NCBI GenBank assembly: GCA_938028975.1 | Contig: CALHES010000009.1 | Location: 32,792-96,791 of the forward strand | Reading direction: 5' to 3' | DNA: 64,000 bases | Origin: an uncultured Clostridia bacterium | GTDB taxonomy: Bacteria > Bacillota > Clostridia > Oscillospirales > Acutalibacteraceae | Part shown: piece after piece, positions 1-64,000 of the stretch | How the letters are laid out: the number at the start of each line of letters is the position of its first letter | Position numbering within the stretch: the stretch's first letter is position 1 | Program-made: the position numbers and the translations under genes | The notes under the pieces: model-generated | The model's database searches: none | Told to the model about the DNA's origin: nothing | Seen by the model: the letters and a program-made list of their open reading frames with translations, nothing else

Positions 1-1322
1 AGCAAGAGGCTTCACGCCGTTTGTCATTCCAAGCAAGGCGCACAATGAAAGCTGCACAGGAACTTTATGAAGGTCTTGATGTTAAGGGCATGGGTACCGT
101 AGGTTTGATTACTTATATGAGAACCGACTCTCTTCGTATTTCCGATGAGGCAAGGGAAGCAGGTAATCAGTTTATTAAAGAAACCTACGGCGAAAAATAT
201 TTGCCTAAAAAGCCAAGATTTTTCAAATCAAAAGGCAATGTGCAAGACGGGCATGAAGCGATAAGACCGTCTATGCCGAATATAACACCGGATTCGGTTA
301 AAGATTCTTTAACTTCCGACCAGTATAAAATTTATAAACTTGTTTGGGAACGTTTTATTGCTTCATTGATGGAAAATTGCCTTCAGGAAACAGTAAAGGT
401 TGAAATTTCAGCAGGCGATTATATTTTTACTGCCAGTGGTTACACCGTTAAGTTTGACGGTTTTACAGCACTTTATGAAGAATCAAAAGACGATTCTAAA
501 GATGATAATTCAGTTGCGCTTCCGCCAATAGCTGTTGGTGACAAATTAAAACTTAAATCTATTTTGGGTAATCAGCATTTTACTCAACCTCCTGCAAGAT
601 ATACGGAAGCAAGCCTTACCAAAACATTAGAGGAAAACGGGGTTGGCAGACCGTCAACATATGTAACCATAACATCAACAATAGTTGCCCGTGAATATGT
701 TAAAAGAGAGGGTAAGCAGTTTGTTCCGACAGAGCTTGGAGAGGCTGTTACAAAATTATTGGAAGACAGAATGCCGAATATTGTTAATGTTAAATACACC
801 TCAAAAATGGAAGAGGATTTGGATTTAATTGACAGCGGCGAGAAAAATTATAAAGATATGATTCACCTTTATTATGATGACTTTGAAAAACCTCTTGAGC
901 AGGCAAAGCGTGATATGCAAGGTGTAAAAATTAAACTTAAAGAAGAAGAAACAGACGAAATTTGTGAAAAATGCGGCAGAAACATGGTAATTAAAGTGGG
1001 CAGGTTTGGCAAATTCCTTGCATGCCCCGGTTACCCTGAATGTAAAAACACAAAGCCGCTTGTTTATAAAACAAAAGCAAAATGCCCCGAATGCGGCGGC
1101 GATGTTATTGAAAAGAAAACAAAAAAGGGCACTTCGTTTTACGGTTGTTCAAATTACCCAAATTGTAACTTTATGACATGGGATTTACCAAGCGAAGAAG
1201 TTTGCCCTAAATGCGGAAAATCTTTATTTAGAAAAAAAGGTAATGTTCTTTATTGCCCGGATGTTGAAAATTGCGGTTTTACAAAGCCGGTGCCAAGAAA
1301 GAAAAAGAGTGAAGAGGATTAA
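1..1322 (+). CDS. topA: DNA topoisomerase I, C-terminal part. The gene is truncated at the window start: the ORF is open to position 3, and the annotated M at 21 is an in-frame TTG.
   Basis: TYMRTDSLRISDEA topo-I motif, followed by three CxxC-x(n)-CxxC zinc-ribbon modules. Lies upstream of trmFO as in Bacillus. Confidence 0.88.
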   Translation, partial: QEASRRLSFQARRTMKAAQELYEGLDVKGMGTVGLITYMRTDSLRISDEAREAGNQFIKETYGEKYLPKKPRFFKSKGNVQDGHEAIRPSMPNITPDSVKDSLTSDQYKIYKLVWERFIASLMENCLQETVKVEISAGDYIFTASGYTVKFDGFTALYEESKDDSKDDNSVALPPIAVGDKLKLKSILGNQHFTQPPARYTEASLTKTLEENGVGRPSTYVTITSTIVAREYVKREGKQFVPTELGEAVTKLLEDRMPNIVNVKYTSKMEEDLDLIDSGEKNYKDMIHLYYDDFEKPLEQAKRDMQGVKIKLKEEETDEICEKCGRNMVIKVGRFGKFLACPGYPECKNTKPLVYKTKAKCPECGGDVIEKKTKKGTSFYGCSNYPNCNFMTWDLPSEEVCPKCGKSLFRKKGNVLYCPDVENCGFTKPVPRKKKSEED

Positions 1323-2617
1323 TGAAGTTTAAGGTTATAGGTGCAGGCCTTGCCGGCGTTGAAGCGGCGTGTCAAATTGCAAATGCCGGCGAAAAGGTTG
1401 TTTTGGTTGAACAAAAGCCAAATAAAAAATCACCGGCTCATAAAAGTGAAAATTTTGCAGAGCTTGTTTGTTCCAATTCTTTAAAAGCAAGCAGAATTGA
1501 TTCTGCCGCAGGTCTTTTAAAAGAGGAAATGGCTGTTTTAGGTTCTTTAACAGTTCCTGTTGCAAGAAAAAACGCAGTTGCCGCAGGCGGCGCCTTGGCT
1601 GTAGACAGAGATAAATTTTCATTTGAAGTAACAGAAAAAATTAAATCTCACCCGAATATTGAAATTCAGTATAAAGAAGAAACGGAAATTTCGTTAAACG
1701 ACGATACGGTAACAGTTGTTGCCACCGGACCTTTAACTGATGGGAAAATGAGCGACGCTGTTAAAAGTATTTGCGGAAACGGACTTTCGTTTTATGACGC
1801 TGCCGCTCCTATCGTTACCGCAGATTCAATAAATTATGATATCGCTTTCGGTGCTTCACGTTACGGCAGAGGCGGTGATGAAGATTATATCAACTGTCCT
1901 TTCAATAAAGAGCAGTATGAAAATTTTATATCAGAGCTTATTAATGCAGAGGGTGCAGTCGTTCATGATTTTGATGTTTATGAAGGCTGTATGCCTATTG
2001 AAAAACTTGCAAAAAGAGGGCTTGATGCACCTCGTTTCGGACCTATGAAGCCTGTTGGTTTGATAAATCCGGCAACAAATCACAGACCTTGGGCATGTGT
2101 TCAGTTAAGGCGTGAAAACAGCAAAGGCACAATGTTTAATCTTGTTGGCTTTCAAACAAATTTGAAATTCGGTGAGCAAAAACGTGTTTTTTCAATGATT
2201 CCAGGTTTGGAAAATGCCGAATTTGTAAGGTACGGCGTAATGCATAGAAATTCTTTTATTGATTCGCCTCGTTGTTTAAATGGTGATTTCAGCTTAAAAA
2301 AGTATCCAAATGTATTTTTTGCAGGTCAAATTACCGGAGTTGAAGGTTATATGGAATCTGCCGCTTCAGGTATTATGGCAGGCATTAACGCATTGCGTTT
2401 TGCAAATGGGGAAGACAGTTTGATTTTACCGGAAACTACTATGATAGGTGCTTTGTCAAGATATATAAGTGATGAAACTGTTAAAAATTTTCAGCCTATG
2501 GGTGCAAATTTCGGCGTGTTGCCGCCTATTGAACCTAAAATAAGAGATAAAAGGGAAAGATATGCCAAAATTTCACAAAGAGCTTTGGCAGATTTAGAAA
2601 AGGAAATTAATAAATGA
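1322..2617 (+). CDS. trmFO: Methylenetetrahydrofolate--tRNA-(uracil-5-)-methyltransferase TrmFO (Gid)
   Basis: N-terminal FAD motif VIGAGLAGVEAA. Length 431 aa. Conserved topA-trmFO order. ATG overlaps the topA stop (TAATG). Confidence 0.88.
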   Translation: MKFKVIGAGLAGVEAACQIANAGEKVVLVEQKPNKKSPAHKSENFAELVCSNSLKASRIDSAAGLLKEEMAVLGSLTVPVARKNAVAAGGALAVDRDKFSFEVTEKIKSHPNIEIQYKEETEISLNDDTVTVVATGPLTDGKMSDAVKSICGNGLSFYDAAAPIVTADSINYDIAFGASRYGRGGDEDYINCPFNKEQYENFISELINAEGAVVHDFDVYEGCMPIEKLAKRGLDAPRFGPMKPVGLINPATNHRPWACVQLRRENSKGTMFNLVGFQTNLKFGEQKRVFSMIPGLENAEFVRYGVMHRNSFIDSPRCLNGDFSLKKYPNVFFAGQITGVEGYMESAASGIMAGINALRFANGEDSLILPETTMIGALSRYISDETVKNFQPMGANFGVLPPIEPKIRDKRERYAKISQRALADLEKEINK

Positions 2618-3609
2618 AAATTATAGTTGATGCTATGAGCGGTGATAATGCGCCGCTTGAAATATTAAAGGGAACGGCTATGGCTGTTAAAGAATATGGA
2701 ATAGATGTGGTTTTAACAGGCGATGAAGACGTTATTCTAAAATGCATTAACGATAATAATATTGTTGAATTAAAAAACGCACAAATAGCAAACACAAAGG
2801 GCGTTATTACAATGTGTGATGATGCGAAAAGCGTTTTAAAAGAAAAAGCCGATTCAAGTATGGGCGTTGGCTTTAAATTATTAAATGAAGGAGCAGGAGA
2901 TGCTTTTGTTTCGGCAGGTAATACAGGCGCCGTGACTGTTGGCGCAACGCTTATTACAAAACGAATTAAGGGCATAAAGCGCCCGTGTATTGCTTCTGTT
3001 ATGCCAAGTGCAAAAAAACCGTTTTTGCTTATGGATTGCGGTGCTAATGCAGAGTGCAGACCTGAATTTTTATATCAGTTCGGCAAAATGGGCAGCCTTT
3101 ATATGCAAAAAATTATGAAGTGTGAAAATCCCACGGTTGCTCTTGCAAATAACGGTGAAGAGGAAACAAAGGGAACGCCTGTAATTAAAGAGGCCTACAG
3201 TCTTATGAAAAATGCCGATTATAATTTTATAGGCAATATTGAAGGCAGGCAAATTCCTTTTGGAGATGCGGATGTTGTTGTTGCAGACGGATTTACGGGA
3301 AATTTAATTCTTAAAACTTATGAGGGCGTTGCTAAAGTTTTAATGAACGGTATTAACGATATTTTCAAGAAAAATATATTTACAATGCTTTGTGCCGCAG
3401 GTGTAATGGGCGGAATCAAAAAAATGAAAAAACAGTTTGATTATAAAGAATACGGCGGCGCTGTTTTACTTGGGGTTAAAAAGCCTGTTGTTAAGGCACA
3501 CGGCTCGGCAGACGCCCGCACATTTAAAAATGCCGTTAAGCAGGCGGTTTGGTTTTTAGATAATAATTTAATTGAAGAAACAGAGAAAGCGTTTGAGATT
3601 AATGAATAA
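2614..3609 (+). CDS. plsX: Phosphate acyltransferase PlsX
   Basis: MKIIVDAMSGDNAP N-terminus and SAGNTGA motif typical of PlsX. 331 aa. Confidence 0.9.
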   Translation: MKIIVDAMSGDNAPLEILKGTAMAVKEYGIDVVLTGDEDVILKCINDNNIVELKNAQIANTKGVITMCDDAKSVLKEKADSSMGVGFKLLNEGAGDAFVSAGNTGAVTVGATLITKRIKGIKRPCIASVMPSAKKPFLLMDCGANAECRPEFLYQFGKMGSLYMQKIMKCENPTVALANNGEEETKGTPVIKEAYSLMKNADYNFIGNIEGRQIPFGDADVVVADGFTGNLILKTYEGVAKVLMNGINDIFKKNIFTMLCAAGVMGGIKKMKKQFDYKEYGGAVLLGVKKPVVKAHGSADARTFKNAVKQAVWFLDNNLIEETEKAFEINE

Positions 3610-4285
3610 GGATTTATCAGTACTTGAGGAAAAAATCGGATACAAATTTAAAAATATAGAATATTTGAAAGAGGCATTAACTCATTCAAGCTATGCCAAT
3701 GAAGTGCGAAACGGAATTAAATGCAATGAACGAATGGAGTTTTTGGGCGACGCTGTGCTTTCAATAATTTCTGCCGAATTCTTGTTTGAGAAATTTCCGG
3801 ATATGGCAGAGGGCGATTTGTCAAAACTTCGTTCAAGCCTTGTTTGCACCGCAAGTTTGTCCGGTTTTGCAAAAGAAATTAATTTAGGCGATTATTTGTT
3901 AATGGGTAAAGGCGAAATTAACAACGGCGGTCAAAAACGCCCTTCAATTTTGGAAGATGCTTTTGAAGCGCTTATTGCCGCAGTTTATCTTGACGGCGGA
4001 ATGGAATATGCAAAAAAACATGTTCTTCATTTTTTAGAAGCGGAACTTAAAAACCACAGAATCAATTTTAAAGATTATAAAACTTATTTGCAGGAAATTG
4101 TTCAGCAAAATCCTGATGAAACTTTAAATTATGTAATAACCGGGGAATTTGGACCCGATCATAATAAAACGTTTGAAGCAGAGGTTCATTTGAATTCAAA
4201 TGTAATCGGTAAAGGTTGTGGAAAAAGTAAAAAACAGGCAGAGCAGGAGGCTGCAAAGGAAGCTTTGCAGTTAATGGGTTTATGA
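3602..4285 (+). CDS. rnc: Ribonuclease III
   Basis: HSSYANE...NERMEFLGDAVL RNase III signature and a C-terminal dsRBD (KSKKQAEQEAAKEAL). ATG at 3602 overlaps the plsX stop. The ORF track's earlier start at 3572 is unlikely. Confidence 0.9.
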   Translation: MNKDLSVLEEKIGYKFKNIEYLKEALTHSSYANEVRNGIKCNERMEFLGDAVLSIISAEFLFEKFPDMAEGDLSKLRSSLVCTASLSGFAKEINLGDYLLMGKGEINNGGQKRPSILEDAFEALIAAVYLDGGMEYAKKHVLHFLEAELKNHRINFKDYKTYLQEIVQQNPDETLNYVITGEFGPDHNKTFEAEVHLNSNVIGKGCGKSKKQAEQEAAKEALQLMGL

Positions 4286-5493
4286 GAAAAGGCAATATTT
4301 CAATTTTTGTTCCTCATATCGGTTGCCCTCATAAATGCTCATTTTGCAATCAAAACATAATTACCGGTCAGCAAAAAGCACCTACACCACAGGATGTTAA
4401 GGATGTTGTAGACGGTGCACTTGCCCTTAATCTTGACGGTTATGTTTATGAAATTGCATTTTTCGGCGGTTCATTTACGGCAATAGATAAGGACTATATG
4501 ATTTCTCTTTTAAAGGCGGCATATCCTTATGTTAAAAACGGCGACGTAATGGGAATTCGTATTTCAACACGCCCTGATTGTATAGATAAAGATATTTTGG
4601 CTATTTTAAAAAAATACGGTGTAACATCTATTGAATTGGGTGCGCAGAGTATGAATAAAACCGTGCTTCAAAAAAATATGCGTGGACATACTGTTGAAGA
4701 TATAAAAAAATCTGCCGCATTGATTAAGAAAAAGGGTTTTGAATTAGGCTTGCAAATGATGACAGGTTTGTATGGCTCAAACGATGCCCTTGATATGTAC
4801 ACAGCTAATGAAATAATTAAACTTCAGCCGGATACCGTTAGAATTTATCCAACAGTGGTTCTTGAAAATACATATCTTGCCAAGTTGTATGAAGAAGGAA
4901 AGTATAAAGTTAACGGTGTTGAGGAGTCTGTTAAAATATGTGCAAAAATTGTACCGCTGTTTAAAGAAAACGGCATAAGAATAATAAGACTTGGTCTTCA
5001 TTCGTCGGAAGTATTAAAAAGCGAGATGTTGGCAGGCGGTTTTCACGATTGCCTGGGTGAACTTGTTACATCACGCATTATGCTTAATGAAATTTTGGAA
5101 CAGCCAAAAGGTAAATATTTGATTTTTATTAATCATAAATCAATGTCTAAAATTTTAGGCAACAGGAAAATGAATTTAGCTGTTTTAAAAGAACAGGGTT
5201 ATTATGTTGAGATTTATGTTGATGATACTATTGTGCCGGATAATCTTCGCATTGAGACTTACAGCGAAAAGCGTGCCAAAGAATTAAGAGTTATTGCTGA
5301 AAAGAATAATACCGGTGTTATTATTCCGGGTGAATTAAGCGACGATAAAGAAAAAAGAAAACGAGAGGCAAGACGAATTATTGCCTTGGAAGAAAATAAA
5401 TCAAGAAAAAACAAAGGCGCTGTGGGTAAAAAAGCAGTAAATAAGTCAAACAATAATTCAAAAGGAAAGAAAAATGGTTTTAAGAACACTTGA
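4282..5493 (+). CDS. Radical SAM protein (ELP3/YhcC-like family) with a Lys/Arg-rich C-terminal tail
   Basis: CPHKCSFCNQ radical-SAM cysteine triad near the N-terminus. Sits in the rnc-rSAM-smc position conserved in Clostridia. The last ~70 aa are KR-rich low complexity and overlap the smc start. Confidence 0.7.
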   Translation: MRKGNISIFVPHIGCPHKCSFCNQNIITGQQKAPTPQDVKDVVDGALALNLDGYVYEIAFFGGSFTAIDKDYMISLLKAAYPYVKNGDVMGIRISTRPDCIDKDILAILKKYGVTSIELGAQSMNKTVLQKNMRGHTVEDIKKSAALIKKKGFELGLQMMTGLYGSNDALDMYTANEIIKLQPDTVRIYPTVVLENTYLAKLYEEGKYKVNGVEESVKICAKIVPLFKENGIRIIRLGLHSSEVLKSEMLAGGFHDCLGELVTSRIMLNEILEQPKGKYLIFINHKSMSKILGNRKMNLAVLKEQGYYVEIYVDDTIVPDNLRIETYSEKRAKELRVIAEKNNTGVIIPGELSDDKEKRKREARRIIALEENKSRKNKGAVGKKAVNKSNNNSKGKKNGFKNT

Positions 5494-8400
5494 AATGCAG
5501 GGATTTAAATCATTCCCGGATAAAACTGAATTAAATTTCGGAAAGGGCATTACCGCTATTGTAGGACCGAACGGTTCGGGTAAAAGTAATATTTCCGACG
5601 CTGTGCGCTGGGTTTTGGGTGAAACATCTACCAAAAATTTAAGAGGTTCTAAAATGGAGGATGTTATTTTCGGCGGTACTTCCACACGAAAAGCAATCGG
5701 CTTTGCTCAGGTACAGCTTACTCTTGATAATACGGACGGCACTTTGAAAGATAAAGGTGAAATTGTAACTGTTTGCCGCCGTTATTACAGAAGCGGTGAA
5801 AGCGAATATAAAATAGACGGCGAAAATGTGAGAAGACGTGATATTCATGAGTTGTTTATGGATACAGGCTTGGGTGCAGACGGTTATTCAATGGTAGGTC
5901 AAGGTAAAATTGATTCTATTATTTCTGCAAAAAATGAGGATAGGCGTGAAATTTTTGAAGAGGCTGCCGGTATTTCAAGGTTCAGACATAAAAGAACAGA
6001 CGCAGAAAAAAGGCTTGCTCAGGCGCAGGAAAACCTTGTAAGGCTGCTGGATATTTTAGGTGAACTTGAAGGCAGAGTAGGTCCTCTTAAAATTCAAAGT
6101 GAAAAGGCAGCTAAATTTATTGAACTTTCGGGAGAAAAGAAAAATCTCGAAATCGGCGTTTGGCTTAATAAAATAAATAAATTTACCAATGATTTAAGAG
6201 AGCAGGAACATAAAATCGACGCCGCAAACGAGTCATATTCTCTTTGTGAAAATGAGCTGAAAAGCATTGAAACGGAAATTGAAAAGGTTCTTGCTCAAAT
6301 TGCCGAAATTAATACACAAATCGAACAAATCAGAATGGGTTCGGCAGAATTTGAGGAAGAAGCACTTCGCAAAGACGGCGAGGCTTCCGTTCTTGAAACT
6401 ACATATAATCACAACAGGAAAACTGTTGAAAGACTTCAAAATGAAATTAAAACCGCTGATGAAGGCAATTTATCTATAGACGGTCAAATCAAAGAAAAAG
6501 AAGATTTTATTGAAAAAAATCTTAAAATCAGTGCAGAAAAAAAAGAAGAGTTAAAGGAGTTAACTCAACAGGCAGAAAATCTTTTCTCATCAAACGAAGA
6601 ATTTTCAAAAGCAACTGTAGAACTTAATCAGCTTATAACATCGTTAACCCTTAAATTATCCGACAGTAGGGTAAAATGTTCACAGGCAAAATCAAGTATA
6701 GAGGAAATTCAATCACGTTTCGGCACTGTTGATGAAAGTATTGCCGTTATTGACAATGAAATTAAAGCAGAGAATTCCAGGAAAGCGGAAAGTGACGAAA
6801 ACCTTAAGTTTTTGCAAGAACGCATTGATGAAAATCAAAACAGTTTAAACGGTTTTCAGCTTAAATTGAAATCTAAAACCGAAAAAACGGAAAATTTAAA
6901 AAATCAACTTGAAAAAGCAAACAGAAATCTTGCCGAAAAGCAGTCAAGGGCAAAAATGCTTGCGGATTTGGAAAAAAATATGGAGGGTTACTCCGGCGCC
7001 GTTAAAGCCGTTATGCATCGTGCAAAGTCAAATGCACTTTCGGGAATTCACGGTCCGCTTTCTCAGTTAATTCAGGTTGAAAACGAATATTCAACAGCTG
7101 TTGAAGTTGCACTGGGTGCCGCTATGCAAAATATTGTTGTTTCCAACGAGGCAGACGGTAAGCGTGCAATGTATTTTCTTAAAGAAAACAATTTGGGCAG
7201 AGCCACTTTTTTGCCTATTTCAAGAATTAAAGGCAAAATCCTTAATGAAACAGGGCTTGAAAATAATTTGGGCTTTGTTGCCGTGGCAAGCGATTTGGTT
7301 TCGTGCGACAGCGAATACCGTGAAATAGTAAACAGCTTTTTGGCTCGCGTTGCCGTTGTTGATGATATGGATTGCGCAATCGGCATTGCAAAAAAATACA
7401 GCAACAGGTTTAAAATCGTTACATTGGACGGGCAGGTAATTAATGCCGGCGGTTCAATGACAGGCGGCAGCCGTGCAAAGGGTGCAGGAATCCTTTCTCG
7501 TTCCAATATGATAGACGAGTTAAACGAAGAGGCAGAAAAGCTTCAGCACCAAGCAGATAAAATTGCCGGTGAATTTAAAGCCGCATTGGAAGATGCTAAT
7601 AAATTTGCAGCAGAAATGCAGGCTGTAGAGGCTGATTTAAGAACTGCCAAGGAAGATTTAATCCGTGAAGAAGGGGAAAATAAACTTATTCAAGATAAAA
7701 TTTCTTCTTTAAATGCACAAAGAAAATCATTTGAATCCGAAAAAGAAAATGCGCTGGGCAGAATTGAATTGTTTACTGCCGCTTTTGAAAAAGGCGAAGA
7801 GGAAATTCAAGCGGCTCAAAGTGAAATAGATAAGGCAGAAAGCAAACTTGAACTTATTTCGGGTAATGCAAAGGACGTTGCCGATAAACGGGAAGAAATT
7901 CGCAGTAAAACGGAAGACATTAATTTATTGCTTGTTTCAATTGCAAGAGATATTGAAGCCGCTAAAATAGCAAAAGAAGAACTTGCCCTTCGTAAGTCAA
8001 CACAAAGCGACAGAGTAAAGTCTATTGAAGATGAAATTGCGGAATATGAAAAACGCAATGAAGTATTAATGGCGAATATTAACGATGTTAAATCACAGGC
8101 AGAGCAGTTAAGAGCAAAAGCCGCATCTTCAAACGAAAATATCGGCGAGCAAATAGAAAACAGAAATAATTTGGAAAAGCGTTCCGGCGAATTAAGAATT
8201 TTAGAAAGAACAAAAAGCCAGGAAAGAGAAAAACTTTCAGGCGAAATAGTTCGTCTTGATGAGCGTAAAATCGCAATGCGCAAGGAATATGACGAGTTAA
8301 ATGACATGCTGTTTGAGCAGTATGAATTAACAAGGCGAGAGGCAGAGGCTTTAAACATTGTTATTGAAGATATGACGGCGGCTAAAAAGCGTTTGCACGA

Positions 8401-9043
8401 AATTAAAGTTGCTATTAAAAATCTCGGCTCTATCAATGTTGGCGCTATTGAAGAATATAAAGAAGTTTCTGAAAGATATGAATTTCTTAAAGAGCAAATT
8501 GACGATATTGAAAAATCAAAATCAGAGCTTAACAGAATTATTGAAGATTTAACTTCTTCAATGAGTGAAAAATTCTTAACTCAGTTTAATAAGATTAACG
8601 AAGAATTCAAACTTTCATTTGCCGATTTCTTTGGCGGCGGTAAAGGCGAACTTATTTTGGAACAGCCTGATAATTGCCTTGAAAGTCCTATTGAAATTAA
8701 AATTCAACCACCGGGAAAATCCGTTCAAAACATTAATTTGTTTTCCGGCGGCGAAAAATCACTTGCAGCCATGGCGTTGCTTTTCAGTGTGTTAAAGGTT
8801 ACCCCGGCTCCGTTTTGTATTTATGATGAGGTTGAGGCGGCGCTTGATGATGTTAATGTTGAGCGTTTTGCAAAATATATGCGTAAAATGACGGATAAAA
8901 CACAGTTTATTTCAATTACACACAGGCGTGGTACTATGGAAGAGGCAGATGTGCTTTACGGTGTTACTATGCAGGAAAAAGGCGTTTCAAAGCTTCTTGA
9001 ACTTCAAAGTGCAGAGCTTGCCGCACAAATGGGATTAGAATAA
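5474..9043 (+). CDS. smc: Chromosome segregation protein SMC
   Basis: N-terminal Walker A (GPNGSGKSN), long coiled-coil arms, and C-terminal signature LSGGEKSLAAMALLF with Walker B (IYDEVEAALD). 1189 aa. Confidence 0.95.
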   Translation: MVLRTLEMQGFKSFPDKTELNFGKGITAIVGPNGSGKSNISDAVRWVLGETSTKNLRGSKMEDVIFGGTSTRKAIGFAQVQLTLDNTDGTLKDKGEIVTVCRRYYRSGESEYKIDGENVRRRDIHELFMDTGLGADGYSMVGQGKIDSIISAKNEDRREIFEEAAGISRFRHKRTDAEKRLAQAQENLVRLLDILGELEGRVGPLKIQSEKAAKFIELSGEKKNLEIGVWLNKINKFTNDLREQEHKIDAANESYSLCENELKSIETEIEKVLAQIAEINTQIEQIRMGSAEFEEEALRKDGEASVLETTYNHNRKTVERLQNEIKTADEGNLSIDGQIKEKEDFIEKNLKISAEKKEELKELTQQAENLFSSNEEFSKATVELNQLITSLTLKLSDSRVKCSQAKSSIEEIQSRFGTVDESIAVIDNEIKAENSRKAESDENLKFLQERIDENQNSLNGFQLKLKSKTEKTENLKNQLEKANRNLAEKQSRAKMLADLEKNMEGYSGAVKAVMHRAKSNALSGIHGPLSQLIQVENEYSTAVEVALGAAMQNIVVSNEADGKRAMYFLKENNLGRATFLPISRIKGKILNETGLENNLGFVAVASDLVSCDSEYREIVNSFLARVAVVDDMDCAIGIAKKYSNRFKIVTLDGQVINAGGSMTGGSRAKGAGILSRSNMIDELNEEAEKLQHQADKIAGEFKAALEDANKFAAEMQAVEADLRTAKEDLIREEGENKLIQDKISSLNAQRKSFESEKENALGRIELFTAAFEKGEEEIQAAQSEIDKAESKLELISGNAKDVADKREEIRSKTEDINLLLVSIARDIEAAKIAKEELALRKSTQSDRVKSIEDEIAEYEKRNEVLMANINDVKSQAEQLRAKAASSNENIGEQIENRNNLEKRSGELRILERTKSQEREKLSGEIVRLDERKIAMRKEYDELNDMLFEQYELTRREAEALNIVIEDMTAAKKRLHEIKVAIKNLGSINVGAIEEYKEVSERYEFLKEQIDDIEKSKSELNRIIEDLTSSMSEKFLTQFNKINEEFKLSFADFFGGGKGELILEQPDNCLESPIEIKIQPPGKSVQNINLFSGGEKSLAAMALLFSVLKVTPAPFCIYDEVEAALDDVNVERFAKYMRKMTDKTQFISITHRRGTMEEADVLYGVTMQEKGVSKLLELQSAELAAQMGLE

Positions 9044-9072
9044 CTTTGTGATTTTTCGGAAAGGAATACAGT

Positions 9073-9993
9073 ATGGGATTATTTGATAAATTCAGAAAAG
9101 GCTTGAAAAAAACCCGTGAAGAGGGTATGACCGCACAAATGGACGAGGTTATTGAGTCTTATGAAGAAATAACAGACGAGCTTTACGAAGAGCTTGAAGA
9201 AATATTAATAATGGGCGATGTGGGATTTCCAACAGCTGAAAAAATTATTACAAGCTTAAAAAGTAAAGTGGAAAATGATAATATTAAAAGTGTAAAGCAG
9301 GTTCGTGAAACAATGAAGGATATTGTTTCCGGTATTGTTTGGGGCGGCAGTTATTTAAGACTTCGTACAAAGCCGTCTGTAATTCTTGTTATAGGCGTTA
9401 ACGGCGTAGGAAAAACAACTACAATCGGCAAACTTGCTTTAAGACTTAAAGAACAGGGCAGAAGCGTTATTTTAGGTGCTGCCGATACTTTTCGTGCCGC
9501 CGCTATTGAACAGCTTCAGGTTTGGGCAGATAGGGCAGATGTTGATTTAATAAAATCTGCCGAAGGTTCTGACCCAGCATCTGTTGTTTTTGATACTATT
9601 CAGGCAGGTAAAGCAAGAAATTGTGATGTGATTATTATAGACACTGCAGGCAGGCTTCATAATAAGAAAAATCTTATGGATGAGCTTAATAAAATCAGCC
9701 GTGTGATTAACCGTGAATTGCCGGATGCTTCCAAGGAAGTGCTTTTGGTGCTTGATGCCACAACCGGTCAAAATGCAGTTAATCAGGCAAAAGATTTTAA
9801 AGAGGCAGCAGGCATAACGGGTATTGTTTTAACTAAGCTTGACGGAACGGCAAGAGGCGGCGTTGTACTTGCCATAAATAATGAACTTGACGTGCCTGTT
9901 AAGTTTGTGGGCGTCGGCGAGCAAATAGATGATTTGCAGCCTTTTGATGCAGACGCTTTTGCCGCAGGTTTATTTGACGGAGATGAAAAGTAA
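9073..9993 (+). CDS. ftsY: Signal recognition particle receptor FtsY
   Basis: SRP GTPase motifs [15 protein letters not shown] and TKLDG. Short acidic N-terminal domain. Follows smc as in B. subtilis. Confidence 0.9.
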
Positions 9994-10580
9994 TGGATTT
10001 TATTTTAGCAACAAATAATATGAAAAAATTGGCTGAAATGCAGCGTATATTATCACCGTTGGGTATTAATGTGGTTACTGCCAAAATGCTTGGCACGGAA
10101 ATTCCGGAAGTTGTGGAAGACGGTAATACATTTGAAGAAAATGCACGCAAAAAGGCAGTCAGCGCCTGCAAGACAATGAATATGCCTGCTATTGCGGATG
10201 ACAGCGGACTTTGCGTTGATTATTTAAACGGTGCGCCTGGCATTTATTCGGCACGTTTTTCAGGCGGCCATGGTGATGATGAGGCAAATAATGATTTGCT
10301 TCTTGAAAAATTGAACGGTGTGCCAACGGAAAAAAGAACGGCTTATTATGTTTGTGCCATTTGCTGTGTTTTTCCCGACGGAGAAGAGATTACGGTAAGA
10401 GGTGAATGCCACGGATATATCGGCTTTGAAAGAGACGGAAGCGAGGGTTTCGGTTATGACCCGTTATTTATTATAAACGGAAAAGCCTTTGGCAGATATA
10501 CGGCTGAAGAGAAAGATAAAATCAGCCATAGAGGTAATGCATTAAGAAAATTAACACAGGAATTGGAGAAAATTATATGA
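9993..10580 (+). CDS. rdgB: dITP/XTP pyrophosphatase (RdgB/HAM1 family)
   Basis: [11 protein letters not shown]...[14 protein letters not shown]...SARFSG motifs of non-canonical purine NTP pyrophosphatase. 195 aa. Confidence 0.85.
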
Positions 10581-11005
10581 CATCTAAAGAAAGAGCGGCA
10601 TTAAGGGCACAGGCAAATTCACTTGAACCGATTATTCAAATAGGAAAAGAGGGAATTTCCGATAATTTAATTGCTCAGGTAGATGATACACTTGATACAC
10701 GTGAGCTTATTAAAATACGTGTTCATCTTGAAACTGCACCTGAAACTCCCAGAGAGTTTGCAGATAAATTGGCGGCGGCTTTAGGCGCAGATGTAATTCA
10801 GGTTATCGGCGGCGTTATCGTTATTTACAGAAAAATAGATAAGGATAAGGTTAACAGAAAAAAGCAGGAACGTGCAAAAGCATCCGGAAAAAAGGTTGTT
10901 AAGAAAAAAGTTAAAATAAAAGGGCTTCGTCAAAGAAAAAAGGAATATGAAGAGTCACATCCGTGGGCTAAGTACAACAAACCAAACAGAGGCGACAGAC
11001 ATTGA
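10577..11005 (+). CDS. yhbY: Ribosome assembly RNA-binding protein YhbY (CRM domain) with a K-rich tail
   Basis: ALRAQANSLEPIIQIGKEGISDNLIAQVDDTLDTRELIKI is the CRS1/YhbY signature. Basic C-terminal extension. Confidence 0.8.
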   Translation: MTSKERAALRAQANSLEPIIQIGKEGISDNLIAQVDDTLDTRELIKIRVHLETAPETPREFADKLAAALGADVIQVIGGVIVIYRKIDKDKVNRKKQERAKASGKKVVKKKVKIKGLRQRKKEYEESHPWAKYNKPNRGDRH

Positions 11006-11598
11006 AAATAGGCATTTTCGGCGGTGCTTTTAATCCGGTTCATAACGGACATATTAAATTAGCTGTTAAATATACGGAACTTTTAAACTTAGATAAATTA
11101 ATTGTTGTTCCCACTGCAAATCCGCCTCATAAATCAAATACTGATTTTGCCGGCAAAACCGACAGAATAAATATGCTTAATTTTGCATTTGAAAATGTAA
11201 AAAAGGTGGAAGTGTCGGACATTGAATTTAAACTTAAGGGGAAAAGTTATACTTACAACACCGTTTCGGAAATAAAAAAACAGTTTAATAATCCTGAAAT
11301 TTATTTAATTGTCGGTGAAGACCAATTTCTCAGCTTTGATACTTGGTATAGATATAATGATATTTTAAACAGTGTAACTCTTTGCACTGCTCAAAGAAAT
11401 GAAAATAAGTGTGCACAGCTTAGGGAATATGCAGAAAACGTTTTAAAATGCCAAAATTACATTGTTGTAAATTATGACCCCGTTGTTGTTTCCAGCAGTG
11501 AAATAAGGGGAAAAATAAAAAATAATGAAAAGGTAAATAATTTAATTCCTTTAAAGGTTTTAAATTATATTGTTGAAAATGGATTGTATACGGAATAA
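11002..11598 (+). CDS. nadD: Nicotinate-nucleotide adenylyltransferase
   Basis: GIFGGAFNPVHNGH motif. The TTG start overlaps the yhbY stop (ATTGA). yhbY-nadD-yqeK-rsfS order matches the Bacillus yqeI-L cluster. Confidence 0.85.
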   Translation: MKIGIFGGAFNPVHNGHIKLAVKYTELLNLDKLIVVPTANPPHKSNTDFAGKTDRINMLNFAFENVKKVEVSDIEFKLKGKSYTYNTVSEIKKQFNNPEIYLIVGEDQFLSFDTWYRYNDILNSVTLCTAQRNENKCAQLREYAENVLKCQNYIVVNYDPVVVSSSEIRGKIKNNEKVNNLIPLKVLNYIVENGLYTE

Positions 11599-12169
11599 AG
11601 CAGAAGAGTATAAAAGCATTATTAAGCAGCGCCTGTCAGAACATAGATATATTCATAGTTTAAATGTGGCTGATGCTGCCGAAATGCTGGCAAAAAAATA
11701 CGGCGCAAATGTTGATAAAGCATATATTGCCGGAATTTTGCACGATATTACAAAGCAGGAAGCTGTTGAAAAGCAAATTGAAATTATTGAAACCGGCGGC
11801 GGAAAATTGTTGCCATTGGAAAAATTCACACCTCTTGTGTACCATCAAATCAGCGGTATGTACTATTGCAAAAACGTGCTTGGAGTAGATGATGAGGAAG
11901 TTCTTGGCGCAATCAGGTGGCACACTACGGGAAAAAGTGACATGACGTTGCTTGAAAAGGTTGTTTTTACGGCTGATTTTATTTCGGCAGACAGAAATTA
12001 CCCGGATGTGGATGTTATGCGTGGTTTGGCAAACGAAAGCCTTGAAAAGGCAATGCTTTATTCTTTAAAATACACAATTTGCGATTTGGCGCAAAAGGGA
12101 AATGTTATTCATCCCGATACGCTGAATTGTTATAATTATATACTACAAAATAATACTGAAAAGGAATGA
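11579..12169 (+). CDS. yqeK: HD-domain bis(5'-nucleosyl)-tetraphosphatase YqeK
   Basis: RYIHSLNVADAA...GILHDITK HD motif. ATG at 11579 preferred over the in-frame TTG at 11570. Confidence 0.8.
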   Translation: MDCIRNKAEEYKSIIKQRLSEHRYIHSLNVADAAEMLAKKYGANVDKAYIAGILHDITKQEAVEKQIEIIETGGGKLLPLEKFTPLVYHQISGMYYCKNVLGVDDEEVLGAIRWHTTGKSDMTLLEKVVFTADFISADRNYPDVDVMRGLANESLEKAMLYSLKYTICDLAQKGNVIHPDTLNCYNYILQNNTEKE

Positions 12170-12173
12170 ATAT

Positions 12174-12527
12174 ATGAACTCACTTGATATTGTTAAAACT
12201 GCCGTAAAAGCGGCAGACAGTAAAAAGGGCAAGGATATTCAGGTAATCGGAATAAGAGATTTGTCTATAATTGCCGATTATTTTGTGCTTGTTACAGGTG
12301 AATCTTCCACTCAAGTAAAAGCACTTGCCGATGAAATTGAATTTAAGTTAAAAGAAGCGGGCGAGGAGCCTCATCATATTGAAGGCAGGCAGTCGGGTTG
12401 GATTTGCCTTGATTTTTCAACTGTTGTAATTCATGTCTTTTACAAGGAACAGCGTGATTATTTTAAATTAGAGCATCTTTGGGGAGACGGAGAAATATTA
12501 AATACAGAAAAGTTTTTGGAGGACTGA
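12174..12527 (+). CDS. rsfS: Ribosomal silencing factor RsfS (Iojap)
   Basis: [35 protein letters not shown] Iojap signature. 117 aa. Confidence 0.85.
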
Positions 12528-12529
12528 TT

Positions 12530-14938
12530 ATGGAATACAATTTTAAAAAGATTGAAAAGAAATGGCAGGACGTTTGGTATTCTCAAAACACTTTTGCCGC
12601 AAAACAGGATTACTCACTTCCTAAATTTTATTGCCTTGTTGAATTTCCTTACCCAAGCGGTCAGGGTTTGCACGTAGGTCATCCCCGTTCATATACTGCG
12701 CTTGACATTGTTGCAAGAAAGAAAAGACTTCAGGGTTATAATGTTCTTTATCCTATGGGCTGGGATGCTTTTGGTCTTCCTACGGAAAACTTTGCAATTA
12801 AAAACCACATTCATCCTGCCGAGGTAACAAAGAAAAATGTTGCTCATTTTAAAGAACAGCTTCAGTCATTGGGCTTTTCATTTGACTGGACAAGGGAAAT
12901 TAATACAACCGACCCGTCATATTATAAGTGGACTCAGTGGATTTTCCTTCAGCTTTTCAAAAAAGGCCTTGCATACAAAAAGGAAATGGCTGTTAACTGG
13001 TGCACATCTTGCAAGTGTGTTCTTGCAAACGAAGAAGTTGTAAACGGCGTTTGCGAACGTTGCGGTTCTGAAGTTATTCGTAAAAATCAAAGCCAGTGGA
13101 TGCTTAAAATTACAGAATATGCAGACAGGCTTGTTAAAGACCTTGATGACGTTGATTTTATTGATAGGGTTAAGGTTCAGCAAAGAAACTGGATTGGCAG
13201 AAGCACCGGTGCAGAAGTTGATTTTAAAACCACGTTGGGCGATACTCTTACCGTTTATACCACAAGGTGCGATACACTTTTCGGTGCTACATACATGGTT
13301 ATCTCTCCCGAACATCCTCTTATTGAAAAATGGGCAGATAACATTACAAATATGGACGAGGTTCGTGCATATCAGGTTGAGGCATCACATAAAAGCGATT
13401 TTGAAAGAACAGAACTTAACAAAGATAAAACAGGCGTTAAGCTTAACGGCGTAATGGGCATTAATCCTGTTAATGACACCGAGATTCCGATTTTTATTTC
13501 AGACTATGTATTAACTTCTTACGGAACAGGCGCAATTATGGCTGTTCCTGCTCATGATACAAGAGACTGGGAATTTGCAAAAAAATTCAATCTTCCTATT
13601 ATTGAGGTTGTTGCCGGCGGTGAAGATGTTCAACAGCAGGCATTTACAGATTGTTATACCGGCAAACTTGTTAACAGCGGATTTTTAACCGGTCTTTCTG
13701 TTGAGGACGCTAAAAAGGAAATGATTGCTTGGCTTGAAAAAGAGGGTAAAGGCAGAGAAAAGGTTAACTTTAAACTTCGAGATTGGGTATTCAGCCGCCA
13801 AAGATATTGGGGTGAACCTATTCCTATTGTTAACTGTGAAAAATGCGGCTACGTTCCGATTCCTGAAAGTGAACTGCCTTTGGAACTTCCTAACGTTGAT
13901 TCTTACGAACCTACAGATACAGGCGAATCACCGCTTGCTAAAATGACAGATTGGGTTAACACAACTTGTCCTTGCTGCGGCGGACCTGCTAAAAGAGAAA
14001 CAGATACAATGCCACAGTGGGCAGGTTCATCTTGGTATTTCCTTCGTTATATGGACCCCCATAATGATAAAGAACTTGCGTCTAAAGAAGCACTTGAATA
14101 TTGGTCTCCTGTAGATTGGTATAACGGCGGTATGGAACATACAACGCTTCACTTGCTTTACAGCCGTTTCTGGCATAAATTCCTTTATGATATTGGCGTT
14201 GTTCCTACAAAAGAGCCGTATATGAAACGTACTTCACACGGTATGATTTTAGGCGAAAACGGCGAAAAAATGAGTAAATCAAGAGGCAATGTTGTTAATC
14301 CGGATGAGATTGTAGACCAATACGGTGCAGACACAATGCGTCTTTATGAAATGTTTATAGGCGATTTTGAAAAGGCTGCTCCTTGGAATTCTGATTCAAT
14401 TAAGGGATGTAAACGTTTTGTTGAGCGTTTTTGGAATCTTCAGGAAATTGTTGTTGACGGAGACGAATACAGTGAAGATTTAGAGGCGCTTATGCATAAA
14501 ACAATTAAAAAGGTTACGGAAGATATTGATAATCTTAAGTGTAATACTGCTATTGCCGCTATGATGACTCTTATTAATAAAATTTACGAAAAGGGCAGCG
14601 TAACAAAGAAAGAACTTAAAGATTTAACAATTATTCTTAATCCGTTTGCCCCTCACGTTACAGAAGAAATGTGGGATGTAATGAATTTCGGCGGCATGGT
14701 TAATCAGGCACAATGGCCTGAATTTGACGATGCAAAAACAGTTGAAAACAACGTTGAAATTGTTCTTCAAATTATGGGTAAAGTTCGTTCAAGAATGGTT
14801 GTTCCTGTTGATATGCCTAAAGAAAAGGTTCTTGAACTTGCAAAGGCAGATGAAAAAATCGCAGCCGCTATTGCAGGTAAAGAAATTAAAAAAGAAATTT
14901 ATGTTCCCGGTAAACTTGTTAATATTGTAGCAGTTTGA
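12530..14938 (+). CDS. leuS: Leucine--tRNA ligase
   Basis: HVGHPRSYT (HIGH) and KMSKS present. CP1 editing domain and zinc knuckle present. ATG at 12530 with GGAGG at 12519. The ORF track's upstream extension from 12479 would overlap rsfS. Confidence 0.95.
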
Positions 14939-14959
14939 TTTATTGCTTTGGGGGTAAAT

Positions 14960-17900
14960 ATGGGTAAAAAGAAAAAAGTTTACACGGTTGCTACAGCTCA
15001 TTTAGACACTGTGTGGTCTTGGGATTTTGAAACAACCGTAAGTAAGTATATTTATGATACGCTTGTAGATAATTTTGCTTTATTTAAAAAATATCCCAAT
15101 TATACTTTTTCGTTTGAAGGCTCATATCGCTATGAGTTGATGGAAGAGTATTATCCTGAATTATTTGAAGAGTTAAAAGAATATGTTAAACAGGGCAGAT
15201 GGAATGTTTGCGGTTCGTCTTTTGAAAACGGCGATGTTAACTGCCCGTCTCCCGAAGCATTGTTCAGAAATATTCTTTTTGGAAATTCATATTTCGATGA
15301 AAAATTCGGAAAACGAAGTGTTGACATTTATTTGCCCGACTGTTTTGGCTTCGGTTGGGCACTTCCAAGCATTGCACACCATGCTCATTTAATGGGCTTT
15401 ACAACTCAAAAACTGGCATGGGGCAGTGCATACGGCACGCCGTTTGATATAGGTAAATGGCAGGGCGTAGACGGAAATTACATATACGCAAGCTGTAATC
15501 CTCATGATTATTACTTTACGTTAACAAAGCTTCGTGATTGGGATTTTGTTTTAAATAAGCTTAAAGAAAATGAAAAATACGGCCTTGATTGGACGTATTT
15601 GTTCCATGGCATAGGCGACAGGGGCGGTGCTCCTGAAGAAAAATCCGTTAAATTTGTTGAAGATGAAATAGCAAAAAATGACGGCAGCGATATTGAAGTT
15701 GTTGCCGCAAGTGCCGACCAAATTTATCATGATATTGATGAAAAACTGCCGGCAGAAGTTAAAGAAAAACTTCCTGTTTGGAAAACAGAACTTGTTATGC
15801 AAAATCATGGTGTAGGCGGTTATACATCCCGTGCAATCGGAAAAAGATGGAATGCTAAATGTCAGGATTTGGCAGACATTGCGGAGAGAGCAGGCGTAGA
15901 AGCGTCATATTATAATACAGCCGATTATAATGAATATGTGCTTGAAAAGGCTTGGAAAAGAGCCATTGCCCATCAATTTCATGATGATACGCCGGGAACT
16001 TCTGTGCAAAGAGTTTACAAGCGTTCTTGGAACGACTATGCAATGTCAATTAATCAATTTGCAGGTGAAATAGAAAATTATACGGGTTCATTTTCAACTT
16101 TGTTAAAATCGGATTTTTGCGTGGGCATTCCCGTAAGCGTATATAACAGCCTTGAATTTGACAGGCACGGCGTTGTTAAAATTCAACTTAAAAATTTCGG
16201 CAAACCTTATGTCCGTGTTTTTGATAATAACGGAAAAGAGGTTAAAAGTCAGGTTATTTCAATAAAAAATGATATAACGGAAATTCTTTTTGTTGTCGAC
16301 GTTAAATCATTGGGTACACGTGTTTATGATGTTCGCCCTTCCGATATTCCTTGCCCTGTAAAAAGCAGTGTATCTGTTAACGGCAATTCGTTGGAAAATG
16401 AAAAATACATTGTAACTCTTAATAAAAACGGCGATATTTCATCAATCATAGATAAAACAGATAATGAACGTGAATTGCTTGATAAGCCTATTATTTTCGG
16501 TTTGTTTAATTATACCGGTTCAAAGTCTTGGCCTGCTTGGGAAATGAATTTTAAAGAAGCAAATAAGGAGCCTGACAGAAATCCGATTTTATCTTCACTT
16601 GAAATTACGGAAAGCGGACCTGCAAGGGTTGCCGTTAAGGTTAAGCAAACAGATAAAAAATCAGAGTTTGTAAATTATATTACGCTTGAGGACGGCAGCG
16701 AAACTGTTAATATTTACAGTGAAATAGAATGGCGTTCAATGCGCACACTTTGTAAAAATCGCTTTGCATTTACAGCGGAAAATCCAAATGCTACGTTTGA
16801 TTTGGGTCTTGGCGCAATTCAAAGAGGTAATATGAGTGAAAAGTTATTTGAAGTTCCTGCTCAGCGATGGGCTGATATTACAGATAACAGCGGCGAATTC
16901 GGCGTTTCGGTTATAAGCGAATGTAAGCACGGTTGGGATAAGTTCAGCAATAACACTTTGCGTTTAACTGCCGTTCATACGCCTAAATACAGCTACAGAA
17001 TAGACTCTATGCAGGCTATGATGGATTTGGGCTTAAACAGATATTCTTTTGCTTTGTTCAGCCACAAAGGCGACGTGGGTGCGGAAACTCAAATGCGCTC
17101 ACGTGAATTTGTAACGCCTTTTGTTGCAAATGTTATTGAAAAACACAGCGGAACTTTGGGCAGCGATTTTTCATTCGGCTCCGTTTCAACAAATGACGTA
17201 ATAATAAGAGCTGTTAAACGAACTCATCATAATGTTGAAAATCAAGAAGTTATTGTTCGCTTAAATGAAGGTTCAAATAAATTTGTTAATGATTTTGAAT
17301 TATCGTTGGGCGAAGGTATTGAAAGTGCAAAGGAACTTTATGCAAGTGAGGAGTATTTGGCAGATGCTACTGTTAAAGACGGAAAACTTGTTACTTCCTT
17401 TAAACCTTATGAAATTAAAACATTCTCGTTAAAATTGAAAACACCTTCTGCTGTAGGCAATAAACCACAGTGTAGCTTTGTTAATCTTGAATTTAACAAT
17501 GAAAATAAGGCGCTTCCCAAAGAATTGCTGCCAAAAACAGTTAATGTAGCCGGTGTTGCTTTTGAAACGGGAAACGGCGGCCTTGTTTCCGGCAATGGAA
17601 ATGAAATTGTTGTTCAAACGGATTGTAACAAATTAAAACTTCTTTGTGCCGGTTTAACAGGTGAAAAATCAACTTTTGTTGTAGACGGTGAAAAAATTGT
17701 AAAAACAGTTAATTTTGCAGATAAACCGTTTGCAGGTTGGGATTTGTACGATTTTGAAGAAACAGCTTTTGTTAAGCACGGTCATTTGGGATTTGAGGCA
17801 ACTCATTCTCTTAATGACGACGGCTCTGTGGCATATGCAAAAGGTCTTTATTATTGGGTAATTACGCTTGATGTTCATAAAGGCAGTAAAATTGTTTTGC

Positions 17901-18175
17901 CAAATGATAATAAAATAATCGTTCTTGCTGCAACCGAGGTTAACTGTGCAAACACTTCTCTTGTTACTCCTCTTGAGGAGCAGGTTGAAAAGCGTGAATT
18001 TGATTTTGAAATGAATTTTAAAGAAAAAATGTGGCGCTTAAATTCAAAACTTTTATGGAATTTATGTGATAAAGATGACTTTATTGCCCACAACAATAAC
18101 GGAAAAAACGGCAAGCGTGTTGAGCAAAGAGGAAAACACTTTAAAACAAGAACGGTTGAAACCGTTGGCCACTGA
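14960..18175 (+). CDS. Glycoside hydrolase family 38 alpha-mannosidase
   Basis: N-terminal GH38 catalytic motifs (TAHLDTVWSW, HHAHLMGF, FHDDTPGTS). ~1070 aa, typical of bacterial GH38. ATG at 14960 follows a GGGGG RBS. Confidence 0.8.
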   Translation: MGKKKKVYTVATAHLDTVWSWDFETTVSKYIYDTLVDNFALFKKYPNYTFSFEGSYRYELMEEYYPELFEELKEYVKQGRWNVCGSSFENGDVNCPSPEALFRNILFGNSYFDEKFGKRSVDIYLPDCFGFGWALPSIAHHAHLMGFTTQKLAWGSAYGTPFDIGKWQGVDGNYIYASCNPHDYYFTLTKLRDWDFVLNKLKENEKYGLDWTYLFHGIGDRGGAPEEKSVKFVEDEIAKNDGSDIEVVAASADQIYHDIDEKLPAEVKEKLPVWKTELVMQNHGVGGYTSRAIGKRWNAKCQDLADIAERAGVEASYYNTADYNEYVLEKAWKRAIAHQFHDDTPGTSVQRVYKRSWNDYAMSINQFAGEIENYTGSFSTLLKSDFCVGIPVSVYNSLEFDRHGVVKIQLKNFGKPYVRVFDNNGKEVKSQVISIKNDITEILFVVDVKSLGTRVYDVRPSDIPCPVKSSVSVNGNSLENEKYIVTLNKNGDISSIIDKTDNERELLDKPIIFGLFNYTGSKSWPAWEMNFKEANKEPDRNPILSSLEITESGPARVAVKVKQTDKKSEFVNYITLEDGSETVNIYSEIEWRSMRTLCKNRFAFTAENPNATFDLGLGAIQRGNMSEKLFEVPAQRWADITDNSGEFGVSVISECKHGWDKFSNNTLRLTAVHTPKYSYRIDSMQAMMDLGLNRYSFALFSHKGDVGAETQMRSREFVTPFVANVIEKHSGTLGSDFSFGSVSTNDVIIRAVKRTHHNVENQEVIVRLNEGSNKFVNDFELSLGEGIESAKELYASEEYLADATVKDGKLVTSFKPYEIKTFSLKLKTPSAVGNKPQCSFVNLEFNNENKALPKELLPKTVNVAGVAFETGNGGLVSGNGNEIVVQTDCNKLKLLCAGLTGEKSTFVVDGEKIVKTVNFADKPFAGWDLYDFEETAFVKHGHLGFEATHSLNDDGSVAYAKGLYYWVITLDVHKGSKIVLPNDNKIIVLAATEVNCANTSLVTPLEEQVEKREFDFEMNFKEKMWRLNSKLLWNLCDKDDFIAHNNNGKNGKRVEQRGKHFKTRTVETVGH

Positions 18176-18198
18176 TTTTAAATGAAAAGAGTAAGATT

Positions 18199-19581
18199 AT
18201 GGGATATAATTTTGAAAAGAACTGGACAACCGATAATAACGGCTTTGAGCTTAACGGCGACAAGGTTGAAAGGTATATTTCTGTTGTTCCGTCAGAAAGG
18301 CAGCTTGCTTTGGCTGAAAAACCTTTTTATTTCTTTTTCCATTTCGGTATGAATACTGCCACGGGAAGAGAATGGGGAGCAGGCACGGAAACCGTTGAGG
18401 ATTTTACAATAAAAAGAATTAAGGCAGAGCAGTGGATAAAATGTGCAAAATCTGCCGGCGCAACAGGCGTTATTTTAACTTGTAAGCATCACGACGGCTT
18501 TTGTCTTTGGCCATCACAATACACAGATTTTTGTGTGAAAAATACCGGCTTTCACGGTGATGTTGTTAAAGAAGTTTCAATGGAATGTCATAATGCGGGC
18601 TTGAACTTCGGCGTGTATCTTTCACCTTGGGATATGCACGAAGAATCATATGGAACAGAAGCATATAATGATTACTTTTGCAATCAATTAACCGAACTTT
18701 TAACAAATTACGGTGAAGTTAACGAGGTTTGGTTTGACGGCGCCAAGGGCGCAAACGCCAAAGAATTTGAATATGATTGGAACAGATATTACGATTTAAT
18801 CAGAAAATTACAGCCTAAGGCAAATATTGCAATATGCGGACCCGATGTTCGTTGGGTAGGTAATGAGGGCGGTAAAACAAGAAAAAGCGAGTACTCTGTA
18901 GTGCCTACAGAGTTACAAAATACGCAGTTTGTAAGTGAAAACAGCCAGCATTCCGAAAGCGGCGCAGGCAAACTTCAAAACATTAACGAAATGGACGAGG
19001 ATTTGGGCAGCCGTTCAATGCTTGATAAGGCAGAAAAACTTGCTTGGTATCCGGCTGAGGTTGATGTATCCATCAGAAAAGGCTGGTTTTGGTCCAAAGA
19101 TGAAAATAAAACAGTTAAAAGCGTAAAGAAACTTTTAAAAATTTATATTAATTCCGTCGGTAATAATTGCACTCTTTTGCTTAATGTTCCACCCACAAAT
19201 ACAGGTGTTGTTCATTCTAAGGATGCAAAAAGATTAAAAGAATTGGGCAAAAAAATCAAAGAAATTACCGCAAAGCCAATTATTGTTCAAAAGTTTGGCG
19301 AACTGAACGATAGGCAGGGATATATTGATTTTGATTTTGATTCCGAGAAGAAACTTAAATACGTTATTTTGAAAGAGGATATAACAAAATCTCAACGTGT
19401 TGAAATGTTTGATGTTTATGTAAAAAAATCAAACGGCAAGTTTAAAAAGGTACGCACAGGCACAATTATAGGTTCAAAGAAAATTATTAAGTTAAGACCT
19501 AAAAAGTGTGTGGGTGCAAGAATTGTAATTCGTCAAAGCAGAAGCACACCTTATATTAAGGAAATAGGTTTTTACGAATAA
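18199..19581 (+). CDS. Alpha-L-fucosidase (GH29) with C-terminal discoidin/F5-8 type C-like domain
   Basis: FFHFGMNT...GVILTCKHHDGFCLWPS...EVWFDGA GH29 motifs. C-terminal beta-sandwich region. Confidence 0.8.
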   Translation: MGYNFEKNWTTDNNGFELNGDKVERYISVVPSERQLALAEKPFYFFFHFGMNTATGREWGAGTETVEDFTIKRIKAEQWIKCAKSAGATGVILTCKHHDGFCLWPSQYTDFCVKNTGFHGDVVKEVSMECHNAGLNFGVYLSPWDMHEESYGTEAYNDYFCNQLTELLTNYGEVNEVWFDGAKGANAKEFEYDWNRYYDLIRKLQPKANIAICGPDVRWVGNEGGKTRKSEYSVVPTELQNTQFVSENSQHSESGAGKLQNINEMDEDLGSRSMLDKAEKLAWYPAEVDVSIRKGWFWSKDENKTVKSVKKLLKIYINSVGNNCTLLLNVPPTNTGVVHSKDAKRLKELGKKIKEITAKPIIVQKFGELNDRQGYIDFDFDSEKKLKYVILKEDITKSQRVEMFDVYVKKSNGKFKKVRTGTIIGSKKIIKLRPKKCVGARIVIRQSRSTPYIKEIGFYE

Positions 19582-19583
19582 TA

Positions 19584-19628
19584 AAAAGCACTTCAATCCA
19601 TATGGGTTGAAGTGCTTTTTTATAGCCT
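19584..19628. terminator. Bidirectional rho-independent terminator between the converging fucosidase (+) and rSAM (-) genes
   Basis: aaaagcacttcaacccatatgggttgaagtgcttttttat: perfect 12-bp stem, flanked by an A-run on one side and a T-run on the other. Confidence 0.65.
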
Positions 19629-20483
19629 GTTAATTGCATTTAAAACTCTTTTTTTATCGCCGCTCCACATGGGCGCAATTAAATCTTTTTTTGGCCCGTC
19701 TCCAGTTAATCGGTGAATAACAATATTGTTCGGTATTATTTCAACGCAACTTTTTATAATATCTAAATATTCGTCAAATTCAAGTGTTTTAAATTTGCCA
19801 TCTTCGTAGTCTTTTGCTAAATCTGTTCCCTTTAAAACATGTAAAAGTTGTAATTTAATACCGTCTGTTCTTTCGCATACGTATTTAACAGATTCCAGCA
19901 TGTCTTTTTTTGTTTCGCCGGGAAGTCCCAAAATTAAGTGGGTAACAACATTAATGTTTCGTTTTTTTAATTCAAAAACCGCTTTGTCATAAACAGATAA
20001 ATCATAACAGCGCCTAATATATTTTGCTGTGTTTTCGTGAATTGTTTGAAGTCCCAATTCAACAAAAACCGGCTTAATTTTATTTAGTTCATCCAACAAA
20101 TCCAAAACATCATTCGGCAAACAATCAGGTCGTGTTGCTATGGAAAGTGCAACAATGTCTTTGTGATTAATCGCCGCAGTAAATTTATTTCTTAATTCAT
20201 CAACAGGGGCATAAGTGTTTGTAAAAGCTTGAAAATATGCAATGTATTTTCCGCTTTTTACTTTGTTTTGTACTTGTTTTTTGCCGTTTTCAATTTGTTC
20301 TTTAACAGTAAAATTTGCATTTTCGGCAAAATCGCCGCTGCCGCCGGCAGAGCAAAAAATACAGCCTTTATTACCTAACGTTCCGTCCCTGTTTGGGCAG
20401 GTAAAACCGCCGTTTAGGCAAATTTTATAAACTTTTTCCCCAAAAGTGTTTTTTAAATACCGGTTAAAACTATAATATTCCAT
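19620..20483 (-). CDS. Radical SAM protein, TIGR01212 (YhcC/YtqA-like) family
   Basis: GGFTCPNRDG...CIFC cysteine pattern and overall length typical of the TIGR01212 family. Confidence 0.75.
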   Translation of the reverse strand: MEYYSFNRYLKNTFGEKVYKICLNGGFTCPNRDGTLGNKGCIFCSAGGSGDFAENANFTVKEQIENGKKQVQNKVKSGKYIAYFQAFTNTYAPVDELRNKFTAAINHKDIVALSIATRPDCLPNDVLDLLDELNKIKPVFVELGLQTIHENTAKYIRRCYDLSVYDKAVFELKKRNINVVTHLILGLPGETKKDMLESVKYVCERTDGIKLQLLHVLKGTDLAKDYEDGKFKTLEFDEYLDIIKSCVEIIPNNIVIHRLTGDGPKKDLIAPMWSGDKKRVLNAINRL

Positions 20484-21258
20484 CTGCTGTGTTGAAAAAT
20501 TCTTTTAAATTATTTTCGTTTCCGCAAACGTAAGATGTGGCACCGCTGTAATTAATATTTTTGTTATCAACGGTTTTGCAAATACCGCCTGCCTCTTTCA
20601 AAACAACTGTTGCTCCTGCCAAATCCCATGGGCGAACTATAAGCTCGTAGTAAAGGTCTGCCTTGCCTGCGGCAACATAACAAATATCAAGTGCTGCAGA
20701 ACCGCTTCTTCTTATTTCAAGGGAATTATAAAAAATCTTTTCGGTAAGTTCGAATGTCTTTTTTCCAAGTTCTCGGTCATAAGGGCATGTTCCGAATAAA
20801 ACTACACTGTTTTCCATTTTATTTTGGGTAACAAATATTTGCTTTCCGTTAAGAAATGCGCCCTTGCCTTTTTCAGCATAGTAAATGTTGTTTAAATCCG
20901 GGTCAAGCACTACACCTATAATAAGTTCCTTGTCTTTTGCCAATCCAACACTTATTGCACTGTGCTCAAATCCTTTTATAAAATTGGTTGTTCCGTCAAT
21001 AGGGTCAATTATAAAACAGTAGCCGTCGGTAAGCTCTTTGTTGCCGCTTCCTTCTTCACCTAAAAAAGAACATCCGGGGCAAATTCTGGCAAGTTCGTCA
21101 AACAGAAAATCCTGAATCATTTTATCGTATTTTGTAACAAGATTAACTGATGAGCCTTTGTCTTCAATTCCTAAATCATTTAAATCGTTGCAGGCGTTTT
21201 TATAAATTTCTCCTGCTTGTTCAACAATATTTATTATTTTGTTTAACATAATTATCAC
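20470..21258 (-). CDS. Inositol monophosphatase family protein (SuhB-like)
   Basis: FLGEEGSG...IIDPIDGTTNFIKG...WDLAGA IMPase metal-binding motifs. Confidence 0.8.
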   Translation of the reverse strand: MIIMLNKIINIVEQAGEIYKNACNDLNDLGIEDKGSSVNLVTKYDKMIQDFLFDELARICPGCSFLGEEGSGNKELTDGYCFIIDPIDGTTNFIKGFEHSAISVGLAKDKELIIGVVLDPDLNNIYYAEKGKGAFLNGKQIFVTQNKMENSVVLFGTCPYDRELGKKTFELTEKIFYNSLEIRRSGSAALDICYVAAGKADLYYELIVRPWDLAGATVVLKEAGGICKTVDNKNINYSGATSYVCGNENNLKEFFNTADGIL

Positions 21259-21304
21259 CGTCTTTATTGTATCATATTTTTAAAACTATTCAATATAATT
21301 TAGT

Positions 21305-22609
21305 ATGTTTATTGTTATATTGATTACCAAACTTGTGCAGCGAATTTTAAAAATATTTGGCAAAGGTGCCACAACATTGCCCGGCAGAATAGCTTTGTTT
21401 TTGAAAAAGGACATACTGTTTCACCTTGCAAAAAACGTAAAAGTTATACTTATTACCGGCACAAACGGCAAAACAACGACTGCCCGAATTGTAGAGCAGG
21501 GGCTTAAATCGGCAGGGCTTAGTTATTTTATTAACCGTTCGGGGGCAAATTTAATAACAGGCATTACAACGTCATTTATATCAAATTCCGATTTATTCGG
21601 TAAATGTAAAAAGAATTATGCAATTATTGAGTGTGATGAAAATGCATTAAAAAAGGTAAGCGTTTTTATTGACGCCGATTATTTGGTTGTAACAAATATT
21701 TTTCGAGATCAGCTTGACAGATTCGGTGAAGTTTCAGCAACATTATCCGCCATTAAAACAGGGGCTGAAAACATGAAAAATTGCACTCTTATTTTAAATA
21801 CAGACGATTCGCTTAGTTTCAGTTTGTCCCGATTAAGTAATAATTGGGTTGCTTACGGTGTTGATACGCCTCTTGATTTCGGCGGTAAGGGAGATAATGA
21901 TTATTGCGTTTTTTGCAACTCCAAGTTGGATTTTTATTATAAAACATACAGCCATTTGGGCAATTACCGTTGTTCGCAATGCGGCTTTTTGCGTGTAAGT
22001 CCAAAATATGCCGTTGAAGAGATTATTGAACTTGAAGAAGAATATTCTGCCGTGATTGTAAAAATTAATAATGATTGCAAGTTGTTAAAAATTAATTTGG
22101 GCGGTATTTATAATGTTTATAACGCTTTGGCGGCAGTGGCTGTTTTAAGCGAAATAGGTGTTGAATCTAACGTAATTGAAACAGCTGTTGCCCGGTTTAA
22201 CGGCGCTTTCGGCAGAATGGAAAATTTTGGCGGCTTAAAAATGTTGCTTGTTAAAAATCCGGCGGGCTTTACTCAAACAATGAATTATTTAAAAACCACA
22301 GACGCTGAAAATCTTGTGTTTGTTTTAAATGATAATAAAGCAGACGGTAAGGATGTGTCATGGATATGGGATGCGGAAATTCCCGTTAGTGACAAAGTGA
22401 AAAAAATATATACATTCGGTATCAGAAGCGGCGATATGGCGCTTCGGCTGAAATATGAGGGGTATAATCCGGAAGTAATAAAAGATTATAATCGCTTTTA
22501 TGAGGTGTGCCAAAAAAACAAAACCGTAATAATTCCCACATACACCGCCATGATGGCTTTGCGACCGTATTTTGCGCAAAAATATAAAAAGGAAGCGTTT
22601 TGGAAATGA
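21305..22609 (+). CDS. murT: Lipid II isoglutaminyl synthase, Mur-ligase-like subunit MurT
   Basis: Mur ligase P-loop (ITGTNGKTTT), Cys4 zinc ribbon (CVFCNS...CSQCGF) and C-terminal DUF1727-like region. Immediately followed by gatD. Confidence 0.8.
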   Translation: MFIVILITKLVQRILKIFGKGATTLPGRIALFLKKDILFHLAKNVKVILITGTNGKTTTARIVEQGLKSAGLSYFINRSGANLITGITTSFISNSDLFGKCKKNYAIIECDENALKKVSVFIDADYLVVTNIFRDQLDRFGEVSATLSAIKTGAENMKNCTLILNTDDSLSFSLSRLSNNWVAYGVDTPLDFGGKGDNDYCVFCNSKLDFYYKTYSHLGNYRCSQCGFLRVSPKYAVEEIIELEEEYSAVIVKINNDCKLLKINLGGIYNVYNALAAVAVLSEIGVESNVIETAVARFNGAFGRMENFGGLKMLLVKNPAGFTQTMNYLKTTDAENLVFVLNDNKADGKDVSWIWDAEIPVSDKVKKIYTFGIRSGDMALRLKYEGYNPEVIKDYNRFYEVCQKNKTVIIPTYTAMMALRPYFAQKYKKEAFWK

Positions 22610-23325
22610 TTATAAAAATTGCTCATTTATATCCTGATTTGCTTAATTTGTACGGCGATTCCGGCAATGTTCTTTGCCTTCAAAAAAGGTTAATGTGGCG
22701 TAATATTGAATGTAAAACAGATTTGTTGTATGCCGATTCATATTTTGATTTAAATAATTATGACATTATTTTTATAGGCGGCGGTCAGGATTTTGAACAG
22801 CGATTGGTTTTAAAATCTTTAAGCAAAGGCGTGGCTGATAATTTGCACAGCGCAATAGAAAATGAAGTTTGTGTTCTTGCGGTTTGCGGCGGTTTTCAGC
22901 TTTTGGGCAAATATTATCAAACAAATAAAGGGGATGTGCTGAATTTTACGGGTATTCTTGATTTTTATACGGTTGGCAAATCCAAAAGGCTTATAGGTAA
23001 TTACATATTTAAAACAGAAGAAAAAATAAGAATAATGGGCTTTGAAAATCATTCGGGTAGAACCTATTTAAGCAAAAATTTGAAACCCCTCGGTAAAGTG
23101 TTAATGGGCTGTGGAAATAACGGAAAAGACGGCACGGAAGGCGTTAGATATAAAAATACGTTCGGCACTTATTGCCATGGACCGATTTTGCCGAAAAATT
23201 CTGATTTTGCGGATTTGATTATTGAAAACGCTTTATTGAGAAAGTACGGCAAAGCAGAACTTTCACCAATTGATAACACATTGGAAATCATTGCCCGAAA
23301 GCAGGTTAGGGATTTATATATATAA
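22606..23325 (+). CDS. gatD: Lipid II isoglutaminyl synthase glutaminase subunit GatD (CobB/CobQ-type GATase)
   Basis: N-terminal IAHLYPDLLNLYGDSGN and catalytic Cys in AVCGGFQLLG, typical of GatD. Overlaps the murT stop. Confidence 0.8.
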   Translation: MIIKIAHLYPDLLNLYGDSGNVLCLQKRLMWRNIECKTDLLYADSYFDLNNYDIIFIGGGQDFEQRLVLKSLSKGVADNLHSAIENEVCVLAVCGGFQLLGKYYQTNKGDVLNFTGILDFYTVGKSKRLIGNYIFKTEEKIRIMGFENHSGRTYLSKNLKPLGKVLMGCGNNGKDGTEGVRYKNTFGTYCHGPILPKNSDFADLIIENALLRKYGKAELSPIDNTLEIIARKQVRDLYI

Positions 23326-23352
23326 TTTATAAAAAAATATTCAAATTTTTCT

Positions 23353-23380
23353 TGATTTACGGTTAATCTTGTGTTAAAAT
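23353..23380 (+). promoter_or_regulatory. Candidate sigma-A promoter of rpsB-tsf (TTGATT -35, 16 nt spacer, extended -10 TGtTAAAAT), followed by a ~120-nt leader
   Basis: cTTGATTtacggttaatcttgTGtTAAAAT, read directly from the sequence. The ~120-nt leader before the rpsB RBS (AGGAGG at 23489) could hold the S2 autoregulatory structure. Confidence 0.45.
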
Positions 23381-23502
23381 GTTTCAGCGTGCAAAAGCAA
23401 TACTTGCACATAAACACACACCTTGCTCTTAATCCTAAGGTGCTTAATGCGGGATTTTGCCATAGGGCAGGTGGAGGATTAACCTTAAAGGAGGAAAAAT
23501 CA

Positions 23503-24246
23503 ATGGCAAACGTAGTTTCAATGAAACAACTTTTAGAAGCAGGTGTTCACTTCGGACACCAAACAAGAAGATGGAACCCTAAAATGGCTGAATACATCTT
23601 CACAGAACGTAACGGCATTTACATCATCGACCTTCAAAAAACAGTTAAGAAGCTTGATGAAGCATATATGTTTGTTCGTGATCTTGCTGCAGAAGGCGGC
23701 TCAATTATTTTCGTAGGTACGAAAAAGCAGGCTCAGGAATCTGTTAAAGAAGAAGCAGAACGTTGCGCAATGCCTTATGTTAACGCTCGTTGGCTTGGCG
23801 GTATGCTTACAAACTTCAAAACAATCCGTGGCCGTGTTGCTCGTCTTGCTCAACTTAAAAAAATGCGTGAAGACGGCACTTTTGACCTTCTTCCTAAAAA
23901 AGAAGTTACAGGTCTTGAACTTGAAATCGAAAAGCTTGAAAAGTATCTCGGCGGTATCACAGAAATGAAAAAAGTTCCGGATGCAATGTTTATCGTTGAC
24001 CCAAGAAAAGAAAGAATTGCTGTTTCAGAAGCAATTAAACTCGGTCTTCCAATCGTTGCTATTGTTGATACAAACTGCGACCCTGATGAAATTGATTACG
24101 TTATTCCGGGTAATGATGACGCTATCCGTGCTGTAAAACTTATTGCAGGCGCAATGGCATCTGCAGTTATCGAAGGCCGTGACGGTCAGGATACAGCAGA
24201 AGAAGCTGCTGCAGAAGCAGAAACAGCAGAAGAAACAGCTGAATAA
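23503..24246 (+). CDS. rpsB: 30S ribosomal protein S2
   Basis: [28 protein letters not shown] canonical S2 N-terminus. Acidic C-terminal tail. AGGAGG RBS. Confidence 0.95.
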
Positions 24247-24290
24247 TTTATATTTATAAATAATAACTATATTGGTTTGGAGGATTAAAA

Positions 24291-25229
24291 ATGGCATTTA
24301 CAGCTCAAGACGTAAAAGCGCTTCGTGAGAAGACAGGCGTTGGTATGATGGAATGTAAAAAGGCTCTTACAGAGGCTGACGGCGATATGGACAAGGCAAT
24401 CGACTTCCTTCGTGAAAGAGGTCTTGCCGCAGCACAAAAGAAAGCAACAAGAATTGCTGCTGAAGGCGTTGTTCTTCCTTATTATGACGAACAGGCTAAA
24501 AAAGGCGTAGTTGTTGAAGTTAACTCTGAAACAGACTTTGTTGCTAAAAACGAAAAGTTTATGAACTTTGTTGAAGGCGTTGCTAAAACAATTCTTGCAA
24601 CAAATCCTGCAGATGTTGACGCTCTTAAAGAAGAAAAGTTTGACGGCACAGACAGAACAGTTACAGAAACTCTTAATGACCTTGTTCTTTCAATCGGTGA
24701 AAATATGAAAATACGCCGTTTTGAAAGAATGGACGGCGTTGTTTCAACATACATTCACGGCGGCGGTTCAGTAGGCGTTATGGTTGGCTTTGATGTTGCA
24801 GACGAATCAAAAGCTGCAACAGCAGAATTTGAAGCAATGGGCAAAAACGTTGCAATGCAAATTGCAGCTATGAACCCATCTTATCTTGACGAAGCATCTG
24901 TTCCTGCAGAAGTTGTTGAACATGAAAAAGGCATTCTTGCAGCACAGATGAAAGAAGACCCTAAAATGGCTTCCAAACCTGAAGCAGTTCTTGCAAAAAT
25001 TGCTGCAGGTAAAATGGGCAAGTATTATAAAGAAAACTGCCTCGTAGATCAAGAATTTGTTCGTTCAGACCTTTTCCAAGGTTCTGTTAAAGGCTATGTA
25101 GATTCAGTTGCTAAAGAACTCGGCACAGAAATTAAACTTAACGGCTTCATCAGAATGATGAAAGGCGACGGCCTTGAAAAGAGAGAAGAAAACTTTGCAG
25201 AAGAAATTGCAAAGCAAATCAACGGTTAA
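24291..25229 (+). CDS. tsf: Elongation factor Ts
   Basis: MAFTAQDVKALREKTGVGMMECKKAL UBA-like N-terminus of EF-Ts. Ends ...IAKQING*. Confidence 0.95.
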   Translation: MAFTAQDVKALREKTGVGMMECKKALTEADGDMDKAIDFLRERGLAAAQKKATRIAAEGVVLPYYDEQAKKGVVVEVNSETDFVAKNEKFMNFVEGVAKTILATNPADVDALKEEKFDGTDRTVTETLNDLVLSIGENMKIRRFERMDGVVSTYIHGGGSVGVMVGFDVADESKAATAEFEAMGKNVAMQIAAMNPSYLDEASVPAEVVEHEKGILAAQMKEDPKMASKPEAVLAKIAAGKMGKYYKENCLVDQEFVRSDLFQGSVKGYVDSVAKELGTEIKLNGFIRMMKGDGLEKREENFAEEIAKQING

Positions 25230-25268
25230 TATTCAAGAGCATCTCAAACGAGATGCTCTTTTTTCTTG
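25209..25268 (+). repeat. Direct repeat copy 1: native tsf 3' end (codons AKQING*) plus terminator
   Basis: gcaaagcaaatcaacggttaa...agagcatctcaaacgagatgctcttttttcttg. Recurs at 26424-26490 with about 5 substitutions and the hairpin loop inverted (aaac to attt). Confidence 0.8.
25236..25266 (+). terminator. Rho-independent terminator of rpsB-tsf
   Basis: agagcatctc-aaac-gagatgctct followed by TTTTTT. Confidence 0.75.
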
Positions 25269-25314
25269 AATGTAGGGTTATTGTGTGATAGTATTACATT
25301 AGGAGGAGATATTT

Positions 25315-25881
25315 ATGTCTGAATATTTTGTTGATTTTGAAAATGTTAATTCAGCCGGAATCAGTGGCATTTCTAAATTAGACCTTAATGAAAACGATGA
25401 TTTTCACATTTTTTATAGTGAAAAAGCAAATTCGATAACAATTGATTTGCATAAAGAATTAGATAAAATTGATGCGAAAGTGAATTTTATTAAAGTAAAG
25501 GTCGGTACAGCCAATGCTTTGGATTTTCAGCTTGCAACATATCTCGGTCATTGTATAGCAGAGAATGGATCCAAAAAATATTTCATTATATCTAATGACA
25601 AGGGATATGATGCGGTTTGCGAATTTTGGAAGGGTAGAAATGTTGTTATAAAAAGAATTGATTCAATTAACTCAATTGACAGAAACAAAGATGAAGTAGC
25701 AAAGGTGCTAACAGGAATAGTCAGCGAAAAAGAAGCACTGAAAGTGTACAATATAATTTGCAATTACAAAACAAAAATGGGCATACATAACAATTTAGTT
25801 AAAGCTTTTCCGGGCAATAACAATAAAAAAGCTTCACAGATTTATAATGCTATAAAACCATTAATCAAGGATAAAAAATAA
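25315..25881 (+). CDS. NYN-domain (PIN-like, LabA/DUF88-type) predicted nuclease with a C-terminal OST-HTH-like extension
   Basis: FVDFENV (D..EN), VKVGTANALDFQLATYLG (G.NA.D) and FIISNDKGYD (S.D..D) match the three NYN acidic motifs. Reads more AT-rich than the flanking core genes. Confidence 0.6.
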   Translation: MSEYFVDFENVNSAGISGISKLDLNENDDFHIFYSEKANSITIDLHKELDKIDAKVNFIKVKVGTANALDFQLATYLGHCIAENGSKKYFIISNDKGYDAVCEFWKGRNVVIKRIDSINSIDRNKDEVAKVLTGIVSEKEALKVYNIICNYKTKMGIHNNLVKAFPGNNNKKASQIYNAIKPLIKDKK

Positions 25882-26112
25882 GTTTTTAAACTGTCAACAG
25901 GATACACATATTTATTACATTATTTTTACGTTTATTATGCAGAATATGAAGCATCGGTTGGCGTGGATGGTGAATTGTTGGTAGGAAGTTTACCGGTTAA
26001 ACAATTAAAATTAGTTCAAGCGTGGGCTGCTATTCACGAAGAAGAATTATATAAGGCATGGAATAAGGCTGTAAGACAAGAACCTTTTGGAAAAATAGAG
26101 CCTTTAAGATAA
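25882..26112 (+). pseudogene. DUF4160 family gene remnant: only the C-terminal ~65 codons, no start codon
   Basis: Translation ...YYAEYEASVGVDGELLVGSLPVKQLKLVQAWAAIHEEELYKAWNKAVRQEPFGKIEPLR* matches the conserved C-terminal half of DUF4160 proteins. The N-terminal ~30 codons (MP...DHxPPHFH) are absent. It lies in the same frame as the NYN gene and directly after its TAA stop. Confidence 0.55.
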
Positions 26113-26129
26113 TTAGAAAGTGTGATTTT

Positions 26130-26423
26130 ATGTATATTTTAGATGGTATTGCTTATGCCGGTAGCAAAACACCTGAATTGAAAGTGTCCGGTGTAAGACC
26201 TATGGATAATTATTTGTTATGGGTTAGATTTAACAACGGCGAAGCAAAAGTGTTTGATTTTAAGCCGATTTTGGAAAAACCGGCTTTTGTTCCGCTAAAA
26301 GACGTTGATGTATTCAAAAGCGTTTATATTGATTATGGTATTCCGGTATGGAATGACGGCGATATTGATATTTCTCCGGAATACCTTTACGAAAACGGAC
26401 AAAATGAAAGAATAACAGCATAA
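26130..26423 (+). CDS. DUF2442 family protein, usual partner of DUF4160 in two-gene modules
   Basis: 97 aa: MYILDGIAYAGSKTPELKVSGVRPMDNYLLWVRFNNGEAKVFDF is the DUF2442 fold signature. Sits immediately 3' of the DUF4160 remnant. Confidence 0.65.
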   Translation: MYILDGIAYAGSKTPELKVSGVRPMDNYLLWVRFNNGEAKVFDFKPILEKPAFVPLKDVDVFKSVYIDYGIPVWNDGDIDISPEYLYENGQNERITA

Positions 26424-26490
26424 TCGCAAAGCAAATCAACGGCTAATTAAACATTTAAGAGCATCTCATTTGAGATGCTCTTTTTTCTTG
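26424..26490 (+). repeat. Direct repeat copy 2: orphan copy of the tsf 3' end (atc gca aag caa atc aac ggc taa = IAKQING*) plus terminator hairpin with an inverted loop
   Basis: atcgcaaagcaaatcaacggctaa...agagcatctcatttgagatgctcttttttcttg. Same last-7-codon string as EF-Ts but not attached to any tsf body. Functions as the terminator for the DUF2442 gene. Confidence 0.8.
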
Positions 26491-26532
26491 CCTGAATTTG
26501 ATATATGTGTTATTATTTGCTTGGGTGGTAAT

Positions 26533-26967
26533 ATGGTAAGAGAAGCAAATATTAACGATTTTGACGGATTAAGCAAATTGTATACTCATTTGCACAATAA
26601 CAAGATTATGCCGAAAACAGAGAATAATGAAAAAATATGGAATGAAATTATTGCAGATAAAAATCATCATATTATTGTGGCAGAGGAAAACGGTGAAATT
26701 GTTTCTTCTTGTGTTTGTGTTATTATTCCAAATCTTACTCATAATCAACAACCTTATGCTTTAATTGAAAATGTTGTTACTCATAAGGACTTCAGAAAGA
26801 AAGGGCTCGCTTCACAATGCCTCTCTTTTGCAAAGCAAATCGCAGTTGAAAATAATTGCTATAAAATGATGTTGCTTACCGGTTCAAAAAAGATGTCCAC
26901 ACATAAATTTTATAGAAAAAACGGTTACAACAGCATAGAAAAAACCGGCTATATTCAACGACTTTGA
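26533..26967 (+). CDS. GNAT family N-acetyltransferase
   Basis: Acetyl-CoA binding motif HKDFRKKGLASQCL (Q/RxxGxG/A-like) and overall ~145 aa GNAT fold. ATG at 26533, not the track's upstream 26470. Confidence 0.75.
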   Translation: MVREANINDFDGLSKLYTHLHNNKIMPKTENNEKIWNEIIADKNHHIIVAEENGEIVSSCVCVIIPNLTHNQQPYALIENVVTHKDFRKKGLASQCLSFAKQIAVENNCYKMMLLTGSKKMSTHKFYRKNGYNSIEKTGYIQRL

Positions 26968-27066
26968 TTTACTTTGTTGTTTAATTATTGTGGGTAATTT
27001 TATTGTCTTGTAAATTTAGTTTATATATGTTAAACTTAATGTGTAATAATGAAATGAGGTTAATTT

Positions 27067-27516
27067 ATGATTTGCAAAAATTGTTCTAACAATATTGATG
27101 ATAATGTTGCTTTTTGCCCATACTGCGGAACTCCTACTAATTCGGCACAAAATAACGGGCAAAACCCAAATGTATATTATAATCCGAATACACAGCAGAG
27201 TAATCAATATAATTCATATAATCAGCAGGGCACACAACAACCGACATATCAGCAGGCTAATATTAACTCTGCACCTGCCAAGGATAAACTTGTTGCAGGA
27301 TTACTTGCTATTTTTCTTGGTTCATTAGGTATTCATAAGTTTTATCTCGGCTATACAAAAAGTGCCGTTATTATGCTTTTAGTGTCGCTTCTTACCTTTG
27401 GTATCGGTGCTTTTGTTATGGAAGTTATCGGCCTTATTGAGGGAATACTTTATTTAACAAAGTCTGATGAAGAATTTTATCAAACTTATGTTCAAAATGA
27501 AAAAGAATGGTTTTAG
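27067..27516 (+). CDS. Zinc-ribbon + TM2-domain membrane protein with a Q/N-rich linker
   Basis: N-terminal CKNC...CPYCG zinc ribbon. ~60-aa N/Q/Y-rich low-complexity segment. C-terminal KLVAGLLAIFLGSLGIHKFYLGYT is the TM2 domain signature. Confidence 0.7.
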   Translation: MICKNCSNNIDDNVAFCPYCGTPTNSAQNNGQNPNVYYNPNTQQSNQYNSYNQQGTQQPTYQQANINSAPAKDKLVAGLLAIFLGSLGIHKFYLGYTKSAVIMLLVSLLTFGIGAFVMEVIGLIEGILYLTKSDEEFYQTYVQNEKEWF

Positions 27517-27540
27517 AAGTAAAAATATTTTCAAAATATA

Positions 27541-27575
27541 AAAAGGCTGAAGAATTTGTTCTTCAGCCTTCTTGT
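27541..27575. terminator. Bidirectional terminator between the converging TM2 gene (+) and ferredoxin-like gene (-)
   Basis: aaaaggctgaagaa-tttg-ttcttcagccttctt. Confidence 0.55.
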
Positions 27576-28282
27576 TATAATTTTTTGCCGTCAACAGAAA
27601 TTGTAACAACTTGCCACGGAATGAACTTTCCGCTTTTTTGAAGTGCAGACTTTGCCGCATTTTCAAGTCTGCCGCAGCAGGGAACTTCCATTCTTATAAT
27701 TGTAACGTTTTTTATATTGTTGGTTTTAATTATAGATTCAAGTTTTTCGCTGTAATCTGTATCGTCAAGTTTCGGGCAGCCGATAATTGTAATTTTACCT
27801 TTCATAAATTCATTGTGTAAATTAGCGTAAGCATAAGCTGTGCAATCTGCCGCAATCAGTAAGTCTGCACCGTCAAAATACGGTGCGTTAACAGGTACAA
27901 GCTTGATTTGGCATGGCCATTGACCCAGTTGTGAAACAGGTGCAACAGTATTGTCAATATTTAAATTACCGCTGTTTTTATTAAAAGTGCGCAAAGCACT
28001 GCCCGGACAACCGTGGTTAATGTGTTGATGAGAAATTTTTTCTTTTTTCTTCATATTTTCTTCAACTGCTTTTTTGTCATATTCTGCAGCTTCACGCTCA
28101 ACAAAAGTAATTGCTCCCGTAGGACATGTCGGCAAACAGTCGCCAAGTCCGTCGCAGTAATCATCACGCAAAAGTTTTGCTTTGCCGTCAACCATGCCTA
28201 TTGCACCCTCATGGCAAGCATTTGCGCATGCACCGCAGCCGTTGCATTTGTCTTCATCTATTTGAATAATTCTTCTAATCAT
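27575..28282 (-). CDS. 2x[4Fe-4S] ferredoxin-domain protein with a second Cys-rich C-terminal domain (hydrogenase/NuoB-small-subunit-like GCP...CC motifs). Function unknown.
   Basis: CNGCGACANAC and CDGLGDCLPTCP dicluster motifs at the N-terminus, then HGCPGS, WPCQ, AADCTAY, IIGCPKLDD and VPCCGRL. Divergently paired with the Crp/Fnr gene. Confidence 0.6.
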   Translation of the reverse strand: MIRRIIQIDEDKCNGCGACANACHEGAIGMVDGKAKLLRDDYCDGLGDCLPTCPTGAITFVEREAAEYDKKAVEENMKKKEKISHQHINHGCPGSALRTFNKNSGNLNIDNTVAPVSQLGQWPCQIKLVPVNAPYFDGADLLIAADCTAYAYANLHNEFMKGKITIIGCPKLDDTDYSEKLESIIKTNNIKNVTIIRMEVPCCGRLENAAKSALQKSGKFIPWQVVTISVDGKKL

Positions 28283-28387
28283 ATTTAAAACTCCTTTTTG
28301 TTTATGTTATTTGCTTGTGTGGCATCATTATAGTATAATTGAGTTGTTAAATATGTTGGAATTGCAACAAAATACGGTGATTTTATA

Positions 28388-29056
28388 ATGAAATATATGG
28401 AAATTTTAAATAATTGTGTGCTTTTTAATGGGTTAACAGAAGATGAAATTAATATGTTTTTTTCAAGTGTAAGCCATGGCATCAGGGCATATAAAAAGGG
28501 TGAGTTTATTATGCATGCCGGTGATAAAACCGAAAGTCTTGGACTTTTACTAAACGGCAGTGCCCTTGTTGTTCAGGAGGATGTTTGGGGAAACAGAAAC
28601 ATTATTACAAATTTAAAATGTTGTGATTTTTTCGGCGAGGTGTTTGCAAGCCTTGGAAATATACCGTTGAATGTAAGCGTGGAAGCAAATGAAGATTGCC
28701 AAGTTTTATTTATAAATATGAGCAGTGTGTTTTCCTCAGATTACTTGTGCAAAAGCAAAATTAATTATAATTTAATTAAAATACTTTCAAGAAAAATTTT
28801 GGTATATAATGACAAAGTAACACATTTGAGTAAGCGAAAAACAAAAGATAAAATTTTATCATACCTTTCTGCCGAATCTGTTAGATGCGGTTCTTTTGAA
28901 TTTGATATTCCTTTCAATCGCCGTGAACTTGCCGATTATTTGTGTGTGGAACGTTCGGCAATGACGGTGGAACTTTTAAATTTACAAAAAGCCGGAATTA
29001 TAAAAATAAATAAAAATCATTTTAAATTGCTTAATGTTAATGCCGACAGGCAGTAA
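28388..29056 (+). CDS. Crp/Fnr-family transcriptional regulator (cNMP-binding domain + C-terminal HTH)
   Basis: cNMP-binding beta-roll (GEFIMHAGDKTESLGLLLNGSALV) and HTH (RRELADYLCVERSAMTVELLNLQKAGII). No N-terminal Cys cluster, so not a classical O2-sensing FNR. Confidence 0.8.
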   Translation: MKYMEILNNCVLFNGLTEDEINMFFSSVSHGIRAYKKGEFIMHAGDKTESLGLLLNGSALVVQEDVWGNRNIITNLKCCDFFGEVFASLGNIPLNVSVEANEDCQVLFINMSSVFSSDYLCKSKINYNLIKILSRKILVYNDKVTHLSKRKTKDKILSYLSAESVRCGSFEFDIPFNRRELADYLCVERSAMTVELLNLQKAGIIKINKNHFKLLNVNADRQ

Positions 29057-29062
29057 AAATAA

Positions 29063-29105
29063 AAGCAGGCTACGGCTGTTTCATTGCCTTAACCTGCTTT
29101 TTCTT
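29063..29105. terminator. Bidirectional terminator between the converging Crp/Fnr gene (+) and PHP phosphatase gene (-)
   Basis: aaagcaggctacggctgtttcattgccttaacctgcttttt: stem aagcagg/cctgctt with a long loop, flanked by A-run and T-run. Confidence 0.4.
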
Positions 29106-29885
29106 TTATTTGTGATTCCAAGGAATTAATTTTACTTCCTTTTGCGGAATTATATTTAATTTTTTCAAATAATCGTTTGCCTTTTTAAGATTTATTTTGT
29201 CATCATAAACGTTTGGATTATGAGCGTCTAAGCCGATAACAACCTCGTTGCCTGTTTTTGCGGCAATTTCCCAAAAGTCTTTGTTAGGATAATTCCTTTT
29301 GTCTGTAAATCCCAAAAAGTTAAATTCAATGGGAATGTCAATTTCATTCAAGGCTGTAATCATTTGTTCCATTTTTGCTTTGTAAATACATTTGTCGCCT
29401 GTAAAATTAATTAAATCAGGGTGTGCAATGTAAGTAAATTCACCGCTTTTTGCCGCTTCGATAACCTGCGAAACATATTTGCAAAGTGTTTCTTCGGAAT
29501 CTGTTTGAGTGCCTGAATATTTGGCATAATCTTCATATTCATTATCAACAAAATGTTGACCCAAAATTATAAAATCATAGTGAAAACTTTTTAAATATTC
29601 CAATTCTTTTTTAATTAATTTTGGGTAGTATTCAACTTCAAATCCTAATTTAATTTCTATTTTATCTTTGTATTTTTCTTTCAGCTTCATCACGCTTGAA
29701 ACATAATCTTTTGTTTTATCAAGTTCCATTCTGAATGTGCTTGTATGACCGTTTGGAAAAATATAAGGTGCGTGGTCGGAAAATCCTATTTCATTATATC
29801 CGTTTTTTATTGCCTTAATAACATATTCTTCGTCGGTACCCTTTGCGTGGTGGCATCTGAATGTGTGGTTGTGATAATTGTACAT
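29106..29885 (-). CDS. PHP-family phosphoesterase (histidinol-phosphatase HisK-like)
   Basis: N-terminal HNHTFRCHHAKG and SDHAPY metal-binding motifs of PHP histidinol phosphatases. 259 aa. The gene abuts the galT stop on the same strand. Confidence 0.75.
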   Translation of the reverse strand: MYNYHNHTFRCHHAKGTDEEYVIKAIKNGYNEIGFSDHAPYIFPNGHTSTFRMELDKTKDYVSSVMKLKEKYKDKIEIKLGFEVEYYPKLIKKELEYLKSFHYDFIILGQHFVDNEYEDYAKYSGTQTDSEETLCKYVSQVIEAAKSGEFTYIAHPDLINFTGDKCIYKAKMEQMITALNEIDIPIEFNFLGFTDKRNYPNKDFWEIAAKTGNEVVIGLDAHNPNVYDDKINLKKANDYLKKLNIIPQKEVKLIPWNHK

Positions 29886-31373
29886 TTATTTAACGCTTTC
29901 AATAAATTTAATAAATCCGGCTTTGCCGTTTTCATCTCTTGAATAAACACCGCATTGCTCTAAAATAGATGCAAAAACAGTGCCTATTTCTTTTTGCAAA
30001 ATTTCGTGGCAGTTATCTGCTGTAATGTCGTATTTATTCATTATCATTTCTGCCCATTCTTTATGGCTTGCAATAGACGGAATTTCGCCGATATCTTTTC
30101 CGTTTACCATAGCGTCCGCCAATTCAGCCATTTCATTTTTAAGTCTGCTTGGCAAAACCGCAAGACCCATAACTTCTATTAATCCTATGTTTTCCTTTTT
30201 AATGTGGTGGTATTCGGGGTGTGGATGATAAAATCCTAACGGGCATTCATCTGTTGTAATGTTATTTCTTAAAACAAGGTCAAATTCAAATTCGCCGTTT
30301 CTCATTCTTGCAATAGGTGTTATTGTGTTGTGCGGCTCATCGTTTGTATTTGCGTAAATGAATGACTCTTCATCTGTGTAGTTGCGCCAAGCGTTAAGAA
30401 TTTTATCTGCTAAATCAACAAGTCTTTCCTTGCTTTTTCCGCTTATTCTTATAACACTCATAGGCCATTTTACTATGCCGGCGCTAACATCTTCAAATCC
30501 GTTAAACGTTACTTTTGTTTCAACAGGTGCTTTTGCCATTGCAAATTCGTAATTGCCGCCTTGAAAATGTTCGTGGGTTAAAATTGAACCGCCTACTATC
30601 GGCAAGTCGGCATTTGAACCTATAAAGTAATGCGGAAATTTTTCAATAAAATCAAGCAGTTTTGCAAATGCACTGCGGTCTATTTTCATCGGTGTGTGTT
30701 CTGCATTAAAAACAATGCAATGTTCGTTGTAATAAACATACGGCGAATATTGAATAAAGAATTTTTCACCGCCCAGTTCTGTAGGAATAATCCTGTGGTT
30801 TTGGCGTGCAGGGTGGTTGATTCTGCCGGCATAACCTTCATTTTCTTTACAAAGCAGGCATTTGGGGTAAGATGTGGTTTTCATTTTTAAAGCCGCTGCA
30901 ATGGCTTTTGGGTCTTTTTCCGGCTTTGAAAGATTTATTGTAATATCAATGTCGCCGTAGTCCGTTTTTGTAATCCATTTAATGTCGTTTTTAATTCTGT
31001 ATCGGCGAATATAATCGCTGTCATTGCTTAATTTATAATAGTAGTCTGTTGCTTCTTTTGGTGAGGATTCGTAACGCTTGTAAAATTCGGAAATAACTTC
31101 GCTTGGCTTTGGAGTAAGCAAACCCATAATTTTTGTATCAAACAAATCACGGTAAACAACACTGTCTTCGCACAGCCCGTTTTGTATTGCAAAATCTAAA
31201 ATTGATGATAAAATTTCCTGCAAGTCGGTGCTTGTTGCTTCACAGTCTTCAAAAGAATCTAAATTTAACGCTTCGCAAATTCTGTTAATTGCCCAAATTT
31301 CATCTTCTTTTTCAATCATTTGGTTTGATATTGCATAGTTTGTTAACGATTTAACGGCTGAATAAATGTTCAT
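29886..31373 (-). CDS. galT: UDP-glucose--hexose-1-phosphate uridylyltransferase (GalT, type 2 / Gram-positive form)
   Basis: ~495 aa. Conserved FENxG.AG...H.H(F)Q-type core (GGSILTHEHFQGG). Size and architecture match family-2 GalT. Confidence 0.8.
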   Translation of the reverse strand: MNIYSAVKSLTNYAISNQMIEKEDEIWAINRICEALNLDSFEDCEATSTDLQEILSSILDFAIQNGLCEDSVVYRDLFDTKIMGLLTPKPSEVISEFYKRYESSPKEATDYYYKLSNDSDYIRRYRIKNDIKWITKTDYGDIDITINLSKPEKDPKAIAAALKMKTTSYPKCLLCKENEGYAGRINHPARQNHRIIPTELGGEKFFIQYSPYVYYNEHCIVFNAEHTPMKIDRSAFAKLLDFIEKFPHYFIGSNADLPIVGGSILTHEHFQGGNYEFAMAKAPVETKVTFNGFEDVSAGIVKWPMSVIRISGKSKERLVDLADKILNAWRNYTDEESFIYANTNDEPHNTITPIARMRNGEFEFDLVLRNNITTDECPLGFYHPHPEYHHIKKENIGLIEVMGLAVLPSRLKNEMAELADAMVNGKDIGEIPSIASHKEWAEMIMNKYDITADNCHEILQKEIGTVFASILEQCGVYSRDENGKAGFIKFIESVK

Positions 31374-31517
31374 GTTTTTTCCTCTTTCCGAAATTTATAT
31401 TTTATATTATAATATTAGGACTTTGTTTTTTCAATATTTAAAACAATATTTGCTCATTTTTATTTGCTTGAAAAAATGTGAATGTTATGTTATCATTGTT
31501 TGGCTGTGCTTTGCACA

Positions 31518-31543
31518 AAATGTTTGCTATAAATGTTTGCTAT
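31518..31543. repeat. Tandem direct repeat 2 x 13 bp (aaatgtttgctat) in the galT / NSS-transporter divergent intergenic region
   Basis: caaaATGTTTGCTATaaATGTTTGCTATaaagg, 10 nt upstream of the transporter RBS/ATG. Candidate operator. Confidence 0.4.
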
Positions 31544-31558
31544 AAAGGATAGTTTATT

Positions 31559-33040
31559 ATGGAAAGAGAAAAGTTTGGCTCAAGGCTTGGGTTTATTTTG
31601 GTTTCAGCAGGCTGTGCCGTGGGAATAGGAAATGTTTGGAAATTTCCTTATATTTGCGGAATGTACGGCGGTGCCGCATTCATTGTAATGTATTTAATAT
31701 TCTTGGTTTTGCTTGGTTTTCCCATTTTGGTTTCTGAATTTGCAGTAGGCAGAGGCAGCCGGTTGGGTATGGGCAGAGCATTTGAAAAGTTAGAACCAAA
31801 GGGTACAAAATGGCATCGTTTAAAATGGATTAGTATTATCGGTTGTTTTCTTTTGATGTCCTTTTACACAATGGTTGCCGGTTGGATGCTTTATTATGCG
31901 TATTTGGAATTAACCGGTAAACTTGCCGGCCTTGATGTTAACGGCGTTGGCGATATGTTTGGCACAATGCTTTCTCAACCTCAAACTATGGGGCTTTGGG
32001 CATTCATTGCTATTGTTATTTCTTTTGGTATTTGCGCTCTCGGTGTGCGAAACGGCGTTGAAAAAGTAACCAAGGTTATGATGAGTTTACTTATAATATT
32101 AATGCTTGCGCTTGCAATTAATTCTGCAACATTGCCAAACGCTGGGGAGGGGTATAAATTCTATCTTGTTCCCGATTTTAAGGCTGTTGCCGGGCAGGGA
32201 TTCGGCACTGCTGTGTTTGCCGCTATGAGCCATGCTTTCTTTACTCTCAGCTTGGGCATAGGCGCTATGGAAATATTCGGCAGTTACCTTGATAAAAAGA
32301 AAAAGCTGGCGGGTGAGGCTGTAAGCGTTATGGTGCTTGATACTTTTGTTGCCTTAACAGCAGGTTTTATTATTATTCCCGCATGCTTCGCTTTTGGTGT
32401 TCAACCCGATTCGGGACCATCTCTTTTGTTTATAACATTGCCTAATTTGTTTAATCAAATGAAAGGCGGCAGAGTTTGGGGAACAATGTTCTTTGTATTT
32501 ATGTCTTTTGCGGCTCTGTCTACAGTTGTTGCTGTTTTTGAGAATTTAATTGCAACATTTATTGATATGAAAGGTTGGAGCAGAAAGAAATCTGTTTTTG
32601 TAAATTTCATAATAGTAACCTTAATTTCGGCACCTGCTGTTTTAGGCTATAATTTGTGGACAAAGGTTCAGCCATTGGGTGCAGGAACAAGTATAATGGA
32701 TTTGGAAGACTTTATAGTTTCTTATAACCTGTTGCCTCTCGGCAGTTTGCTGTTTTTAATGTTTTGCGTTCGTAAAAACGGCTGGGGATTTGAAAACTTT
32801 TTAAAAGAGGCAAATACCGGCACAGGCTTGGAGTTACCCAAGTGGGCAAGAGTTTATATGCAATATGTTTTGCCGTTAATAGTAACCGTTGTTTACCTTA
32901 AAGGTTATTACGATTTCTTTGCAGGTCAGATTTTGGCGGTAAGAATCGGATGGATGATTTTTGCTCTTATTTTATTATTGGCAATTTTCGGCGTTTCCTT
33001 GTTTACCGGTAAAAAATCAATGAAAAAACCTAATAATTAA
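31559..33040 (+). CDS. Sodium-dependent transporter, neurotransmitter:sodium symporter (SNF/NSS) family
   Basis: GFILVSAGCAVGIGNVWKFPY NSS signature. ~12 predicted TM segments. Confidence 0.85.
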   Translation: MEREKFGSRLGFILVSAGCAVGIGNVWKFPYICGMYGGAAFIVMYLIFLVLLGFPILVSEFAVGRGSRLGMGRAFEKLEPKGTKWHRLKWISIIGCFLLMSFYTMVAGWMLYYAYLELTGKLAGLDVNGVGDMFGTMLSQPQTMGLWAFIAIVISFGICALGVRNGVEKVTKVMMSLLIILMLALAINSATLPNAGEGYKFYLVPDFKAVAGQGFGTAVFAAMSHAFFTLSLGIGAMEIFGSYLDKKKKLAGEAVSVMVLDTFVALTAGFIIIPACFAFGVQPDSGPSLLFITLPNLFNQMKGGRVWGTMFFVFMSFAALSTVVAVFENLIATFIDMKGWSRKKSVFVNFIIVTLISAPAVLGYNLWTKVQPLGAGTSIMDLEDFIVSYNLLPLGSLLFLMFCVRKNGWGFENFLKEANTGTGLELPKWARVYMQYVLPLIVTVVYLKGYYDFFAGQILAVRIGWMIFALILLLAIFGVSLFTGKKSMKKPNN

Positions 33041-33048
33041 CTGTTAAT

Positions 33049-33112
33049 GTGGGCGTTTATGGCATTATGTACAAAATTTTATGCATAATTCTGTTAAACG
33101 CCCTTTTTGTTT
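33049..33112 (+). terminator. Probable terminator downstream of the NSS transporter gene
   Basis: gggcgttta...(35-nt loop)...taaacgccc followed by tttttgttttt. The long loop lowers confidence. Confidence 0.35.
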
Positions 33113-33177
33113 TTGTATTTACATTGCCATTTTACTTTGTTATAATTGTTATATAGCAAAATTTGGGAGTAAAAATT

Positions 33178-35508
33178 ATGAAAAAAAGAGTTTTGGCTGT
33201 TTTTTTATCACTTGTAATTTGCATTGGAGCATTTGCGGGTTTCGGTTCAAATGCTGTTTTTGCGGCTTCGGCTACATCGGGCAGCTGCGGCACAGGTGTA
33301 ACATACAGCTATAATAAAGACACAAAGGTTTTAACAATCAGTGGTTCGGGCAGCATTAAGGATTACGGTCAAACAACTCTTAACCATGTTCCTTGGTATG
33401 ATTTTAAAACCGAGTGCGTTAAAGTTGTTATTAATGAGGGTATAACCGGCATAGGCGACAGAGCGTTTTATAATATGTCTGTTTTAACAAGCGTTACATT
33501 GCCGTCAACACTTAAAACAATAAGCGATTATTCGTTTGCCGAATGTCCTTTGCTGAATAATGTTACATTACCGTCAAACCTTCAAACAATTCGTTCATAT
33601 GCGTTTCAAAAATGTACTTCCCTTACTAAAATTGTTATTCCCGACAGTGTAACAAGTTTTGGTAAAACAAGACTGGGTTCTATTGAAACGGGTTATGTTT
33701 TTGCAGATTGCACAAATCTTAAATCGGTTACATTCGGCACAGGTTTGTCTTCAACGGGTAATAGCTGCTTCAGAGACAGCGGCGTTTCAACAGTTACCTT
33801 ATCCGATTCCATAACAGAAATATCAACTTATTCTTTCTTTAATTGTAAAATTCAAACAATAGAATTGCCTCAAAGAGTTGTGAAAATCGGAACCAGGTCA
33901 TTTGCCAATAATGGCTTAATTTCAAAGGTTACGGTTAATAACAGCGAATGCACTTTTGAAGGCTTGATAAATGAGGACCCGTTTAACGGCAGTCAGCAAA
34001 GTTTGGTGTTTTACGGTCATTCACAGTCAACTACACAAACATATGCAAACGAGCATAATTACGGATTTGTGTCATTAGACCCGTGCGCTCATGATAATCT
34101 CAGCGAGGTAATAACATTAGAGCCTACCTGTACCGAAAAAGGCTCTAAAAATATTGTTTGTGATGATTGCGGCGCAGTAGTAAGAACAGAAGAAATTGAC
34201 GCTTTAGGTCATGATTTTAAAACCTTTAATACTGCCGATATGACAGAGGCGGACGGTCATATTTACGAATATCAGGAATGCAGCAGATGCGGACAGGAGA
34301 ATTGCATTTATACACATAATGAATGGGTAGATGGCAATTACGACGAAACATACACGGGAAAATGTACTACGGTTTTGCGTGTAACAAAAACCTGCAAAAT
34401 TTGCGGAAAAACAGACAGTCAGTTTACTACAGGCCATAAAATGGGTAAGGTTACTTCCGAAGTACCGGCAACTTGCACAGAAGCCGGAAGTCAAACCGGA
34501 ACATGTTCAAGATGCGGCGAAACCTTCACGCAGGAGGTTGCGGCTTTGGGTCATAAAAATGTTGTAACTCAATCCTATGATACCGATGACGGACATACTT
34601 ACACTTATTACAAATGCTCTGTTTGCAACGAGGAATCAACCGTTTGCACTCATAATGAATGGGTAGAAGGTTATTACACAGAATTTGAAATTTCGCCTGT
34701 TTCCTGCACTGCAAACGGAACAGTTGAAAGAACATGTACTGTTTGCAAGAAAGTGGAAGATGAAACAATTTTAATGACCGGTCATGATTATGATGAGGGC
34801 GTTGTAACAAAAGAACCGGATTGCACAAACACAGGTACAAAAACACGTACCTGCAAAAATTGCGGCAATACCTTGGATGTTCCTATTGCAAAATTAGGCC
34901 ATAATTATGAAGAATCCGAAGTCTTGAAAGAGCCAACATGCACAAGCGTGGGAACAGGAACAAGAACATGTACACGGTGTGGAGATAAGGTTTCTTACAC
35001 TCTTAACGCATTGGGACATGATATTTCAAATGCACAGGATTATAAGTACATAAAAGAACCTACTTGTATTGATAACGGCACAGCATCAGGCACTTGTGCT
35101 AATTGCGGCGAGGTTGTTGAGGAAACCGTAAATGCTTTGGGTCATGATTTGGATACGGAAAATCAAACGGTTGAAACTGCACCTACCTGCACGGAAAGCG
35201 GCACGGCTACGGTTGTTTGCAAGCGTTGCGGCTCAAACGAAACTGTTATTTTGGATGCATTGGGTCATAACTACACATTTACAAAGAAGAGCGACAGCGG
35301 CGAAACATTTATTTATAACTGCACAAGATGCGGCGGCGAAACGATATATCTTCAAAGAGTTCTTGTGCCTTTGTTTAAACCGAACATTAACAAAAATGTT
35401 GCTGATTTAGATAATGGTTACAGGCTTGATATTAACAAAGACGGCGTTATCAATATGCGTGATTATTCGTTGATTAACGGATATACTCAAATTAAAAGCG
35501 AGAACTAA
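33178..35508 (+). CDS. Secreted BspA-type leucine-rich-repeat protein with >=7 tandem Cys3-His mini-domains and a C-terminal type I dockerin
   Basis: Signal peptide MKKRVLAVFLSLVICIGAFAGFGSNAVFA. LRR units (ITxIGxxAFxxCxxLTSVTLPSxL). Repeats of [E/A]PTCTxxGxxxxxCxxCGxxxxxxxxALGHxY. C-terminal DINKDGVINMRDYSLINGY is a dockerin Ca-binding loop. Confidence 0.75.
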   Translation: MKKRVLAVFLSLVICIGAFAGFGSNAVFAASATSGSCGTGVTYSYNKDTKVLTISGSGSIKDYGQTTLNHVPWYDFKTECVKVVINEGITGIGDRAFYNMSVLTSVTLPSTLKTISDYSFAECPLLNNVTLPSNLQTIRSYAFQKCTSLTKIVIPDSVTSFGKTRLGSIETGYVFADCTNLKSVTFGTGLSSTGNSCFRDSGVSTVTLSDSITEISTYSFFNCKIQTIELPQRVVKIGTRSFANNGLISKVTVNNSECTFEGLINEDPFNGSQQSLVFYGHSQSTTQTYANEHNYGFVSLDPCAHDNLSEVITLEPTCTEKGSKNIVCDDCGAVVRTEEIDALGHDFKTFNTADMTEADGHIYEYQECSRCGQENCIYTHNEWVDGNYDETYTGKCTTVLRVTKTCKICGKTDSQFTTGHKMGKVTSEVPATCTEAGSQTGTCSRCGETFTQEVAALGHKNVVTQSYDTDDGHTYTYYKCSVCNEESTVCTHNEWVEGYYTEFEISPVSCTANGTVERTCTVCKKVEDETILMTGHDYDEGVVTKEPDCTNTGTKTRTCKNCGNTLDVPIAKLGHNYEESEVLKEPTCTSVGTGTRTCTRCGDKVSYTLNALGHDISNAQDYKYIKEPTCIDNGTASGTCANCGEVVEETVNALGHDLDTENQTVETAPTCTESGTATVVCKRCGSNETVILDALGHNYTFTKKSDSGETFIYNCTRCGGETIYLQRVLVPLFKPNINKNVADLDNGYRLDINKDGVINMRDYSLINGYTQIKSEN

Positions 35509-35693
35509 ATAAAATATTTTGGGCATACGGCATAAAGGTGTTTAATTATTCTTTAAGCGGTGTGCCCTTGTTTTTTTATCGGTATCTTTAACAAATATCG
35601 ACTGTTAAATTTAGGGAGTTTTTTCATCTTAAACTATTTACTTTAAACTTAATTTATATTATTATATATAATATAAAAAAACGGAGGTCTGAT

Positions 35694-36407
35694 ATGAGCA
35701 CTCAATATAAACGCATTTTGTTAAAATTAAGCGGAGAGGTTCTTGCCGGTTCAAAGGGAACAGGCATTGATAATGAAACAGTTGTAAAAATTTGTAAATC
35801 AGTTAAAAAAGTTGCCGATTTAGGAGTTCAGGTTGGCATTGTAGTCGGCGGCGGAAACTTTTGGCGCGGCAGAACAAGCGAGGGTATGGACCGTGCAAGG
35901 GCAGACCATATCGGCATGCTTGCAACGGCAATGAATTCACTTGCACTTTGCGATGCACTTGAGCAGCTTGGCGCAGATGTAAGAGTTCAAACAGCTATTG
36001 AAATGAGGCAAATTGCCGAACCGTACATCAGAAATAAAGCAATTCGTCATTTTGAAAAAGGCAGAATTGTTATTTTCGGTTGCGGCACAGGTTCACCTTT
36101 CTTTTCAACAGACACTGCTGCCGCTCTTCGCAGCGTTGAAATTAATGCAGATGCTTTGCTTAAAGCAACTAATGTTGACGGCGTTTATGATAAAGACCCG
36201 AATAAATATGACGATGCGGTTAAGTTTGATACCGTTTCATTTAAAGAAGTTATTAACAGAGATTTAAAGGTTATGGATTCAACCGCATTTTCACTTTGTA
36301 AAGATAACGATATGTCAATCGTTGTGTTTAACCTTGAGGAAGACCCTGAAAATGTTGTTAAAGCCGTTATGGGCGAACCTATCGGTACAGTTGTAAGTAA
36401 TAATTAA
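35694..36407 (+). CDS. pyrH: Uridylate kinase
   Basis: [11 protein letters not shown]...[12 protein letters not shown] canonical UMP kinase. Confidence 0.95.
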
Positions 36408-36421
36408 CGGAGGTTTTAGTA

Positions 36422-36976
36422 ATGGAAACTGTATTTAATAAAACGAAAGAAAAAATGGAAAAATGCCTTGATTCTTTAAACAGAGATTATAAGGCTGTTC
36501 GTGCAGGTCGTGCAAACCCTGCTATTTTAGACAGAGTAACGGTTGATTATTACGGCGTACCTACTCCGTTAAATCAAATGGCTGCAATCAGCGTTCCGGA
36601 ACCGAGAATGCTTATGATTCAACCGTGGGATGCAAGCACACTTAAAGAAATCGAAAAGGCAATTAACACTGCCGAAATCGGAATTAATCCAAGTAACGAC
36701 GGTAAAGTTATTCGTCTTGCTTTCCCTGCATTAACGGAAGAACGCAGAAAAGAACTTGTTAAAGATATTTCTAAGCGTGCAGAAGAAGGCAAGGTTGCAG
36801 TTCGCAACGTTCGCCGTGACGCTATGGATGATATTAAAAAGCTAAAAAAAGATAACCAGATTACAGAGGATGACCAAAAAGACGGAGAGAAAAAGCTTCA
36901 AGATATAACAGACAGTTATATTAAACAAATTGAAGAAATGGAAAAAGCAAAAGAGCAGGAAGTTCTTTCAATTTAA
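36422..36976 (+). CDS. frr: Ribosome recycling factor
   Basis: 184 aa. VRAGRANPAILDRVTVDYYG signature. Confidence 0.95.
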   Translation: METVFNKTKEKMEKCLDSLNRDYKAVRAGRANPAILDRVTVDYYGVPTPLNQMAAISVPEPRMLMIQPWDASTLKEIEKAINTAEIGINPSNDGKVIRLAFPALTEERRKELVKDISKRAEEGKVAVRNVRRDAMDDIKKLKKDNQITEDDQKDGEKKLQDITDSYIKQIEEMEKAKEQEVLSI

Positions 36977-37039
36977 TTTTTCTAAAATAAAGGCGGGGGA
37001 TTTCCTCCGCCGTTCTGTCATTTTAAAGGAGCAATAAAA

Positions 37040-37756
37040 ATGGCTATTTTTAATAAAAAAGAACAGGTAAAAACAGAATTTTCTCTTCTTCCGAAACATT
37101 TGGGCATAATTATGGACGGTAACGGCAGATGGGCAAAAAAGCGCGGTTTGCCAAGAACCGCCGGTCATAAAGTGGGCGCCGATGTTTTTAAAAAGATTTC
37201 AAAAGAATGCGGCAGACTCGGTATTGAAGAAGTAACGTTTTATGCTTTTTCTACCGAAAATTGGAAGCGCCCCAAAGAAGAAGTTGACGCTTTAATGAAA
37301 CTTTTTCACGATTATTTAATTGAGGCAAAGGAAGATTTGGAAGAAAGCGGAAATATGCGTATTCACTTCGTAGGCGAGCGTGAGGGTATCAGCCCCGACC
37401 TTTTAAAACTAATGGATGACGCTGTTGAAACCACTGATTCCAGAACAGGCACAATAATTAATCTTGCCGTTAATTACGGCGGCAGGCAGGAAATTGTTTC
37501 AGCCGTAAATAAGCTTATTGCTTCAGGTAAAACATTAATTACGGAAGATGATATAAGCAATAATGTTTACACTGCGCCTGATTGCGATTTAATAATTCGC
37601 CCCAGCGGTGAAGAAAGACTTTCAAATTTCCTTTTGTGGCAGGCAGCTTACAGTGAGTTTTGGTACAGCGATGTTTTGTGGCCTGATTTTACAGAAAAGG
37701 ATTTACACAGTGCACTTGCTGAATTTGAAAAACGAAACCGCAGATTCGGAGGATAA
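37040..37756 (+). CDS. uppS: Isoprenyl transferase / undecaprenyl-diphosphate synthase
   Basis: HLGIIMDGNGRWAK...NYGGRQEI...RPSGEERLSNFLLWQ UPPS motifs. Confidence 0.9.
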   Translation: MAIFNKKEQVKTEFSLLPKHLGIIMDGNGRWAKKRGLPRTAGHKVGADVFKKISKECGRLGIEEVTFYAFSTENWKRPKEEVDALMKLFHDYLIEAKEDLEESGNMRIHFVGEREGISPDLLKLMDDAVETTDSRTGTIINLAVNYGGRQEIVSAVNKLIASGKTLITEDDISNNVYTAPDCDLIIRPSGEERLSNFLLWQAAYSEFWYSDVLWPDFTEKDLHSALAEFEKRNRRFGG

Positions 37757-37759
37757 AAA

Positions 37760-38629
37760 ATGAAACAAAGAGTTATTACGGCGGCAGTATTACTTGCGTT
37801 ACTCGCCATTGTTGTTTGGCAAATAAATACACCTTTATTTGTTGTTGTTATTGCATTTCTTTCGGCTGTTGCCACAAATGAAATTATGAAATGCGCAAAA
37901 GTGAAAAATAGATTTCTTTTAATTGCAGGCACTGCTTTTTCGGCTTGCGTTCCTTTTTTTGCAAGCGGCAAAGTTTTGCTTCCTATTGTAAGCGAAAGTA
38001 CGTGGTCCGGTGTAATCGGTGCTGTTCCCGGTGTTGTTTACATAATTGCGGTTGTGCTTGCATTTTTGCTTGCTATGTTAAAGGGCTATTCTCACACAAG
38101 TTTTGAGGATGTGGCAATTTCTGCTTTTGCTTCTGTTCTTGTTCCTTATGGATTTTCCGTGTTTATTCGCCTTCGTGATATGTTTGCGGATAATGAGCAA
38201 TTCGGCATCTATTTAATTTTCTTCGGACTTATTTGTGCTTTAGGAACAGACAGCGGTGCTCAACTTGGCGGAATGGCGTTTGGCAAACATAAAATGAGTC
38301 CTAACATCAGCCCAAAGAAAACAGTGGAGGGTGCTGTATGCGGCTTGATTTTTGCCCTTGTATTAAATGTTGTGGCTATGGTGCTTTATAATAAGCTTGC
38401 CGCTGTTACTTTAACAAAAACTCAAACAATCGTTCTTGCGTGCGTAAGCGTTCCTGTTTCGTTTATGGGTATGATGGGCGATTTAAGTGCGTCTGTTCTT
38501 AAAAGAAACTTCGGCGTTAAAGATTTTGGAAAAATCTTTCCGGGGCACGGCGGAGTTATGGACAGATTTGATTCATCATTATTCACAATTCCGCTTACAT
38601 ATGCAGTTGCTTTAATTGCTTTTTGTTGA
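37760..38629 (+). CDS. cdsA: Phosphatidate cytidylyltransferase (CDP-diglyceride synthase)
   Basis: Multi-TM protein with C-terminal KRNFGVKDFGKIFPGHGGVMDRFDS CdsA signature. Confidence 0.85.
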   Translation: MKQRVITAAVLLALLAIVVWQINTPLFVVVIAFLSAVATNEIMKCAKVKNRFLLIAGTAFSACVPFFASGKVLLPIVSESTWSGVIGAVPGVVYIIAVVLAFLLAMLKGYSHTSFEDVAISAFASVLVPYGFSVFIRLRDMFADNEQFGIYLIFFGLICALGTDSGAQLGGMAFGKHKMSPNISPKKTVEGAVCGLIFALVLNVVAMVLYNKLAAVTLTKTQTIVLACVSVPVSFMGMMGDLSASVLKRNFGVKDFGKIFPGHGGVMDRFDSSLFTIPLTYAVALIAFC

Positions 38630-38639
38630 GGTGCTTGAT

Positions 38640-39788
38640 ATGAAAAAAATATCAATTTTAGGTTCAACCGGTTCAATAGGCGTTCAGTCTATTGATGTTT
38701 GCAGAATGCACGGTTATGACGTTAAATGCTTAACGGCAAATACAAATGTTAATAAAATTGAACAGCAGGTCAGAGAGTTTCATCCTGAACTTGTTTGTAT
38801 GATGAATGAGGATGCTGCTTCCGATTTAAAAACTAAAATTGCCGACACAAATACAAAAGTTGTTTGCGGTATGGACGGCCTTATTGAATGTGCTATATAT
38901 GACGGCGCCGATATTACTCTTAATTCGGTTGTGGGAATGATTGGACTTCAACCTACATTAGAGGCAATTAAGGCTAAAAAAACAATCGCACTTGCCAATA
39001 AGGAAACACTTGTCGCCGGCGGTCATCTTGTAACAAATGCCGCAAAAGAAAACGGTGTTTCGATTTTGCCTGTAGACAGCGAGCATTCGGCTATTTTTCA
39101 GGCAATGCAGGGCAGTCCGAGAAAAGAAGCTGTGAAAAAAATAATATTAACCGCATCCGGCGGACCGTTCTTTGGCAAAACTTTGTCAGAACTTGAAAAC
39201 GTTACTCCGGCAGACGCTTTAAAACATCCAAATTGGGATATGGGCGCAAAAATAACCATAGATTCTGCCACAATGATGAATAAGGGCTTGGAGTTTATTG
39301 AAGCAAAATGGCTTTTTGATATGCCTAATGAAGATATTGAAATCGTTGTTCACAGGGAATCGGTTGTTCATTCCGCTATAGTTTATCAGGATAATTCGGT
39401 TATTGCACAACTTGGTGTGCCGGATATGAGAATCCCTATTCAGTATGCTCTTACTTATCCGGAGCGTGAGCCGAGCCCCGTGGCTCCTTTATCTCTTGCC
39501 GATTACGGTAAATTAACATTTTTTGAACCGGATTACGATACTTTTAAATGTATTAATGTTTGTAAAAATGCTATTGCAATGGGCGGTTTGCATCCTGCAG
39601 CAGCTAACGGTGCAAACGAAGAAAGCGTAAAACTTTTTCTTCATGGCAAAATTAAATTTACAGACATTGCATATCTTAATGAAGAGGCTATGCTTAAAGC
39701 TGCAGATGTGAAAGATTTTACATTGGCAGATGTGCTTGAAGCAGATAAACAGGCAAGAGAATTTGTAAGAAATACCGTTAATGCTTGA
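38640..39788 (+). CDS. dxr: 1-deoxy-D-xylulose 5-phosphate reductoisomerase
   Basis: MKKISILGSTGSIG NADPH-binding N-terminus, LANKE and SEHSAIFQ motifs. ATG at 38640 after GAGGTG. Confidence 0.95.
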   Translation: MKKISILGSTGSIGVQSIDVCRMHGYDVKCLTANTNVNKIEQQVREFHPELVCMMNEDAASDLKTKIADTNTKVVCGMDGLIECAIYDGADITLNSVVGMIGLQPTLEAIKAKKTIALANKETLVAGGHLVTNAAKENGVSILPVDSEHSAIFQAMQGSPRKEAVKKIILTASGGPFFGKTLSELENVTPADALKHPNWDMGAKITIDSATMMNKGLEFIEAKWLFDMPNEDIEIVVHRESVVHSAIVYQDNSVIAQLGVPDMRIPIQYALTYPEREPSPVAPLSLADYGKLTFFEPDYDTFKCINVCKNAIAMGGLHPAAANGANEESVKLFLHGKIKFTDIAYLNEEAMLKAADVKDFTLADVLEADKQAREFVRNTVNA

Positions 39789-39803
39789 ATATAATCTTTA
39801 GGA

Positions 39804-40847
39804 GTGGTGAATTTGACTTCTGTTTGGAGTTCGGTTTATCCCGTTTTAATTGCAATTTTATTTTTTGAATTAATAATAATTATTCACGAGGGCGGGCATT
39901 TTATTGCCGCCAAGTTAATGAAAATTCGTGTTAATGAATTTGCAATAGGTATGGGACCTAAAATAATTTCTTTTAAGAAAAAAGAAACTCAATATTCTTG
40001 GCGTCTTTTTCCGATAGGCGGTTATTGTGCTATGGAAGGGGAAAGCGAGGAATCCGAAGCAGACGGCTCTTTTTCCAAAAAAAGCGTGTGGGCAAGACTT
40101 TTTGTTGTGGTTGCCGGTGCGTTAATGAATCTAATTTTAGGTTTTATAATAATTTTCGGTTTAATTTGCAGCCAGTCAAGTATAGGCACAACCACGGTTG
40201 CAAAGTTTGACGAAAATGCAGTCAGCTCATCATACGGCTTGCAGGCAGGCGATAAAATTAAAAGTATAGACGGTATGAAAGTTTATACAACAACAGATGT
40301 TCAAACAGGCTTATCACGTTCTAAAGACGGCAGTGTGGATATGACGGTTCAACGAAACGGAAAAACAGTTAATCTTTCCGTTACCTTTGATACCGAGGGT
40401 TATGAGGGAAAACAATATATTGTTATGGATTTTTGGCTTTTAGGTAAAGAAAAAACTCCGTTAAACGTTATTTCCAACGCAGGAAATGTTTTTGTTTCTT
40501 ATGCAAGAATGGTTTTCCTTTCTGTTTATGACCTTATAACCGGAACATACGGCGTTTCGGATTTAAGCGGCCCTGTTGGTGCCGTTTCGGTTGTATCAAG
40601 CGCAGTTAAAACAAATTTATATTCTGCGTTTAAAATGATGGCGTTGCTTACGGTAAATATAGGTTTGTTTAATTTGTTCCCGATTCCCGCTTTAGACGGC
40701 TGGCGGCTGTTTTTATTATTGGCAGAGGGAATTACAAAGAAAAAATTACCGGAAAAATGGGAGTACGGAATTAATGCGGCAGGTCTTGTTTTGTTGCTTG
40801 CCTTAATGGTATTTGTAACTTTTTCCGACATAACAAAGTTATTTTGA
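39804..40847 (+). CDS. rseP: RIP zinc metalloprotease RseP/RasP (site-2 protease) with PDZ domain
   Basis: HEGGHF zinc motif in TM1. PDZ region. C-terminal LDGG motif (IPALDGW). Start uncertain (GTG 39804 or TTG 39813). Confidence 0.85.
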   Translation: MVNLTSVWSSVYPVLIAILFFELIIIIHEGGHFIAAKLMKIRVNEFAIGMGPKIISFKKKETQYSWRLFPIGGYCAMEGESEESEADGSFSKKSVWARLFVVVAGALMNLILGFIIIFGLICSQSSIGTTTVAKFDENAVSSSYGLQAGDKIKSIDGMKVYTTTDVQTGLSRSKDGSVDMTVQRNGKTVNLSVTFDTEGYEGKQYIVMDFWLLGKEKTPLNVISNAGNVFVSYARMVFLSVYDLITGTYGVSDLSGPVGAVSVVSSAVKTNLYSAFKMMALLTVNIGLFNLFPIPALDGWRLFLLLAEGITKKKLPEKWEYGINAAGLVLLLALMVFVTFSDITKLF

Positions 40848-40865
40848 TTTTTGCAGGTGGTAAAA

Positions 40866-41918
40866 ATGATTAAAAGAAGAGAAAGCAAAAAAATTAAATT
40901 AGGAAACACATATATCGGCGGCGATGCACCGATTCTTGTTCAGTCGATGCTTAACATTCCTGCCGATAATATTGAAGGTTCGGTTAATCAGGCAAAGGAA
41001 CTTGCGGCAGCGGGTTGTCAGGTAATCAGGTTTGCCATTCCAAATGAAAAAGCACTTGATTTAATTGAACCTATAAAAGAGGCTGTGAATGTTCCTCTTG
41101 TTGCAGATATTCATTTTGATTACAGACTTGCGCTTGGCGCCGCAGAAAGAGGAATTGATAAAATAAGAATTAATCCCGGCAATATCGGTGATGAATCGAG
41201 AGTTAAAGCGGTTGCAGATATTTGTAAGCAAAAGCAAATACCTATCAGAATCGGCGTTAACAGCGGCAGTCTTGAAAAAGATATTCTTGCAAAATACGGT
41301 TCTCCCACTCCCGAAGCAATGGTGGAATCTGCTTTGTATCACGCTTCCTTGCTGGAAAAATTTGATTTTGATGATATTGTTATTTCCATTAAATCTTCAA
41401 ATGTTGTAACTATGATAAATGCTTATGAGATTGCCGCAGAAAAATGCAATTATCCGCTTCATTTAGGCGTAACAGAGGCAGGCACAGAAAGAATGGGCAT
41501 TATTAAATCGTCTGTCGGCATAGGTTCTTTGCTTGCCAAGGGCATTGGCGATACTATTCGTGTAAGTCTTTCCGATACACCTGTTAAAGAAGTTTTTGCC
41601 GCATTCGATATTCTTAAAGCAGTGGGCTTGAAAAATGATTGTCCGTATTTGATTTCCTGCCCAACATGCGGCAGAACAAAAATTGATTTAATCGGCTTGG
41701 CAAAGCAGGTTGAAGAAAGATTAAAAGATTGTAAAAAACCGATTAAAGTTGCGGTTATGGGTTGTATCGTTAACGGACCCGGCGAGGCGAAAGAGGCAGA
41801 TATAGGAATTGCAGGCGGCGACGGAAACGGACTTATATTTAAAAAAGGTGAAATTTTAAGGAAAGTGCCTGAAGATAAATTGCTTGATGAATTGATGAAA
41901 GAGATAGATAAATTATAA
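40866..41918 (+). CDS. ispG: 4-hydroxy-3-methylbut-2-en-1-yl diphosphate synthase (flavodoxin)
   Basis: GcpE TIM-barrel motifs (INPGNIG, RIGVNSGSL) and the C-terminal CPTCGR...GCIVNGPGE Fe-S cysteines. Confidence 0.95.
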   Translation: MIKRRESKKIKLGNTYIGGDAPILVQSMLNIPADNIEGSVNQAKELAAAGCQVIRFAIPNEKALDLIEPIKEAVNVPLVADIHFDYRLALGAAERGIDKIRINPGNIGDESRVKAVADICKQKQIPIRIGVNSGSLEKDILAKYGSPTPEAMVESALYHASLLEKFDFDDIVISIKSSNVVTMINAYEIAAEKCNYPLHLGVTEAGTERMGIIKSSVGIGSLLAKGIGDTIRVSLSDTPVKEVFAAFDILKAVGLKNDCPYLISCPTCGRTKIDLIGLAKQVEERLKDCKKPIKVAVMGCIVNGPGEAKEADIGIAGGDGNGLIFKKGEILRKVPEDKLLDELMKEIDKL

Positions 41919-44900
41919 TGAATTTGTTTAAAGAATATTTTTCGGATTATGTAGATAATTTTCCCCTTTCAAGTTTGGGAAACGGTGAAATTACCCGCTT
42001 TGCAATCAGAAAAGAGGAAAGAGAACTTATTGTTGTTTTAAATCTCGGCGAATTGGTAGATTATTCAGTGTTTGCCGCTGCACAGGAAAATTTAAAGGCA
42101 AATATGAATTTGAAAAAAGCAACAATTAAGCCACGTTACATAAGCGAACTTTTTGAAACTTCATATTTTGGCAGTATTGTTGAGTTTGTTAAAAAGCAAA
42201 ATTCAGCTGCAAACGGATTCTTTGATGATGCCGATGTTGAAGTTAATAATAATGAATTAACCGTTTACTTAAAAAAAGGCGGAAAAGATATTTTACTTGC
42301 CCAAAAGGTAAACGAGGATATAGAAAATGTAATACTTGATTTGTTTGGCATTTCTTTTAAAATTTCTTTTGTGGAAACACAGGCTTTTGACATTGAAAAG
42401 GCTGTTAAAGAGGTTGTTGCACAAAAAAATGCACATGAAGAACAGGTTAAAGCAGAGCAGGCAAAAAATATTAAGCACACCCTTTTGGGCGACTTGCCTA
42501 TTTATGAGGATACGCAAAAAATTATTTTCGGCAGAAGTATTCGTGAAAAGCCAAAGCCGATGAATCAAGTGCAAATAGACGACGGCATTATTACCGTTTG
42601 GGGAGATGTTCTTAAAACAGACGTAAGAGATACCAAAAGGGGCGACAGCAAAATTTTCTCTTTTGATATTTCTGATTACACATCATCGCTAACATGTAAA
42701 ATGTTTGACAGTAACAAGGTTATTGAACCTGTTATTGATAAAATTGCAAATGCAAAAACGCTCATAGTAAGCGGCGGTTATCAGTATGATAAATTTGCAA
42801 ACGAATATGTTTTAAGACCAAACAGTATTGCAACGGTTTTAAAAGCCGAAAAGGAAGACAATGCACCCGAAAAAAGAATAGAACTTCATATGCATACCTC
42901 TTTGTCTGAAATGGACGGAATTTCTTCTCCCAAATCACTTGTTAATCAGGCAATAAAATGGGGGCATAAGGCTGTTGCAATTACAGACCACGGCGTTGTT
43001 CAGGCTTTGCCGGAGGCATATGCAGCAGCAAAAGGCAAAATTAAACTTATTTTGGGAATGGAGGGCTATTTGGTTGATGACACTAAGTATCCCGATTTCA
43101 TGAATATGAAATTAAATCAATTTAAACGTCATCATATTATTTTTCTTGTTAAGGAAGATACATCTATGGATGAATCTATTCCCAAGGAAGAAAGAAAGTA
43201 CGGCAGAAAAAATCTTTACGAACTTATTTCTGCATCAAATGTTAAATATTTTAAAAACAGACCGCTTATTCCAAAATCTCTTCTTGCCAAAAAAAGGGCA
43301 GGCATTATTGTTGGTTCGGCTTGTGAACAGGGCGAAGTTTATCAAGCAATATTAGAGGGCGTAAGCGACGAAGAACTTGAAAAAATCGCTTCATTTTATG
43401 ATTACCTTGAAATTCAGCCAAACGGCAACAATGAATTTATGCTCAGAACAAGTAATCAGGAATATGTGCTTAATAAGCGTGGCGAAGAAAAGAAAAACGT
43501 TTATTGGCGTGTTAACTCGGAAGAAGATTTAATTAACATAAATAAAAAAATCATTTCAGTTGCGGATAAATTGGGCAAGCTTACCGTTGCCACCGGCGAC
43601 GTGCATTTTTTAAGTGAAAAAGACGCTAAATTCAGGGCTATTATTATGGCGTCAAAAGGTTTTGACGATGCTGATAATCAGGCACCGTTGTATTTTAAAA
43701 CTACTGATGAAATGCTTGCCGATTTTGCATGGGCAGGAGACAGGGCAAAGGAATTTGTTGTAGACAATCCGCAAAAAATTGCTGATAGCATTATGGACGA
43801 TATTCCGCCTATTCCTCCCGGAACGTTCCAACCGCATATTGACGGCGCAAATGAGGAACTTACGGAAAAATGCTGGAAAAGAGCAAAGGAATTGTACGGC
43901 GACCCTGTGCCGGAATATGTTGCCTCAAGACTTCAAAGAGAGCTTGATTCAATTATCGGGCACGGCTTTGGCGTTCTTTATGTTATTGCAAAACGTCTTG
44001 TTGAGGAAAGTGAAAGAAACGGCTATCTTGTAGGCTCAAGAGGTTCTGTAGGCTCTTCTTTTGCCGCTCATATGGGCGGTATTTCAGAGGTTAACCCTCT
44101 TGCACCACACTACTATTGCAAAAAATGCAAGCATAGTGAATTTTTCTTAAACGGCGAATACGGTTCGGGATTTGATTTACCGCCTAAAAATTGCCCTAAC
44201 TGCAATATTCCTATGAAAAGGGACGGTCATGAAATTCCTTTTGAAACATTCCTTGGATTTGACGGCGATAAAGAGCCTGATATTGACCTTAATTTCAGCG
44301 GTGAATATCAATCCCGTTCCCACAGATACACGGAAGAATTGTTTGGTAAGGAATATGTGTTTAAAGCCGGAACAATGGCAACAGTTGCGGATAAAACCGC
44401 TTACGGTTATGTTAAAAAGTACCTTGAAGAAAGAGGTCTTAAAGTAACCCGTGCAGAAGAGGACAGGCTTACCGTTGGCTGTACGGGTATTAAAAGAACA
44501 ACCGGTCAGCACCCGGGCGGAATGGTCGTTGTGCCGGATAAATATACGGTTGAAGATTTTACACCTATTCAATATCCTTCAAACGATGAAAAGAAAGGCA
44601 CTTACACAACTCACTTTGACTTTAAAAATTCTCTTCACGACACACTTTTAAAGCTTGATGAACTTGGTCATGATAATCCTACGCTTTATAAATATCTTGA
44701 GGATTCCACAGGTATTCCTGTTATGGAAGTTGATTTGTCTGACCCTAAATTGTATCAGCTTATCACTTCTACAGAACCTATAGGTGTTTCTCCCGAAGAT
44801 ATAGATTGTTCAACAGGTACTCTTGCTATTCCTGAAATGGGTACACCGTTTGTAATCGGTATGCTTGAAGAAGCAAAGCCAAAAACATTTGCCGATTTGC

Positions 44901-45754
44901 TTCAAATTTCAGGCCTTTCTCACGGTACGGATGTTTGGCTTGGAAATGCACAAGAGCTTATTGATAACGGCACTTGCACAATTTCTCAGGTTATCGGCTG
45001 CCGTGATGATATTATGACTTACCTTATTCATAAAACCGAAAAGTATGAAAAGGAAACCGGCAAGGAATCGCCTCTTTCAAAAAAAGATTGCTTTAAGATT
45101 ATGGAATATACCCGTAAAGGTAAAGCACCAAAAGAATTGCCTCCTTATGAACAGGCAATGAAAACCGTAGGTGTTGAACAGTGGTATATTGATTCCTGTT
45201 ATAAAATTAAATACATGTTCCCCAAGGCGCATGCTGCGGCTTATGTTATTGCCGCTCTTCGTCTTGCTTGGTATAAAATATATTATCCTCTTGATTTTTA
45301 TGCGGCATACTTTACTGTTCGCGGCGGCGCTATTGATGCTGTTTCCGCAGTGGCAGGTAAGGATGCGGTAAAAGCAAAAATGCTTGAATATCAGGAAAAG
45401 AAAAAAGCCGGCGGCGTTACGGCAAAAGATGATTCAACTTATGTTGTAAACCAAATTGTTATTGAAATGCTTGCAAGGGGAATTGAATTTTTACCTGTTG
45501 ATATTTATAAATCGGATGCAAGAATTTATAAAATCGAAAACGGAAAAATTCGTTTGCCTTTCGGCGCTATTGACGGTATTGGTGAAAATGCGGCAAAAGC
45601 AATAGCACAGGCAAAGGATGACGGAAACGGCGAATTTATATCTTATGACGATTTAATGGCACGTGCCGGAATAGGCAGAAGCGTTGTTGACGCTCTTAAA
45701 GAAGCAGGCGCATTGGGTGATATGCCGGAATCAAGTCAAATTTCGTTGTTTTGA
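41918..45754 (+). CDS. polC: DNA polymerase III PolC-type (Gram-positive replicative polymerase). This copy apparently lacks the 3'-5' exonuclease domain.
   Basis: OB domain. PHP motif HMHTSLSEMDG...ITDHG. PolC-specific zinc finger CKKCKHSEF...CPNC. Palm/fingers motifs (GSRGSVGSS, FDGDKEPDIDLNF). No DEDDh motifs anywhere. 1278 aa versus ~1430 aa for canonical PolC. Confidence 0.9.
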   Translation: MNLFKEYFSDYVDNFPLSSLGNGEITRFAIRKEERELIVVLNLGELVDYSVFAAAQENLKANMNLKKATIKPRYISELFETSYFGSIVEFVKKQNSAANGFFDDADVEVNNNELTVYLKKGGKDILLAQKVNEDIENVILDLFGISFKISFVETQAFDIEKAVKEVVAQKNAHEEQVKAEQAKNIKHTLLGDLPIYEDTQKIIFGRSIREKPKPMNQVQIDDGIITVWGDVLKTDVRDTKRGDSKIFSFDISDYTSSLTCKMFDSNKVIEPVIDKIANAKTLIVSGGYQYDKFANEYVLRPNSIATVLKAEKEDNAPEKRIELHMHTSLSEMDGISSPKSLVNQAIKWGHKAVAITDHGVVQALPEAYAAAKGKIKLILGMEGYLVDDTKYPDFMNMKLNQFKRHHIIFLVKEDTSMDESIPKEERKYGRKNLYELISASNVKYFKNRPLIPKSLLAKKRAGIIVGSACEQGEVYQAILEGVSDEELEKIASFYDYLEIQPNGNNEFMLRTSNQEYVLNKRGEEKKNVYWRVNSEEDLININKKIISVADKLGKLTVATGDVHFLSEKDAKFRAIIMASKGFDDADNQAPLYFKTTDEMLADFAWAGDRAKEFVVDNPQKIADSIMDDIPPIPPGTFQPHIDGANEELTEKCWKRAKELYGDPVPEYVASRLQRELDSIIGHGFGVLYVIAKRLVEESERNGYLVGSRGSVGSSFAAHMGGISEVNPLAPHYYCKKCKHSEFFLNGEYGSGFDLPPKNCPNCNIPMKRDGHEIPFETFLGFDGDKEPDIDLNFSGEYQSRSHRYTEELFGKEYVFKAGTMATVADKTAYGYVKKYLEERGLKVTRAEEDRLTVGCTGIKRTTGQHPGGMVVVPDKYTVEDFTPIQYPSNDEKKGTYTTHFDFKNSLHDTLLKLDELGHDNPTLYKYLEDSTGIPVMEVDLSDPKLYQLITSTEPIGVSPEDIDCSTGTLAIPEMGTPFVIGMLEEAKPKTFADLLQISGLSHGTDVWLGNAQELIDNGTCTISQVIGCRDDIMTYLIHKTEKYEKETGKESPLSKKDCFKIMEYTRKGKAPKELPPYEQAMKTVGVEQWYIDSCYKIKYMFPKAHAAAYVIAALRLAWYKIYYPLDFYAAYFTVRGGAIDAVSAVAGKDAVKAKMLEYQEKKKAGGVTAKDDSTYVVNQIVIEMLARGIEFLPVDIYKSDARIYKIENGKIRLPFGAIDGIGENAAKAIAQAKDDGNGEFISYDDLMARAGIGRSVVDALKEAGALGDMPESSQISLF

Positions 45755-45837
45755 TTTTATGTTTTGTATTGACATAATCAATTTGATATGTTAGCATATT
45801 ACCACATTAGCACGCTAAAGTGAAAGAGGTATAAATT

Positions 45838-47448
45838 ATGAAACGTTATGCAAAGCTTACTCCCCAGGGAAGCAGAGATTTGCTTTTTGAAGAATGTGAT
45901 GACAGAAAGAATATTGAAACTGTTTTGTCTTCGCTTTATAAAGAAAACAATTATCGCAAAGTTATTACTCCTACTATTGAATATTTTGATGTGTTTGACA
46001 GTGATAACATAGGCATTGAAGCTGAAGAAATGTATAAGCTTACAGACAGCTACGGCAGAACAACCGTTCTTCGCCCAGATAATACAATGCCTATTGCCCG
46101 CCTTGTTGCCACAAGACTTACAAAAAACGATTTTCCCGTTAGGTTATACTATAATCAAAACATTTTTGTAAGAAATAAGGCGCTTGCCGGCAGAACAGAT
46201 GAAATTGCCCAAAGCGGTATTGAGTTTATCGGCGACGGTTCTCTTGAAGCTGATTTGGAAGTTCTTTCAATGGCTGTTGAAGCATTGAAAAGGGTTAATC
46301 TTAATTTTAAAATTGAAATCGGTCATGCCGGATTCTTTAATGCCGTTTTAAATAATATGAATATTACAAAAACGGAAAAAGCAGATATATGCAAACTTAC
46401 AGAGGGAAAAAATTATTCCGCTTTAGGTGATTTGCTTAATAAAATAGGCGATACCGCAGAAACTGCCGTGCTTCATAAACTTCCACGCCTTTTTGGCGGA
46501 ATTGAGGTGCTTGAAGTTGCTAAAGAACTTTATAAAAATGATGATGCAAATAAAGCACTTGATTATATTAAAACAGTTTATGAAAAACTTGTTGATATGG
46601 GCATGGAAAACAGCGTAATGATAGATTTGGGGCTTGTTAACAGGTCAAATTATTACACAGGCATTATTTTCCGCGGTTATGCACAGGGTTCTGGGTTAAC
46701 AATTCTTTCCGGCGGCAGATATGATAATCTTATAGGCGAATTCGGCACAGATGCTCCGGCAGTAGGTTTTGGCGTTAATGTTACGGCGTTAACAAACGCA
46801 GTTAACGAAACAATAAATGTTGAGCGCCCAATCAGAATTGCATTAACAAAAGGCAGGCTTGAAAAAAGCTCCGTATCCTTGTTTAAAAAAATGGGCATTG
46901 ATACAAGTGAACTTGAAAATAAAGGCAGAAGGCTTATTCTTCCTATAGGAAAATATGAGGCCGTTTTGTCAAAAGCACCGGATGTTATAACTTATGTTGA
47001 ACACGGCGTTTGCGACATTGGCGTGGTAGGTAAAGATACTATTGTTGAACACGGTAATTCTTTTTATGAAGTTATTGATTTAAATATAGGTAAATGCAGA
47101 TTTGCTCTTGCATGTCCTAAAGGAACAGACTTCTTTTCCGGTCATAAGCGCAAAACCGTTGCTTCAAAATATCCTAAGGTTGCTAAAGAATTTTTTAAAT
47201 CAAAGGGTATGGATGTTGATATAATTAAAATTGAGGGCAGTGTGGAATTGGCACCGCTTCTCGGCTTGGCAGACGGAATTGTTGATATTGTTGAAACAGG
47301 CTCAACTTTAAAAGAAAACGGACTTGAAGTTGTGGAAGAAATTTTGCCTATTTCAGCAAGAGTAATTGTTAATATGGCTTCAATGAAGTTAAGAAAAGAT
47401 GAAATTGAAACTTTTCTTGCAGATATGGAAAAAGCAAGTAAGGCGTGA
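45838..47448 (+). CDS. hisZG: Fused ATP phosphoribosyltransferase: HisZ regulatory (HisRS-like) domain + short-form HisG catalytic domain in one 536-aa polypeptide
   Basis: Residues 1-~325 are HisZ-like (class-II aaRS-like core, no anticodon-binding domain). From ~330 the canonical HisG N-terminus starts (IRIALTKGRLEKSSVSLFKKMGID...) with no stop or start codon between the two parts. Confidence 0.8.
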   Translation: MKRYAKLTPQGSRDLLFEECDDRKNIETVLSSLYKENNYRKVITPTIEYFDVFDSDNIGIEAEEMYKLTDSYGRTTVLRPDNTMPIARLVATRLTKNDFPVRLYYNQNIFVRNKALAGRTDEIAQSGIEFIGDGSLEADLEVLSMAVEALKRVNLNFKIEIGHAGFFNAVLNNMNITKTEKADICKLTEGKNYSALGDLLNKIGDTAETAVLHKLPRLFGGIEVLEVAKELYKNDDANKALDYIKTVYEKLVDMGMENSVMIDLGLVNRSNYYTGIIFRGYAQGSGLTILSGGRYDNLIGEFGTDAPAVGFGVNVTALTNAVNETINVERPIRIALTKGRLEKSSVSLFKKMGIDTSELENKGRRLILPIGKYEAVLSKAPDVITYVEHGVCDIGVVGKDTIVEHGNSFYEVIDLNIGKCRFALACPKGTDFFSGHKRKTVASKYPKVAKEFFKSKGMDVDIIKIEGSVELAPLLGLADGIVDIVETGSTLKENGLEVVEEILPISARVIVNMASMKLRKDEIETFLADMEKASKA

Positions 47449-47456
47449 GGTTGAAT

Positions 47457-48737
47457 ATGAAAATAACAAAGGCAAACGGTAAAACCGAATACGAACTTAT
47501 TAAAAATCTTAAATTAAGAAGCGGCGAAACAGATAAAAAAATTGTAGATATAGTTACATCAATTATTGACGGAGTAAAACAAGGCGGTGATGAAGCCGTT
47601 AGGGAATATACCGTAAGGTTTGACGGCGCAATGCCTAAAAAAACAATAATTGAAAAAGACGAGCTTCAGCAATATTTGGATATGGTTGATGATGATTTTA
47701 AAAAGGCTGTTACAGACGCCAAAAATAATATTTATGATTTTCATCAAAGACAGGCTCAGCAAAGTTGGATGACAACCAAGGAAAGCGGCGTAATTATGGG
47801 TCAGCGAATTCGTGGTTTGCACAGAGTAGGAATTTATGTTCCCGGCGGTACCGCTGCTTATCCGAGTTCTGTTTTAATGAATGCAATTCCTGCAAAAATT
47901 GCAGGAGTTAAAGAAATTATTATGGTAACGCCTCCGTCTAAAGACGGTTCGCCTAATCCAAATATTATGGCGGCTGCCGCAGTTGCCGGTGTTGATAAGG
48001 TGTTCCTTTGCGGCGGCGCTCAGGCTGTTGCCGCTCTTGCTTTCGGAACGGAAAAAATTCCTAAGGTTGATAAAATTGTAGGTCCCGGAAATATCTTTGT
48101 TGCCACAGCTAAAAAATTGCTTTACGGTGTGGTTGATATAGATATGGTGGCAGGACCGTCGGAAATATTGATTGTTGCAGATAAAACCGCAAAACCGTCT
48201 TTTCTTGCCGCAGATTTAATGAGTCAGGCAGAGCATGACAAAATGGCTTCGGCAATTCTTTTAACAACATCGGAAACAATCGCAAAGGCAACTGTTAAAG
48301 AAATTGAAAAGCAAATAAAGTATCTTGAACGTCAAAATATTATTGAGCAGTCATTAAATGATTACGGCGAAATTATTGTGTGCGAGAATTTAAATCAGGC
48401 AATAGAATTTGCCAATGAACTCGCACCCGAGCATTTGGAACTTTGTGTGGAAGAACCTCTTAAATATGTTGGTATGATTGATAATGCCGGCTCCGTATTT
48501 TTAGGTAATTGGTCGCCGGAACCATTGGGCGATTATTTTGCAGGTCCAAACCATGTGCTTCCCACAAGCGGCACTGCAAGATTTTTCAGCCCTTTGTCTG
48601 TAGACAGTTTTGTTAAAAAATCTTCTTTTATTTATTATACGGAAGAGGAACTTGCAAAGGCAAAGGATGAAATAATTACTTTGGCTGATACGGAAGGCTT
48701 AACCGCTCACGCTAACAGCATAAAGGTAAGATTTTAA
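47457..48737 (+). CDS. hisD: Histidinol dehydrogenase
   Basis: ~425 aa. Conserved YVPGGTAAYPSSVLM, GPSEILIVAD and MSQAEHD motifs. ATG at 47457 with GAGGT RBS (an in-frame GTG at 47445 is the alternative). Confidence 0.9.
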   Translation: MKITKANGKTEYELIKNLKLRSGETDKKIVDIVTSIIDGVKQGGDEAVREYTVRFDGAMPKKTIIEKDELQQYLDMVDDDFKKAVTDAKNNIYDFHQRQAQQSWMTTKESGVIMGQRIRGLHRVGIYVPGGTAAYPSSVLMNAIPAKIAGVKEIIMVTPPSKDGSPNPNIMAAAAVAGVDKVFLCGGAQAVAALAFGTEKIPKVDKIVGPGNIFVATAKKLLYGVVDIDMVAGPSEILIVADKTAKPSFLAADLMSQAEHDKMASAILLTTSETIAKATVKEIEKQIKYLERQNIIEQSLNDYGEIIVCENLNQAIEFANELAPEHLELCVEEPLKYVGMIDNAGSVFLGNWSPEPLGDYFAGPNHVLPTSGTARFFSPLSVDSFVKKSSFIYYTEEELAKAKDEIITLADTEGLTAHANSIKVRF

Positions 48738-48738
48738 T

Positions 48739-49818
48739 ATGAAATCAAAAATTACTGCGCTGCTGCTTGTTGTATTAACCTTGTTTTCGTTTACCGCCTG
48801 TTCGGCAAATATTTCACAAAATACCGTTGAAGAAACAACGGCGGCACAAACTGAAAATAACAATGACTTAATCGTGCATTTTATTGATGTGGGTCAAGGG
48901 GACAGCGAGTTTATTCAGTTCCCAAACGGTACTAATATGCTTATTGACGCCGGTGAAACCGATAAGGGTCAGGTTGTTTGCGATTATTTAAAATCCCTTG
49001 GCGTAAATACAATTAATTATGTTGTTGCTACTCATCCTCATTCGGACCATATCGGCGGTTTTGGCGATGTATTTGATAATTTTAATGTTCAAACGGTTTA
49101 TATGCCAAATGCCGTATCAACTTCATATTGTTTTGAAACATTGCTTGATAAAATAGAGGCGCAGGGATGTAAAACCGTTCAGGCAAAAAACGGCGTAACC
49201 GTTATAAATGAAAACAGCTTAACAGCGTCTTTTCTTTCGCCTGTAGATGATGAGTATGATGAGTTAAACGATTATTCCGCTGTTTTAAAAGTCAGCTATG
49301 GCGAAACGTCGTTTTTGTTTATGGGCGATGCCGAATCGCTTGTGGAAAATGAAATAAAGTCCAATGTTTCGGCAGATGTTATAAAAGTTGGGCATCACGG
49401 CTCTAAAACCTCGTCAAGTGAGGATTTTGTAAATCGCGTACACCCTAAATATGCCGTTTTTGAAGTTGGCAGTGACAACTCATACGGACATCCCGTTTCT
49501 TCTGTTGTTGAACGTTATAAAAATGTTGGGGCAGAAATTTTAAGAACCGATAAAAACGGAAATATTGTAATTACTTCTGACGGAAAAAATATAAATGTTT
49601 CCGTCAGTGAAGATAAAAATGTAAATTCAAATGACGCCGCACAAACAACAAGTGAATATAAATGGGTTTTAAATAAAAAATCCAAAAAAATTCATTATCC
49701 AAGTTGCGGTTCTTTAAATAATACAAAGGATGAAAACAAGGAATATTCAAACGAAAGCATAGTAAATCTTGAAAAAAGCGGATATACCTGTTGTAAATCC
49801 TGTAATCCAAGTGAGTAA
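48739..49818 (+). CDS. Lipoprotein with a ComEC/Rec2-type metallo-beta-lactamase domain and a Cys-rich C-terminal tail
   Basis: Lipobox LFSFTAC|S. MBL motifs VATHPHSDHIGG...VGHHGS. C-terminal YPSCGS...GYTCCKSCNP putative metal-binding tail. Inserted between hisD and hisB. Confidence 0.7.
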   Translation: MKSKITALLLVVLTLFSFTACSANISQNTVEETTAAQTENNNDLIVHFIDVGQGDSEFIQFPNGTNMLIDAGETDKGQVVCDYLKSLGVNTINYVVATHPHSDHIGGFGDVFDNFNVQTVYMPNAVSTSYCFETLLDKIEAQGCKTVQAKNGVTVINENSLTASFLSPVDDEYDELNDYSAVLKVSYGETSFLFMGDAESLVENEIKSNVSADVIKVGHHGSKTSSSEDFVNRVHPKYAVFEVGSDNSYGHPVSSVVERYKNVGAEILRTDKNGNIVITSDGKNINVSVSEDKNVNSNDAAQTTSEYKWVLNKKSKKIHYPSCGSLNNTKDENKEYSNESIVNLEKSGYTCCKSCNPSE

Positions 49819-49819
49819 T

Positions 49820-50020
49820 ATGAAAATAGTTATAGACAGAATTGAAAATGAAATTGCTGTTTGCAACCTTGAAAACAACAGTGTTGTTAATGTGCCTGCC
49901 GTTATTTTTGAAAATGCAAAAGAAGGCGCAGTTTATGATATTGTTTTGGATTCAAAGGAACAGCAAAGGCGTGAGGAAAAAGCAAAAAAGCGTTTAAACG
50001 CATTGTTTGATAAGGAGTAA
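49820..50020 (+). CDS. DUF3006 family small protein, typical neighbour of ComEC-like MBL genes
   Basis: MKIVIDRIENEIAVCNLENNSVVNVPAVIFENAKEGAVYDIVLD matches the DUF3006 pattern (M..IDR.E...AV.E.......V.....LP.GAKEGDV). ATG overlaps the stop of the upstream MBL gene. Confidence 0.55.
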   Translation: MKIVIDRIENEIAVCNLENNSVVNVPAVIFENAKEGAVYDIVLDSKEQQRREEKAKKRLNALFDKE

Positions 50021-50023
50021 ATT

Positions 50024-50599
50024 ATGAGAACTGCTGAAATTGAAAGAAACACAAAAGAAACACAAATTAAGCTGTCTTTAAATCTTGACGGCGGCGATGT
50101 TAATATTTCAACAGGCATCGGCTTTTTTGACCATATGTTAACTGCTTTTGCGGTTCACGGCGGTTTTGGCTTAACTGTTAATGTTGCGGGCGATTTAAAT
50201 GTAGACACTCATCATACGGTGGAGGATACAGGCATCGTTTTAGGCAAAGCTTTTAAAATTGCTCTTGGTGAAATGAATAATATTAACCGTTACGGCTCTT
50301 TTTATATTCCTATGGATGAAAGTTTGGCTCATTGTGCTCTTGATATTTCAAACAGACCGTTTCTTGTGTTTAATGCCGATTTCAACGAAGAAAGATGCGG
50401 CGAATACGAAACTTGTTGCACCGAGGAGTTTTTCCGTGCTTTTGCCGTTAACGCAGGCATTACATTGCATTTAAATGTGCTTTACGGTTATAATTCTCAT
50501 CATGAAATTGAAGCTTTGTTTAAAGCTTTTGCTCATGCAATGAAAATTGCCGTTGCCCATAATGATAATGAAATTCTTTCTACAAAAGGTGTTTTATAA
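50024..50599 (+). CDS. hisB: Imidazoleglycerol-phosphate dehydratase
   Basis: RNTKETQI...GIGFFDHML...HHTVEDTGIVLG IGPD motifs. 191 aa. Confidence 0.9.
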   Translation: MRTAEIERNTKETQIKLSLNLDGGDVNISTGIGFFDHMLTAFAVHGGFGLTVNVAGDLNVDTHHTVEDTGIVLGKAFKIALGEMNNINRYGSFYIPMDESLAHCALDISNRPFLVFNADFNEERCGEYETCCTEEFFRAFAVNAGITLHLNVLYGYNSHHEIEALFKAFAHAMKIAVAHNDNEILSTKGVL

Positions 50600-51315
50600 T
50601 GATAATTTTTCCTGCTATAGATGTTATAAACGGTAAGCCTGTAAGGCTTTTTAAAGGCGATTTTTCTACTGCTCATCAAGTTGCGGCAGACGCTCTTGAA
50701 ACTGCAAATAATTTTGTAAAAGCCGGTGCAAAGTGGATTCATATGGTGGATTTGGACGGTTCCTTGAAAAAAGAACCGGTAAACAGCGAAACTTTTATTG
50801 CAGTTGCTAATGAAACTTCACTTAAAGTTGAATTAGGCGGCGGTATTCGCAAAATTCAAGATATAGATTTTTATATAAACAAGGGAATTGAACGGATTAT
50901 TTTAGGCTCTGTGGCGCTTAAAAACCCAAATCTTGTTAAAGAGGCTGTTGCCGAATTCGGAGAAAAAATAGCTGTTGGCATAGATGCCAAAAATGAATAT
51001 GTAGCTACCGAGGGATGGACGGAAAGTTCAAACGTTCATTATATTGAACTTGCAAAGCGTATGGAAAATGCAGGTGTTAAAACTATTATTTATACGGATA
51101 TTTCCAAAGACGGAACTTTGACAGGCCCTAATTTTGAACAGTTAAATAAAATAAACGGCGCTGTTTCCTGCAATATAACCGCTTCCGGCGGCGTAACAAA
51201 TATCGGTGATATTAAAGGCTTAAAGGATGCAGGGCTTTACGGCGCAATTTGCGGAAAAAGCCTTTATAATAAAACTTTGGATTTGGCTGAAGCAATTAAG
51301 GTGTGTGAAAAATGA
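50599..51315 (+). CDS. hisA: ProFAR isomerase (1-(5-phosphoribosyl)-5-[(5-phosphoribosylamino)methylideneamino]imidazole-4-carboxamide isomerase)
   Basis: [22 protein letters not shown] is the HisA-type (not HisF-type) N-terminus. 238 aa. Confidence 0.85.
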
Positions 51316-51626
51316 ATTTAGATAAATATTTTGTAAAAAGTGATTTAATTCCCGCTGTTGTGCAGGAAGAATCAACGGGTGAGGTTTTAATGCTTGCCTA
51401 TATGAATAAAGAATCAATGGCAAAAACCATTGAAACAGGTTATACTTGGTTTTGGTCAAGAAGCAGGCAGGAACTTTGGAATAAAGGGGCAACAAGCGGT
51501 CATTTGCAAAAGGTTGTTTCTATTTCAGGCGATTGTGATAACGATACTTTGTTGGTTAAAGTAATTCAAACCGGCGCTGCATGCCACACAGGCAATCACA
51601 GCTGTTTTTTCAATAAAATTTTATAA
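51312..51626 (+). CDS. hisI: Phosphoribosyl-AMP cyclohydrolase (stand-alone, not fused to HisE)
   Basis: LIPAVVQE...[17 protein letters not shown]...CDNDTLL...GAACHTG motifs. Confidence 0.85.
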
Positions 51627-51644
51627 GGTTTAAAGGTTAATATT

Positions 51645-51968
51645 ATGGATTTAATTAAAAACGAATATCAGGTTATTATAGACAGAAAAAACGAGCAGGC
51701 AGAAGGTTCTTATACTGCTTACCTTTTTGAACAGGGAATTGATAAAATTCTTAAAAAGGTGGGCGAAGAATGTACAGAAACAATAGTTGCCGCAAAAAAT
51801 AACGATAAAGACGAAACCGTTTATGAAATTACGGATTTAATTTATCACACCTTGGTTTTAATGGCTTATCAGGGAATAACTCCCGAAGATGTTGAAGCAG
51901 AACTTGAAAAAAGAGCTGCTAAAAGAGGCAATCTTAAAAAATTTCATCAGGTGGATAAAAATTCATAA
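51645..51968 (+). CDS. hisE: Phosphoribosyl-ATP pyrophosphatase (stand-alone)
   Basis: SYTAYLFEQGIDKILKKVGEECTETIVAAKN...EITDLIYHTLVL MazG-like HisE signature. Confidence 0.85.
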   Translation: MDLIKNEYQVIIDRKNEQAEGSYTAYLFEQGIDKILKKVGEECTETIVAAKNNDKDETVYEITDLIYHTLVLMAYQGITPEDVEAELEKRAAKRGNLKKFHQVDKNS

Positions 51969-53992
51969 TGGCGTACAAAAAATGGATTATAGCAGATGCA
52001 GACAAAGAAAAAGCTTCTGTTTTAAGTGAAAAATTTAATATAGACCCGTTTATTTCATTTTTAATGGTTGCAAGGGGAATAGACAATGATTTGGCATTTT
52101 CCGATTTTCTTTCGTCTTCTTTTGAATTTTCCGACCCGTTTTGTTTGGCAGATATGGATAAAGCGGTGAACAGAATTGAAGCCGCTGTAGCCGATAATGA
52201 AAAAATAACTGTTTACGGCGACTATGATTGCGACGGTGTAACATCTACGGCACTTCTTGTATCTCTTTTAAAAGAGATGGGTGCCGATGTTGATTTTTAT
52301 ATCCCTTCAAGAGAAAAAGAGGGTTACGGTTTAAATATTTCCGCTATTGATAAAATAAAAGAAAATAATACAGATTTAATTATAACTGTTGATAACGGCA
52401 TTGCTTCTGTTGATGAGGCAAATTATATTTCCTCATTGGGTATGGATTTGGTAATTACAGACCATCACCAACTTGGTGAAACTTTGCCAAATGCTGTTGC
52501 CGTTGTTAATCCCTACAGACCTGAAAATAACATTCGTTTTCGTGATATTTGCGGCGTCGGCGTTGCTTTTAAGCTTGCATGTGCTCTTTACGGCGATACG
52601 GATGATATGCTTTATACTTACGGCGATCTCGTTGCTATCGGCACAATCGCCGATATGGTTCCTCTTTTAAGTGAAAACAGAGGCTTTGTTAAAACCGGAT
52701 TAAAACTTATAAATTCCGGCAACCGACCCGGTATAGCCGCATTGAAAAAAATTGCCGGCGGTGATAAAATATTTACTTCCACAGACACGGCATTTTTAAT
52801 TTGCCCAAGAATTAATGCAACCGGCAGAATAGACAGCGCGTCTGTTGCTGTTGAATTGCTTTTGTGCGATAATGAAGAAGATGCAAACCGCCTTGCGGCA
52901 AAGCTTAACGATGATAATGTGCGCCGTCAGGAATTGGAACAGGAAATTTATAATGATGTAAAAAAACAAATTGAAAATAACAAAAGCCTTGTGGAAAACA
53001 GAGTCATTGTTATTTCAGGTGCAGAATATCATCACGGCATAGTCGGCATAGTTGCATCACGAATTCTTGACGAATATTCAAAACCCGTAATTATTATCGG
53101 CGAGGGAGAGGACGGATTTGCCCGTGGCTCTGCCAGAAGCGTAGACGGATTTAATATTTTCGAGGCAATATCATATTGTAAAGATTTATTAATTCAATTC
53201 GGCGGTCATCCCCGTGCCGCAGGTATGGGGCTTGTTAACAGTGCCGTTAATGATTTTCGTGAAAAAATAAATGAATATGCCAATAATAATTATGACGTTA
53301 TGCCTTGCCAAGCAATAAATATTGATTGCAAGCTTTCACCTTTTTATCTTGATATCGGTCTTGTAGACAGTTTGAACATTATGGAGCCTTTTGGAGAAAA
53401 TAATCCAAAAGCGGTTTTTGCTTTAACAGGGCTTAATTTATTGGCTGTTGTTCCCCTTTCAAATGGAAAGCACGTTCGACTTGAATGTGAAAAAAAGGGT
53501 AAAAAAATTAAAATAGTAAAATTCAGAACTTCGGCAGATAATTTTCCGTTTAAAGCTCACGATAAAATAGATGTTGCCGTAAGAATATCAAAAAATTTAT
53601 ATAACGGCAAAGAATATCTTTCCGTGCAGGCTGTTGATGTTCGATTGTCCGGAATTGATGAGAAAAAATATTTTAACGAAAAAACGGTTTATGAAAAGTT
53701 TTTGATTAATAAAAACAATGATTCTTCCGTTGTCCCCAATAAAACCGACTGTGCATATATTTATAAGTTTTTAAAAGCAAATAACGGCTGGCACGGTGAT
53801 TTTGACAGCTTGTATTTTAGATTGAAAGATATTACATACGGTAAATTAAAATTTGCTTTTGCAATTTTTGAAGAATGCGGATTTATTAAGTATGACGGTA
53901 AAAAAATCACTCTTTTAAACGTTGCTTCTAAAGTTGATTTAACTCAAACAAATACTATGAAATCCTTGAAAGGAAGACTTAATCTTGGCTGA
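51968..53992 (+). CDS. recJ: Single-stranded-DNA-specific exonuclease RecJ
   Basis: DHH motifs (YGDYDCDGVTS, DHH in VITDHHQ), DHHA1 domain (GGHPRAAG) and C-terminal OB-like domain. Confidence 0.9.
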   Translation: MAYKKWIIADADKEKASVLSEKFNIDPFISFLMVARGIDNDLAFSDFLSSSFEFSDPFCLADMDKAVNRIEAAVADNEKITVYGDYDCDGVTSTALLVSLLKEMGADVDFYIPSREKEGYGLNISAIDKIKENNTDLIITVDNGIASVDEANYISSLGMDLVITDHHQLGETLPNAVAVVNPYRPENNIRFRDICGVGVAFKLACALYGDTDDMLYTYGDLVAIGTIADMVPLLSENRGFVKTGLKLINSGNRPGIAALKKIAGGDKIFTSTDTAFLICPRINATGRIDSASVAVELLLCDNEEDANRLAAKLNDDNVRRQELEQEIYNDVKKQIENNKSLVENRVIVISGAEYHHGIVGIVASRILDEYSKPVIIIGEGEDGFARGSARSVDGFNIFEAISYCKDLLIQFGGHPRAAGMGLVNSAVNDFREKINEYANNNYDVMPCQAINIDCKLSPFYLDIGLVDSLNIMEPFGENNPKAVFALTGLNLLAVVPLSNGKHVRLECEKKGKKIKIVKFRTSADNFPFKAHDKIDVAVRISKNLYNGKEYLSVQAVDVRLSGIDEKKYFNEKTVYEKFLINKNNDSSVVPNKTDCAYIYKFLKANNGWHGDFDSLYFRLKDITYGKLKFAFAIFEECGFIKYDGKKITLLNVASKVDLTQTNTMKSLKGRLNLG

Positions 53993-56171
53993 ATATAACG
54001 ATGGATTTGCGGCTTTTTTTGAAGAAGTAAAAAAGAATCCTCAATATGATTGCGATAAAATTAAACAAGCGTATGATTTGGCAAAAGAGGCTCATAAAAA
54101 CCAAAAAAGAAGGTCCGGCGAGCCGTACATTATGCATCCGGTTGCCGTGGCTCAAATTTTGTTTAAATTGGGTATGGATAATGAATGTATAATCAGTGCG
54201 TTGCTTCATGACGTTGTTGAAGATACGGAATATGATTTGCCTTATATTAAAGAGCATTTCGGCGATGATGTGGAACTTCTTGTTGACGGCGTAACAAAAT
54301 TGGGTCAAATTCCTTTGTCAACACGTGAAGAGGTTCAAGCCGAAAACATAAGAAAAATGTTTATGGCAATGAATAAGGATGTGCGTGTTATTATTATTAA
54401 ACTTGCCGACCGTCTTCACAATATGCGCACTCTTCAGCATATGCCTGATTATAAGCAAAGAGAAAAAAGCCTTGAAACTCTTGAAATTTACGCTCCCATT
54501 GCTCACCGTTTAGGTATTCGTGCCATTAAAGAAGAACTTGAGGATTTGGCTGTAAAATATCTTGACCCTATTGCTTATAAAGAAATTGAAGACTCTCTTT
54601 CAATGAAAAATGAAGAGGGTCAAAAGTTTTTAAATGATATTAAAGAACAAATAAGCAGCAGAATTACTCCTGTTATTAAAAATGTAAACATTACATCACG
54701 TGTAAAATCGGTTCACGGCATTTTCAGAAAGGTTTATATTAAAGGTAAATCTTTTGAAGAAATTTATGATATTTATGCAGTTCGCATTATAGTTGATACT
54801 ATGATAGACTGTTATAATGCACTTGGTATTGTTCATGATATGTATAAACCTATTCCCGGCAGGTTTAAAGATTATATTTCAACACCTAAGCCTAATATGT
54901 ATCAATCTTTGCATACCACTGTGCTTTCGGATAAGGGCGTTCCCTTTGAAATTCAAATAAGAACTTGGGAAATGCACAAAACTGCCGAATTCGGTATTGC
55001 CGCTCACTGGAAATATAAGTTGGGCAAAGGCGGAAAAGACAGTTTGGACGCAGGACTCTCTTGGATTCATCAAATGCTTGAAACAGGTGAAGAATCTTCT
55101 TCTGCCGAAGATTTAATGGCAAACATTAAAGGCGATTTGTCTGTTGAAGAAGTTTATGTGTTTACGCCAAAGGGCGACGTTAAAAGTTTGCCCACGGGTT
55201 CAACTGTTATTGACTTTGCTTACGCTATTCATTCAGCCGTAGGTAACAAAATGATTGGCGCAAAGGTTGACGGCAGAATAGTTCCGCTTGATTATAAAGT
55301 TAAAACAGGTGAAAGAATTGAAGTTTTAACTTCAAATCAGCAGGGTAAAGGCCCCAGCAGAGATTGGCTTGCCATTGTTAAAACAGGTGAGGCAAGAAAT
55401 AAAATACGTTCTTGGTTCAAAAAAGAAAAGCGTGAAGAAAATATTGAAGAGGGTAAGGCTGTTGTTGAAAAAGAACTTCGCAGAAATTTCATAAGGCTTT
55501 CCCAAGAACAGTATGATAAATTTATAGAAAAAATTGCCGAAAGGCAGCATTATACCCATGTAGATGAATTTTATGCCGCAGTAGGTTACGGCGGTATTCA
55601 GTTTAACAGGCTTATGCCTGGTATAAAAGATGAATATAACCGTAATTGGAAAGAGGATAAGGAACTTGAAAAAGCGGCTAAAAGCATTATAGAAAAGCCT
55701 AAAACCGCACCTTCCGGTAACGGCGTTATAGTTGAGGGCATAGATAACTGCCTTATTAATATGGCAAAATGCTGCAGTCCTCTTCCCGGTGAAGAAATTA
55801 TAGGCTTTATTACCCGTGGTCACGGCTTGTCTATTCATAAAAGAAACTGCGTTAATGTGCCGGAAGATTTGGAGCATTGCGCAGAGCCGGAAAGATGGAT
55901 TAAAGCCCATTGGGACGAAAATGTTAAAATTGAATCCAAATCCACTCTTGATGTTTATGCTATTGACAGAGACGGCGTAGTTCTTGATATTACAAGTACG
56001 TTAATGAATATGCATGTTAAAATTCATTCCATTAACGCCCGACCTATTAATGACGGAAATTGTTTAACAACTTTAACCGTTGCCGTTAACAGCAAAGAGC
56101 ATCTTGATAATATTGTAAGAATTATAAGAAAAATCGAGGGTGTGTATCATATTGAAAGAAGTGTGGTTTAA
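53985..56171 (+). CDS. relA: Bifunctional (p)ppGpp synthetase/hydrolase Rel/SpoT
   Basis: HD hydrolase motif (HPVAVAQIL...LHDVVEDT), RelA/SpoT synthetase domain (YxSLHTTV), TGS and C-terminal ACT domains. 728 aa. recJ-relA-dtd order as in Bacillus. Confidence 0.9.
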   Translation: MAEYNDGFAAFFEEVKKNPQYDCDKIKQAYDLAKEAHKNQKRRSGEPYIMHPVAVAQILFKLGMDNECIISALLHDVVEDTEYDLPYIKEHFGDDVELLVDGVTKLGQIPLSTREEVQAENIRKMFMAMNKDVRVIIIKLADRLHNMRTLQHMPDYKQREKSLETLEIYAPIAHRLGIRAIKEELEDLAVKYLDPIAYKEIEDSLSMKNEEGQKFLNDIKEQISSRITPVIKNVNITSRVKSVHGIFRKVYIKGKSFEEIYDIYAVRIIVDTMIDCYNALGIVHDMYKPIPGRFKDYISTPKPNMYQSLHTTVLSDKGVPFEIQIRTWEMHKTAEFGIAAHWKYKLGKGGKDSLDAGLSWIHQMLETGEESSSAEDLMANIKGDLSVEEVYVFTPKGDVKSLPTGSTVIDFAYAIHSAVGNKMIGAKVDGRIVPLDYKVKTGERIEVLTSNQQGKGPSRDWLAIVKTGEARNKIRSWFKKEKREENIEEGKAVVEKELRRNFIRLSQEQYDKFIEKIAERQHYTHVDEFYAAVGYGGIQFNRLMPGIKDEYNRNWKEDKELEKAAKSIIEKPKTAPSGNGVIVEGIDNCLINMAKCCSPLPGEEIIGFITRGHGLSIHKRNCVNVPEDLEHCAEPERWIKAHWDENVKIESKSTLDVYAIDRDGVVLDITSTLMNMHVKIHSINARPINDGNCLTTLTVAVNSKEHLDNIVRIIRKIEGVYHIERSVV

Positions 56172-56623
56172 TGAAGGCTGTTTTACAGCGTGTTATTAAT
56201 TCAAGTGTTGAAATAAACGGTGAAATTGCAGGCTCCGTAAACAAAGGGTTTATGATTTTGCTTGGTGTTGAACAGGGCGATACTGCCGCAGATGCCGATA
56301 AATTAATTAAAAAAATTCCGTTCTTGCGTGTTTTTGAAGATGAAAACGGAAAAATGAATTTATCTTGTCTTGATATAAACGGTGAAATACTTGTAATTTC
56401 TCAATTTACTCTTTGCGCCGATTGTTCTCACGGCAGACGCCCCGGCTTTACCGATTCCGCACCTCCGGACATTGCAAATGAGCTTTATGAATATTTTATT
56501 GAACAGTTAAAACAAAGCGGAATTTCAAAGGTTGCAACCGGTAGGTTCGGTGCCGATATGAAGGTGGCGTTGGTTAATGACGGACCGGTAACAATAATAC
56601 TTAACAGCAAGGAATTAAAATAA
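56171..56623 (+). CDS. dtd: D-aminoacyl-tRNA deacylase
   Basis: MKAVLQRV...SQFTL...GxFGADMKV Dtd signature. 150 aa. Confidence 0.9.
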   Translation: MKAVLQRVINSSVEINGEIAGSVNKGFMILLGVEQGDTAADADKLIKKIPFLRVFEDENGKMNLSCLDINGEILVISQFTLCADCSHGRRPGFTDSAPPDIANELYEYFIEQLKQSGISKVATGRFGADMKVALVNDGPVTIILNSKELK

Positions 56624-57237
56624 TGATTAATGTAAAATCTGTTTTATTGGGTGAAATTGCAAATAATTGCTATTTGATTACAGACGCAGAAACAAATAAA
56701 TCCGCTTTGGTGGATTGTACAGAGGCTTCGGCTAAAATGCTTGATTTTATAGGCAATGCCGATTTGGAGTACATCCTTTTAACTCACGGCCATTTTGACC
56801 ATATAGGCGGCGTAAAAGAAATTAAGGAAAAATTCGGCGCAAAGGTTGTTATAAGCAGTCAGGACGAACCTATGCTTTCCTCCGGCAAACTCAGCCTTGC
56901 TGCCTTTTGCGGCGGTGTACAAAATAACACAAGTGCCGATATTTTGGTTAAAGACGGAGATGTTATAGAACTTGGTAAAACAAGCATAAAGGTTATGGCA
57001 ACCCCGGGGCATACAAAAGGCGGCGTTTGCTATATTGCCGATGATTGTATTTTTACAGGAGACACACTGTTTTTTTGCTCTTGCGGCAGAACGGACTTTC
57101 CGGGCGGTTCATTTGATGAAATAAAGCAAAGTTTAAATAAATTAGCCCGGCTTAAAGGCAATTATAAGCTTTATCCGGGGCATGACAGGGTAAGTACTCT
57201 TGATTTTGAAAGAGAAAATAATCCTTATATCAGGTAG
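56623..57237 (+). CDS. MBL-fold metallo-hydrolase (glyoxalase II-like)
   Basis: LLTHGHFDHIGG zinc-binding motif, plus later His/Asp ligands (TPGHTKGG, GHD). Confidence 0.75.
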   Translation: MINVKSVLLGEIANNCYLITDAETNKSALVDCTEASAKMLDFIGNADLEYILLTHGHFDHIGGVKEIKEKFGAKVVISSQDEPMLSSGKLSLAAFCGGVQNNTSADILVKDGDVIELGKTSIKVMATPGHTKGGVCYIADDCIFTGDTLFFCSCGRTDFPGGSFDEIKQSLNKLARLKGNYKLYPGHDRVSTLDFERENNPYIR

Positions 57238-57240
57238 TTT

Positions 57241-58695
57241 ATGGTTATTACAGTTAAAAATCATTCATATGATTATGATATAGAAAACATTGGGGAAATA
57301 TTTTTTCCTTATGAAAAAATTAAAATGTGCTTTGGCGAAGATTATCCCGATGACCCGATTACGGTTAAAACAGAAATTTTAGGCAAAAATGCCATAGCAG
57401 ACGCAAAGGTTTATGATAAGCAATTAAGGCGAGAGCGTGAAATTGCCCCCGATTCGGACGGTAAAAGCGAGCTTTCGCTGGTTTTTTATGATGTTTTGTC
57501 TTCATTGCTTGGCATAGAATATCCTTGGGGCATTCTTTACGGCGTTCGCCCGGCAAGATATTTCCATTCTTTAACAGATAAATTCGGAATTGAAAATGCA
57601 AAAAGTATTTTTAAAAATCAATATCTTGTTACAGATGAGAAAATCAATTTAACACAAACTGTTGCAAATTCGGAAAATAAAATTATTGCTCTTTCAAAAA
57701 GCAACAGCTTTTCTCTTTATGTTTCAATTCCTTTTTGCCCAACCCGCTGTTCGTATTGTTCTTTTGTTTCTCACAGTATTGAAAATACTCATAAGTTAAT
57801 AGGCGAATATGTGGAACTTTTGGCACAAGAGCTTGTTGAAACCGCGAAATACGCAAAGCAATTAAATTTGCGCCTTGAAAGTATTTATTTCGGCGGTGGA
57901 ACGCCAACAACACTTTCTGCATCTCAGCTTGAATTTTTGTTTGAAACAATAAAACAAAATTTTGATTTGTCGTTTTTGCGTGAGTATACTGTTGAAGCCG
58001 GCAGACCCGATACCGTAACGGATGAAAAATTTGAAGTTATGCAAAAATACGGTGTTGGCAGAGTCAGCATAAATCCTCAAACATTTAATGATGATGTGCG
58101 TGAATTTATAGGCAGGCACCATACAACGGCTCAAACGTTAGACGCTTTAAAATCTGCACGAAATGCAGGGTTTGATAATATTAATATGGATTTTATTGCA
58201 GGTCTTCCCACAGAAAGCGAAAAATCTTTTTGCAACAGCATAGATAAAGCTATTGAGCTTGAAGTTCCATCCGTTACCGTTCACACTCTTTCTTTAAAAA
58301 CAGGTGCTTATATGGCAACAAGGGACAGGGCATTTGATTTAACGGATAAATTGCTTGCAAAAAATATGGTCGATTATTCTGCTTATGCTTTAAAAAAAGC
58401 CGGGTATAAACCTTATTATATGTACCGTCAGGGTAAGTGTTTGGGCAACCTTGAAAATGTCGGTTGGTGTAAAGACGGTTATGAATGCCTTTATAATATT
58501 TTTATGATGGATGAAACTCACACTGTTTTGGCGGCAGGTGCAGGGGCGGTTATAAAATTAAAGGATTTTAATACCGGTAAAATAGAACGTATTTATAATT
58601 ATAAGTATCCGTATGAATACATAAGCGGTTTTGATGAAATTTTACGCAGAAAAGAAAAAATTACAAAATTTTACGATAAATATAAACAAAATTAA
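57241..58695 (+). CDS. HemN-family radical SAM protein (coproporphyrinogen-III oxidase-like, HemZ-type with N-terminal extension)
   Basis: YVSIPFCPTRCSYCSF radical SAM motif. HemN C-terminal domain. ~130-aa N-terminal extension as in HemZ. Confidence 0.7.
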   Translation: MVITVKNHSYDYDIENIGEIFFPYEKIKMCFGEDYPDDPITVKTEILGKNAIADAKVYDKQLRREREIAPDSDGKSELSLVFYDVLSSLLGIEYPWGILYGVRPARYFHSLTDKFGIENAKSIFKNQYLVTDEKINLTQTVANSENKIIALSKSNSFSLYVSIPFCPTRCSYCSFVSHSIENTHKLIGEYVELLAQELVETAKYAKQLNLRLESIYFGGGTPTTLSASQLEFLFETIKQNFDLSFLREYTVEAGRPDTVTDEKFEVMQKYGVGRVSINPQTFNDDVREFIGRHHTTAQTLDALKSARNAGFDNINMDFIAGLPTESEKSFCNSIDKAIELEVPSVTVHTLSLKTGAYMATRDRAFDLTDKLLAKNMVDYSAYALKKAGYKPYYMYRQGKCLGNLENVGWCKDGYECLYNIFMMDETHTVLAAGAGAVIKLKDFNTGKIERIYNYKYPYEYISGFDEILRRKEKITKFYDKYKQN

Positions 58696-58776
58696 AATAA
58701 TATACATTTAGTATTGAAATACTTTGCAAATTGTAATATAATTACCGTTAATTACTAATGTAAAGGAGTGGCTTTT

Positions 58777-59319
58777 ATGAGTAAAACCGATAACGTGTTT
58801 AACGGTTCTAAAATTTCAAATTTTGAAGATGTAGTTGCAAAAACAAAATCGGTTGCTGAAAACCTTAATAAAAAAAGTGCTCAATGCTTGGAATTTTCAC
58901 GCAAAAGAGTTGAATATTTAGATGCAAAAACAAAACTTGCAAAATGCAACGAAAAATTCGGAAATCTTCAGTTTGAAATGCTTTTGGGCAACCAAGTTGA
59001 CGAGGTTGAAAGAGATACTTTAATTGCCGAAATTACAGCATACCGTTCAAGAATAGATGTGCTTAAAAATGAACTTGAAGATACTAAGTCAATTAAAGAT
59101 ACCGAAGATTTAAAAAAAGGCGCACAAGATTTAAAAAATGAAGTTATAAGCGCTTCAAAAGAGGCTATTGAAATTCTTAAACAGCGTGCAAAAGAGGCAA
59201 CAATGGCTGTGCAAAACGCTGTTGATAAGGCAAATTTTGAAAAATCTTCAGATGATGTTGAAATTGAAGTTGAACCGGAAGCGGTTAACGGTGAAAGCGT
59301 TAAAAATACGGAAGAATAA
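58777..59319 (+). CDS. Hypothetical coiled-coil protein
   Basis: Mostly predicted helical/coiled-coil with acidic tail. I do not recognise the family. ATG at 58777 after AAGGAG. Confidence 0.4.
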   Translation: MSKTDNVFNGSKISNFEDVVAKTKSVAENLNKKSAQCLEFSRKRVEYLDAKTKLAKCNEKFGNLQFEMLLGNQVDEVERDTLIAEITAYRSRIDVLKNELEDTKSIKDTEDLKKGAQDLKNEVISASKEAIEILKQRAKEATMAVQNAVDKANFEKSSDDVEIEVEPEAVNGESVKNTEE

Positions 59320-59344
59320 ATTTTATATTTGTTATTAAATTAAA

Positions 59345-59378
59345 AGGCAGTGCAAATTAATGCACTGCTTTTTTGTTT
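59345..59378 (+). terminator. Rho-independent terminator
   Basis: ggcagtgca-aattaa-tgcactgcc-like stem (gcagtgca/tgcactgc) followed by TTTTTTG. Confidence 0.55.
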
Positions 59379-59388
59379 TGGTGATTTA

Positions 59389-61074
59389 ATGAATAATTTA
59401 AAACAAAAATATATTAACTCGGCTGTGTTGTTGCTTTTGTCTTCCGTTCTCGTTAAAGCAATAAGTGCTGTTTATAAAATTCCGCTGACTTCTTATATAG
59501 GGGCAACCGGCAGGGGCTATTTTAATGTGGCATATAATATTTATATGCCCGTTCATGCTGTTATTATGGGGGCGTTTCCCATTGCTCTTTCTCATCTTGT
59601 AAGCAAGTATAATCAGCAGGGTAACAAAGCAAAAATTGTTGCTTTGCGTAAAAGCAGTAAAATTTTATTTTTCCTTTTAGGTGTTGCAGGCACACTGTTA
59701 ACAGTGCTTGTTGCAAAGCCTTATGCACAAATTGTGGCAGCTCCAAAAAGTATTTATACTGTTTATGTTTTGGCACCCACGGTTTTGTTCTCTGCAATTT
59801 GTGCCTCAAACAGAAGCTTGGCAGAGGGCTTTATGAATATGGTGCCAACCGCTGTAAGCCAAGTTGCAGAGGCGGTGTTCAAGCTTGTGTTCGGCTTGCT
59901 GTTTGCCAAATATTCTATGGGCGTTCTTTATGATATGTATGTTCAAAACGGCTTTGTTTTGGGTATTTATTGCGAATCCGAGCAAACGGCGCTTTCCGTT
60001 ATTTATCCTTTAACATCCGCTGCGGCAATGGGCGGTGTAACAGTTGGCGAATTTGCTGCCGCAGTTTATACGGGTATTTACAATTCCGTTAAATACAGCG
60101 ATTATAAATTTCAAAAAAAGTATGGTGTGGGTGAAAGTATGGCAGAAATCTTTTCTTTTTCCGCACCTATAATTATCTCTACATTAATTCAAAGCGTTTC
60201 TACATTTTTAGACAGTTCCTCGGTTCAGTATTTTTTAACTTATTGCAATGAAAACACCTTGTATTCGACTTATGAAAATTGTATTAAAATAAGTAATACT
60301 TCTAAGTCGGATTTGGTAACATATGTTTTTGGGCTTTATTCTTCGGCACAGGATTTTAAAAATTTAATACCCGGTTTAACAATGGCGTTAGGCGTTGCCG
60401 CAGTGCCTGCAATTTCCGCAGGGTATGAAAGTAATAATTTTGAAAAATTCAATTCTCTTGTAAACAGTATTTTTAAATATACGTGTATTATCGCTTTCGG
60501 CGGCGGCTGTTATCTTTCATTGGTTTCAAAAAGTCTTTTGTCGGTGCTTTATGAGGCAACTAATTACGACATAGTTTTAGGCGTTTGTAAATTGGTGGAA
60601 TATTACGGTTTTACAATCATTTTTTATTGCTTTGCCGGCATATCCGTATTTGCCGTTCAGGCAATAGGTTTTGCAAATAAAAGTATATTTGCCGTTGTTA
60701 TTTCGGCAGTGTGCAGAATTGCAATTAATTATTTTCTTGTTTCAAACGAAAATGTTAATATTTACGGTACTGTTGTATCGGGTGCTGTGGGTTATTTGAT
60801 TATTTGCGTTTGTAACTCCGTAATTTTAAAAAAATATTCCGGCATAAAATTTAATTATTTTAAGTTGATTGTAATGCCGCTTGTTTGCTCTTTCTTTTCG
60901 TTTTTTATAACTCAATTTGTTTTTAGAGGATTATTTTCAGGTCTGAACAATTTTGCTTGCTTTGTAACACTTTCTGCAATATTTGTCGTGTGTTTTACAG
61001 TTTTGCTTATTTTGTCAAAAACTATAGAGTTTTCTGAACTTAAATTCTTACAATACAGTAAAAAAACGGTTTAA
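59389..61074 (+). CDS. MOP-superfamily polysaccharide/lipid-II flippase-like membrane protein (SpoVB/YabM-like)
   Basis: ~14 predicted TM helices. Position immediately upstream of mazG, as yabM is in B. subtilis. ATG at 59389 (the track start at 59350 lies inside the upstream terminator). Confidence 0.7.
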   Translation: MNNLKQKYINSAVLLLLSSVLVKAISAVYKIPLTSYIGATGRGYFNVAYNIYMPVHAVIMGAFPIALSHLVSKYNQQGNKAKIVALRKSSKILFFLLGVAGTLLTVLVAKPYAQIVAAPKSIYTVYVLAPTVLFSAICASNRSLAEGFMNMVPTAVSQVAEAVFKLVFGLLFAKYSMGVLYDMYVQNGFVLGIYCESEQTALSVIYPLTSAAAMGGVTVGEFAAAVYTGIYNSVKYSDYKFQKKYGVGESMAEIFSFSAPIIISTLIQSVSTFLDSSSVQYFLTYCNENTLYSTYENCIKISNTSKSDLVTYVFGLYSSAQDFKNLIPGLTMALGVAAVPAISAGYESNNFEKFNSLVNSIFKYTCIIAFGGGCYLSLVSKSLLSVLYEATNYDIVLGVCKLVEYYGFTIIFYCFAGISVFAVQAIGFANKSIFAVVISAVCRIAINYFLVSNENVNIYGTVVSGAVGYLIICVCNSVILKKYSGIKFNYFKLIVMPLVCSFFSFFITQFVFRGLFSGLNNFACFVTLSAIFVVCFTVLLILSKTIEFSELKFLQYSKKTV

Positions 61075-61078
61075 ATGC

Positions 61079-61972
61079 TTGATAAAAACTATCACATATA
61101 GTATTATTACAGTAACACGAGTTAATCGAAAGAGGGCACTTTATTTGGCAGTGGATTTTGAAATTAAAGACAGATATGATATTGACGATTTAATTCAACT
61201 TGTTACTGTTTTAAGAGCTCCCGGCGGCTGTCCTTGGGACAGAGAGCAAACGCATCAATCAATAAAAAAGAATTTTATTGAAGAAACTTATGAAGTTGTT
61301 GAAGCAATAAATAAAAATGATGCCGAAAGCCTGAAAGAAGAATTGGGTGATATTCTTTTGCAGGTTGCTCTTCATGCCGAAATGGAGCGTGAAAGGGGTT
61401 CTTTTGATTTTAATGATGTTGCAAACGATATTTGCCAAAAGCTTGTTATTCGTCATCCTCATGTTTTTGGGGATGTTGTTGCCAATAACGAAAAAGAAGC
61501 GCTTGACAGTTGGGATGCAATTAAGTTAAAAACAAAAGGAATGAAAAAGCAAAGCGAATCAATGCTCAAAGTTCCAAGGGAATTTCCTGCGCTTATGCGT
61601 GCGCAGAAAATTCAAAGCAAGGCGGCAAAAGCCGGCTTTGATTGGAGCAGTGTTGACGGTGCCTTTCTTAAATTGTTTGAAGAGATTAACGAGTTAAAAG
61701 ATGCTTTGGAAAAAGGCAGTCGGTCTTCTGTTGAAGATGAATTCGGCGATGTTCTTTTTTCTTGTGTAAACATAGCCAGGTTTATAGATGTTGATTCAGA
61801 GGAGGCACTTACTTCCGCTACCGATAAATTTATGAACCGTTATGTTTTGGTTGAAAAACTTGCAGAGGAAAAAGACGTTGATATGAAGAATTCTTCAATA
61901 GACGAGTTGGATGCACTTTGGGACGAAGCAAAGAAAATGATTGCCGATAAGGCAAAAACGGAGGAAATTTAA
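61079..61972 (+). CDS. mazG: Nucleoside triphosphate pyrophosphohydrolase MazG (tandem MazG domains; YabN-like)
   Basis: EETYEVVEAI...ELGDILLQV, and a second EEL..EFGDVLFS repeat, are MazG EExx(E/D) motifs. The true start may be the internal GTG near 61151. Confidence 0.8.
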   Translation: MIKTITYSIITVTRVNRKRALYLAVDFEIKDRYDIDDLIQLVTVLRAPGGCPWDREQTHQSIKKNFIEETYEVVEAINKNDAESLKEELGDILLQVALHAEMERERGSFDFNDVANDICQKLVIRHPHVFGDVVANNEKEALDSWDAIKLKTKGMKKQSESMLKVPREFPALMRAQKIQSKAAKAGFDWSSVDGAFLKLFEEINELKDALEKGSRSSVEDEFGDVLFSCVNIARFIDVDSEEALTSATDKFMNRYVLVEKLAEEKDVDMKNSSIDELDALWDEAKKMIADKAKTEEI

Positions 61973-62245
61973 ATGAATAAAACAGAACTTGTAGCAGCAG
62001 TTGCTGCTAAGGCAGAACTTTCAAAGAAAGACGCAGAAGCAGCAGTTAAGGCTGTTGTTGATTCAATCTCAGAAGCTCTTGCAGACGGCGATAAAGTTGC
62101 TCTTGTAGGCTTTGGCACATTTGATGTTAAAACTCGTGCAGCTCGCACAGGTAAAAATCCTCGCACAGGCGAAGTTATTGAAATTCCTGCAGCAAAGGTT
62201 CCTTCTTTCAAAGCAGGCTCAGCTCTTAAGGATGCTGTAAAATAA
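61973..62245 (+). CDS. hup: DNA-binding protein HU
   Basis: [11 protein letters not shown]...[37 protein letters not shown] canonical HU. Confidence 0.92.
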
Positions 62246-62305
62246 TTTAATTTAAAATACAAAGCCGTCGCCAAAACAGCGGCGGCTTAATTTTTAGGTG
62301 ATTTT

Positions 62306-62545
62306 ATGCGACTTGATAAATTTTTAAAGGTTTCAAGAATTATAAAACGCAGAACCGTGGCAAACGAGGCTTGCGATGCAGGTAAAATAGAAATAAACGG
62401 CAAGGTTCAGCGTGCTTCATATGACGTTAAGGTTAACGATATTATAACTGTTAATATGGGCAATAACAGCCGCAAATTTCAGGTTCTTGAAATAAGTGAA
62501 CACGCATTAAAGGAAGATGCGTCAAAAATGTATAAAATTTTATAA
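62306..62545 (+). CDS. S4-domain RNA-binding protein (YabO/Hsp15-like)
   Basis: MRLDKFLKVSRIIKRRTVANEACDAGKIEINGK S4 motif. 79 aa. Position matches yabO. Confidence 0.75.
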   Translation: MRLDKFLKVSRIIKRRTVANEACDAGKIEINGKVQRASYDVKVNDIITVNMGNNSRKFQVLEISEHALKEDASKMYKIL

Positions 62546-62593
62546 TTCATTAATCAATCATCCGTTTCATATATTTTAATCGGGTGATTTTTT

Positions 62594-62869
62594 ATGGAAG
62601 AAAATTTGAAAAAGCAACACAGTCTTTATCTTGAAAACAGAAGCGGTCTTAAATTAACCGGCGTTACTGATGTAGAGTTTTTTGATGAGGAAACGGTAAG
62701 TGCTTTTACCGATTACGGGTTAATAACCGTCAGCGGTTCTTCTCTTCATGTGGAAGAACTTAATTTGGAAACAGGTTTGCTGGAGGTTTCGGGCGAAGTA
62801 ACGGCACTTGTTTACAGCAGTAAAACAAAAAAAGAAAAAAATATTTTAAAAAGGCTGTTCAGTGCTTAA
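62594..62869 (+). CDS. yabP: Sporulation protein YabP
   Basis: LENRSGLKLTGVTDVEFFDEETV...VSGEV matches YabP. 91 aa. Confidence 0.75.
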   Translation: MEENLKKQHSLYLENRSGLKLTGVTDVEFFDEETVSAFTDYGLITVSGSSLHVEELNLETGLLEVSGEVTALVYSSKTKKEKNILKRLFSA

Positions 62870-63293
62870 TTCAATAGGTGCTTTTTTTGTTTTAGGCGTT
62901 GCCTTGGGCGCTTTGTATGATGTGTTTCGCTTTTTTAGATTTGTTTTTTCAAAAAAATTAATGGTTTTTATTAATGACTTTGTTTATTGCTTGGTTTTCG
63001 CACTTTGCTTTTTTACAGTTTTGCTGGCTTATAATAACGGCAGGGTAAGAATGTATTTTGTGTTTGCCGTTTTTGCCGGCTTTTTTGCGTATGTGTTTAC
63101 TGTTTTCAGGTTTACGGAGCCGTTTCAAAAAAAGGTGTCATACACAGTTGTAAAAACTTTTAAAAAGGTGTTGCATTTTGTAAAGACTGTGTATTATAAT
63201 ACTTTTGTGTTAAGGTTTAAAACTTTACGAAAAACGCATAAAAAGGAAGTTGAAAATTCTGATGAAAACATTTTTTCTGAATTTGAAAAATAA
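62862..63293 (+). CDS. yabQ: Spore cortex biosynthesis membrane protein YabQ
   Basis: Small protein with 3-4 TM helices directly after yabP. Called from the conserved yabP-yabQ-divIC order. Confidence 0.6.
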   Translation: MLNSIGAFFVLGVALGALYDVFRFFRFVFSKKLMVFINDFVYCLVFALCFFTVLLAYNNGRVRMYFVFAVFAGFFAYVFTVFRFTEPFQKKVSYTVVKTFKKVLHFVKTVYYNTFVLRFKTLRKTHKKEVENSDENIFSEFEK

Positions 63294-63567
63294 CAAAAAA
63301 ATGCGTTTAACGGTAATTGTTATTGCGGTTGCTATTGTGTTTTTTGTTTGTGCCGGCATTGTTGTAACTCAAGGTGCCGATATTAACAGACTGAAAAAAC
63401 AGCAGGCGGCTTACAGCCAACAGTTAGAGCAACAACAGGCAGATAACGACGAGTTACAGGGCATTGTTGAATCGGATAATAAAGATGCTTATATTGAAAA
63501 AAAAGCACGCGAAAAGGGCTATGTGAAATCCGATGAAGAAGTGTTTTATGATGTTTCGGGTAAATAA
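63262..63567 (+). CDS. divIC: Septum formation initiator DivIC/FtsB
   Basis: Short basic N-terminus, single TM (LTVIVIAVAIVFFVCAGIVV), coiled coil (QQAAYSQQLEQQQADNDELQ) and the C-terminal YIEKKAREKGY motif typical of FtsB/DivIC. Start uncertain (63250/63262/63301). Confidence 0.6.
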   Translation: MKTFFLNLKNNKKMRLTVIVIAVAIVFFVCAGIVVTQGADINRLKKQQAAYSQQLEQQQADNDELQGIVESDNKDAYIEKKAREKGYVKSDEEVFYDVSGK

Positions 63568-63587
63568 TAATTTTTGTTTATTTAACA

Positions 63588-63616
63588 GCCGAGAGTAATC
63601 TCGGCTTATTTTTTGG
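63588..63616 (+). terminator. Rho-independent terminator after divIC
   Basis: agccgaga-gtaa-tctcggct followed by tattttttgg. Confidence 0.65.
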
Positions 63617-63623
63617 AGTTGTG

Positions 63624-64000
63624 ATGAGAGAAATAAACGCAAGCAGTATAACAAACTGTGTAAAAGAACTTGTAATAAAAGCAAATAAAATTTTGCCTGA
63701 TGATTTGGTGGATTGTATAGGTTGCTTTGAAAATAAAGAAAAAAATCAGACGGCAAAATCAATTTTAGGAGATTTACAAAGAAATATAGATGCGGCAAAG
63801 GAACTTGATATTCCTGTTTGCCAAGATACGGGAATGGCTGTTATTTTTGCCGAAATAGGGCAGGATGTGCATATAATCGGCGGCAGTTTTGAAGACGCTG
63901 TTAATAAGGGCGTAAGCCTTGGCTATACAGACGGGTTGCTTCGTAAGTCTGTTGTAAAAGACCCGTTTTTTAACAGGGTAAATACAAACGATAATACACC
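63624..64000 (+). CDS. Class I (Fe-S) fumarate hydratase / tartrate dehydratase alpha-type catalytic subunit. N-terminal part only; runs off the window end.
   Basis: Translation MREINASSITNCVKEL...VCQDTGMAVIFAEIGQDVHIIGGSFEDAVNKGV...DPFFNRVNTNDNT matches the N-terminal domain of FumA/TtdA-type hydro-lyases. Confidence 0.75.
   Translation, partial: MREINASSITNCVKELVIKANKILPDDLVDCIGCFENKEKNQTAKSILGDLQRNIDAAKELDIPVCQDTGMAVIFAEIGQDVHIIGGSFEDAVNKGVSLGYTDGLLRKSVVKDPFFNRVNTNDNT

Follow-up and report, generated by a model that had tools for sequence, protein, structure and literature searches.

Within the 64-kb window, by which the whole stretch of DNA analysed is meant, tsf lies on the plus strand at 24291-25229 and encodes an EF-Ts of 312 aa (Pfam EF_TS, 6e-63) that is identical in conspecific contigs. 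The gene for a GNAT acetyltransferase (26533-26967, plus strand; Pfam) is the native gene directly after tsf in strains with an empty site, lies outside the insert described below, and serves as the marker of its right flank. pyrH, which the first-pass annotation had placed next to tsf, is actually located about 10 kb downstream, at 35694.

The 3' end of tsf and its terminator occur twice. Copy 1 (25205-25268) consists of the codons ATT GCA AAG CAA ATC AAC GGT TAA (IAKQING and stop), a hairpin at 25235-25260 and a T-tract, and copy 2 lies at 26422-26490. By repeat search and MAFFT alignment, 58 of the 64 aligned bases are identical, and the differences are six substitutions (ATT/ATC, GGT/GGC, C/T before the stem, and three loop bases, AAAC versus ATTT) together with one 5-nt indel directly 3' of the stop codon. 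The first-pass annotation had described the duplication with the same stem, an inverted loop and about five substitutions; the duplication and the loop change are borne out by the alignment, and the counts are amended accordingly. Within the window there are exactly two copies of the coding part, whose match extends over 21 nt, and two of the hairpin part; the chance expectation is 0.00 in 100 dinucleotide shuffles. Both hairpins are strong (copy 1, -19.8 kcal/mol, z = -6.2; copy 2, -17.2 kcal/mol, z = -4.9) and are classed as terminator-like in the terminator scan.

Three genes or gene remnants, all on the plus strand, lie between the copies. The first (25315-25881) encodes a PIN7-domain protein of 188 aa (PF18475, 3e-28), which is PIN-like and not strictly NYN, as it had been called earlier, and which has no NCBIfam match. 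Right after its stop begins the remnant of a DUF4160 gene (25882-26112) of the DhiT toxin type, which has no start codon, covers positions 17-65 of the 65 of PF13711 and so misses about the first 16, and scores 40 bits against NCBIfam toxin_DhiT, below the cut-off of 100. The third gene (26130-26423), of the DUF2442 or DhiA-type antitoxin family (PF10387, 2.7e-12), is intact. The earlier description of a decapitated DUF4160 and an intact DUF2442 is therefore accurate. DUF4160 and DUF2442 make up the dhiTA toxin-antitoxin pair (PMC8198452), of which the toxin here is without its N-terminus and start codon and the antitoxin-family gene is complete.

A mosaic joint lies at 25875-25881, as located by blastn and alignment. 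To its left the sequence is 98.95% identical to a 700-bp cassette of contig L091 that carries PIN7 only, and to its right it diverges into the DUF4160 remnant. The cassette in the window is itself a mosaic of two modules: the PIN7 part, the cargo of the left module, runs into a dhiT that is truncated and a dhiA-like gene that is intact. A possible cassette promoter (25266-25294, plus strand; TTGAAT, 17 nt, TGnTAGTAT) overlaps the end of the terminator T-tract, and is graded as weak because only 8 of 12 positions match, which is below the scan threshold. Its native counterpart at 26488-26516 has a like layout (TTGCCT, 17 nt, TATTAT).

As had been noted before, there is no recombinase between the copies, and tblastn with both of the recombinase types described below finds none anywhere in the 64-kb window. 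PADLOC yields no defence-system match for the three cargo genes, and the cassette DNA has no match in annotated plasmids and phages, a look-up that had been suggested for copies of the repeat. At 24000-28000 no Rfam family reaches threshold, and the tRNA scan of the region returns nothing relevant.

Boundaries of the insert and its empty sites

The tsf end is polymorphic for the insertion, and the boundaries of the insert are site-specific. The single-copy junction that the first-pass annotation had predicted for an empty site is found in about 15 conspecific contigs (L081-083, L088-090, L092, L093, L095-098, L131, L138 and L139), in which tsf is joined straight to the terminator with the ATTT loop and to GNAT. 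On either side of a clean 1217-bp gap, the flanks of these contigs match the window at 99.7% identity; in L081 a single stretch, 6915-6983, aligns to both window copies.

The two copies share a 17-bp identical core, GCAAAGCAAATCAACGG, at 25209-25225 (attL) and 26426-26442 (attR), both on the plus strand, and this core sits within the 64/69-nt repeat as in attL/attR direct repeats. The stop of the DUF2442 gene is 2 nt from the attR core, and this junction is also present in 90%-identical relatives (L120-L129). In empty sites the sequence is ATT-core-CTAATTAAAC. At tsf, the core is flanked by the native ATT on the left and the imported GGT-TAA on the right, and downstream by the imported ATC on the left and the native C-TAA-TTAAAC, completing GGC, on the right. 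These reciprocal polymorphisms (ATT-core-GGT and ATC-core-GGC) confine both crossovers to the 17-bp core, and with the crossover inside the core the insert measures 1217 bp. In L094 donor-type SNPs occur inside the core and the codon just upstream is native; the overlap region may be placed roughly between core positions 4 and 12.

Since tsf in the empty sites runs into the terminator of the downstream copy and GNAT, it is the downstream terminator that is native, and the stop and terminator attached to tsf that are imported. The imported end (25226-25268, plus strand) comprises the last base of the Gly codon, TAA and an intrinsic terminator (stem 25235-25260, loop AAAC, T-tract), and it is identical at the left end of the cassette in L101, L102, L103 and L091. 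The native remnant of the tsf stop with its terminator (26443-26490, plus strand; stem 26457-26482, loop ATTT) matches exactly what follows tsf in the empty-site contigs. An element that brings a replacement gene end had been proposed at the outset, and this assignment upholds the proposal and specifies which copy is which. The reading frame of tsf is intact because the insert supplies the stop codon; the change of the last codon from GGC to GGT is synonymous, and the product is the same 312-aa protein as in the empty-site strains.

Among 47 species-level genomes with the same IAKQING tail, 16 have the exact core and 39 have it with at most two mismatches. The consensus across the element family is GCAAAGCA(A/G)AT(C/T/A)AA(C/T)GG.

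The exchange of flanks around the core and the empty sites support an attL/attR-like integration into the 3' end of a protein gene, one of the two modes that had been offered. The other, a terminator-targeted insertion, is not supported, the crossover being in the coding core, upstream of the terminator. The structure might also be ascribed to local duplication, slippage or chance similarity of terminators, followed by gene insertion, or to a class C group II intron or an insertion sequence. The terminators of this clade do resemble one another, but such an origin is extremely improbable in view of the 21-nt coding match with its chance expectation of 0.00, the existence of empty sites, the fact that the native sequence is the downstream copy and not the one attached to tsf, and the identical cassette in another genome context (see below). 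For the intron or insertion-sequence variant, moreover, no intron RNA, tRNA or transposase is found in the region, and the exchange point lies in coding sequence. Chance similarity, local duplication and terminator-targeted insertion are accordingly rejected.

The cassette in another species and other occupants of the tsf end

The cassette occurs in two species. In six contigs (L101, L102, L103, L108, L109 and L111) it is 99.2-99.8% identical over all 1234 bp, and in these contigs the genes downstream are CrtO-GntR-ABC instead of GNAT. In L109 it stands directly after a different tsf allele. In L101, L102, L107 and L108 it stands directly after the right arm of an integrase element, which ends in ...GAAAAACTTC followed by the core. 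This element encodes a tyrosine integrase of 428 aa (Int; L101 3024-4310; PF00589 8e-26, PF14659) and, upstream of it, a Tn916-type Xis of 62 aa (L101 2708-2896; PF09035, 30 bits against a cut-off of 22.9). The closest solved structures to the integrase are the 'Int protein' chains 6EN0, 6EMY and 6EMZ (E = 4e-23), which are Tn1549 Int; its N-terminal Tn916 DNA-binding domain scores 16.5 bits against 27, below threshold. The Int element and the cassette are present together in the runs SRR35550835, SRR24140652 and SRR35550772.

The first-pass annotation had left the choice between a decayed remnant and a recombinase acting in trans. This was the right frame, because elsewhere Int and Xis are found directly to the left of the same cassette, with an arm that ends on the same core. 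The integrase element also has an empty site of its own, its right arm in the occupied sites of L126, L128 and L129 meeting the core exactly where tsf does in the empty site of L120. Homologues of the integrase (P0003 and P0004, 67-74% identical) lie 58-170 bp to the left of a tsf-type core, followed by cassettes and then by LRR_5-pyrH-frr. Each examined copy of the Int family abuts a tsf-type core, in a sample that is small and was reached through the tsf locus.

The right arm of the integrase element is about 105 bp long and contains three GTTGCGTAAA repeats. The full arm is kept by the sister cassettes of L087, L004 and L008. Because the cassette in the window contains none of the three repeats, unlike other integrase-less cassettes, its excision by an arm-dependent integrase is doubtful.

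No contig was found that carries tsf together with both the left and the right end of the integrase element; the closest homologues (P0001, P0003 and P0004) were followed, and their contigs break or run on without tsf. The left part of L128 has nothing in common with the left ends of L112, L012 and L084, and no relative of the integrase was found in viral contigs. No excised circle or attP junction was observed. L105, which at 1217 bp has the length of the cassette, was considered as a circle and rejected, because its ends do not overlap and the contig is broken at the repeat. The junction of a cassette circle is predicted to read ...ACAGCATAATC-GCAAAGCAAATCAACGG-TTAATATTCAAGAGC..., and AAAAACTTCGCAAAGCA and GAAATCTTTTTTGCA may serve as sequence tags for scanning right ends in metagenome contigs.

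Other tenants of the tsf end within the same species as the window are the PIN7-only cassette (L091 and L094), a transglutaminase cassette (L087), and a large ParA/ParB/SpaA element (L084 and L086). The right end of this last element was not reached by look-ups via GNAT and TM2, which returned only empty sites and short contigs. In other species, two to four tsf-type cores occur in tandem (L004, L008, L016 and L017). Across this and related species, the site sometimes has two or three occupants in a row. The units measure 0.7-2.4 kb and up to three are stacked; their orders and neighbours vary, and all their genes are co-oriented with tsf. The transglutaminase-like cassettes of L087, L004 and L008 are 97-98% identical, whereas tsf of the other species is only 83-85% identical to that of the window. 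From this difference the transglutaminase cassette appears to have moved horizontally between species.

A second type of recombinase is found right after tsf in L012 (7181-8086, minus strand) and L041. It is an Xer-like enzyme of 301 aa (PF00589 6e-42, PF02899) without an arm-binding domain, and its last 38 residues are 100% identical in L012 and the distant L041. This enzyme raises the question whether the small units behave like integron cassettes, with a simple tyrosine recombinase that requires nothing but the core, either the Xer-like one or a host enzyme, circularizing segments flanked by cores and re-inserting them at other cores, and with the Tn916-type Int element as merely another tenant of the site. 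Such shuffling would account for a window cassette that has cores but no arm repeats and yet has identical boundaries in two species, for the varying order and neighbours of the cassettes, and for their genes all pointing as tsf does, and the Xer-like enzyme adjoining tsf in L012, with its identical C-terminal residues in L041, would be a candidate agent. The enzyme is not directly linked to any small cassette, however, and several cassettes retain the complete Int right arm of roughly 105 bp with its three repeats, which better fits decay from that element. In addition, the NCBIfam integron-integrase models stay far under their cut-offs for Int, and no attC-like imperfect hairpins are present, those seen being ordinary terminators with perfect stems whose sequence changes from cassette to cassette. 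This explanation is therefore held to be quite unlikely.

It may also be supposed that the cassette arrived within a longer piece of foreign DNA and was recombined in by RecA, with tsf as the homology on the left and the repeated tsf end and terminator on the right, and with no site-specific recombinase. Some homology is available for this, tsf being conserved and the copies sharing 64 nt at 91% identity, and spread of the occupied allele by homologous recombination within the species is to be expected. Both crossovers, however, lie at most a few bases from the 17-bp core. Donor SNPs are absent from tsf, which is 99.9% identical to that of the conspecific L087, compared with 83-85% for other species. 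On the right, the homology between donor (CrtO) and recipient (GNAT) amounts only to the core and a diverged terminator. Furthermore, every unrelated cassette ends on the same core, and the integrase arm abuts it as well. As the origin of the structure, homologous replacement is disfavoured and considered highly improbable.

Proposed origin of the cassette

The reading preferred here, with a probability of roughly 0.8, is that the 1217 bp between the cores represent a non-autonomous integrative cassette in an attB formed by the tsf end, a site of a Tn916-type Int family, with a history like that of a cis-mobilizable element (CIME). The last tsf codons would serve as attB for a family of elements in this gut Clostridia clade, those that use the site carrying a Tn916/Tn1549-type tyrosine integrase and a Tn916-type excisionase near the right end. 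Recombination would take place inside the consensus given above, and we infer that this integrase family catalysed the insertion. The left end of each incoming unit would carry a spare copy of the tsf stop together with a terminator and a stretch resembling a promoter. Because the unit brings its own tsf stop and terminator, tsf would remain intact and terminated, and the displaced native terminator would end the cassette transcript.

As to the composition of the cassette, the first 669 bp of a PIN7 cassette are joined, at the PIN7 stop, to the right part of a dhiT/dhiA module, a fusion that cost the toxin gene its start. The history considered most likely comprises three steps, whose order we infer. 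The cassette would first have been built by deletion within a tandem array, then have moved between species beside, or by means of, an integrase-bearing neighbour, and finally have been left behind when the neighbour excised, unless the neighbour was never present in the strain of the window. Within the species, one integration event could have been followed by spread of the occupied allele through ordinary homologous recombination.

A broader interpretation, regarded as fairly unlikely, is that the last tsf codons constitute a gene-capture platform, at which small recombinase-less units are exchanged between species, being recombined in trans with little need beyond the 17-bp core. The units would form arrays, each with a terminator and a promoter of its own and with cargo that often consists of toxin-antitoxin or nuclease-like genes.

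The present results identify tsf as an attachment site in uncultured gut Clostridia, as which it was not found described in the literature searched. The site generates strain-level variation beside an essential and highly expressed gene. It is used by at least two types of recombinase and by many small cargo units, at least two of which (PIN7-dhiA and transglutaminase) are nearly identical across species. For annotation, the orphan 'tsf tail' is explained, and the terminator attached to tsf can be foreign. The 17-bp core, the 105-bp arm with three repeats and the Int-Xis pair together make a compact natural system for asking how recombinase-less units move.

Comparison with known systems

Elements that target terminators provide no parallel, for no Rfam family reaches threshold at 24000-28000, no transposase or RT domain is present, and the exchange is upstream of the terminator. 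The arrays of chromosomal integrons are similar in that small, co-oriented, recombinase-less units rich in toxin-antitoxin genes accumulate at one chromosomal platform, and the same unit occurs in different arrays. In contrast to integrons, there is no IntI-type integrase, the associated Int scoring 64.5 bits with one integron-integrase model of NCBIfam (cut-off 265) and 29.7 bits with another (cut-off 435), and no such gene being present in the window. There is also no attC, the cassette ends consisting of the tsf core and then perfect-stem terminators of varying sequence. The units carry their own terminator and a probable promoter, and the repeated site is a double-stranded gene end. If the last tsf codons were a gene-capture platform, they would be a double-stranded, gene-end analogue of the integron and not mere ICE/IME debris.

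Tn916 and Tn1549 insert at many AT-rich targets. The associated element resembles their module in having an excisionase of the Tn916-Xis family immediately upstream of a tyrosine integrase catalytic domain at the element end, a module of that element and not of the window, and its arm direct repeats look like arm-type binding sites. It differs in that, across the loci examined, the family occurs at no site other than the tsf core; this apparent specificity refers to a small sample of contigs reached through the tsf locus.

In Dehalococcoides, many ssrA-specific islands share one conserved single-copy gene end, only some have an integration module beside the site, and they are a major source of strain-level diversity (PMC3146451). 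The tsf site is alike in having many elements at one gene end and an integration module in only some of them. It differs in that the Dehalococcoides islands, about 12 kb long, target the tmRNA gene.

Streptococcal ICEs and IMEs have tyrosine integrases specific for the 3' ends of rplL, rpsI, rpmG, lysS and guaA, and are flanked by direct repeats of 12-54 bp in which the precise end of the gene is included; tsf is not among the ICE targets listed there (PMC4701971). A pairing of the end of tsf with an integrase was also not found in the literature searched, an absence that is weak evidence. Both cases involve insertion into the 3' end of a conserved translation-related gene that is restored by the element. 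Here, however, the similarity of the imported and native ends extends through the terminator (64 nt), with a weaker promoter-like likeness beyond, and no conjugation or relaxase genes are linked to the window cassette.

The closest known kind is the decayed CIME in tandem accretion, as in the ICESt1/ICESt3-related elements of Streptococcus thermophilus, where ICESt1 targets the 3' end of fda. CIMEs and a three-step accretion model have been defined (PMC5704250). In both systems attL/attR repeats derived from the 3' end of a housekeeping gene flank the unit, integration and transfer genes are lost or absent, and the unit stands in a tandem array beside an integrase-bearing element of the same site specificity, with a history of mosaicism and deletion. 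Both cores in the window are intact, an unoccupied attB exists in close relatives, and the gene is preserved by the imported GGT-TAA and terminator; an integrase of its own next to the att site is absent from the window cassette and is found only in neighbouring elements of other contigs. With regard to decay from an ICE or IME, the cassette shows scars of deletion and mosaicism but no integrase, relaxase or arm remnant, whereas the sister cassettes mentioned above keep the Int right arm. With regard to co-transfer, the Int element and the cassette stand in tandem in L101, L102 and L108, with an outer right site that is without arm repeats. The present system differs from CIMEs in its target, tsf, in its host, an uncultured gut Clostridia lineage, and in the size of its units, only 0.7-2.4 kb with up to three stacked; the window unit keeps no arm sites, so that its cis-mobilization is hypothetical. 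The window cassette is thus a further instance of an established type of mobile-element remnant, and many small cassettes and larger elements besides it occupy this spot in a group of uncultured gut Clostridia.

Duplicated tsf end and empty sites

The tsf gene (24291-25229; EF_TS, 6e-63) ends with ATT GCA AAG CAA ATC AAC GGT TAA, followed by a hairpin (25235-25260) and a T-tract. The stretch 25205-25268 is repeated at 26422-26490, with 58/64 aligned bases identical and a 5-nt indel after the stop codon, and the coding and hairpin parts each occur exactly twice in the window (0.00 expected in shuffles). The duplication of the tsf end and terminator proposed in the first-pass annotation is therefore real. 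Both hairpins are strong and terminator-like (-19.8 and -17.2 kcal/mol) and have identical stems, as had been stated; the second loop, described as inverted, is ATTT (26468-26471) versus AAAC (25246-25249), one base short of an exact flip.

The terminator stem (AAGAGCATCTC/GAGATGCTCTT) is common to the tsf terminators of many species (L001-L081 of the comparison contigs and genomes), with a 4-nt loop that varies among them (AAAC, GTTT, GAAA, ATTT, AAAA, GATT). Because the stem is a perfect palindrome, and AAAC and GTTT are exact reverse complements, this variation looks like a flipping of the entire hairpin. Past the terminators, 25269-25314 and 26491-26532 resemble each other more weakly (about half of the positions) and have a common layout (TTGnnT, 17 nt, TGTGnTAnTAT, then GG.GG ahead of the start codon); the left ends of the cassettes seem to imitate the native promoter region that follows tsf.

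Conspecific contigs were gathered through exact matches to the EF-Ts, GNAT and TM2 proteins. In about 15 of them, from different samples (L081-083, L088-090, L092, L093, L095-098, L131, L138, L139), the GNAT gene directly follows tsf, and the junction reads ...GAAATT GCAAAGCAAATCAACGG CTAATTAAACATTT-hairpin(ATTT loop)-...GNAT. These empty sites are 99.7% identical to the window on both sides, the sole difference being 1217 bp, and from the core GCAAAGCAAATCAACGG rightwards they are identical to the window's downstream copy; one such stretch (L081 6915-6983) aligns to both window copies. The downstream terminator is therefore the original one of tsf, while the insert imported GGT-TAA together with the AAAC-loop terminator and the rest of the sequence as far as ...CATAATC. 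This agrees with the earlier suggestion that an element had inserted into the 3' end of tsf and brought a replacement gene end, and the single-copy site expected in relatives is thus found.

The left core (25209-25225) is flanked by native ATT and imported GGT, and the right core (26426-26442) by imported ATC and native GGC. Since these differences are reciprocal, both exchanges lie inside the 17-bp core. Such an exchange is the signature of conservative site-specific recombination in which an attP carried by the incoming DNA recombines with an attB at the end of tsf. We consider it about 80% probable that an integrase-less cassette integrated site-specifically at the tsf attB. The empty sites and the core-confined exchange support, with refinements, the first reading of an attL/attR-like mobile-element footprint.

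As gene-called, GNAT has a 165-aa product starting from a TTG inside the tsf terminator hairpin (window 26470-26532). A 144-aa form from ATG 26533, which lies behind GGGTGG and is called in L085 and L139, is more plausible.

Cassette genes, mosaic structure and surroundings

Between the repeat copies lie a PIN7-domain gene (25315-25881; PF18475), a DUF4160 fragment (25882-26112), which covers profile positions 17-65 of 65, has no start codon and follows the PIN7 stop directly in frame, and an intact DUF2442 gene (26130-26423). The decapitated DUF4160 and intact DUF2442 of the earlier reading thus hold, while its NYN nuclease is replaced by PIN7, which is PIN-like and not strictly NYN. Domain, tRNA and RNA-family searches found no tRNA, known RNA family or recombinase between the copies, in keeping with the lack of an integrase noted at first. 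DUF4160 and DUF2442 together make up the toxin-antitoxin pair dhiTA, in which the toxin is encoded first (PMC8198452); given this order, a deletion or fusion took the toxin start and left an antitoxin-family gene. The remnant scores 40 bits against NCBIfam toxin_DhiT, under the cut-off. An identical 188-aa PIN7 protein is also found in the short contig L104 (1-435), where an entirely different, GC-richer upstream region joins PIN7 at the ribosome-binding site; the gene therefore exists outside the tsf cassette context as well.

Copies of the cassette were located through exact matches to its PIN7 and DUF2442 proteins. From core to core, the cassette is 99.2-99.8% identical in contigs with CrtO-GntR-ABC, not GNAT, downstream, which represent another genome background. 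In L109 another tsf allele (...GAGGAAATC GCAAAGCAGATAAACGG) precedes it; in L101, L102, L107 and L108 it is preceded by ...CTTTCAGCGAAAAACTTC joined to the core, with a 428-aa tyrosine integrase ending ~100 bp to the left. Between the core and ~25877 it matches the PIN7-only cassette of L091 at 98.95% identity, with divergence from the PIN7 stop codon on; beyond this, L091 continues ...AAAAACTTC to the core, and the window into the beheaded DUF4160. The window cassette is a mosaic. The junction 'DUF2442 stop-TC/core' is old: 90%-identical relatives belonging to a different EF-Ts clade share it and continue into a decayed core, (T/A)CATAGCAAATAAACAG, and then CrtO. No match to the cassette DNA was found among annotated plasmids and phages.

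The ~10 kb from tsf to pyrH in the window (25229-35694) hold GNAT, TM2, ferredoxin-like, Crp-family regulator, PHP, GalT, SNF transporter and LRR_5 genes. As related species hold different small-gene sets before LRR_5-pyrH-frr, the whole interval is variable. A second insertion polymorphism is seen in the conspecific genome GCA_965314785.1 (L085 7460-11480), where ~4 kb encoding a 1059-aa S8 peptidase/LRR_5 protein and two small ORFs lie between GNAT and TM2 (window spacer 26968-27066); its tsf site is empty. A 15-bp-stem hairpin (27540-27573) between the convergent TM2 and ferredoxin-like genes has a terminator score on both strands and accounts for weak sRNA-model matches in the Rfam scan. 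The rpsB 3' end (24201-24247) contains three or four copies of a 12-nt periodic repeat, AGAAGCAGAAAC-like, encoding an Ala/Glu-rich tail.

Integrase elements and other occupants of the core

The 428-aa integrase has Phage_int_SAM_3 and Phage_integrase domains and follows a 62-aa protein recognised by the Tn916-Xis model. Among solved structures, the integrase's best relatives are 6EN0, 6EMY and 6EMZ (E = 4e-23), all 'Int protein' chains, of Tn1549 Int. The ~105 bp from its stop to the core contain three direct GTTGCGTAAA repeats, which look like arm-type binding sites. This right arm joins the core exactly where tsf does in an otherwise matching empty contig (L120 empty; L126, L128 and L129 occupied). 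Copies of this element that are 99.7% identical over 4 kb are bordered on the right by three different sequences, namely the PIN7 cassette (L101), a HAD'-DUF2442 segment (L128) and the beginning of a further large element (L112); the movement of the element is therefore not tied to that of the cassette. Integrases sharing 67-74% identity with the 428-aa enzyme are likewise found 58-170 bp to the left of a tsf-type core, followed by small cassettes and then by LRR_5-pyrH-frr, a neighbourhood found downstream of tsf in the window as well. No relatives of the integrase were found in the viral contigs scanned.

The core is an insertion hotspot. Its other occupants in the window's species are a 700-bp PIN7-only cassette (L091, L094), a 1.07-kb transglutaminase-like cassette behind which a large element starts (L087), a large element whose first genes encode ParA, ParB and a SpaA/TQ surface protein of 1263 aa (L084, L086), and the right end of an additional type of element, ...GAAATCTTTTTT/GCATTTCAAATCAACGG (L099, L100). 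Among the species-representative genomes retrieved, 47 have the IAKQING tail; 16 of these contain the exact 17-nt core, and 39 contain it with ≤2 mismatches. At least four of these genomes (L004, L008, L016, L017) have 2-4 tsf-type cores in tandem within 6 kb, with cargo that includes a Phd/ParE pair besides genes of the NUDIX, HAD, transglutaminase-like and hexapeptide acetyltransferase types, and L007 has a nucleotidyltransferase/HEPN-like pair ahead of a degenerate core. The transglutaminase cassette, which retains the full right arm of the Int element, three repeats included, is 97-98% identical in L087, L004 and L008, where tsf is 83-85% identical to that of the window.

The site is also used by a second, unrelated recombinase, a Xer-like tyrosine enzyme of 301 aa that is encoded immediately behind tsf in L012, on the other strand (7181-8086). 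Its last 38 residues are 100% identical in L041 (7361-7474), a species with just 63% EF-Ts identity. The space separating tsf from the Xer-like gene (both within the L012 region up to 8086, examined from 7073) contains four TTTGCGTAAA-like repeats, the motif being that of the right arm of the 428-aa Int element, so that two different recombinases adjoin one repeat motif. A second family of right ends, ...AAGCCGAATTTGAAATCTTTTTT/GCA(A/T)(A/T)(G/T)CA..., abuts the tsf core in three species (L016 8855; L115 4231; L099 279; L100 203); the L016 unit carries the Phd/ParE pair, and no recombinase is linked to this family at the examined loci.

Simple homologous replacement, which may well explain the spread within the species, is unlikely as the origin of the insertion, because tsf contains no donor-type tract and all unrelated cassettes terminate at one and the same core.

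Proposed integration mode and known systems

We infer that the chemistry of the site-specific integration is that of the Tn916-type Int family with the same core. The left end of the cassette supplies tsf with a stop codon and terminator, whose T-tract overlaps a weakly promoter-like stretch read from the sequence (TTGAAT-17-TGnTAGTAT); a good ribosome-binding site for PIN7 follows. The displaced native terminator would end the cassette transcript, so that the insertion would be neutral for tsf and would yield a self-contained transcription unit. As no GTTGCGTAAA repeat is present on either side of the window cassette, we regard it as a stranded remnant of the CIME type (PMC5704250). It would either have travelled beside an integrase-bearing neighbour or have recombined at low efficiency through the cores alone.

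Tyrosine-integrase ICEs and IMEs are known in the 3' ends of the conserved genes rplL, rpsI, rpmG, lysS and guaA, with direct repeats of 12-54 bp (PMC4701971), and decay to integrase-less CIMEs with tandem accretion is well described (PMC5704250). Integration into conserved-gene 3' ends, CIME decay and tandem accretion are thus already known, while tsf as a target was not found described: it is not among the targets listed in PMC4701971, PMC5704250 and PMC3146451, and no paper linking an integrase to the end of tsf was found within the limited literature searched. A further parallel is with the many ssrA-specific islands of Dehalococcoides (PMC3146451). It is rather improbable that recombination through the cores alone shuffles these very small, self-expressed units as cassettes in their own right; if it does, the finding could rise above the known kind of integrated element.

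Follow-up and report, generated by a model that had tools for sequence, protein, structure and literature searches.

The gene order rpsB-tsf-pyrH-frr-uppS-cdsA-dxr-rseP is conserved in Bacillus and Clostridium. Tn916 and Tn1549 insert at many AT-rich sites, and in Streptococcus thermophilus ICESt1, ICESt3, and their cis-mobilizable elements (CIMEs) are located at the 3' end of fda. Accretion in tandem and CIMEs have been reviewed (PMC5704250). The interval between tsf and pyrH is described here for a stretch of DNA of 64,000 nucleotides (the window) from an uncultured gut bacterium related to 'Eubacterium sp. CAG:251', 'Firmicutes bacterium CAG:341', and E. coprostanoligenes.

The locus resembles ICESt1, ICESt3, and their CIMEs in the apparently site-specific insertion at the 3' end of a housekeeping gene, the end of which is rebuilt by the element, in the occurrence of integrase-less remnants that retain attL and attR, in the re-use of the att site leading to tandem arrays, and in the finding of the same remnant with or without an adjoining integrase element. 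It differs in that the target is tsf and the hosts are uncultured gut Clostridia, and no conjugation module was seen in element ends of up to 10 kb. With Tn916 and Tn1549 the elements share an integrase composed of Phage_int_SAM_3 and a catalytic domain, a Tn916-type Xis, and the location of the xis-int pair at one element end, but instead of many AT-rich sites they occupy one 17-nt coding core, in nine of nine contigs. Integron arrays likewise consist of tandem short cassettes set apart by a repeated site, and several of the cassettes found here end in toxin-antitoxin pairs (MNT-HepT, Phd-ParE, and perhaps DUF4160/DUF2442). However, the repeated site is the coding 3' end of tsf and not a folded attC, the hairpins by the core are ordinary terminators that vary between sites, and where an integron has intI by attI and attC-bounded cassettes, no integrase gene is present from tsf to pyrH and no attI in the window.

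Separation of tsf and pyrH

The two halves of the cluster and the candidate promoter of the second half are located as follows.

23503..24246, + strand: rpsB, ribosomal protein S2 (Pfam Ribosomal_S2, E 1e-102; called as 247 aa in conspecific contigs)
24291..25229, + strand: tsf, EF-Ts, 312 aa (Pfam EF_TS)
35637..35665, + strand: pyrH promoter candidate TTTACT-N17-TATTAT (-35 at 35637-35642, -10 at 35660-35665)
35694..36976, + strand: pyrH-frr (Pfam), opening the run pyrH-frr-uppS-cdsA-dxr-rseP-ispG
35694..36407, + strand: pyrH (Pfam AA_kinase)

The split of about 10.5 kb reported in the preliminary description is real and its coordinates are exact, with tsf ending at 25229, pyrH starting at 35694, and approximately 11 genes in the 10,464 bp between them (25230-35693). 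The two halves remain complete and keep their ancestral order and orientation, but in contrast to the Bacillus/Clostridium cluster pyrH does not directly follow tsf, and in the family of the host the halves lie 2 to >10 kb apart in 57 of the 58 informative related species sampled. In eight of these 58 species loci pyrH was found at 2.2-9.5 kb from tsf, 28 had no pyrH within at least 9.5 kb, and in a single relative, L056, tsf is next to pyrH at a distance of 136 nt.

The pyrH promoter candidate proposed earlier proved essentially right. Ten species, L056 among them, have the motif in this arrangement ahead of pyrH, and in L056 it comes behind the terminator of tsf. Because tsf is closed by a terminator of its own and pyrH is preceded by its own conserved promoter, also in L056 with its adjacent genes, the gap is situated between two transcription units, and its location "inside one of the most conserved operons" was an overstatement. 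Moreover, since pyrH has a promoter of its own that is conserved even where the two genes are adjacent, no co-regulation has been lost.

Age and gene content of the interval

The gene content was checked by Pfam and NCBIfam profiles, which confirmed most of the families listed in the preliminary description; the gene called NYN encodes a PIN7 (PIN-like) protein. The genes outside the cassette described below, and the terminators between and behind them, are:

26533..26967, + strand: GNAT acetyltransferase (Pfam), start probably ATG 26533; species core, in conspecific contigs
27067..27516, + strand: Zn-ribbon/TM2 membrane protein (Pfam), backbone gene
27540..27573, no strand assigned: bidirectional terminator of the TM2 and Fer4 genes, 15-bp stem, detected on both strands
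27575..28282, - strand: 2x[4Fe-4S] ferredoxin-domain (Fer4) protein (Pfam)
28388..29056, + strand: Crp/Fnr-family regulator (Pfam cNMP_binding and HTH_Crp_2), divergent from the Fer4 gene
29061..29100, no strand assigned: terminator hairpin separating the convergent Crp and PHP genes, -21.3 kcal/mol, z -4.9
29106..29885, - strand: PHP/HisJ-family phosphatase (Pfam PHP; NCBIfam TIGR01856 above cut-off), backbone gene
29886..31373, - strand: galT, type-2 UDP-glucose--hexose-1-phosphate uridylyltransferase (NCBIfam TIGR01239, 676 bits against a cut-off of 650), backbone gene
31559..33040, + strand: SNF/NSS sodium-dependent transporter (Pfam and NCBIfam)
33163..35508, + strand: BspA-type LRR surface protein (Pfam LRR_5), an old neighbour of pyrH
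35521..35577, + strand: terminator downstream of the LRR gene, ahead of a T-run; -26.1 kcal/mol, z -4.7

The dockerin domain assigned earlier to the LRR protein was not confirmed, its C-terminal match (17.8 bits, E 0.0039) falling short of the cut-off at 22.9 bits. The terminators noted between genes are genuine, in that two convergent gene pairs have hairpins with A- and T-runs (27540-27573 and 29061-29100), and further hairpins follow tsf, the NSS gene, and the LRR gene.

Contigs with a 100% identical Tsf protein, of which there are more than 20 of metagenomic origin, were taken as conspecific. Among the matches listed, the conspecific contigs that reach the region have the order tsf-GNAT-TM2-Fer4-Crp-PHP-galT-NSS-LRR-pyrH and share the part from GNAT to LRR, 9,247 bp out of 10,464, at 99.6% identity, which is the level of the flank (99.59% within the gap versus 99.70% in the left flank). 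In the sister species L001, L002, and L028 the order is tsf-(variable)-TM2-(variable)-PHP-galT-BNR-FeADH-LRR(-pyrH), and the backbone of TM2, PHP-galT, and LRR-pyrH is common to the sister species at 39-83% amino acid identity, with 65-68% for PHP and 81-83% for GalT in these three. TM2 occupies the same position in L001, L002, L028, and L076, LRR-pyrH adjacency recurs in L001, L017, L025-27, L037, L071, L076, L112, and L113, and in L037 and L008, too, GNAT comes directly behind tsf or behind the core. A Fer4-Crp pair is present in L078, 2.2 kb downstream of tsf. No homologue of the NSS transporter was found in 80 related loci, among which it is confined to the host species, and its slot in sister species is taken by BNR and Fe-ADH genes. 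The identities of flanking genes are mosaic (Tsf 95-96% to L001, L002, and L028 versus MurT 48-49% to L001 and L028), so that the truly closest species is uncertain.

The GC content is 0.31-0.35 over 25-30 kb against approximately 0.37 for the window, by which the AT-richness ascribed to the left part is weakly true, but at the gene level the scores are ordinary. GC, GC3, and codon-choice scores of the insert genes all fall inside the spread of the other 47 window genes; relative to all 58 window genes, codon log-likelihood z values range from -0.8 to +1.4 and those of GC3 from -1.6 to +2.0, and the largest GC departure among the insert genes is that of PIN7 (z = -2.4). For the whole of 25230-35693, composition and codon usage are thus not atypical. 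No integrase or tRNA was found in the region, and the only repeats found bound a 1.2-kb cassette at the left end of the gap. Relic cores are absent from 26,500-35,700, and for that reason the old 9.2 kb is not assumed to have entered via the tsf core. Judged from these comparisons, about 9.2 kb of the gap is old, species-wide gene content. The earlier interpretation as one recent 10.5-kb island is therefore not supported: close relatives share most of the content and the composition is uniform, the very observations that the preliminary description had named as evidence against it.

A strain-specific cassette bounded by copies of the tsf end

The features at the left end of the gap are:

25209..25225, + strand: attL-type core GCAAAGCAAATCAACGG, the last codons of tsf and left crossover region; exact repeat of 26426-26442
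25226..26442, + strand: strain-specific integrase-less cassette (CIME-like), 1,217 bp, bringing its own stop codon and terminator for tsf
25235..25268, + strand: element-supplied intrinsic terminator for tsf (hairpin 25235-25260 and T-run), -19.8 kcal/mol, z -6.2
25315..25881, + strand: PIN7-domain protein, 188 aa (Pfam PF18475, E 3e-28)
25915..26112, + strand: C-terminal remnant of a DUF4160 protein (Pfam PF13711, profile positions 17-65 of 65)
26130..26423, + strand: DUF2442 protein, 97 aa (Pfam PF10387)
26426..26446, + strand: attR-type core and, displaced, the native stop codon of tsf (GCAAAGCAAATCAACGGCTAA); belongs to repeat families D4 and D7
26457..26490, + strand: native terminator of tsf, which the cassette now precedes; sequence identical to that in L081, z -4.9

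Recent in the strain of the window are these 1,217 bp only. The cassette is absent from the conspecific contigs among the matches listed, in which the GNAT ORF begins 23 nt after tsf. The 17-nt tsf-end core has exactly two matches in the window versus 0.04 expected by chance, and each copy (25209-25225, copy A, and 26426-26442, copy B) is followed by a terminator. Left of copy A the sequence matches the empty site L081 and right of it the sequence is element-derived, whereas from copy B onward the window is identical to L081; the empty site thus equals the left side of copy A joined exactly to the right side of copy B. Of the two tsf terminators, the element-supplied one has the same stem as the native copy and differs in loop and spacer.

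In other species the cassette copies are 99.4-99.8% identical, with the DUF4160 truncation in an identical state across all of them, and L120, from another species, provides an independent tsf|cassette junction. Four contigs with lengths between 50 kb and 1 Mb are indexed as encoding the exact PIN7 protein. Three features of a CIME are present: a core at both ends, from the two halves of which L081 is rebuilt exactly; loss of integration and transfer genes, with PIN7, the truncated DUF4160, and DUF2442 as the only gene load and no integrase in either the cassette or the tsf-pyrH gap; and a related integrase element at the same att site, in tandem with the cassette in L101, L102, and L119 and without it in L111. 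The identity of 99.4-99.8% in different species contexts is an indirect sign that the cassette may be excised or transferred along with the adjoining element. As far as its sequence tells, 25226-26442 is an integrase-less (CIME-like) remnant, and together with tandem accretion the site follows a known pattern.

Integrases and other insertions at the same core

The cassette in other species often directly follows a Tn916-type Xis (matching PF09035) and a tyrosine integrase (Phage_int_SAM_3 plus catalytic domain), which are always followed by the tsf core. In L101, L102, and L119 the order is xis-int-core-cassette-core, with the identical PIN7 protein beside xis-int, while L111 carries the same integrase element (99.65% identical) followed by the core and the native tsf-downstream flank without the cassette; integrase element and cassette are therefore separable units. 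Integrase relatives at 74% and 67% identity have AAACTTC, the core, and TAA within 60-170 nt downstream of each, and the synonymous core variants beside them match the host tsf genes. The stretch from int to core contains three direct repeats of GTTGCGTAAA(A/G). In L112 and L113 the sequence past the integrase-core runs on to LRR-pyrH-frr-uppS-cdsA-dxr. The presence of the same 17-nt coding core in all nine contigs examined, across three integrase clades (99%, 74%, and 67%), indicates strict site specificity of these integrases at the tsf core. Among solved structures the integrase comes closest to PDB 6EN0, 6EMY, and 6EMZ (E 4e-23), which bear the label 'Int protein' and are those of Tn1549 Int.

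The link between integrase and att site is purely comparative, because the gap holds no integrase and no contig examined covers an element in full, with tsf (attL) at one end and int (attR) at the other; an excised circle or attP was not seen, and no relaxase or VirB4 appears in the precomputed Pfam lists for element ends of up to 10 kb (L084, L111).

Other cargo occurs at the same position. Further exact copies of the 18-nt tsf end are present past the gene in L004 (two more), L008, and L016, and the cassettes bounded by them carry NUDIX/HAD/transglutaminase, MNT-HepT, and Phd-ParE genes. Conspecific strains L084 and L086 have a ParA/ParB/SpaA-adhesin element at this core, and conspecific strain L087 a transglutaminase/YD-repeat segment. 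The gene-acquisition hotspot proposed earlier exists and gap content varies between related species, but the hotspot is narrow and consists of the 3' end of tsf. In strain L085 a 132-bp repeat flanks another insertion and no integrase is seen there, so that at least some insertions at the tsf-pyrH junction may arise by a different route.

Discussion

Acquisition of the whole 10.5 kb as one recent accessory island that broke a conserved operon is very improbable and largely refuted already. It would suit the mixed orientation and unrelated functions of the genes, the slightly lower GC over 25-30 kb, the content differences between species, and the lack of these genes within 9.3 kb of tsf in L046, the closest species by MurT and GatD identity. 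Against it stand the 9,247 bp in conspecific contigs (among the matches listed) at flank-level identity, the backbone shared with sister species at 39-83% amino acid identity, ordinary codon usage and GC3, outer borders without att repeats, integrase, or tRNA, a tsf|pyrH split that is the rule in the family of the host, and an ancestral promoter belonging to pyrH itself. An assembly chimera at the repeated core and terminator as the source of the tsf|cassette|GNAT order is hardly credible, even though the window probably stems from a metagenome assembly and both junctions are repeated in no conspecific contig among the matches listed. Both junctions are exactly at the core and follow the attL/attR logic of a real insertion, the exact repeat of 17-21 nt and the longer one of 88-92% identity are short for a mis-join, the same tsf|cassette junction is present on an independent contig of another species (L120), and four contigs of 50 kb to 1 Mb have the exact PIN7 protein.

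The repeats around the 1.2-kb cassette and the other insertions are unlikely to stem from Campbell-type homologous recombination, by which foreign DNA in circular or linear form would enter through short homology to the tsf end and without a dedicated integrase. In favour of this, similarity of the terminators extends the repeats by approximately 65 bp past the 17-nt core (88-92% identity), the cassette lacks an integrase, and L085 has its 132-bp repeat without an integrase nearby. However, three integrase clades (99%, 74%, and 67%), each with Xis, lie 60-170 nt from the same core, the cores by the integrases have a conserved AAACTTC boundary and repeated arm-like motifs, and the crossover always falls in the same 17 nt though the flanking terminators differ completely between sites.

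The interval is probably a layered, long-lived variable region rather than one island, combining old residents, an active att site at the tsf end, and one strain cassette. In the oldest layer, the ancestral tsf|pyrH junction in the family of the host would separate two transcription units, rpsB-tsf closed by its own terminator and pyrH-frr opened by its own promoter, and would long have been open to residents, with LRR by pyrH, GNAT and TM2 by tsf, and PHP-galT midway, and with Fer4-Crp and the NSS transporter also present in the host species. In the active layer, the last 17-21 nt of tsf (GCAAAGCARATYAAYGG plus TAA) would be the chromosomal attachment site of an element family with Tn916-type Xis and tyrosine integrase, every element bringing a new 3' end for tsf together with a stop codon and a terminator, and pushing the native tsf end to its far side; re-use of the site would lead to tandem arrays and integrase-less remnants. 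The third layer, in the strain of the window, is the 1,217-bp integrase-less cassette between tsf and GNAT, bounded by two core copies. Direct observation covers the repeats and the empty site, other genomes that have the cassette, and integrases beside the same core, and from these we infer that the recombination is catalysed by the integrase.

The CIME-plus-accretion pattern is known, and no report was found in the literature of tsf as target gene for such elements. At this target, the cassette would move only where an integrase is provided, either in cis or in trans.

Sequence sets and comparisons

Loci and contigs of related species, or of strains of the same species as the window, are designated L001-L120, and coordinates without such a handle are window positions. 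For the comparison between species, a scan anchored on Tsf and taking one genome per species yielded 80 loci from the radiation of E. coprostanoligenes, 'Eubacterium sp. CAG:251', and 'Firmicutes bacterium CAG:341', as well as from more distant Acutalibacteraceae and Oscillospiraceae, onto which the window proteins were mapped by tblastn; distances to pyrH were counted in the 58 loci having at least 3 kb beyond tsf. Conspecific strains were collected by exact-protein look-ups with Tsf and the TM2 protein, giving 14 distinct contigs with 100% identical Tsf. Integrase contexts were obtained by protein search and exact look-ups, and a scan of metagenome contigs with the integrase returned only three distant, irrelevant matches.

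Content and composition of the tsf-pyrH gap

The ORF map and Pfam scans confirmed that rpsB-tsf is separated from pyrH, here by 10,464 bp, with the gene order reported in the preliminary description:

24291-25229, tsf
25209-25225, copy A of a 17-nt core, in the last codons of tsf
25226-26442, cassette of 1,217 bp: PIN7 (188 aa), DUF4160 fragment (N-terminal portion of the domain missing), DUF2442 (97 aa)
26426-26442, copy B of the core
From there to pyrH, 9,247 bp: GNAT, Zn-ribbon/TM2, 2x[4Fe-4S] protein (Fer4; minus strand), Crp/Fnr, PHP phosphatase (minus strand), galT (minus strand), SNF/NSS transporter (31559-33040), BspA-type LRR protein
35694-36407, pyrH, followed by frr, uppS, cdsA, dxr, rseP, and ispG

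Most units of the gap are parted by hairpin terminators, as had been noted from the sequence. The surface protein had been called a dockerin protein, an identity for which only a sub-threshold C-terminal match was found, and it belongs to the BspA-type LRR proteins. The galT product scored above its NCBIfam equivalog cut-off and the PHP protein was assigned to the HisJ family; PIN7, DUF2442, and TM2 fall in no named NCBIfam family, and PADLOC matched none of PIN7, DUF4160, and DUF2442 to a defence system. The region from 25 to 30 kb is somewhat lower in GC, as had been proposed, but GC, GC3, and codon-choice likelihood of each insert gene lie within the spread of the window's 58 genes, and the check for atypical codon usage or GC3 singled out none of them. 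Rfam and tRNA scans detected no tRNA or Rfam family in 20-40 kb, and integration in this region is therefore not explained by a tRNA or riboswitch.

The NSS transporter gene has the highest GC3 among the insert genes (z +2.0) and lacks a counterpart in all 80 related species loci; its slot is occupied in sister species by BNR-repeat and Fe-ADH genes instead, and it may represent a species-level replacement. Elsewhere in the window, in which nearly all genes lie on the plus strand, the minus-strand ORFs at 61969-62274 and 63454-63798 deviate strongly in codon choice (z -3.3 and -4.5) and are probably not genes.

Age of the gap

The common conspecific layout consists of tsf, 23 nt, and GNAT-TM2-Fer4-Crp-PHP-galT-NSS-LRR-pyrH, to which the window adds only the segment between 25268 and 26422. 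BLASTN identity to conspecific strains amounts to 99.70% over window 20000-25268 and 99.59% over 26422-36444, which together with the shared layout identifies the 9,247-bp block from GNAT to LRR as species core, co-inherited with its flanks. The claim that the whole 10.5 kb is a single recent island was therefore not borne out. The Fer4 protein of the window had no exact match, because it is one residue off the common allele.

Beyond the species, pyrH adjoins tsf in one of the 58 loci (L056, 136 nt). It lies 2.2-9.5 kb from tsf in 8 loci and at approximately 9.7 kb in L017 and L071, and it is missing from at least the first 9.5 kb past tsf in 28 loci, including those of Anaerotruncus sp. G3 and E. 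coprostanoligenes ATCC 51222. These counts indicate that separation of tsf from pyrH is the normal state of the lineage. Parts of the gene content of the window recur at deep divergence: LRR is adjacent to pyrH in at least 10 related loci, TM2 adjoins tsf in L076, GNAT stands directly behind tsf in L037 and L008, and Fer4-Crp is found near tsf in L078. The three species closest by Tsf (L001, L002, and L028) have tsf, variable genes, TM2, variable genes, and PHP-galT-BNR-FeADH-LRR, with pyrH next in L001, and their backbone proteins are 39-83% identical to those of the window.

Several further observations were made around this region. The flanks (window 21305-25229) give conflicting identities: Tsf shares 95-96% identity with L001, L002, and L028, whereas MurT and GatD share 48-57% (L001, L028); against L029 and L046, MurT and GatD reach 74-77% and Tsf only 83%. 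Such a conflict points to tsf or murT-gatD having been recombined or xenologously replaced close to the integration site. Tsf measures 371 aa in E. coprostanoligenes-type relatives (L033, L035, L038-L042, L044, L055, L056, L065, L071, and L076) versus 312 aa in the window, an internal difference of approximately 59 aa, despite which the AKQING C-terminus and the core are kept. Many independent Logan contigs of the window's species (L087-L090, L094-L100) have their starts inside rpsB, no more than a few tens of bases apart (~23500-23570), and the sister species L028 and L001 carry 0.7-3.9 kb inserted between gatD and rpsB; a second variable point may lie just upstream of rpsB. The conspecific strain L085 has a 3.8-kb insertion between GNAT and TM2 (L085 11441-11571 / 15362-15493, equivalent to window 26949-27080), encoding a 1,059-aa Peptidase_S8/LRR_5 protein and two small ORFs and bounded by a 132-bp direct repeat (97% identical) that comprises the 3' end of GNAT together with the promoter and start codon of TM2. 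Since no integrase is in sight there, a second insertion mechanism may be involved.

Borders of the cassette

One and the same 69-bp stretch of the empty site (L081, a tsf locus without the cassette) aligns by BLASTN to both 25200-25268 and 26422-26490, and both copies were also found by the repeat finder (families D4 and D7). The core they share, GCAAAGCAAATCAACGG, has exactly two occurrences in the window, where 0.04 would be expected by chance. To the left of copy A lies tsf; to its right the final Gly codon is GGT rather than GGC, the TAA stop is unchanged, the spacer is another one, and the terminator has the same stem with another loop. Starting with the core of copy B, the window sequence equals that of the empty site, with stop codon, terminator, and GNAT promoter all in their native form. 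These junctions identify a 1,217-bp unit that was inserted by a crossover within the last tsf codons and that carried along a replacement stop codon and terminator for tsf.

The exact PIN7 and DUF2442 proteins were each found on 15 contigs, and in L120 the tsf of another species is joined straight to the PIN7 cassette. Across species contexts the cassette is 99.4-99.8% identical, far more similar than the host genes are, which indicates that it passed from species to species recently. In L104 the PIN7 gene stands behind a wholly different, GC-richer upstream sequence (L104 1-421), with the junction at the equivalent of window 25302, just 5' of the PIN7 ribosome-binding site; the tsf site is thus not the only context in which the gene travels.

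Integrase elements and repeated use of the site

On contigs L101, L102, and L119 the cassette lies directly 3' of genes for a 62-aa Tn916-type Xis and a 428-aa tyrosine integrase, with one core between int and cassette and a second after the cassette. The same integrase element, 99.65% identical over 4 kb, ends in the core in L111, past which the flank matches native tsf-downstream sequence of L012, L023, L028, and L041 and the cassette is absent. The integrase element and the cassette are accordingly distinct units, capable of tandem arrangement. The interval from int to the core contains three GTTGCGTAAA(A/G) repeats, and a conserved right arm, CTCGAAACC...AAAAACTTC, lies just 5' of the core; L004 (two occurrences), L008, and the conspecific L087 have this arm as well, but with no integrase. 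A terminator hairpin as part of the att site was rejected, as hairpins differ entirely from one att copy to the next, whereas the 17-nt core does not vary.

Protein search revealed integrase relatives with 74% (L112) and 67% (L113-L118) identity, each encoded 60-170 nt before AAACTTC, core, and TAA (degenerate in L115), and the synonymous core variants behind them match the tsf genes of differing host species. L112 and L113 continue into LRR-pyrH-frr-uppS-cdsA-dxr. The nearest solved structures to the integrase are 6EN0, 6EMY, and 6EMZ, 'Int protein' entries. A 301-aa XerC/D-like tyrosine recombinase gene on the opposite strand approximately 240 nt past tsf in L012 (11181-12086, minus strand) is distant, its product being 24% identical to the L101 integrase.

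Past tsf, L004 (with two further copies), L008, and L016 repeat 18 nt of its end exactly, and these repeats bound cassettes with NUDIX/HAD/transglutaminase, metallophosphatase/HAD/MNT-HepT, and HIT/Phd-ParE genes. Among conspecific strains, a ParA-ParB-SpaA/TQ-adhesin element begins right after the tsf stop in L084 and L086, and L087 carries a transglutaminase gene, right arm, and core, followed by YD-repeat genes replacing GNAT-TM2. L118 has an integrase element and then the left end of an L084-type element. The latter (L084 10940-20939, L086 3452-13451) supplies tsf with a terminator of its own; its products include ParA, ParB, a 1,263-aa SpaA/TQ adhesin, and a protein exceeding 1,800 aa with a MutS_I domain. 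Toxin-antitoxin genes recur at cassette right ends or beside xis-int at the tsf site, for example MNT-HepT in two species, Phd-ParE, and PemK 5' of xis (L004 15094-15758; L016 12120-12730; L028 13873-14498; L113 264-620).

Candidate pyrH promoter

The candidate pyrH promoter of the preliminary description was retained, with the following elements:

35521-35577, terminator of the LRR gene, 5' of the pyrH motif
35637-35642, candidate -35, TTTACT
35660-35665, candidate -10, TATTAT

The motif CTATTTACTTTA, spacer, ATATATTAWTATATA is present in the 130 nt 5' of pyrH in ten species, whichever gene lies upstream, and in L056 it stands directly behind the tsf terminator. This conservation indicates that pyrH-frr was a separate unit already before any insertion, and the insertions would have had no need to create a new pyrH promoter.

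Discussion

The region is most aptly viewed as an old tsf-pyrH gap, common to the lineage, of which the tsf-proximal edge is an active integration hotspot, carrying here a 1.2-kb integrase-less cassette. The proposed gene-acquisition hotspot is thereby upheld for that edge, but not for the remainder. An integron was rejected, as there is no resident integrase or intI and the repeat is a coding end. The anatomy of the tsf site corresponds to a published scheme of site-specific integration into a gene 3' end, decay to a cis-mobilizable element (CIME), and tandem accretion (PMC5704250); tsf is named as an integration target in no paper found by literature search.

A more far-reaching reading takes the tsf 3' end for a platform served in trans, at which Tn916-type site-specific integrases repeatedly deposit and reshuffle short integrase-less interspecies cassettes, often with toxin-antitoxin or nuclease genes; decayed cargo would in the long run be domesticated, and the family-wide gap, including galT, would be its fossil record. 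We consider this reading improbable. No relic core with up to three mismatches was found inside the old 9.2 kb, the one extra match in the window (three mismatches) lying far away at 61549, so that entry of the old block via the tsf core is without support.

Understanding of how such elements work is unchanged by these data. On its own, a large gap within a 'universal' gene cluster does not speak for a recent island, and the gap analyzed here is mostly old, vertically inherited, and situated between two independent transcription units. The truly mobile part is small, and depends on a 17-nt att site in the last tsf codons that is used by a family of Xis/integrase elements. The hosts of these elements are abundant, uncultured gut Clostridia, in which the elements pile up one behind another and at least one cassette lacking an integrase has passed from species to species. 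The tsf site provides a defined marker, both to type strains and to locate mobile elements in these genomes, and offers a candidate pair of site-specific integrase and att site for organisms without genetic tools.

Follow-up and report, generated by a model that had tools for sequence, protein, structure and literature searches.

A PolC replicase of gut Clostridia that lacks the DEDDh exonuclease and may edit through its own PHP domain

Introduction

How does a replicase edit its errors when its proofreading exonuclease is missing? Antibiotics in clinical development, ibezapolstat among them, are directed at PolC, the essential replicase of the Firmicutes. The question is raised by a polC gene in a 64-kb stretch of DNA (the whole stretch that was analysed, hereafter the window) whose host is best explained as an uncultured gut Clostridia species of the Eubacterium coprostanoligenes group (Oscillospiraceae/Ruminococcaceae). 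A first-pass annotation of this gene reported that its product lacks the 3'-5' exonuclease and would be without intrinsic proofreading, and proposed that either a trans-acting epsilon-like exonuclease or editing by the PHP domain makes up for the loss. PolCs of this kind are an established class. Timinskas et al. 2014 (NAR 42:1393, PMC3919608) found the Exo insertion missing from 6% of PolCs, which with a single exception belong to Clostridia and Negativicutes, taxa that pair PolC with DnaE1. The class was thus already published in 2014, and the PolC described here (the query) belongs to it.

Results

The polC gene (41918..45754; the gene, its parts and the genes upstream of it are on the + strand) encodes a PolC-type DNA polymerase III alpha subunit of 1278 aa. 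According to the ORF list its reading frame is unbroken from 41918 to 45754, and the ATG overlaps the stop codon of ispG in the start-codon context TAATG. Pfam and NCBIfam scans identified a conserved upstream order of pyrH-frr-uppS-cdsA-dxr-rseP-ispG (35694..41918), which puts the gene at what we take, from the B. subtilis locus, to be the canonical Firmicutes polC position. The whole product scored above the equivalog cut-offs of NCBIfam PRK00448 (1377 bits; cut-off 873) and TIGR01405 (1249 bits; cut-off 1043), and residues 220-1278 matched G. kaustophilus (Gka) PolC, PDB 3f2b, with E=0.

Pfam identified PolC-NII, OB, PHP, Pol3 alpha, finger and HHH_6 domains. [quoted passage not shown] PolC N-terminal domain II (42164..42463, residues 83-182) matched PF11490 (E=1.4e-6). 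The OB fold (42623..42829, residues 236-304) matched PF01336 under the gathering score (E=1.3e-4), and this region aligned to the OB domain of Gka PolC. Alignment to Gka PolC also revealed both the Cys4 zinc finger and the catalytic Asp triad. The former, CKKC...CPNC (44117..44203; C734, C737, C759, C762), aligned to Gka CPNCKH...CPRC; the latter lies in the polymerase palm (44276..44674; PF07733) and comprises D788 and D790 in PDIDLNF, which is the same in Gka PolC, and D914 in LLKLDELGHD, one residue apart from Gka LLKLDILGHD. A tandem HhH domain (45479..45727, residues 1188-1270; PF14579, E=1.6e-16) precedes the beta-clamp-binding motif QISLF (45737..45751, residues 1274-1278), which was recognised in the sequence. 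This motif is near consensus and resembles QxxLF-type PolC motifs such as QLSLF and QIELF in entries of the Timinskas 2014 supplement. The OB, PHP, zinc finger and polymerase core regions were therefore intact, as first annotated, and the product is best explained as a probable orthologous, functional PolC replicase. The one PolC module absent from its layout (NTD-OB-PHP-Pol3-HhH) is the DEDDh 3'-5' exonuclease.

Several analyses agreed on this absence. Pfam returned no RNase_T/DEDDh (PF00929) match in the polC product even at E<=1, and regular-expression scans of the entire product found neither an Exo I nor an Exo III motif, as had been claimed. The NCBIfam PolC profiles matched in two stretches, the second linking residue 427 of the query with position 624 of the profile, and their Exo region was left without a match. 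In an alignment with the full-length PolC structure 9qpc, query residues 389 and 427 corresponded to chain residues 432 and 649, so that ~216 residues of full-length PolC are replaced by 37 in the query. The replacement is made up of a 16-aa loop, strand beta-4 and a second loop of 15 aa that is specific to the clade. The surrounding segment (43060..43280) encodes residues 381-455, MEGYLVDD-TKYPDFMNMKLNQFKR-HHIIFLVKE...RPLIPKSL, and its translation is exactly that quoted at first pass.

The beta-3/beta-4 loop TKYPDFMNMKLNQFKR (T389-R404; 43082..43129), delimited by the 9qpc alignment and by comparison of the junction with Exo-containing and Exo-less representatives, occupies the site at which canonical PolC carries the ~200-aa DEDDh exonuclease; the homology of this loop is treated in PMC5636811. 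PHP strand beta-4, HHIIFLVKE (43130..43156, residues 405-413), follows with metal ligand H406. It aligned to Taq FHLTLLAKD and Gka FHVTLLAQ and was modelled as a strand (fragment residues 91-97). Junction alignments placed the second, surface loop DTSMDESIPKEERKY (D414-Y428; 43157..43201) after it. This loop has no counterpart in other or canonical PolCs, and its length varies within the clade, giving a total junction of 28, 41 or 52 aa. The earlier description of a short linker thus held, at 16 aa, but it had missed both the strand bearing H406 and the 15-aa loop behind it. An AF2 model of residues 315-641 showed a complete PHP fold (pLDDT 95, pTM 0.92) with no room left for another domain; the T389-R404 loop was modelled confidently (block pLDDT 96-98), as was the D414-Y428 loop (about 93). 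A hidden or divergent Exo domain is ruled out by the Pfam, NCBIfam and motif scans and by this high-confidence junction, and the DEDDh exonuclease is confirmed to be truly absent from the PolC of this gut Clostridia host.

We also examined the spread of the architecture among relatives. The best 120 protein clusters were all 1266-1302 aa long, with PF00929 in none. A match of 3.76-3.93 kb was present in 80 species-representative genomes, including the isolate type strain E. coprostanoligenes ATCC 51222 and the complete MAG chromosome CP091724.1. Across these 80 genomes and >100 clusters, drawn from NCBI, ENA, JGI and Logan assemblies, the Exo-less architecture was identical. The deletion is therefore common to the clade, and an assembly artefact is ruled out by 80 independent species-level genomes. 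The short polC is genuine, neither truncated nor misassembled. In the MAG chromosome of one relative (L075) polC is frameshifted, which we read as a sequencing error.

The PHP domain is divided by the junction into an N-terminal part (42875..43081, residues 320-388, strands beta-1 to beta-3) and a C-terminal part (43202..43837, residues 429-640); the Pfam PHP match spans residues 322-494. All nine metal ligands are present. H324, H326, D333, H358 and E382 lie in the first part, H406 lies in beta-4, and C469 (GSAC), D561 and H563 (GDVH) lie in the second part. Each aligned to the matching ligand of Taq DnaE (2hpi) and Mycobacterium tuberculosis (Mtb) DnaE1 (5lew). Foldseek gave the modelled domain a TMq of 0.76-0.82 to PolC PHP domains and 0.67-0.69 to DnaE PHP domains. 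The query retains D561 in GDVH, whereas Gka PolC and 9qpc PolC, both with native Exo domains, have GNVH. Gka PolC, with one mutated ligand, has no PHP exonuclease activity (PMC5636811).

The ligand signature HHDHEHCDH was kept in 196/197 clade sequences, at identities down to 62%. Among representatives clustered at 50% identity, all nine ligands were present in 23/24 Exo-less compared with 66/106 Exo-containing PolCs (Fisher p=0.0011, with phylogeny not corrected for). Bootstrapped NJ trees of these 130 representatives gave 14-20 parsimony events of Exo loss. The 20 nearest representatives, Exo-containing and Exo-less alike, all have an intact PHP site. An intact site is thus the ancestral state of clostridial PolCs generally, and its retention in the query does not alone prove compensation. 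The one Exo-less representative with a degenerate PHP site (P0235) indicates that both candidate proofreading sites can be missing from a PolC.

We searched for a nuclease or polymerase acting in trans. A custom HMM built from 102 PolC Exo domains was run on 8922 ORFs from the window and the 80 related loci. This analysis revealed no significant DEDDh-like ORF anywhere in the 64-kb window or, in the 80 related genomes, within 10 kb of polC, the best match (E=0.003) being in a ~730-aa ORF. Pfam and NCBIfam found no RNase_T-type/DEDDh protein among the window ORFs scanned, and neither the window nor the sequence within 10 kb of polC at the 80 loci contained a second C-family polymerase. Two other window proteins were rejected as candidates. 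One, at 29106..29885, is a stand-alone PHP protein, but of the HisJ family of histidinol phosphatases and no nuclease candidate. The other, RecJ (51968..53992), is a DHH-family protein and, as a 5'-3' exonuclease, is not a candidate for proofreading.

Discussion

We propose that this Exo-less PolC edits through its own PHP domain, a reading to which we assign a probability of roughly 0.6. Of the two compensations proposed at first pass, it is the better supported, as all nine ligands are present and no epsilon-like gene was found in the window or close to polC (10 kb) in relatives. The PHP domain would remove a mismatched primer terminus through a metal-dependent 3'-5' exonuclease activity, on the model of Mtb and Thermus DnaE1. 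The DEDDh module may have become redundant and then been lost. Its excision left a beta-3/beta-4 loop of 16 residues, like that of DnaE, and an entire PHP domain in which none of the nine ligands of the trinuclear centre is missing. We infer that the PHP site may be catalytically active on DNA and serve as the proofreader; a DnaE1 partner is probably also encoded in the host genome, as in all Clostridia surveyed in the literature. The PHP domain is part of the polymerase itself, and the claim that this PolC has no intrinsic proofreading is then probably mistaken.

Genetic data from Clostridium thermocellum bear on this proposal. The PolC mutator C669Y changes the metal-ligand Cys of the PHP domain; C669 was equated by its authors with Gka C670, which aligns with C469 of the query. 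Even with DnaE1 expressed, the mutation makes the strain a 30-fold mutator; genome fidelity in that species therefore depends on the PolC PHP domain. The effect of C669Y could stem from destabilisation of the protein rather than abolished catalysis. Our search of the literature found no biochemical test of PHP exonuclease activity for any PolC.

The strongest rival, which we consider unlikely, is that PolC of this clade has no proofreading role. DnaE1, with an active PHP domain of its own, would do most of the synthesis and editing and leave PolC a restricted role, or replication would be less accurate and backed by mismatch repair. Timinskas et al. 2014 (PMC3919608) raised this very possibility for PolC+DnaE1 systems; they placed every Exo-less PolC in a clostridial genome and described the DnaE1 of Clostridia as perfect in its PHP site and clamp motif. 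P0235, an Exo-less PolC whose PHP site is degenerate, also fits this rival. Set against it is the retention of the nine ligands throughout the clade, with a single exception, and in all but one of the Exo-less lineages, a pattern that points to purifying selection at these positions. [quoted passage not shown]

Somewhat less probable still is proofreading in trans, by a separate DnaQ/epsilon-like DEDDh exonuclease that is encoded elsewhere in the genome and docks on PolC as epsilon does on E. coli DnaE. Stand-alone DnaQ homologues average >3 per bacterial proteome (PMC12926913), and in mycobacteria a DnaQ serves as a second proofreader alongside PHP (PMC11348249). However, the searches of the window and of the 10 kb around polC in the 80 related genomes revealed no such gene, and the query PHP site has not decayed like that of E. 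coli DnaE, an epsilon-dependent polymerase with 5/9 PHP ligands altered (PMC5636811). The last rival, an artefact in the form of an assembly or binning deletion, a pseudogene or an overlooked divergent Exo domain, has a negligible probability given the uninterrupted ORF, the same architecture in 80 species genomes, the lack of any DEDDh signal in Pfam, NCBIfam or motif scans, and the mere 37 residues between the flanking PHP elements, all confidently modelled as PHP.

Editing by the PHP domain may extend beyond this clade. We put at a little short of even odds the broader reading that DEDDh was lost from PolC many times independently in Clostridia and Negativicutes, nearly always with an intact PHP site (23/24), and that the PHP domain of clostridial PolC proofreads actively and suffices for the task. 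If this were true, the E. coprostanoligenes clade would offer a natural, culturable PolC with PHP as its only proofreader. With its PHP site intact and its Exo domain naturally absent, the PolC of this abundant gut clade, which includes the cultured E. coprostanoligenes, provides a ready system to test PHP as a PolC proofreader. For annotation, the message is that the short polC here is real.

The query most resembles systems already known in the following respects. Like the Exo-less PolCs of Timinskas 2014, for example that of Acidaminococcus fermentans (YP_003399045.1), it has the layout NTD+OB+PHP+Pol3+HhH, the ligands HHDHEHCDH (9/9), a QxxLF motif and a Clostridia host; among the supplement entries searched, two Acidaminococcus PolCs had the Exo-less architecture, given as 'NTD+OB+PHP+Pol3+HhH' with PHP 9/9. 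Unlike them, it comes from the E. coprostanoligenes group, has another junction sequence and carries the extra 15-aa loop after beta-4. Like canonical PolC (B. subtilis, Gka 3f2b, 9qpc), it exceeds the NCBIfam equivalog cut-offs, agrees in domain order, zinc finger, catalytic triad and HhH, and presumably shares the canonical locus; against PolC representatives clustered at 50% it shows about 40-57% identity. Unlike canonical PolC, it is without the ~200-aa DEDDh exonuclease and has Asp in GDVH, in place of the Asn of Gka and 9qpc. The Gka construct used for crystallisation (1041 aa) aligned with it in one stretch, with a GSGSG segment at the junction. We take this construct to be an engineered Exo deletion, which the natural query protein would thus resemble.

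The PHP domains of DnaE1 (Mtb 5lew/7pu7; Thermus 2hpi) have a nine-residue metal site of the same composition and share the fold of the query PHP domain (TMq 0.67-0.69). The query beta-3/beta-4 loop beside the active site is likewise short, at 16 aa compared with 18 in Taq DnaE, with no inserted domain. Unlike DnaE1, the query has the PolC domain order with the OB fold N-terminal, and PHP identity is only about 20-25%; the DnaE1 PHP domain is an exonuclease, whereas the activity of the PolC PHP domain is a candidate one. C. thermocellum PolC (Clo1313_1219) is, like the query, a clostridial PolC, and the Cys changed in its C669Y hypermutator is the PHP ligand equivalent to C469. It belongs to a PolC+DnaE1 system and keeps its Exo domain, whereas in the query the PHP domain is the only intrinsic candidate proofreader.

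Results

The window's polC open reading frame (41918..45754, + strand) encodes a 1278-aa protein. Analysis with Pfam identified PolC N-terminal domain II, an OB fold, a PHP domain (residues 322-494) and the Pol3 alpha NTPase, finger and HhH domains, and the protein scored far above the cut-offs of both NCBIfam PolC equivalogs (1377 versus 873 and 1249 versus 1043). The catalytic aspartates (D788, D790 and D914) and a Cys4 zinc finger (C734, C737, C759 and C762) are in place, and the clamp motif QISLF ends the protein; the OB and PHP domains, zinc finger and polymerase core are intact, as the first-pass annotation had described. The gene is preceded by pyrH-frr-uppS-cdsA-dxr-rseP-ispG, presumably its canonical position, as at the B. 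subtilis locus, and we regard polC here as the orthologous replicase rather than an accessory copy. Directly upstream of the pyrH-frr-uppS block lies a gene for a 781-aa BspA-type leucine-rich-repeat protein (PF13306; 33163..35508, + strand), which is probably surface-exposed.

From the sequence alone, the first-pass annotation had claimed that this PolC lacks the DEDDh 3'-5' exonuclease (Exo) normally inserted in the PHP domain, pointing to 43060..43280 (+ strand), which codes for residues 381-455. Translation returned the residues it had quoted, and the absence of Exo was confirmed; its interpretation is essentially right. No RNase_T/DEDDh domain was matched in PolC by Pfam, even at E <= 1, and motif scans of the entire protein detected neither Exo I nor Exo III signatures. 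The NCBIfam PolC profiles matched in two stretches, the second linking residue 427 to position 624 of 1445 in the profile. Alignment with the full-length PolC structure 9qpc paired residues 389 and 427 with chain residues 432 and 649, respectively; thus, 37 residues stand for approximately 216.

At the junction, PHP strand beta-3 (KLILGMEGYLVDD) is followed directly by a 16-residue loop (T389-R404), then by strand beta-4 (HHIIFLVKE), which bears the metal ligand H406, a second loop of 15 residues (D414-Y428) that is missing from other PolCs, and the conserved helix GRKNLYELIS. An AlphaFold2 model of residues 315-641, built from an alignment of 41 sequences, placed the junction confidently (mean pLDDT 95, pTM 0.92), and Foldseek matched the PHP model to PolC PHP domains (TMq 0.76-0.82) and DnaE PHP domains (0.67-0.69). 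No unrecognised domain is concealed here. Junctions in the Eubacterium coprostanoligenes group, the clade sharing this PolC, fall into three length classes (28, 41 and 52 residues). The post-beta-4 loop spans approximately 26 residues in E. coprostanoligenes ATCC 51222 (locus L078; ADNSMPMRLDENWRPVMDEPEDGIIH) versus 15 in the window's PolC; it is a fast-evolving surface loop beside the one-time Exo insertion site.

Relatives share the absence of Exo. PF00929 was found in none of the best 120 homologous clusters (79-99% identity, 1266-1302 aa), drawn from NCBI, ENA, JGI and Logan assemblies. Scanning genomes that each represent one species revealed 80 loci with full-length matches (3.76-3.93 kb), led by a 99% identical Hadza-gut MAG of an uncultured Eubacterium sp. 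(CAKSWS010000022.1) and including the isolate E. coprostanoligenes ATCC 51222, Firmicutes bacterium CAG:341, Eubacterium sp. CAG:251 and a complete 2.04-Mb MAG chromosome. At 9971..13891 of locus L075 (from CP091724.1, the complete MAG chromosome) polC is broken into several ORFs, which we read as frameshift sequencing errors and not a true pseudogene.

The PHP metal site is intact, with 9/9 ligands (H324, H326, D333, H358, E382, H406, C469, D561 and H563) each pairing with the matching ligand of Taq DnaE and M. tuberculosis (Mtb) DnaE1, whose PHP domains are established Zn-dependent proofreaders (PMC5636811). The signature is kept in 196/197 clade sequences. Among PolC representatives at 50% identity, all nine ligands were kept in 23 of 24 independent Exo-less sequences versus 66 of 106 with Exo (P = 0.0011, Fisher's exact test uncorrected for phylogeny). 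The single Exo-less exception, P0235 (1178 aa), has a degenerate signature (HRSLENSDQ) and would lack both candidate proofreading sites; the cluster that it represents comprises 9 members on contigs of up to 134 kb.

In a neighbor-joining tree built on 848 core columns, representatives lacking Exo (among P0121-P0270) were scattered between those with Exo, and their junctions were unrelated in sequence, differing in length and composition. Parsimony gave 18 changes with an Exo-containing root (14-20 over 29 bootstrap replicates) on trees that are rough, being distance-based with saturated divergences and tips without taxon labels, and faulty gene calls could explain a few of the representatives. 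Together, the scattering and the differing junctions suggest that Exo may have been lost from PolC many times independently, a lead rather than a result.

Elsewhere in the window, a 536-aa ORF directly downstream of polC (45838..47448, + strand) is a HisZ-HisG fusion, comprising the ATP-phosphoribosyltransferase regulatory subunit (residues 1 to approximately 326, TIGR00443) and a short-form HisG (residues 332-511, TIGR00070). A 359-aa metallo-beta-lactamase-fold protein (48739..49818, + strand) occupies the expected hisC place in the his operon, with hisD on one side and the IGP dehydratase gene on the other; it resembles the C-terminal region of ComEC/Rec2 (TIGR00361, E = 1.5e-39, under cut-off). 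No aminotransferase gene was seen within the window. A stand-alone 259-aa PHP-domain protein (29106..29885, - strand), adjoining galT and apart from the his operon, exceeded the cut-off for HisJ-family histidinol phosphatase (TIGR01856) and is therefore not a nuclease candidate. At 26000..30000, GC falls to 0.33 versus approximately 0.37-0.39 and AT skew is negative; this lower-GC patch holds PIN7-domain (25315..25881) and DUF2442 (26130..26423) ORFs, a GNAT gene, a TM2/zinc-ribbon protein and a ferredoxin-like gene on the minus strand.

Discussion

The Exo insertion is absent from 6% of PolC sequences (Timinskas et al. 2014, PMC3919608), and the window's PolC therefore belongs to a variant already described. 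All but one of these sequences come from Clostridia and Negativicutes, classes in which the partner of PolC is DnaE1, not DnaE3 (PMC3919608). That study's supplementary table lists Acidaminococcus PolCs as 'NTD+OB+PHP+Pol3+HhH' with PHP residues HHDHEHCDH, in PC+E1 genomes. A 2026 survey rates PHP domains 'active' by the same nine-residue motif (PMC12926913).

We favor PHP-based proofreading by PolC itself (probability roughly 0.6), inferring an active proofreader from the intact site, because the ligands are intact and conserved, Exo-less and Exo-containing PolCs differ in ligand retention, and the window's PolC reads GDVH where the G. kaustophilus (Gka) and 9qpc PolCs, which have native Exo domains, read GNVH. 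Gka PolC, with one mutated ligand, has no PHP exonuclease activity (PMC5636811). The most direct support comes from C. thermocellum, where PolC C669Y, altering the PHP ligand cysteine, gives an approximately 30-fold hypermutator; C669 corresponds to Gka C670 according to the authors of that work, and Gka C670 aligns with C469 of the window's PolC. This mutator and the strict ligand conservation both speak against a non-proofreading or minor PolC with DnaE1 doing the main work, a possibility put forward by Timinskas et al. (PMC3919608) and one that P0235 would fit, and we consider it unlikely. Slightly less probable again is proofreading in trans by a DnaQ. When 8922 ORFs, taken from the window together with the 80 loci, were searched with an HMM built from 102 PolC Exo domains, nothing significant was found, and Pfam and NCBIfam found no DEDDh protein among essentially all window genes. 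An assembly artefact is excluded by the same architecture in the best 120 clusters and 80 genomes, including an isolate, as is a hidden Exo domain by the profile searches, motif scans and junction model.

The window's PolC is valuable as a natural setting in which PHP proofreading by a PolC can be tested. In PolCs that have it, Exo interrupts the PHP loop lining the groove to the PHP active site (Banos-Mateos et al. 2017, PMC5636811), a loop whose length is 29 residues for Mtb DnaE1, 18 for Taq and 9 for E. coli (PMC5636811). With 16 residues, the loop of the window's PolC represents a return to a DnaE-like arrangement.
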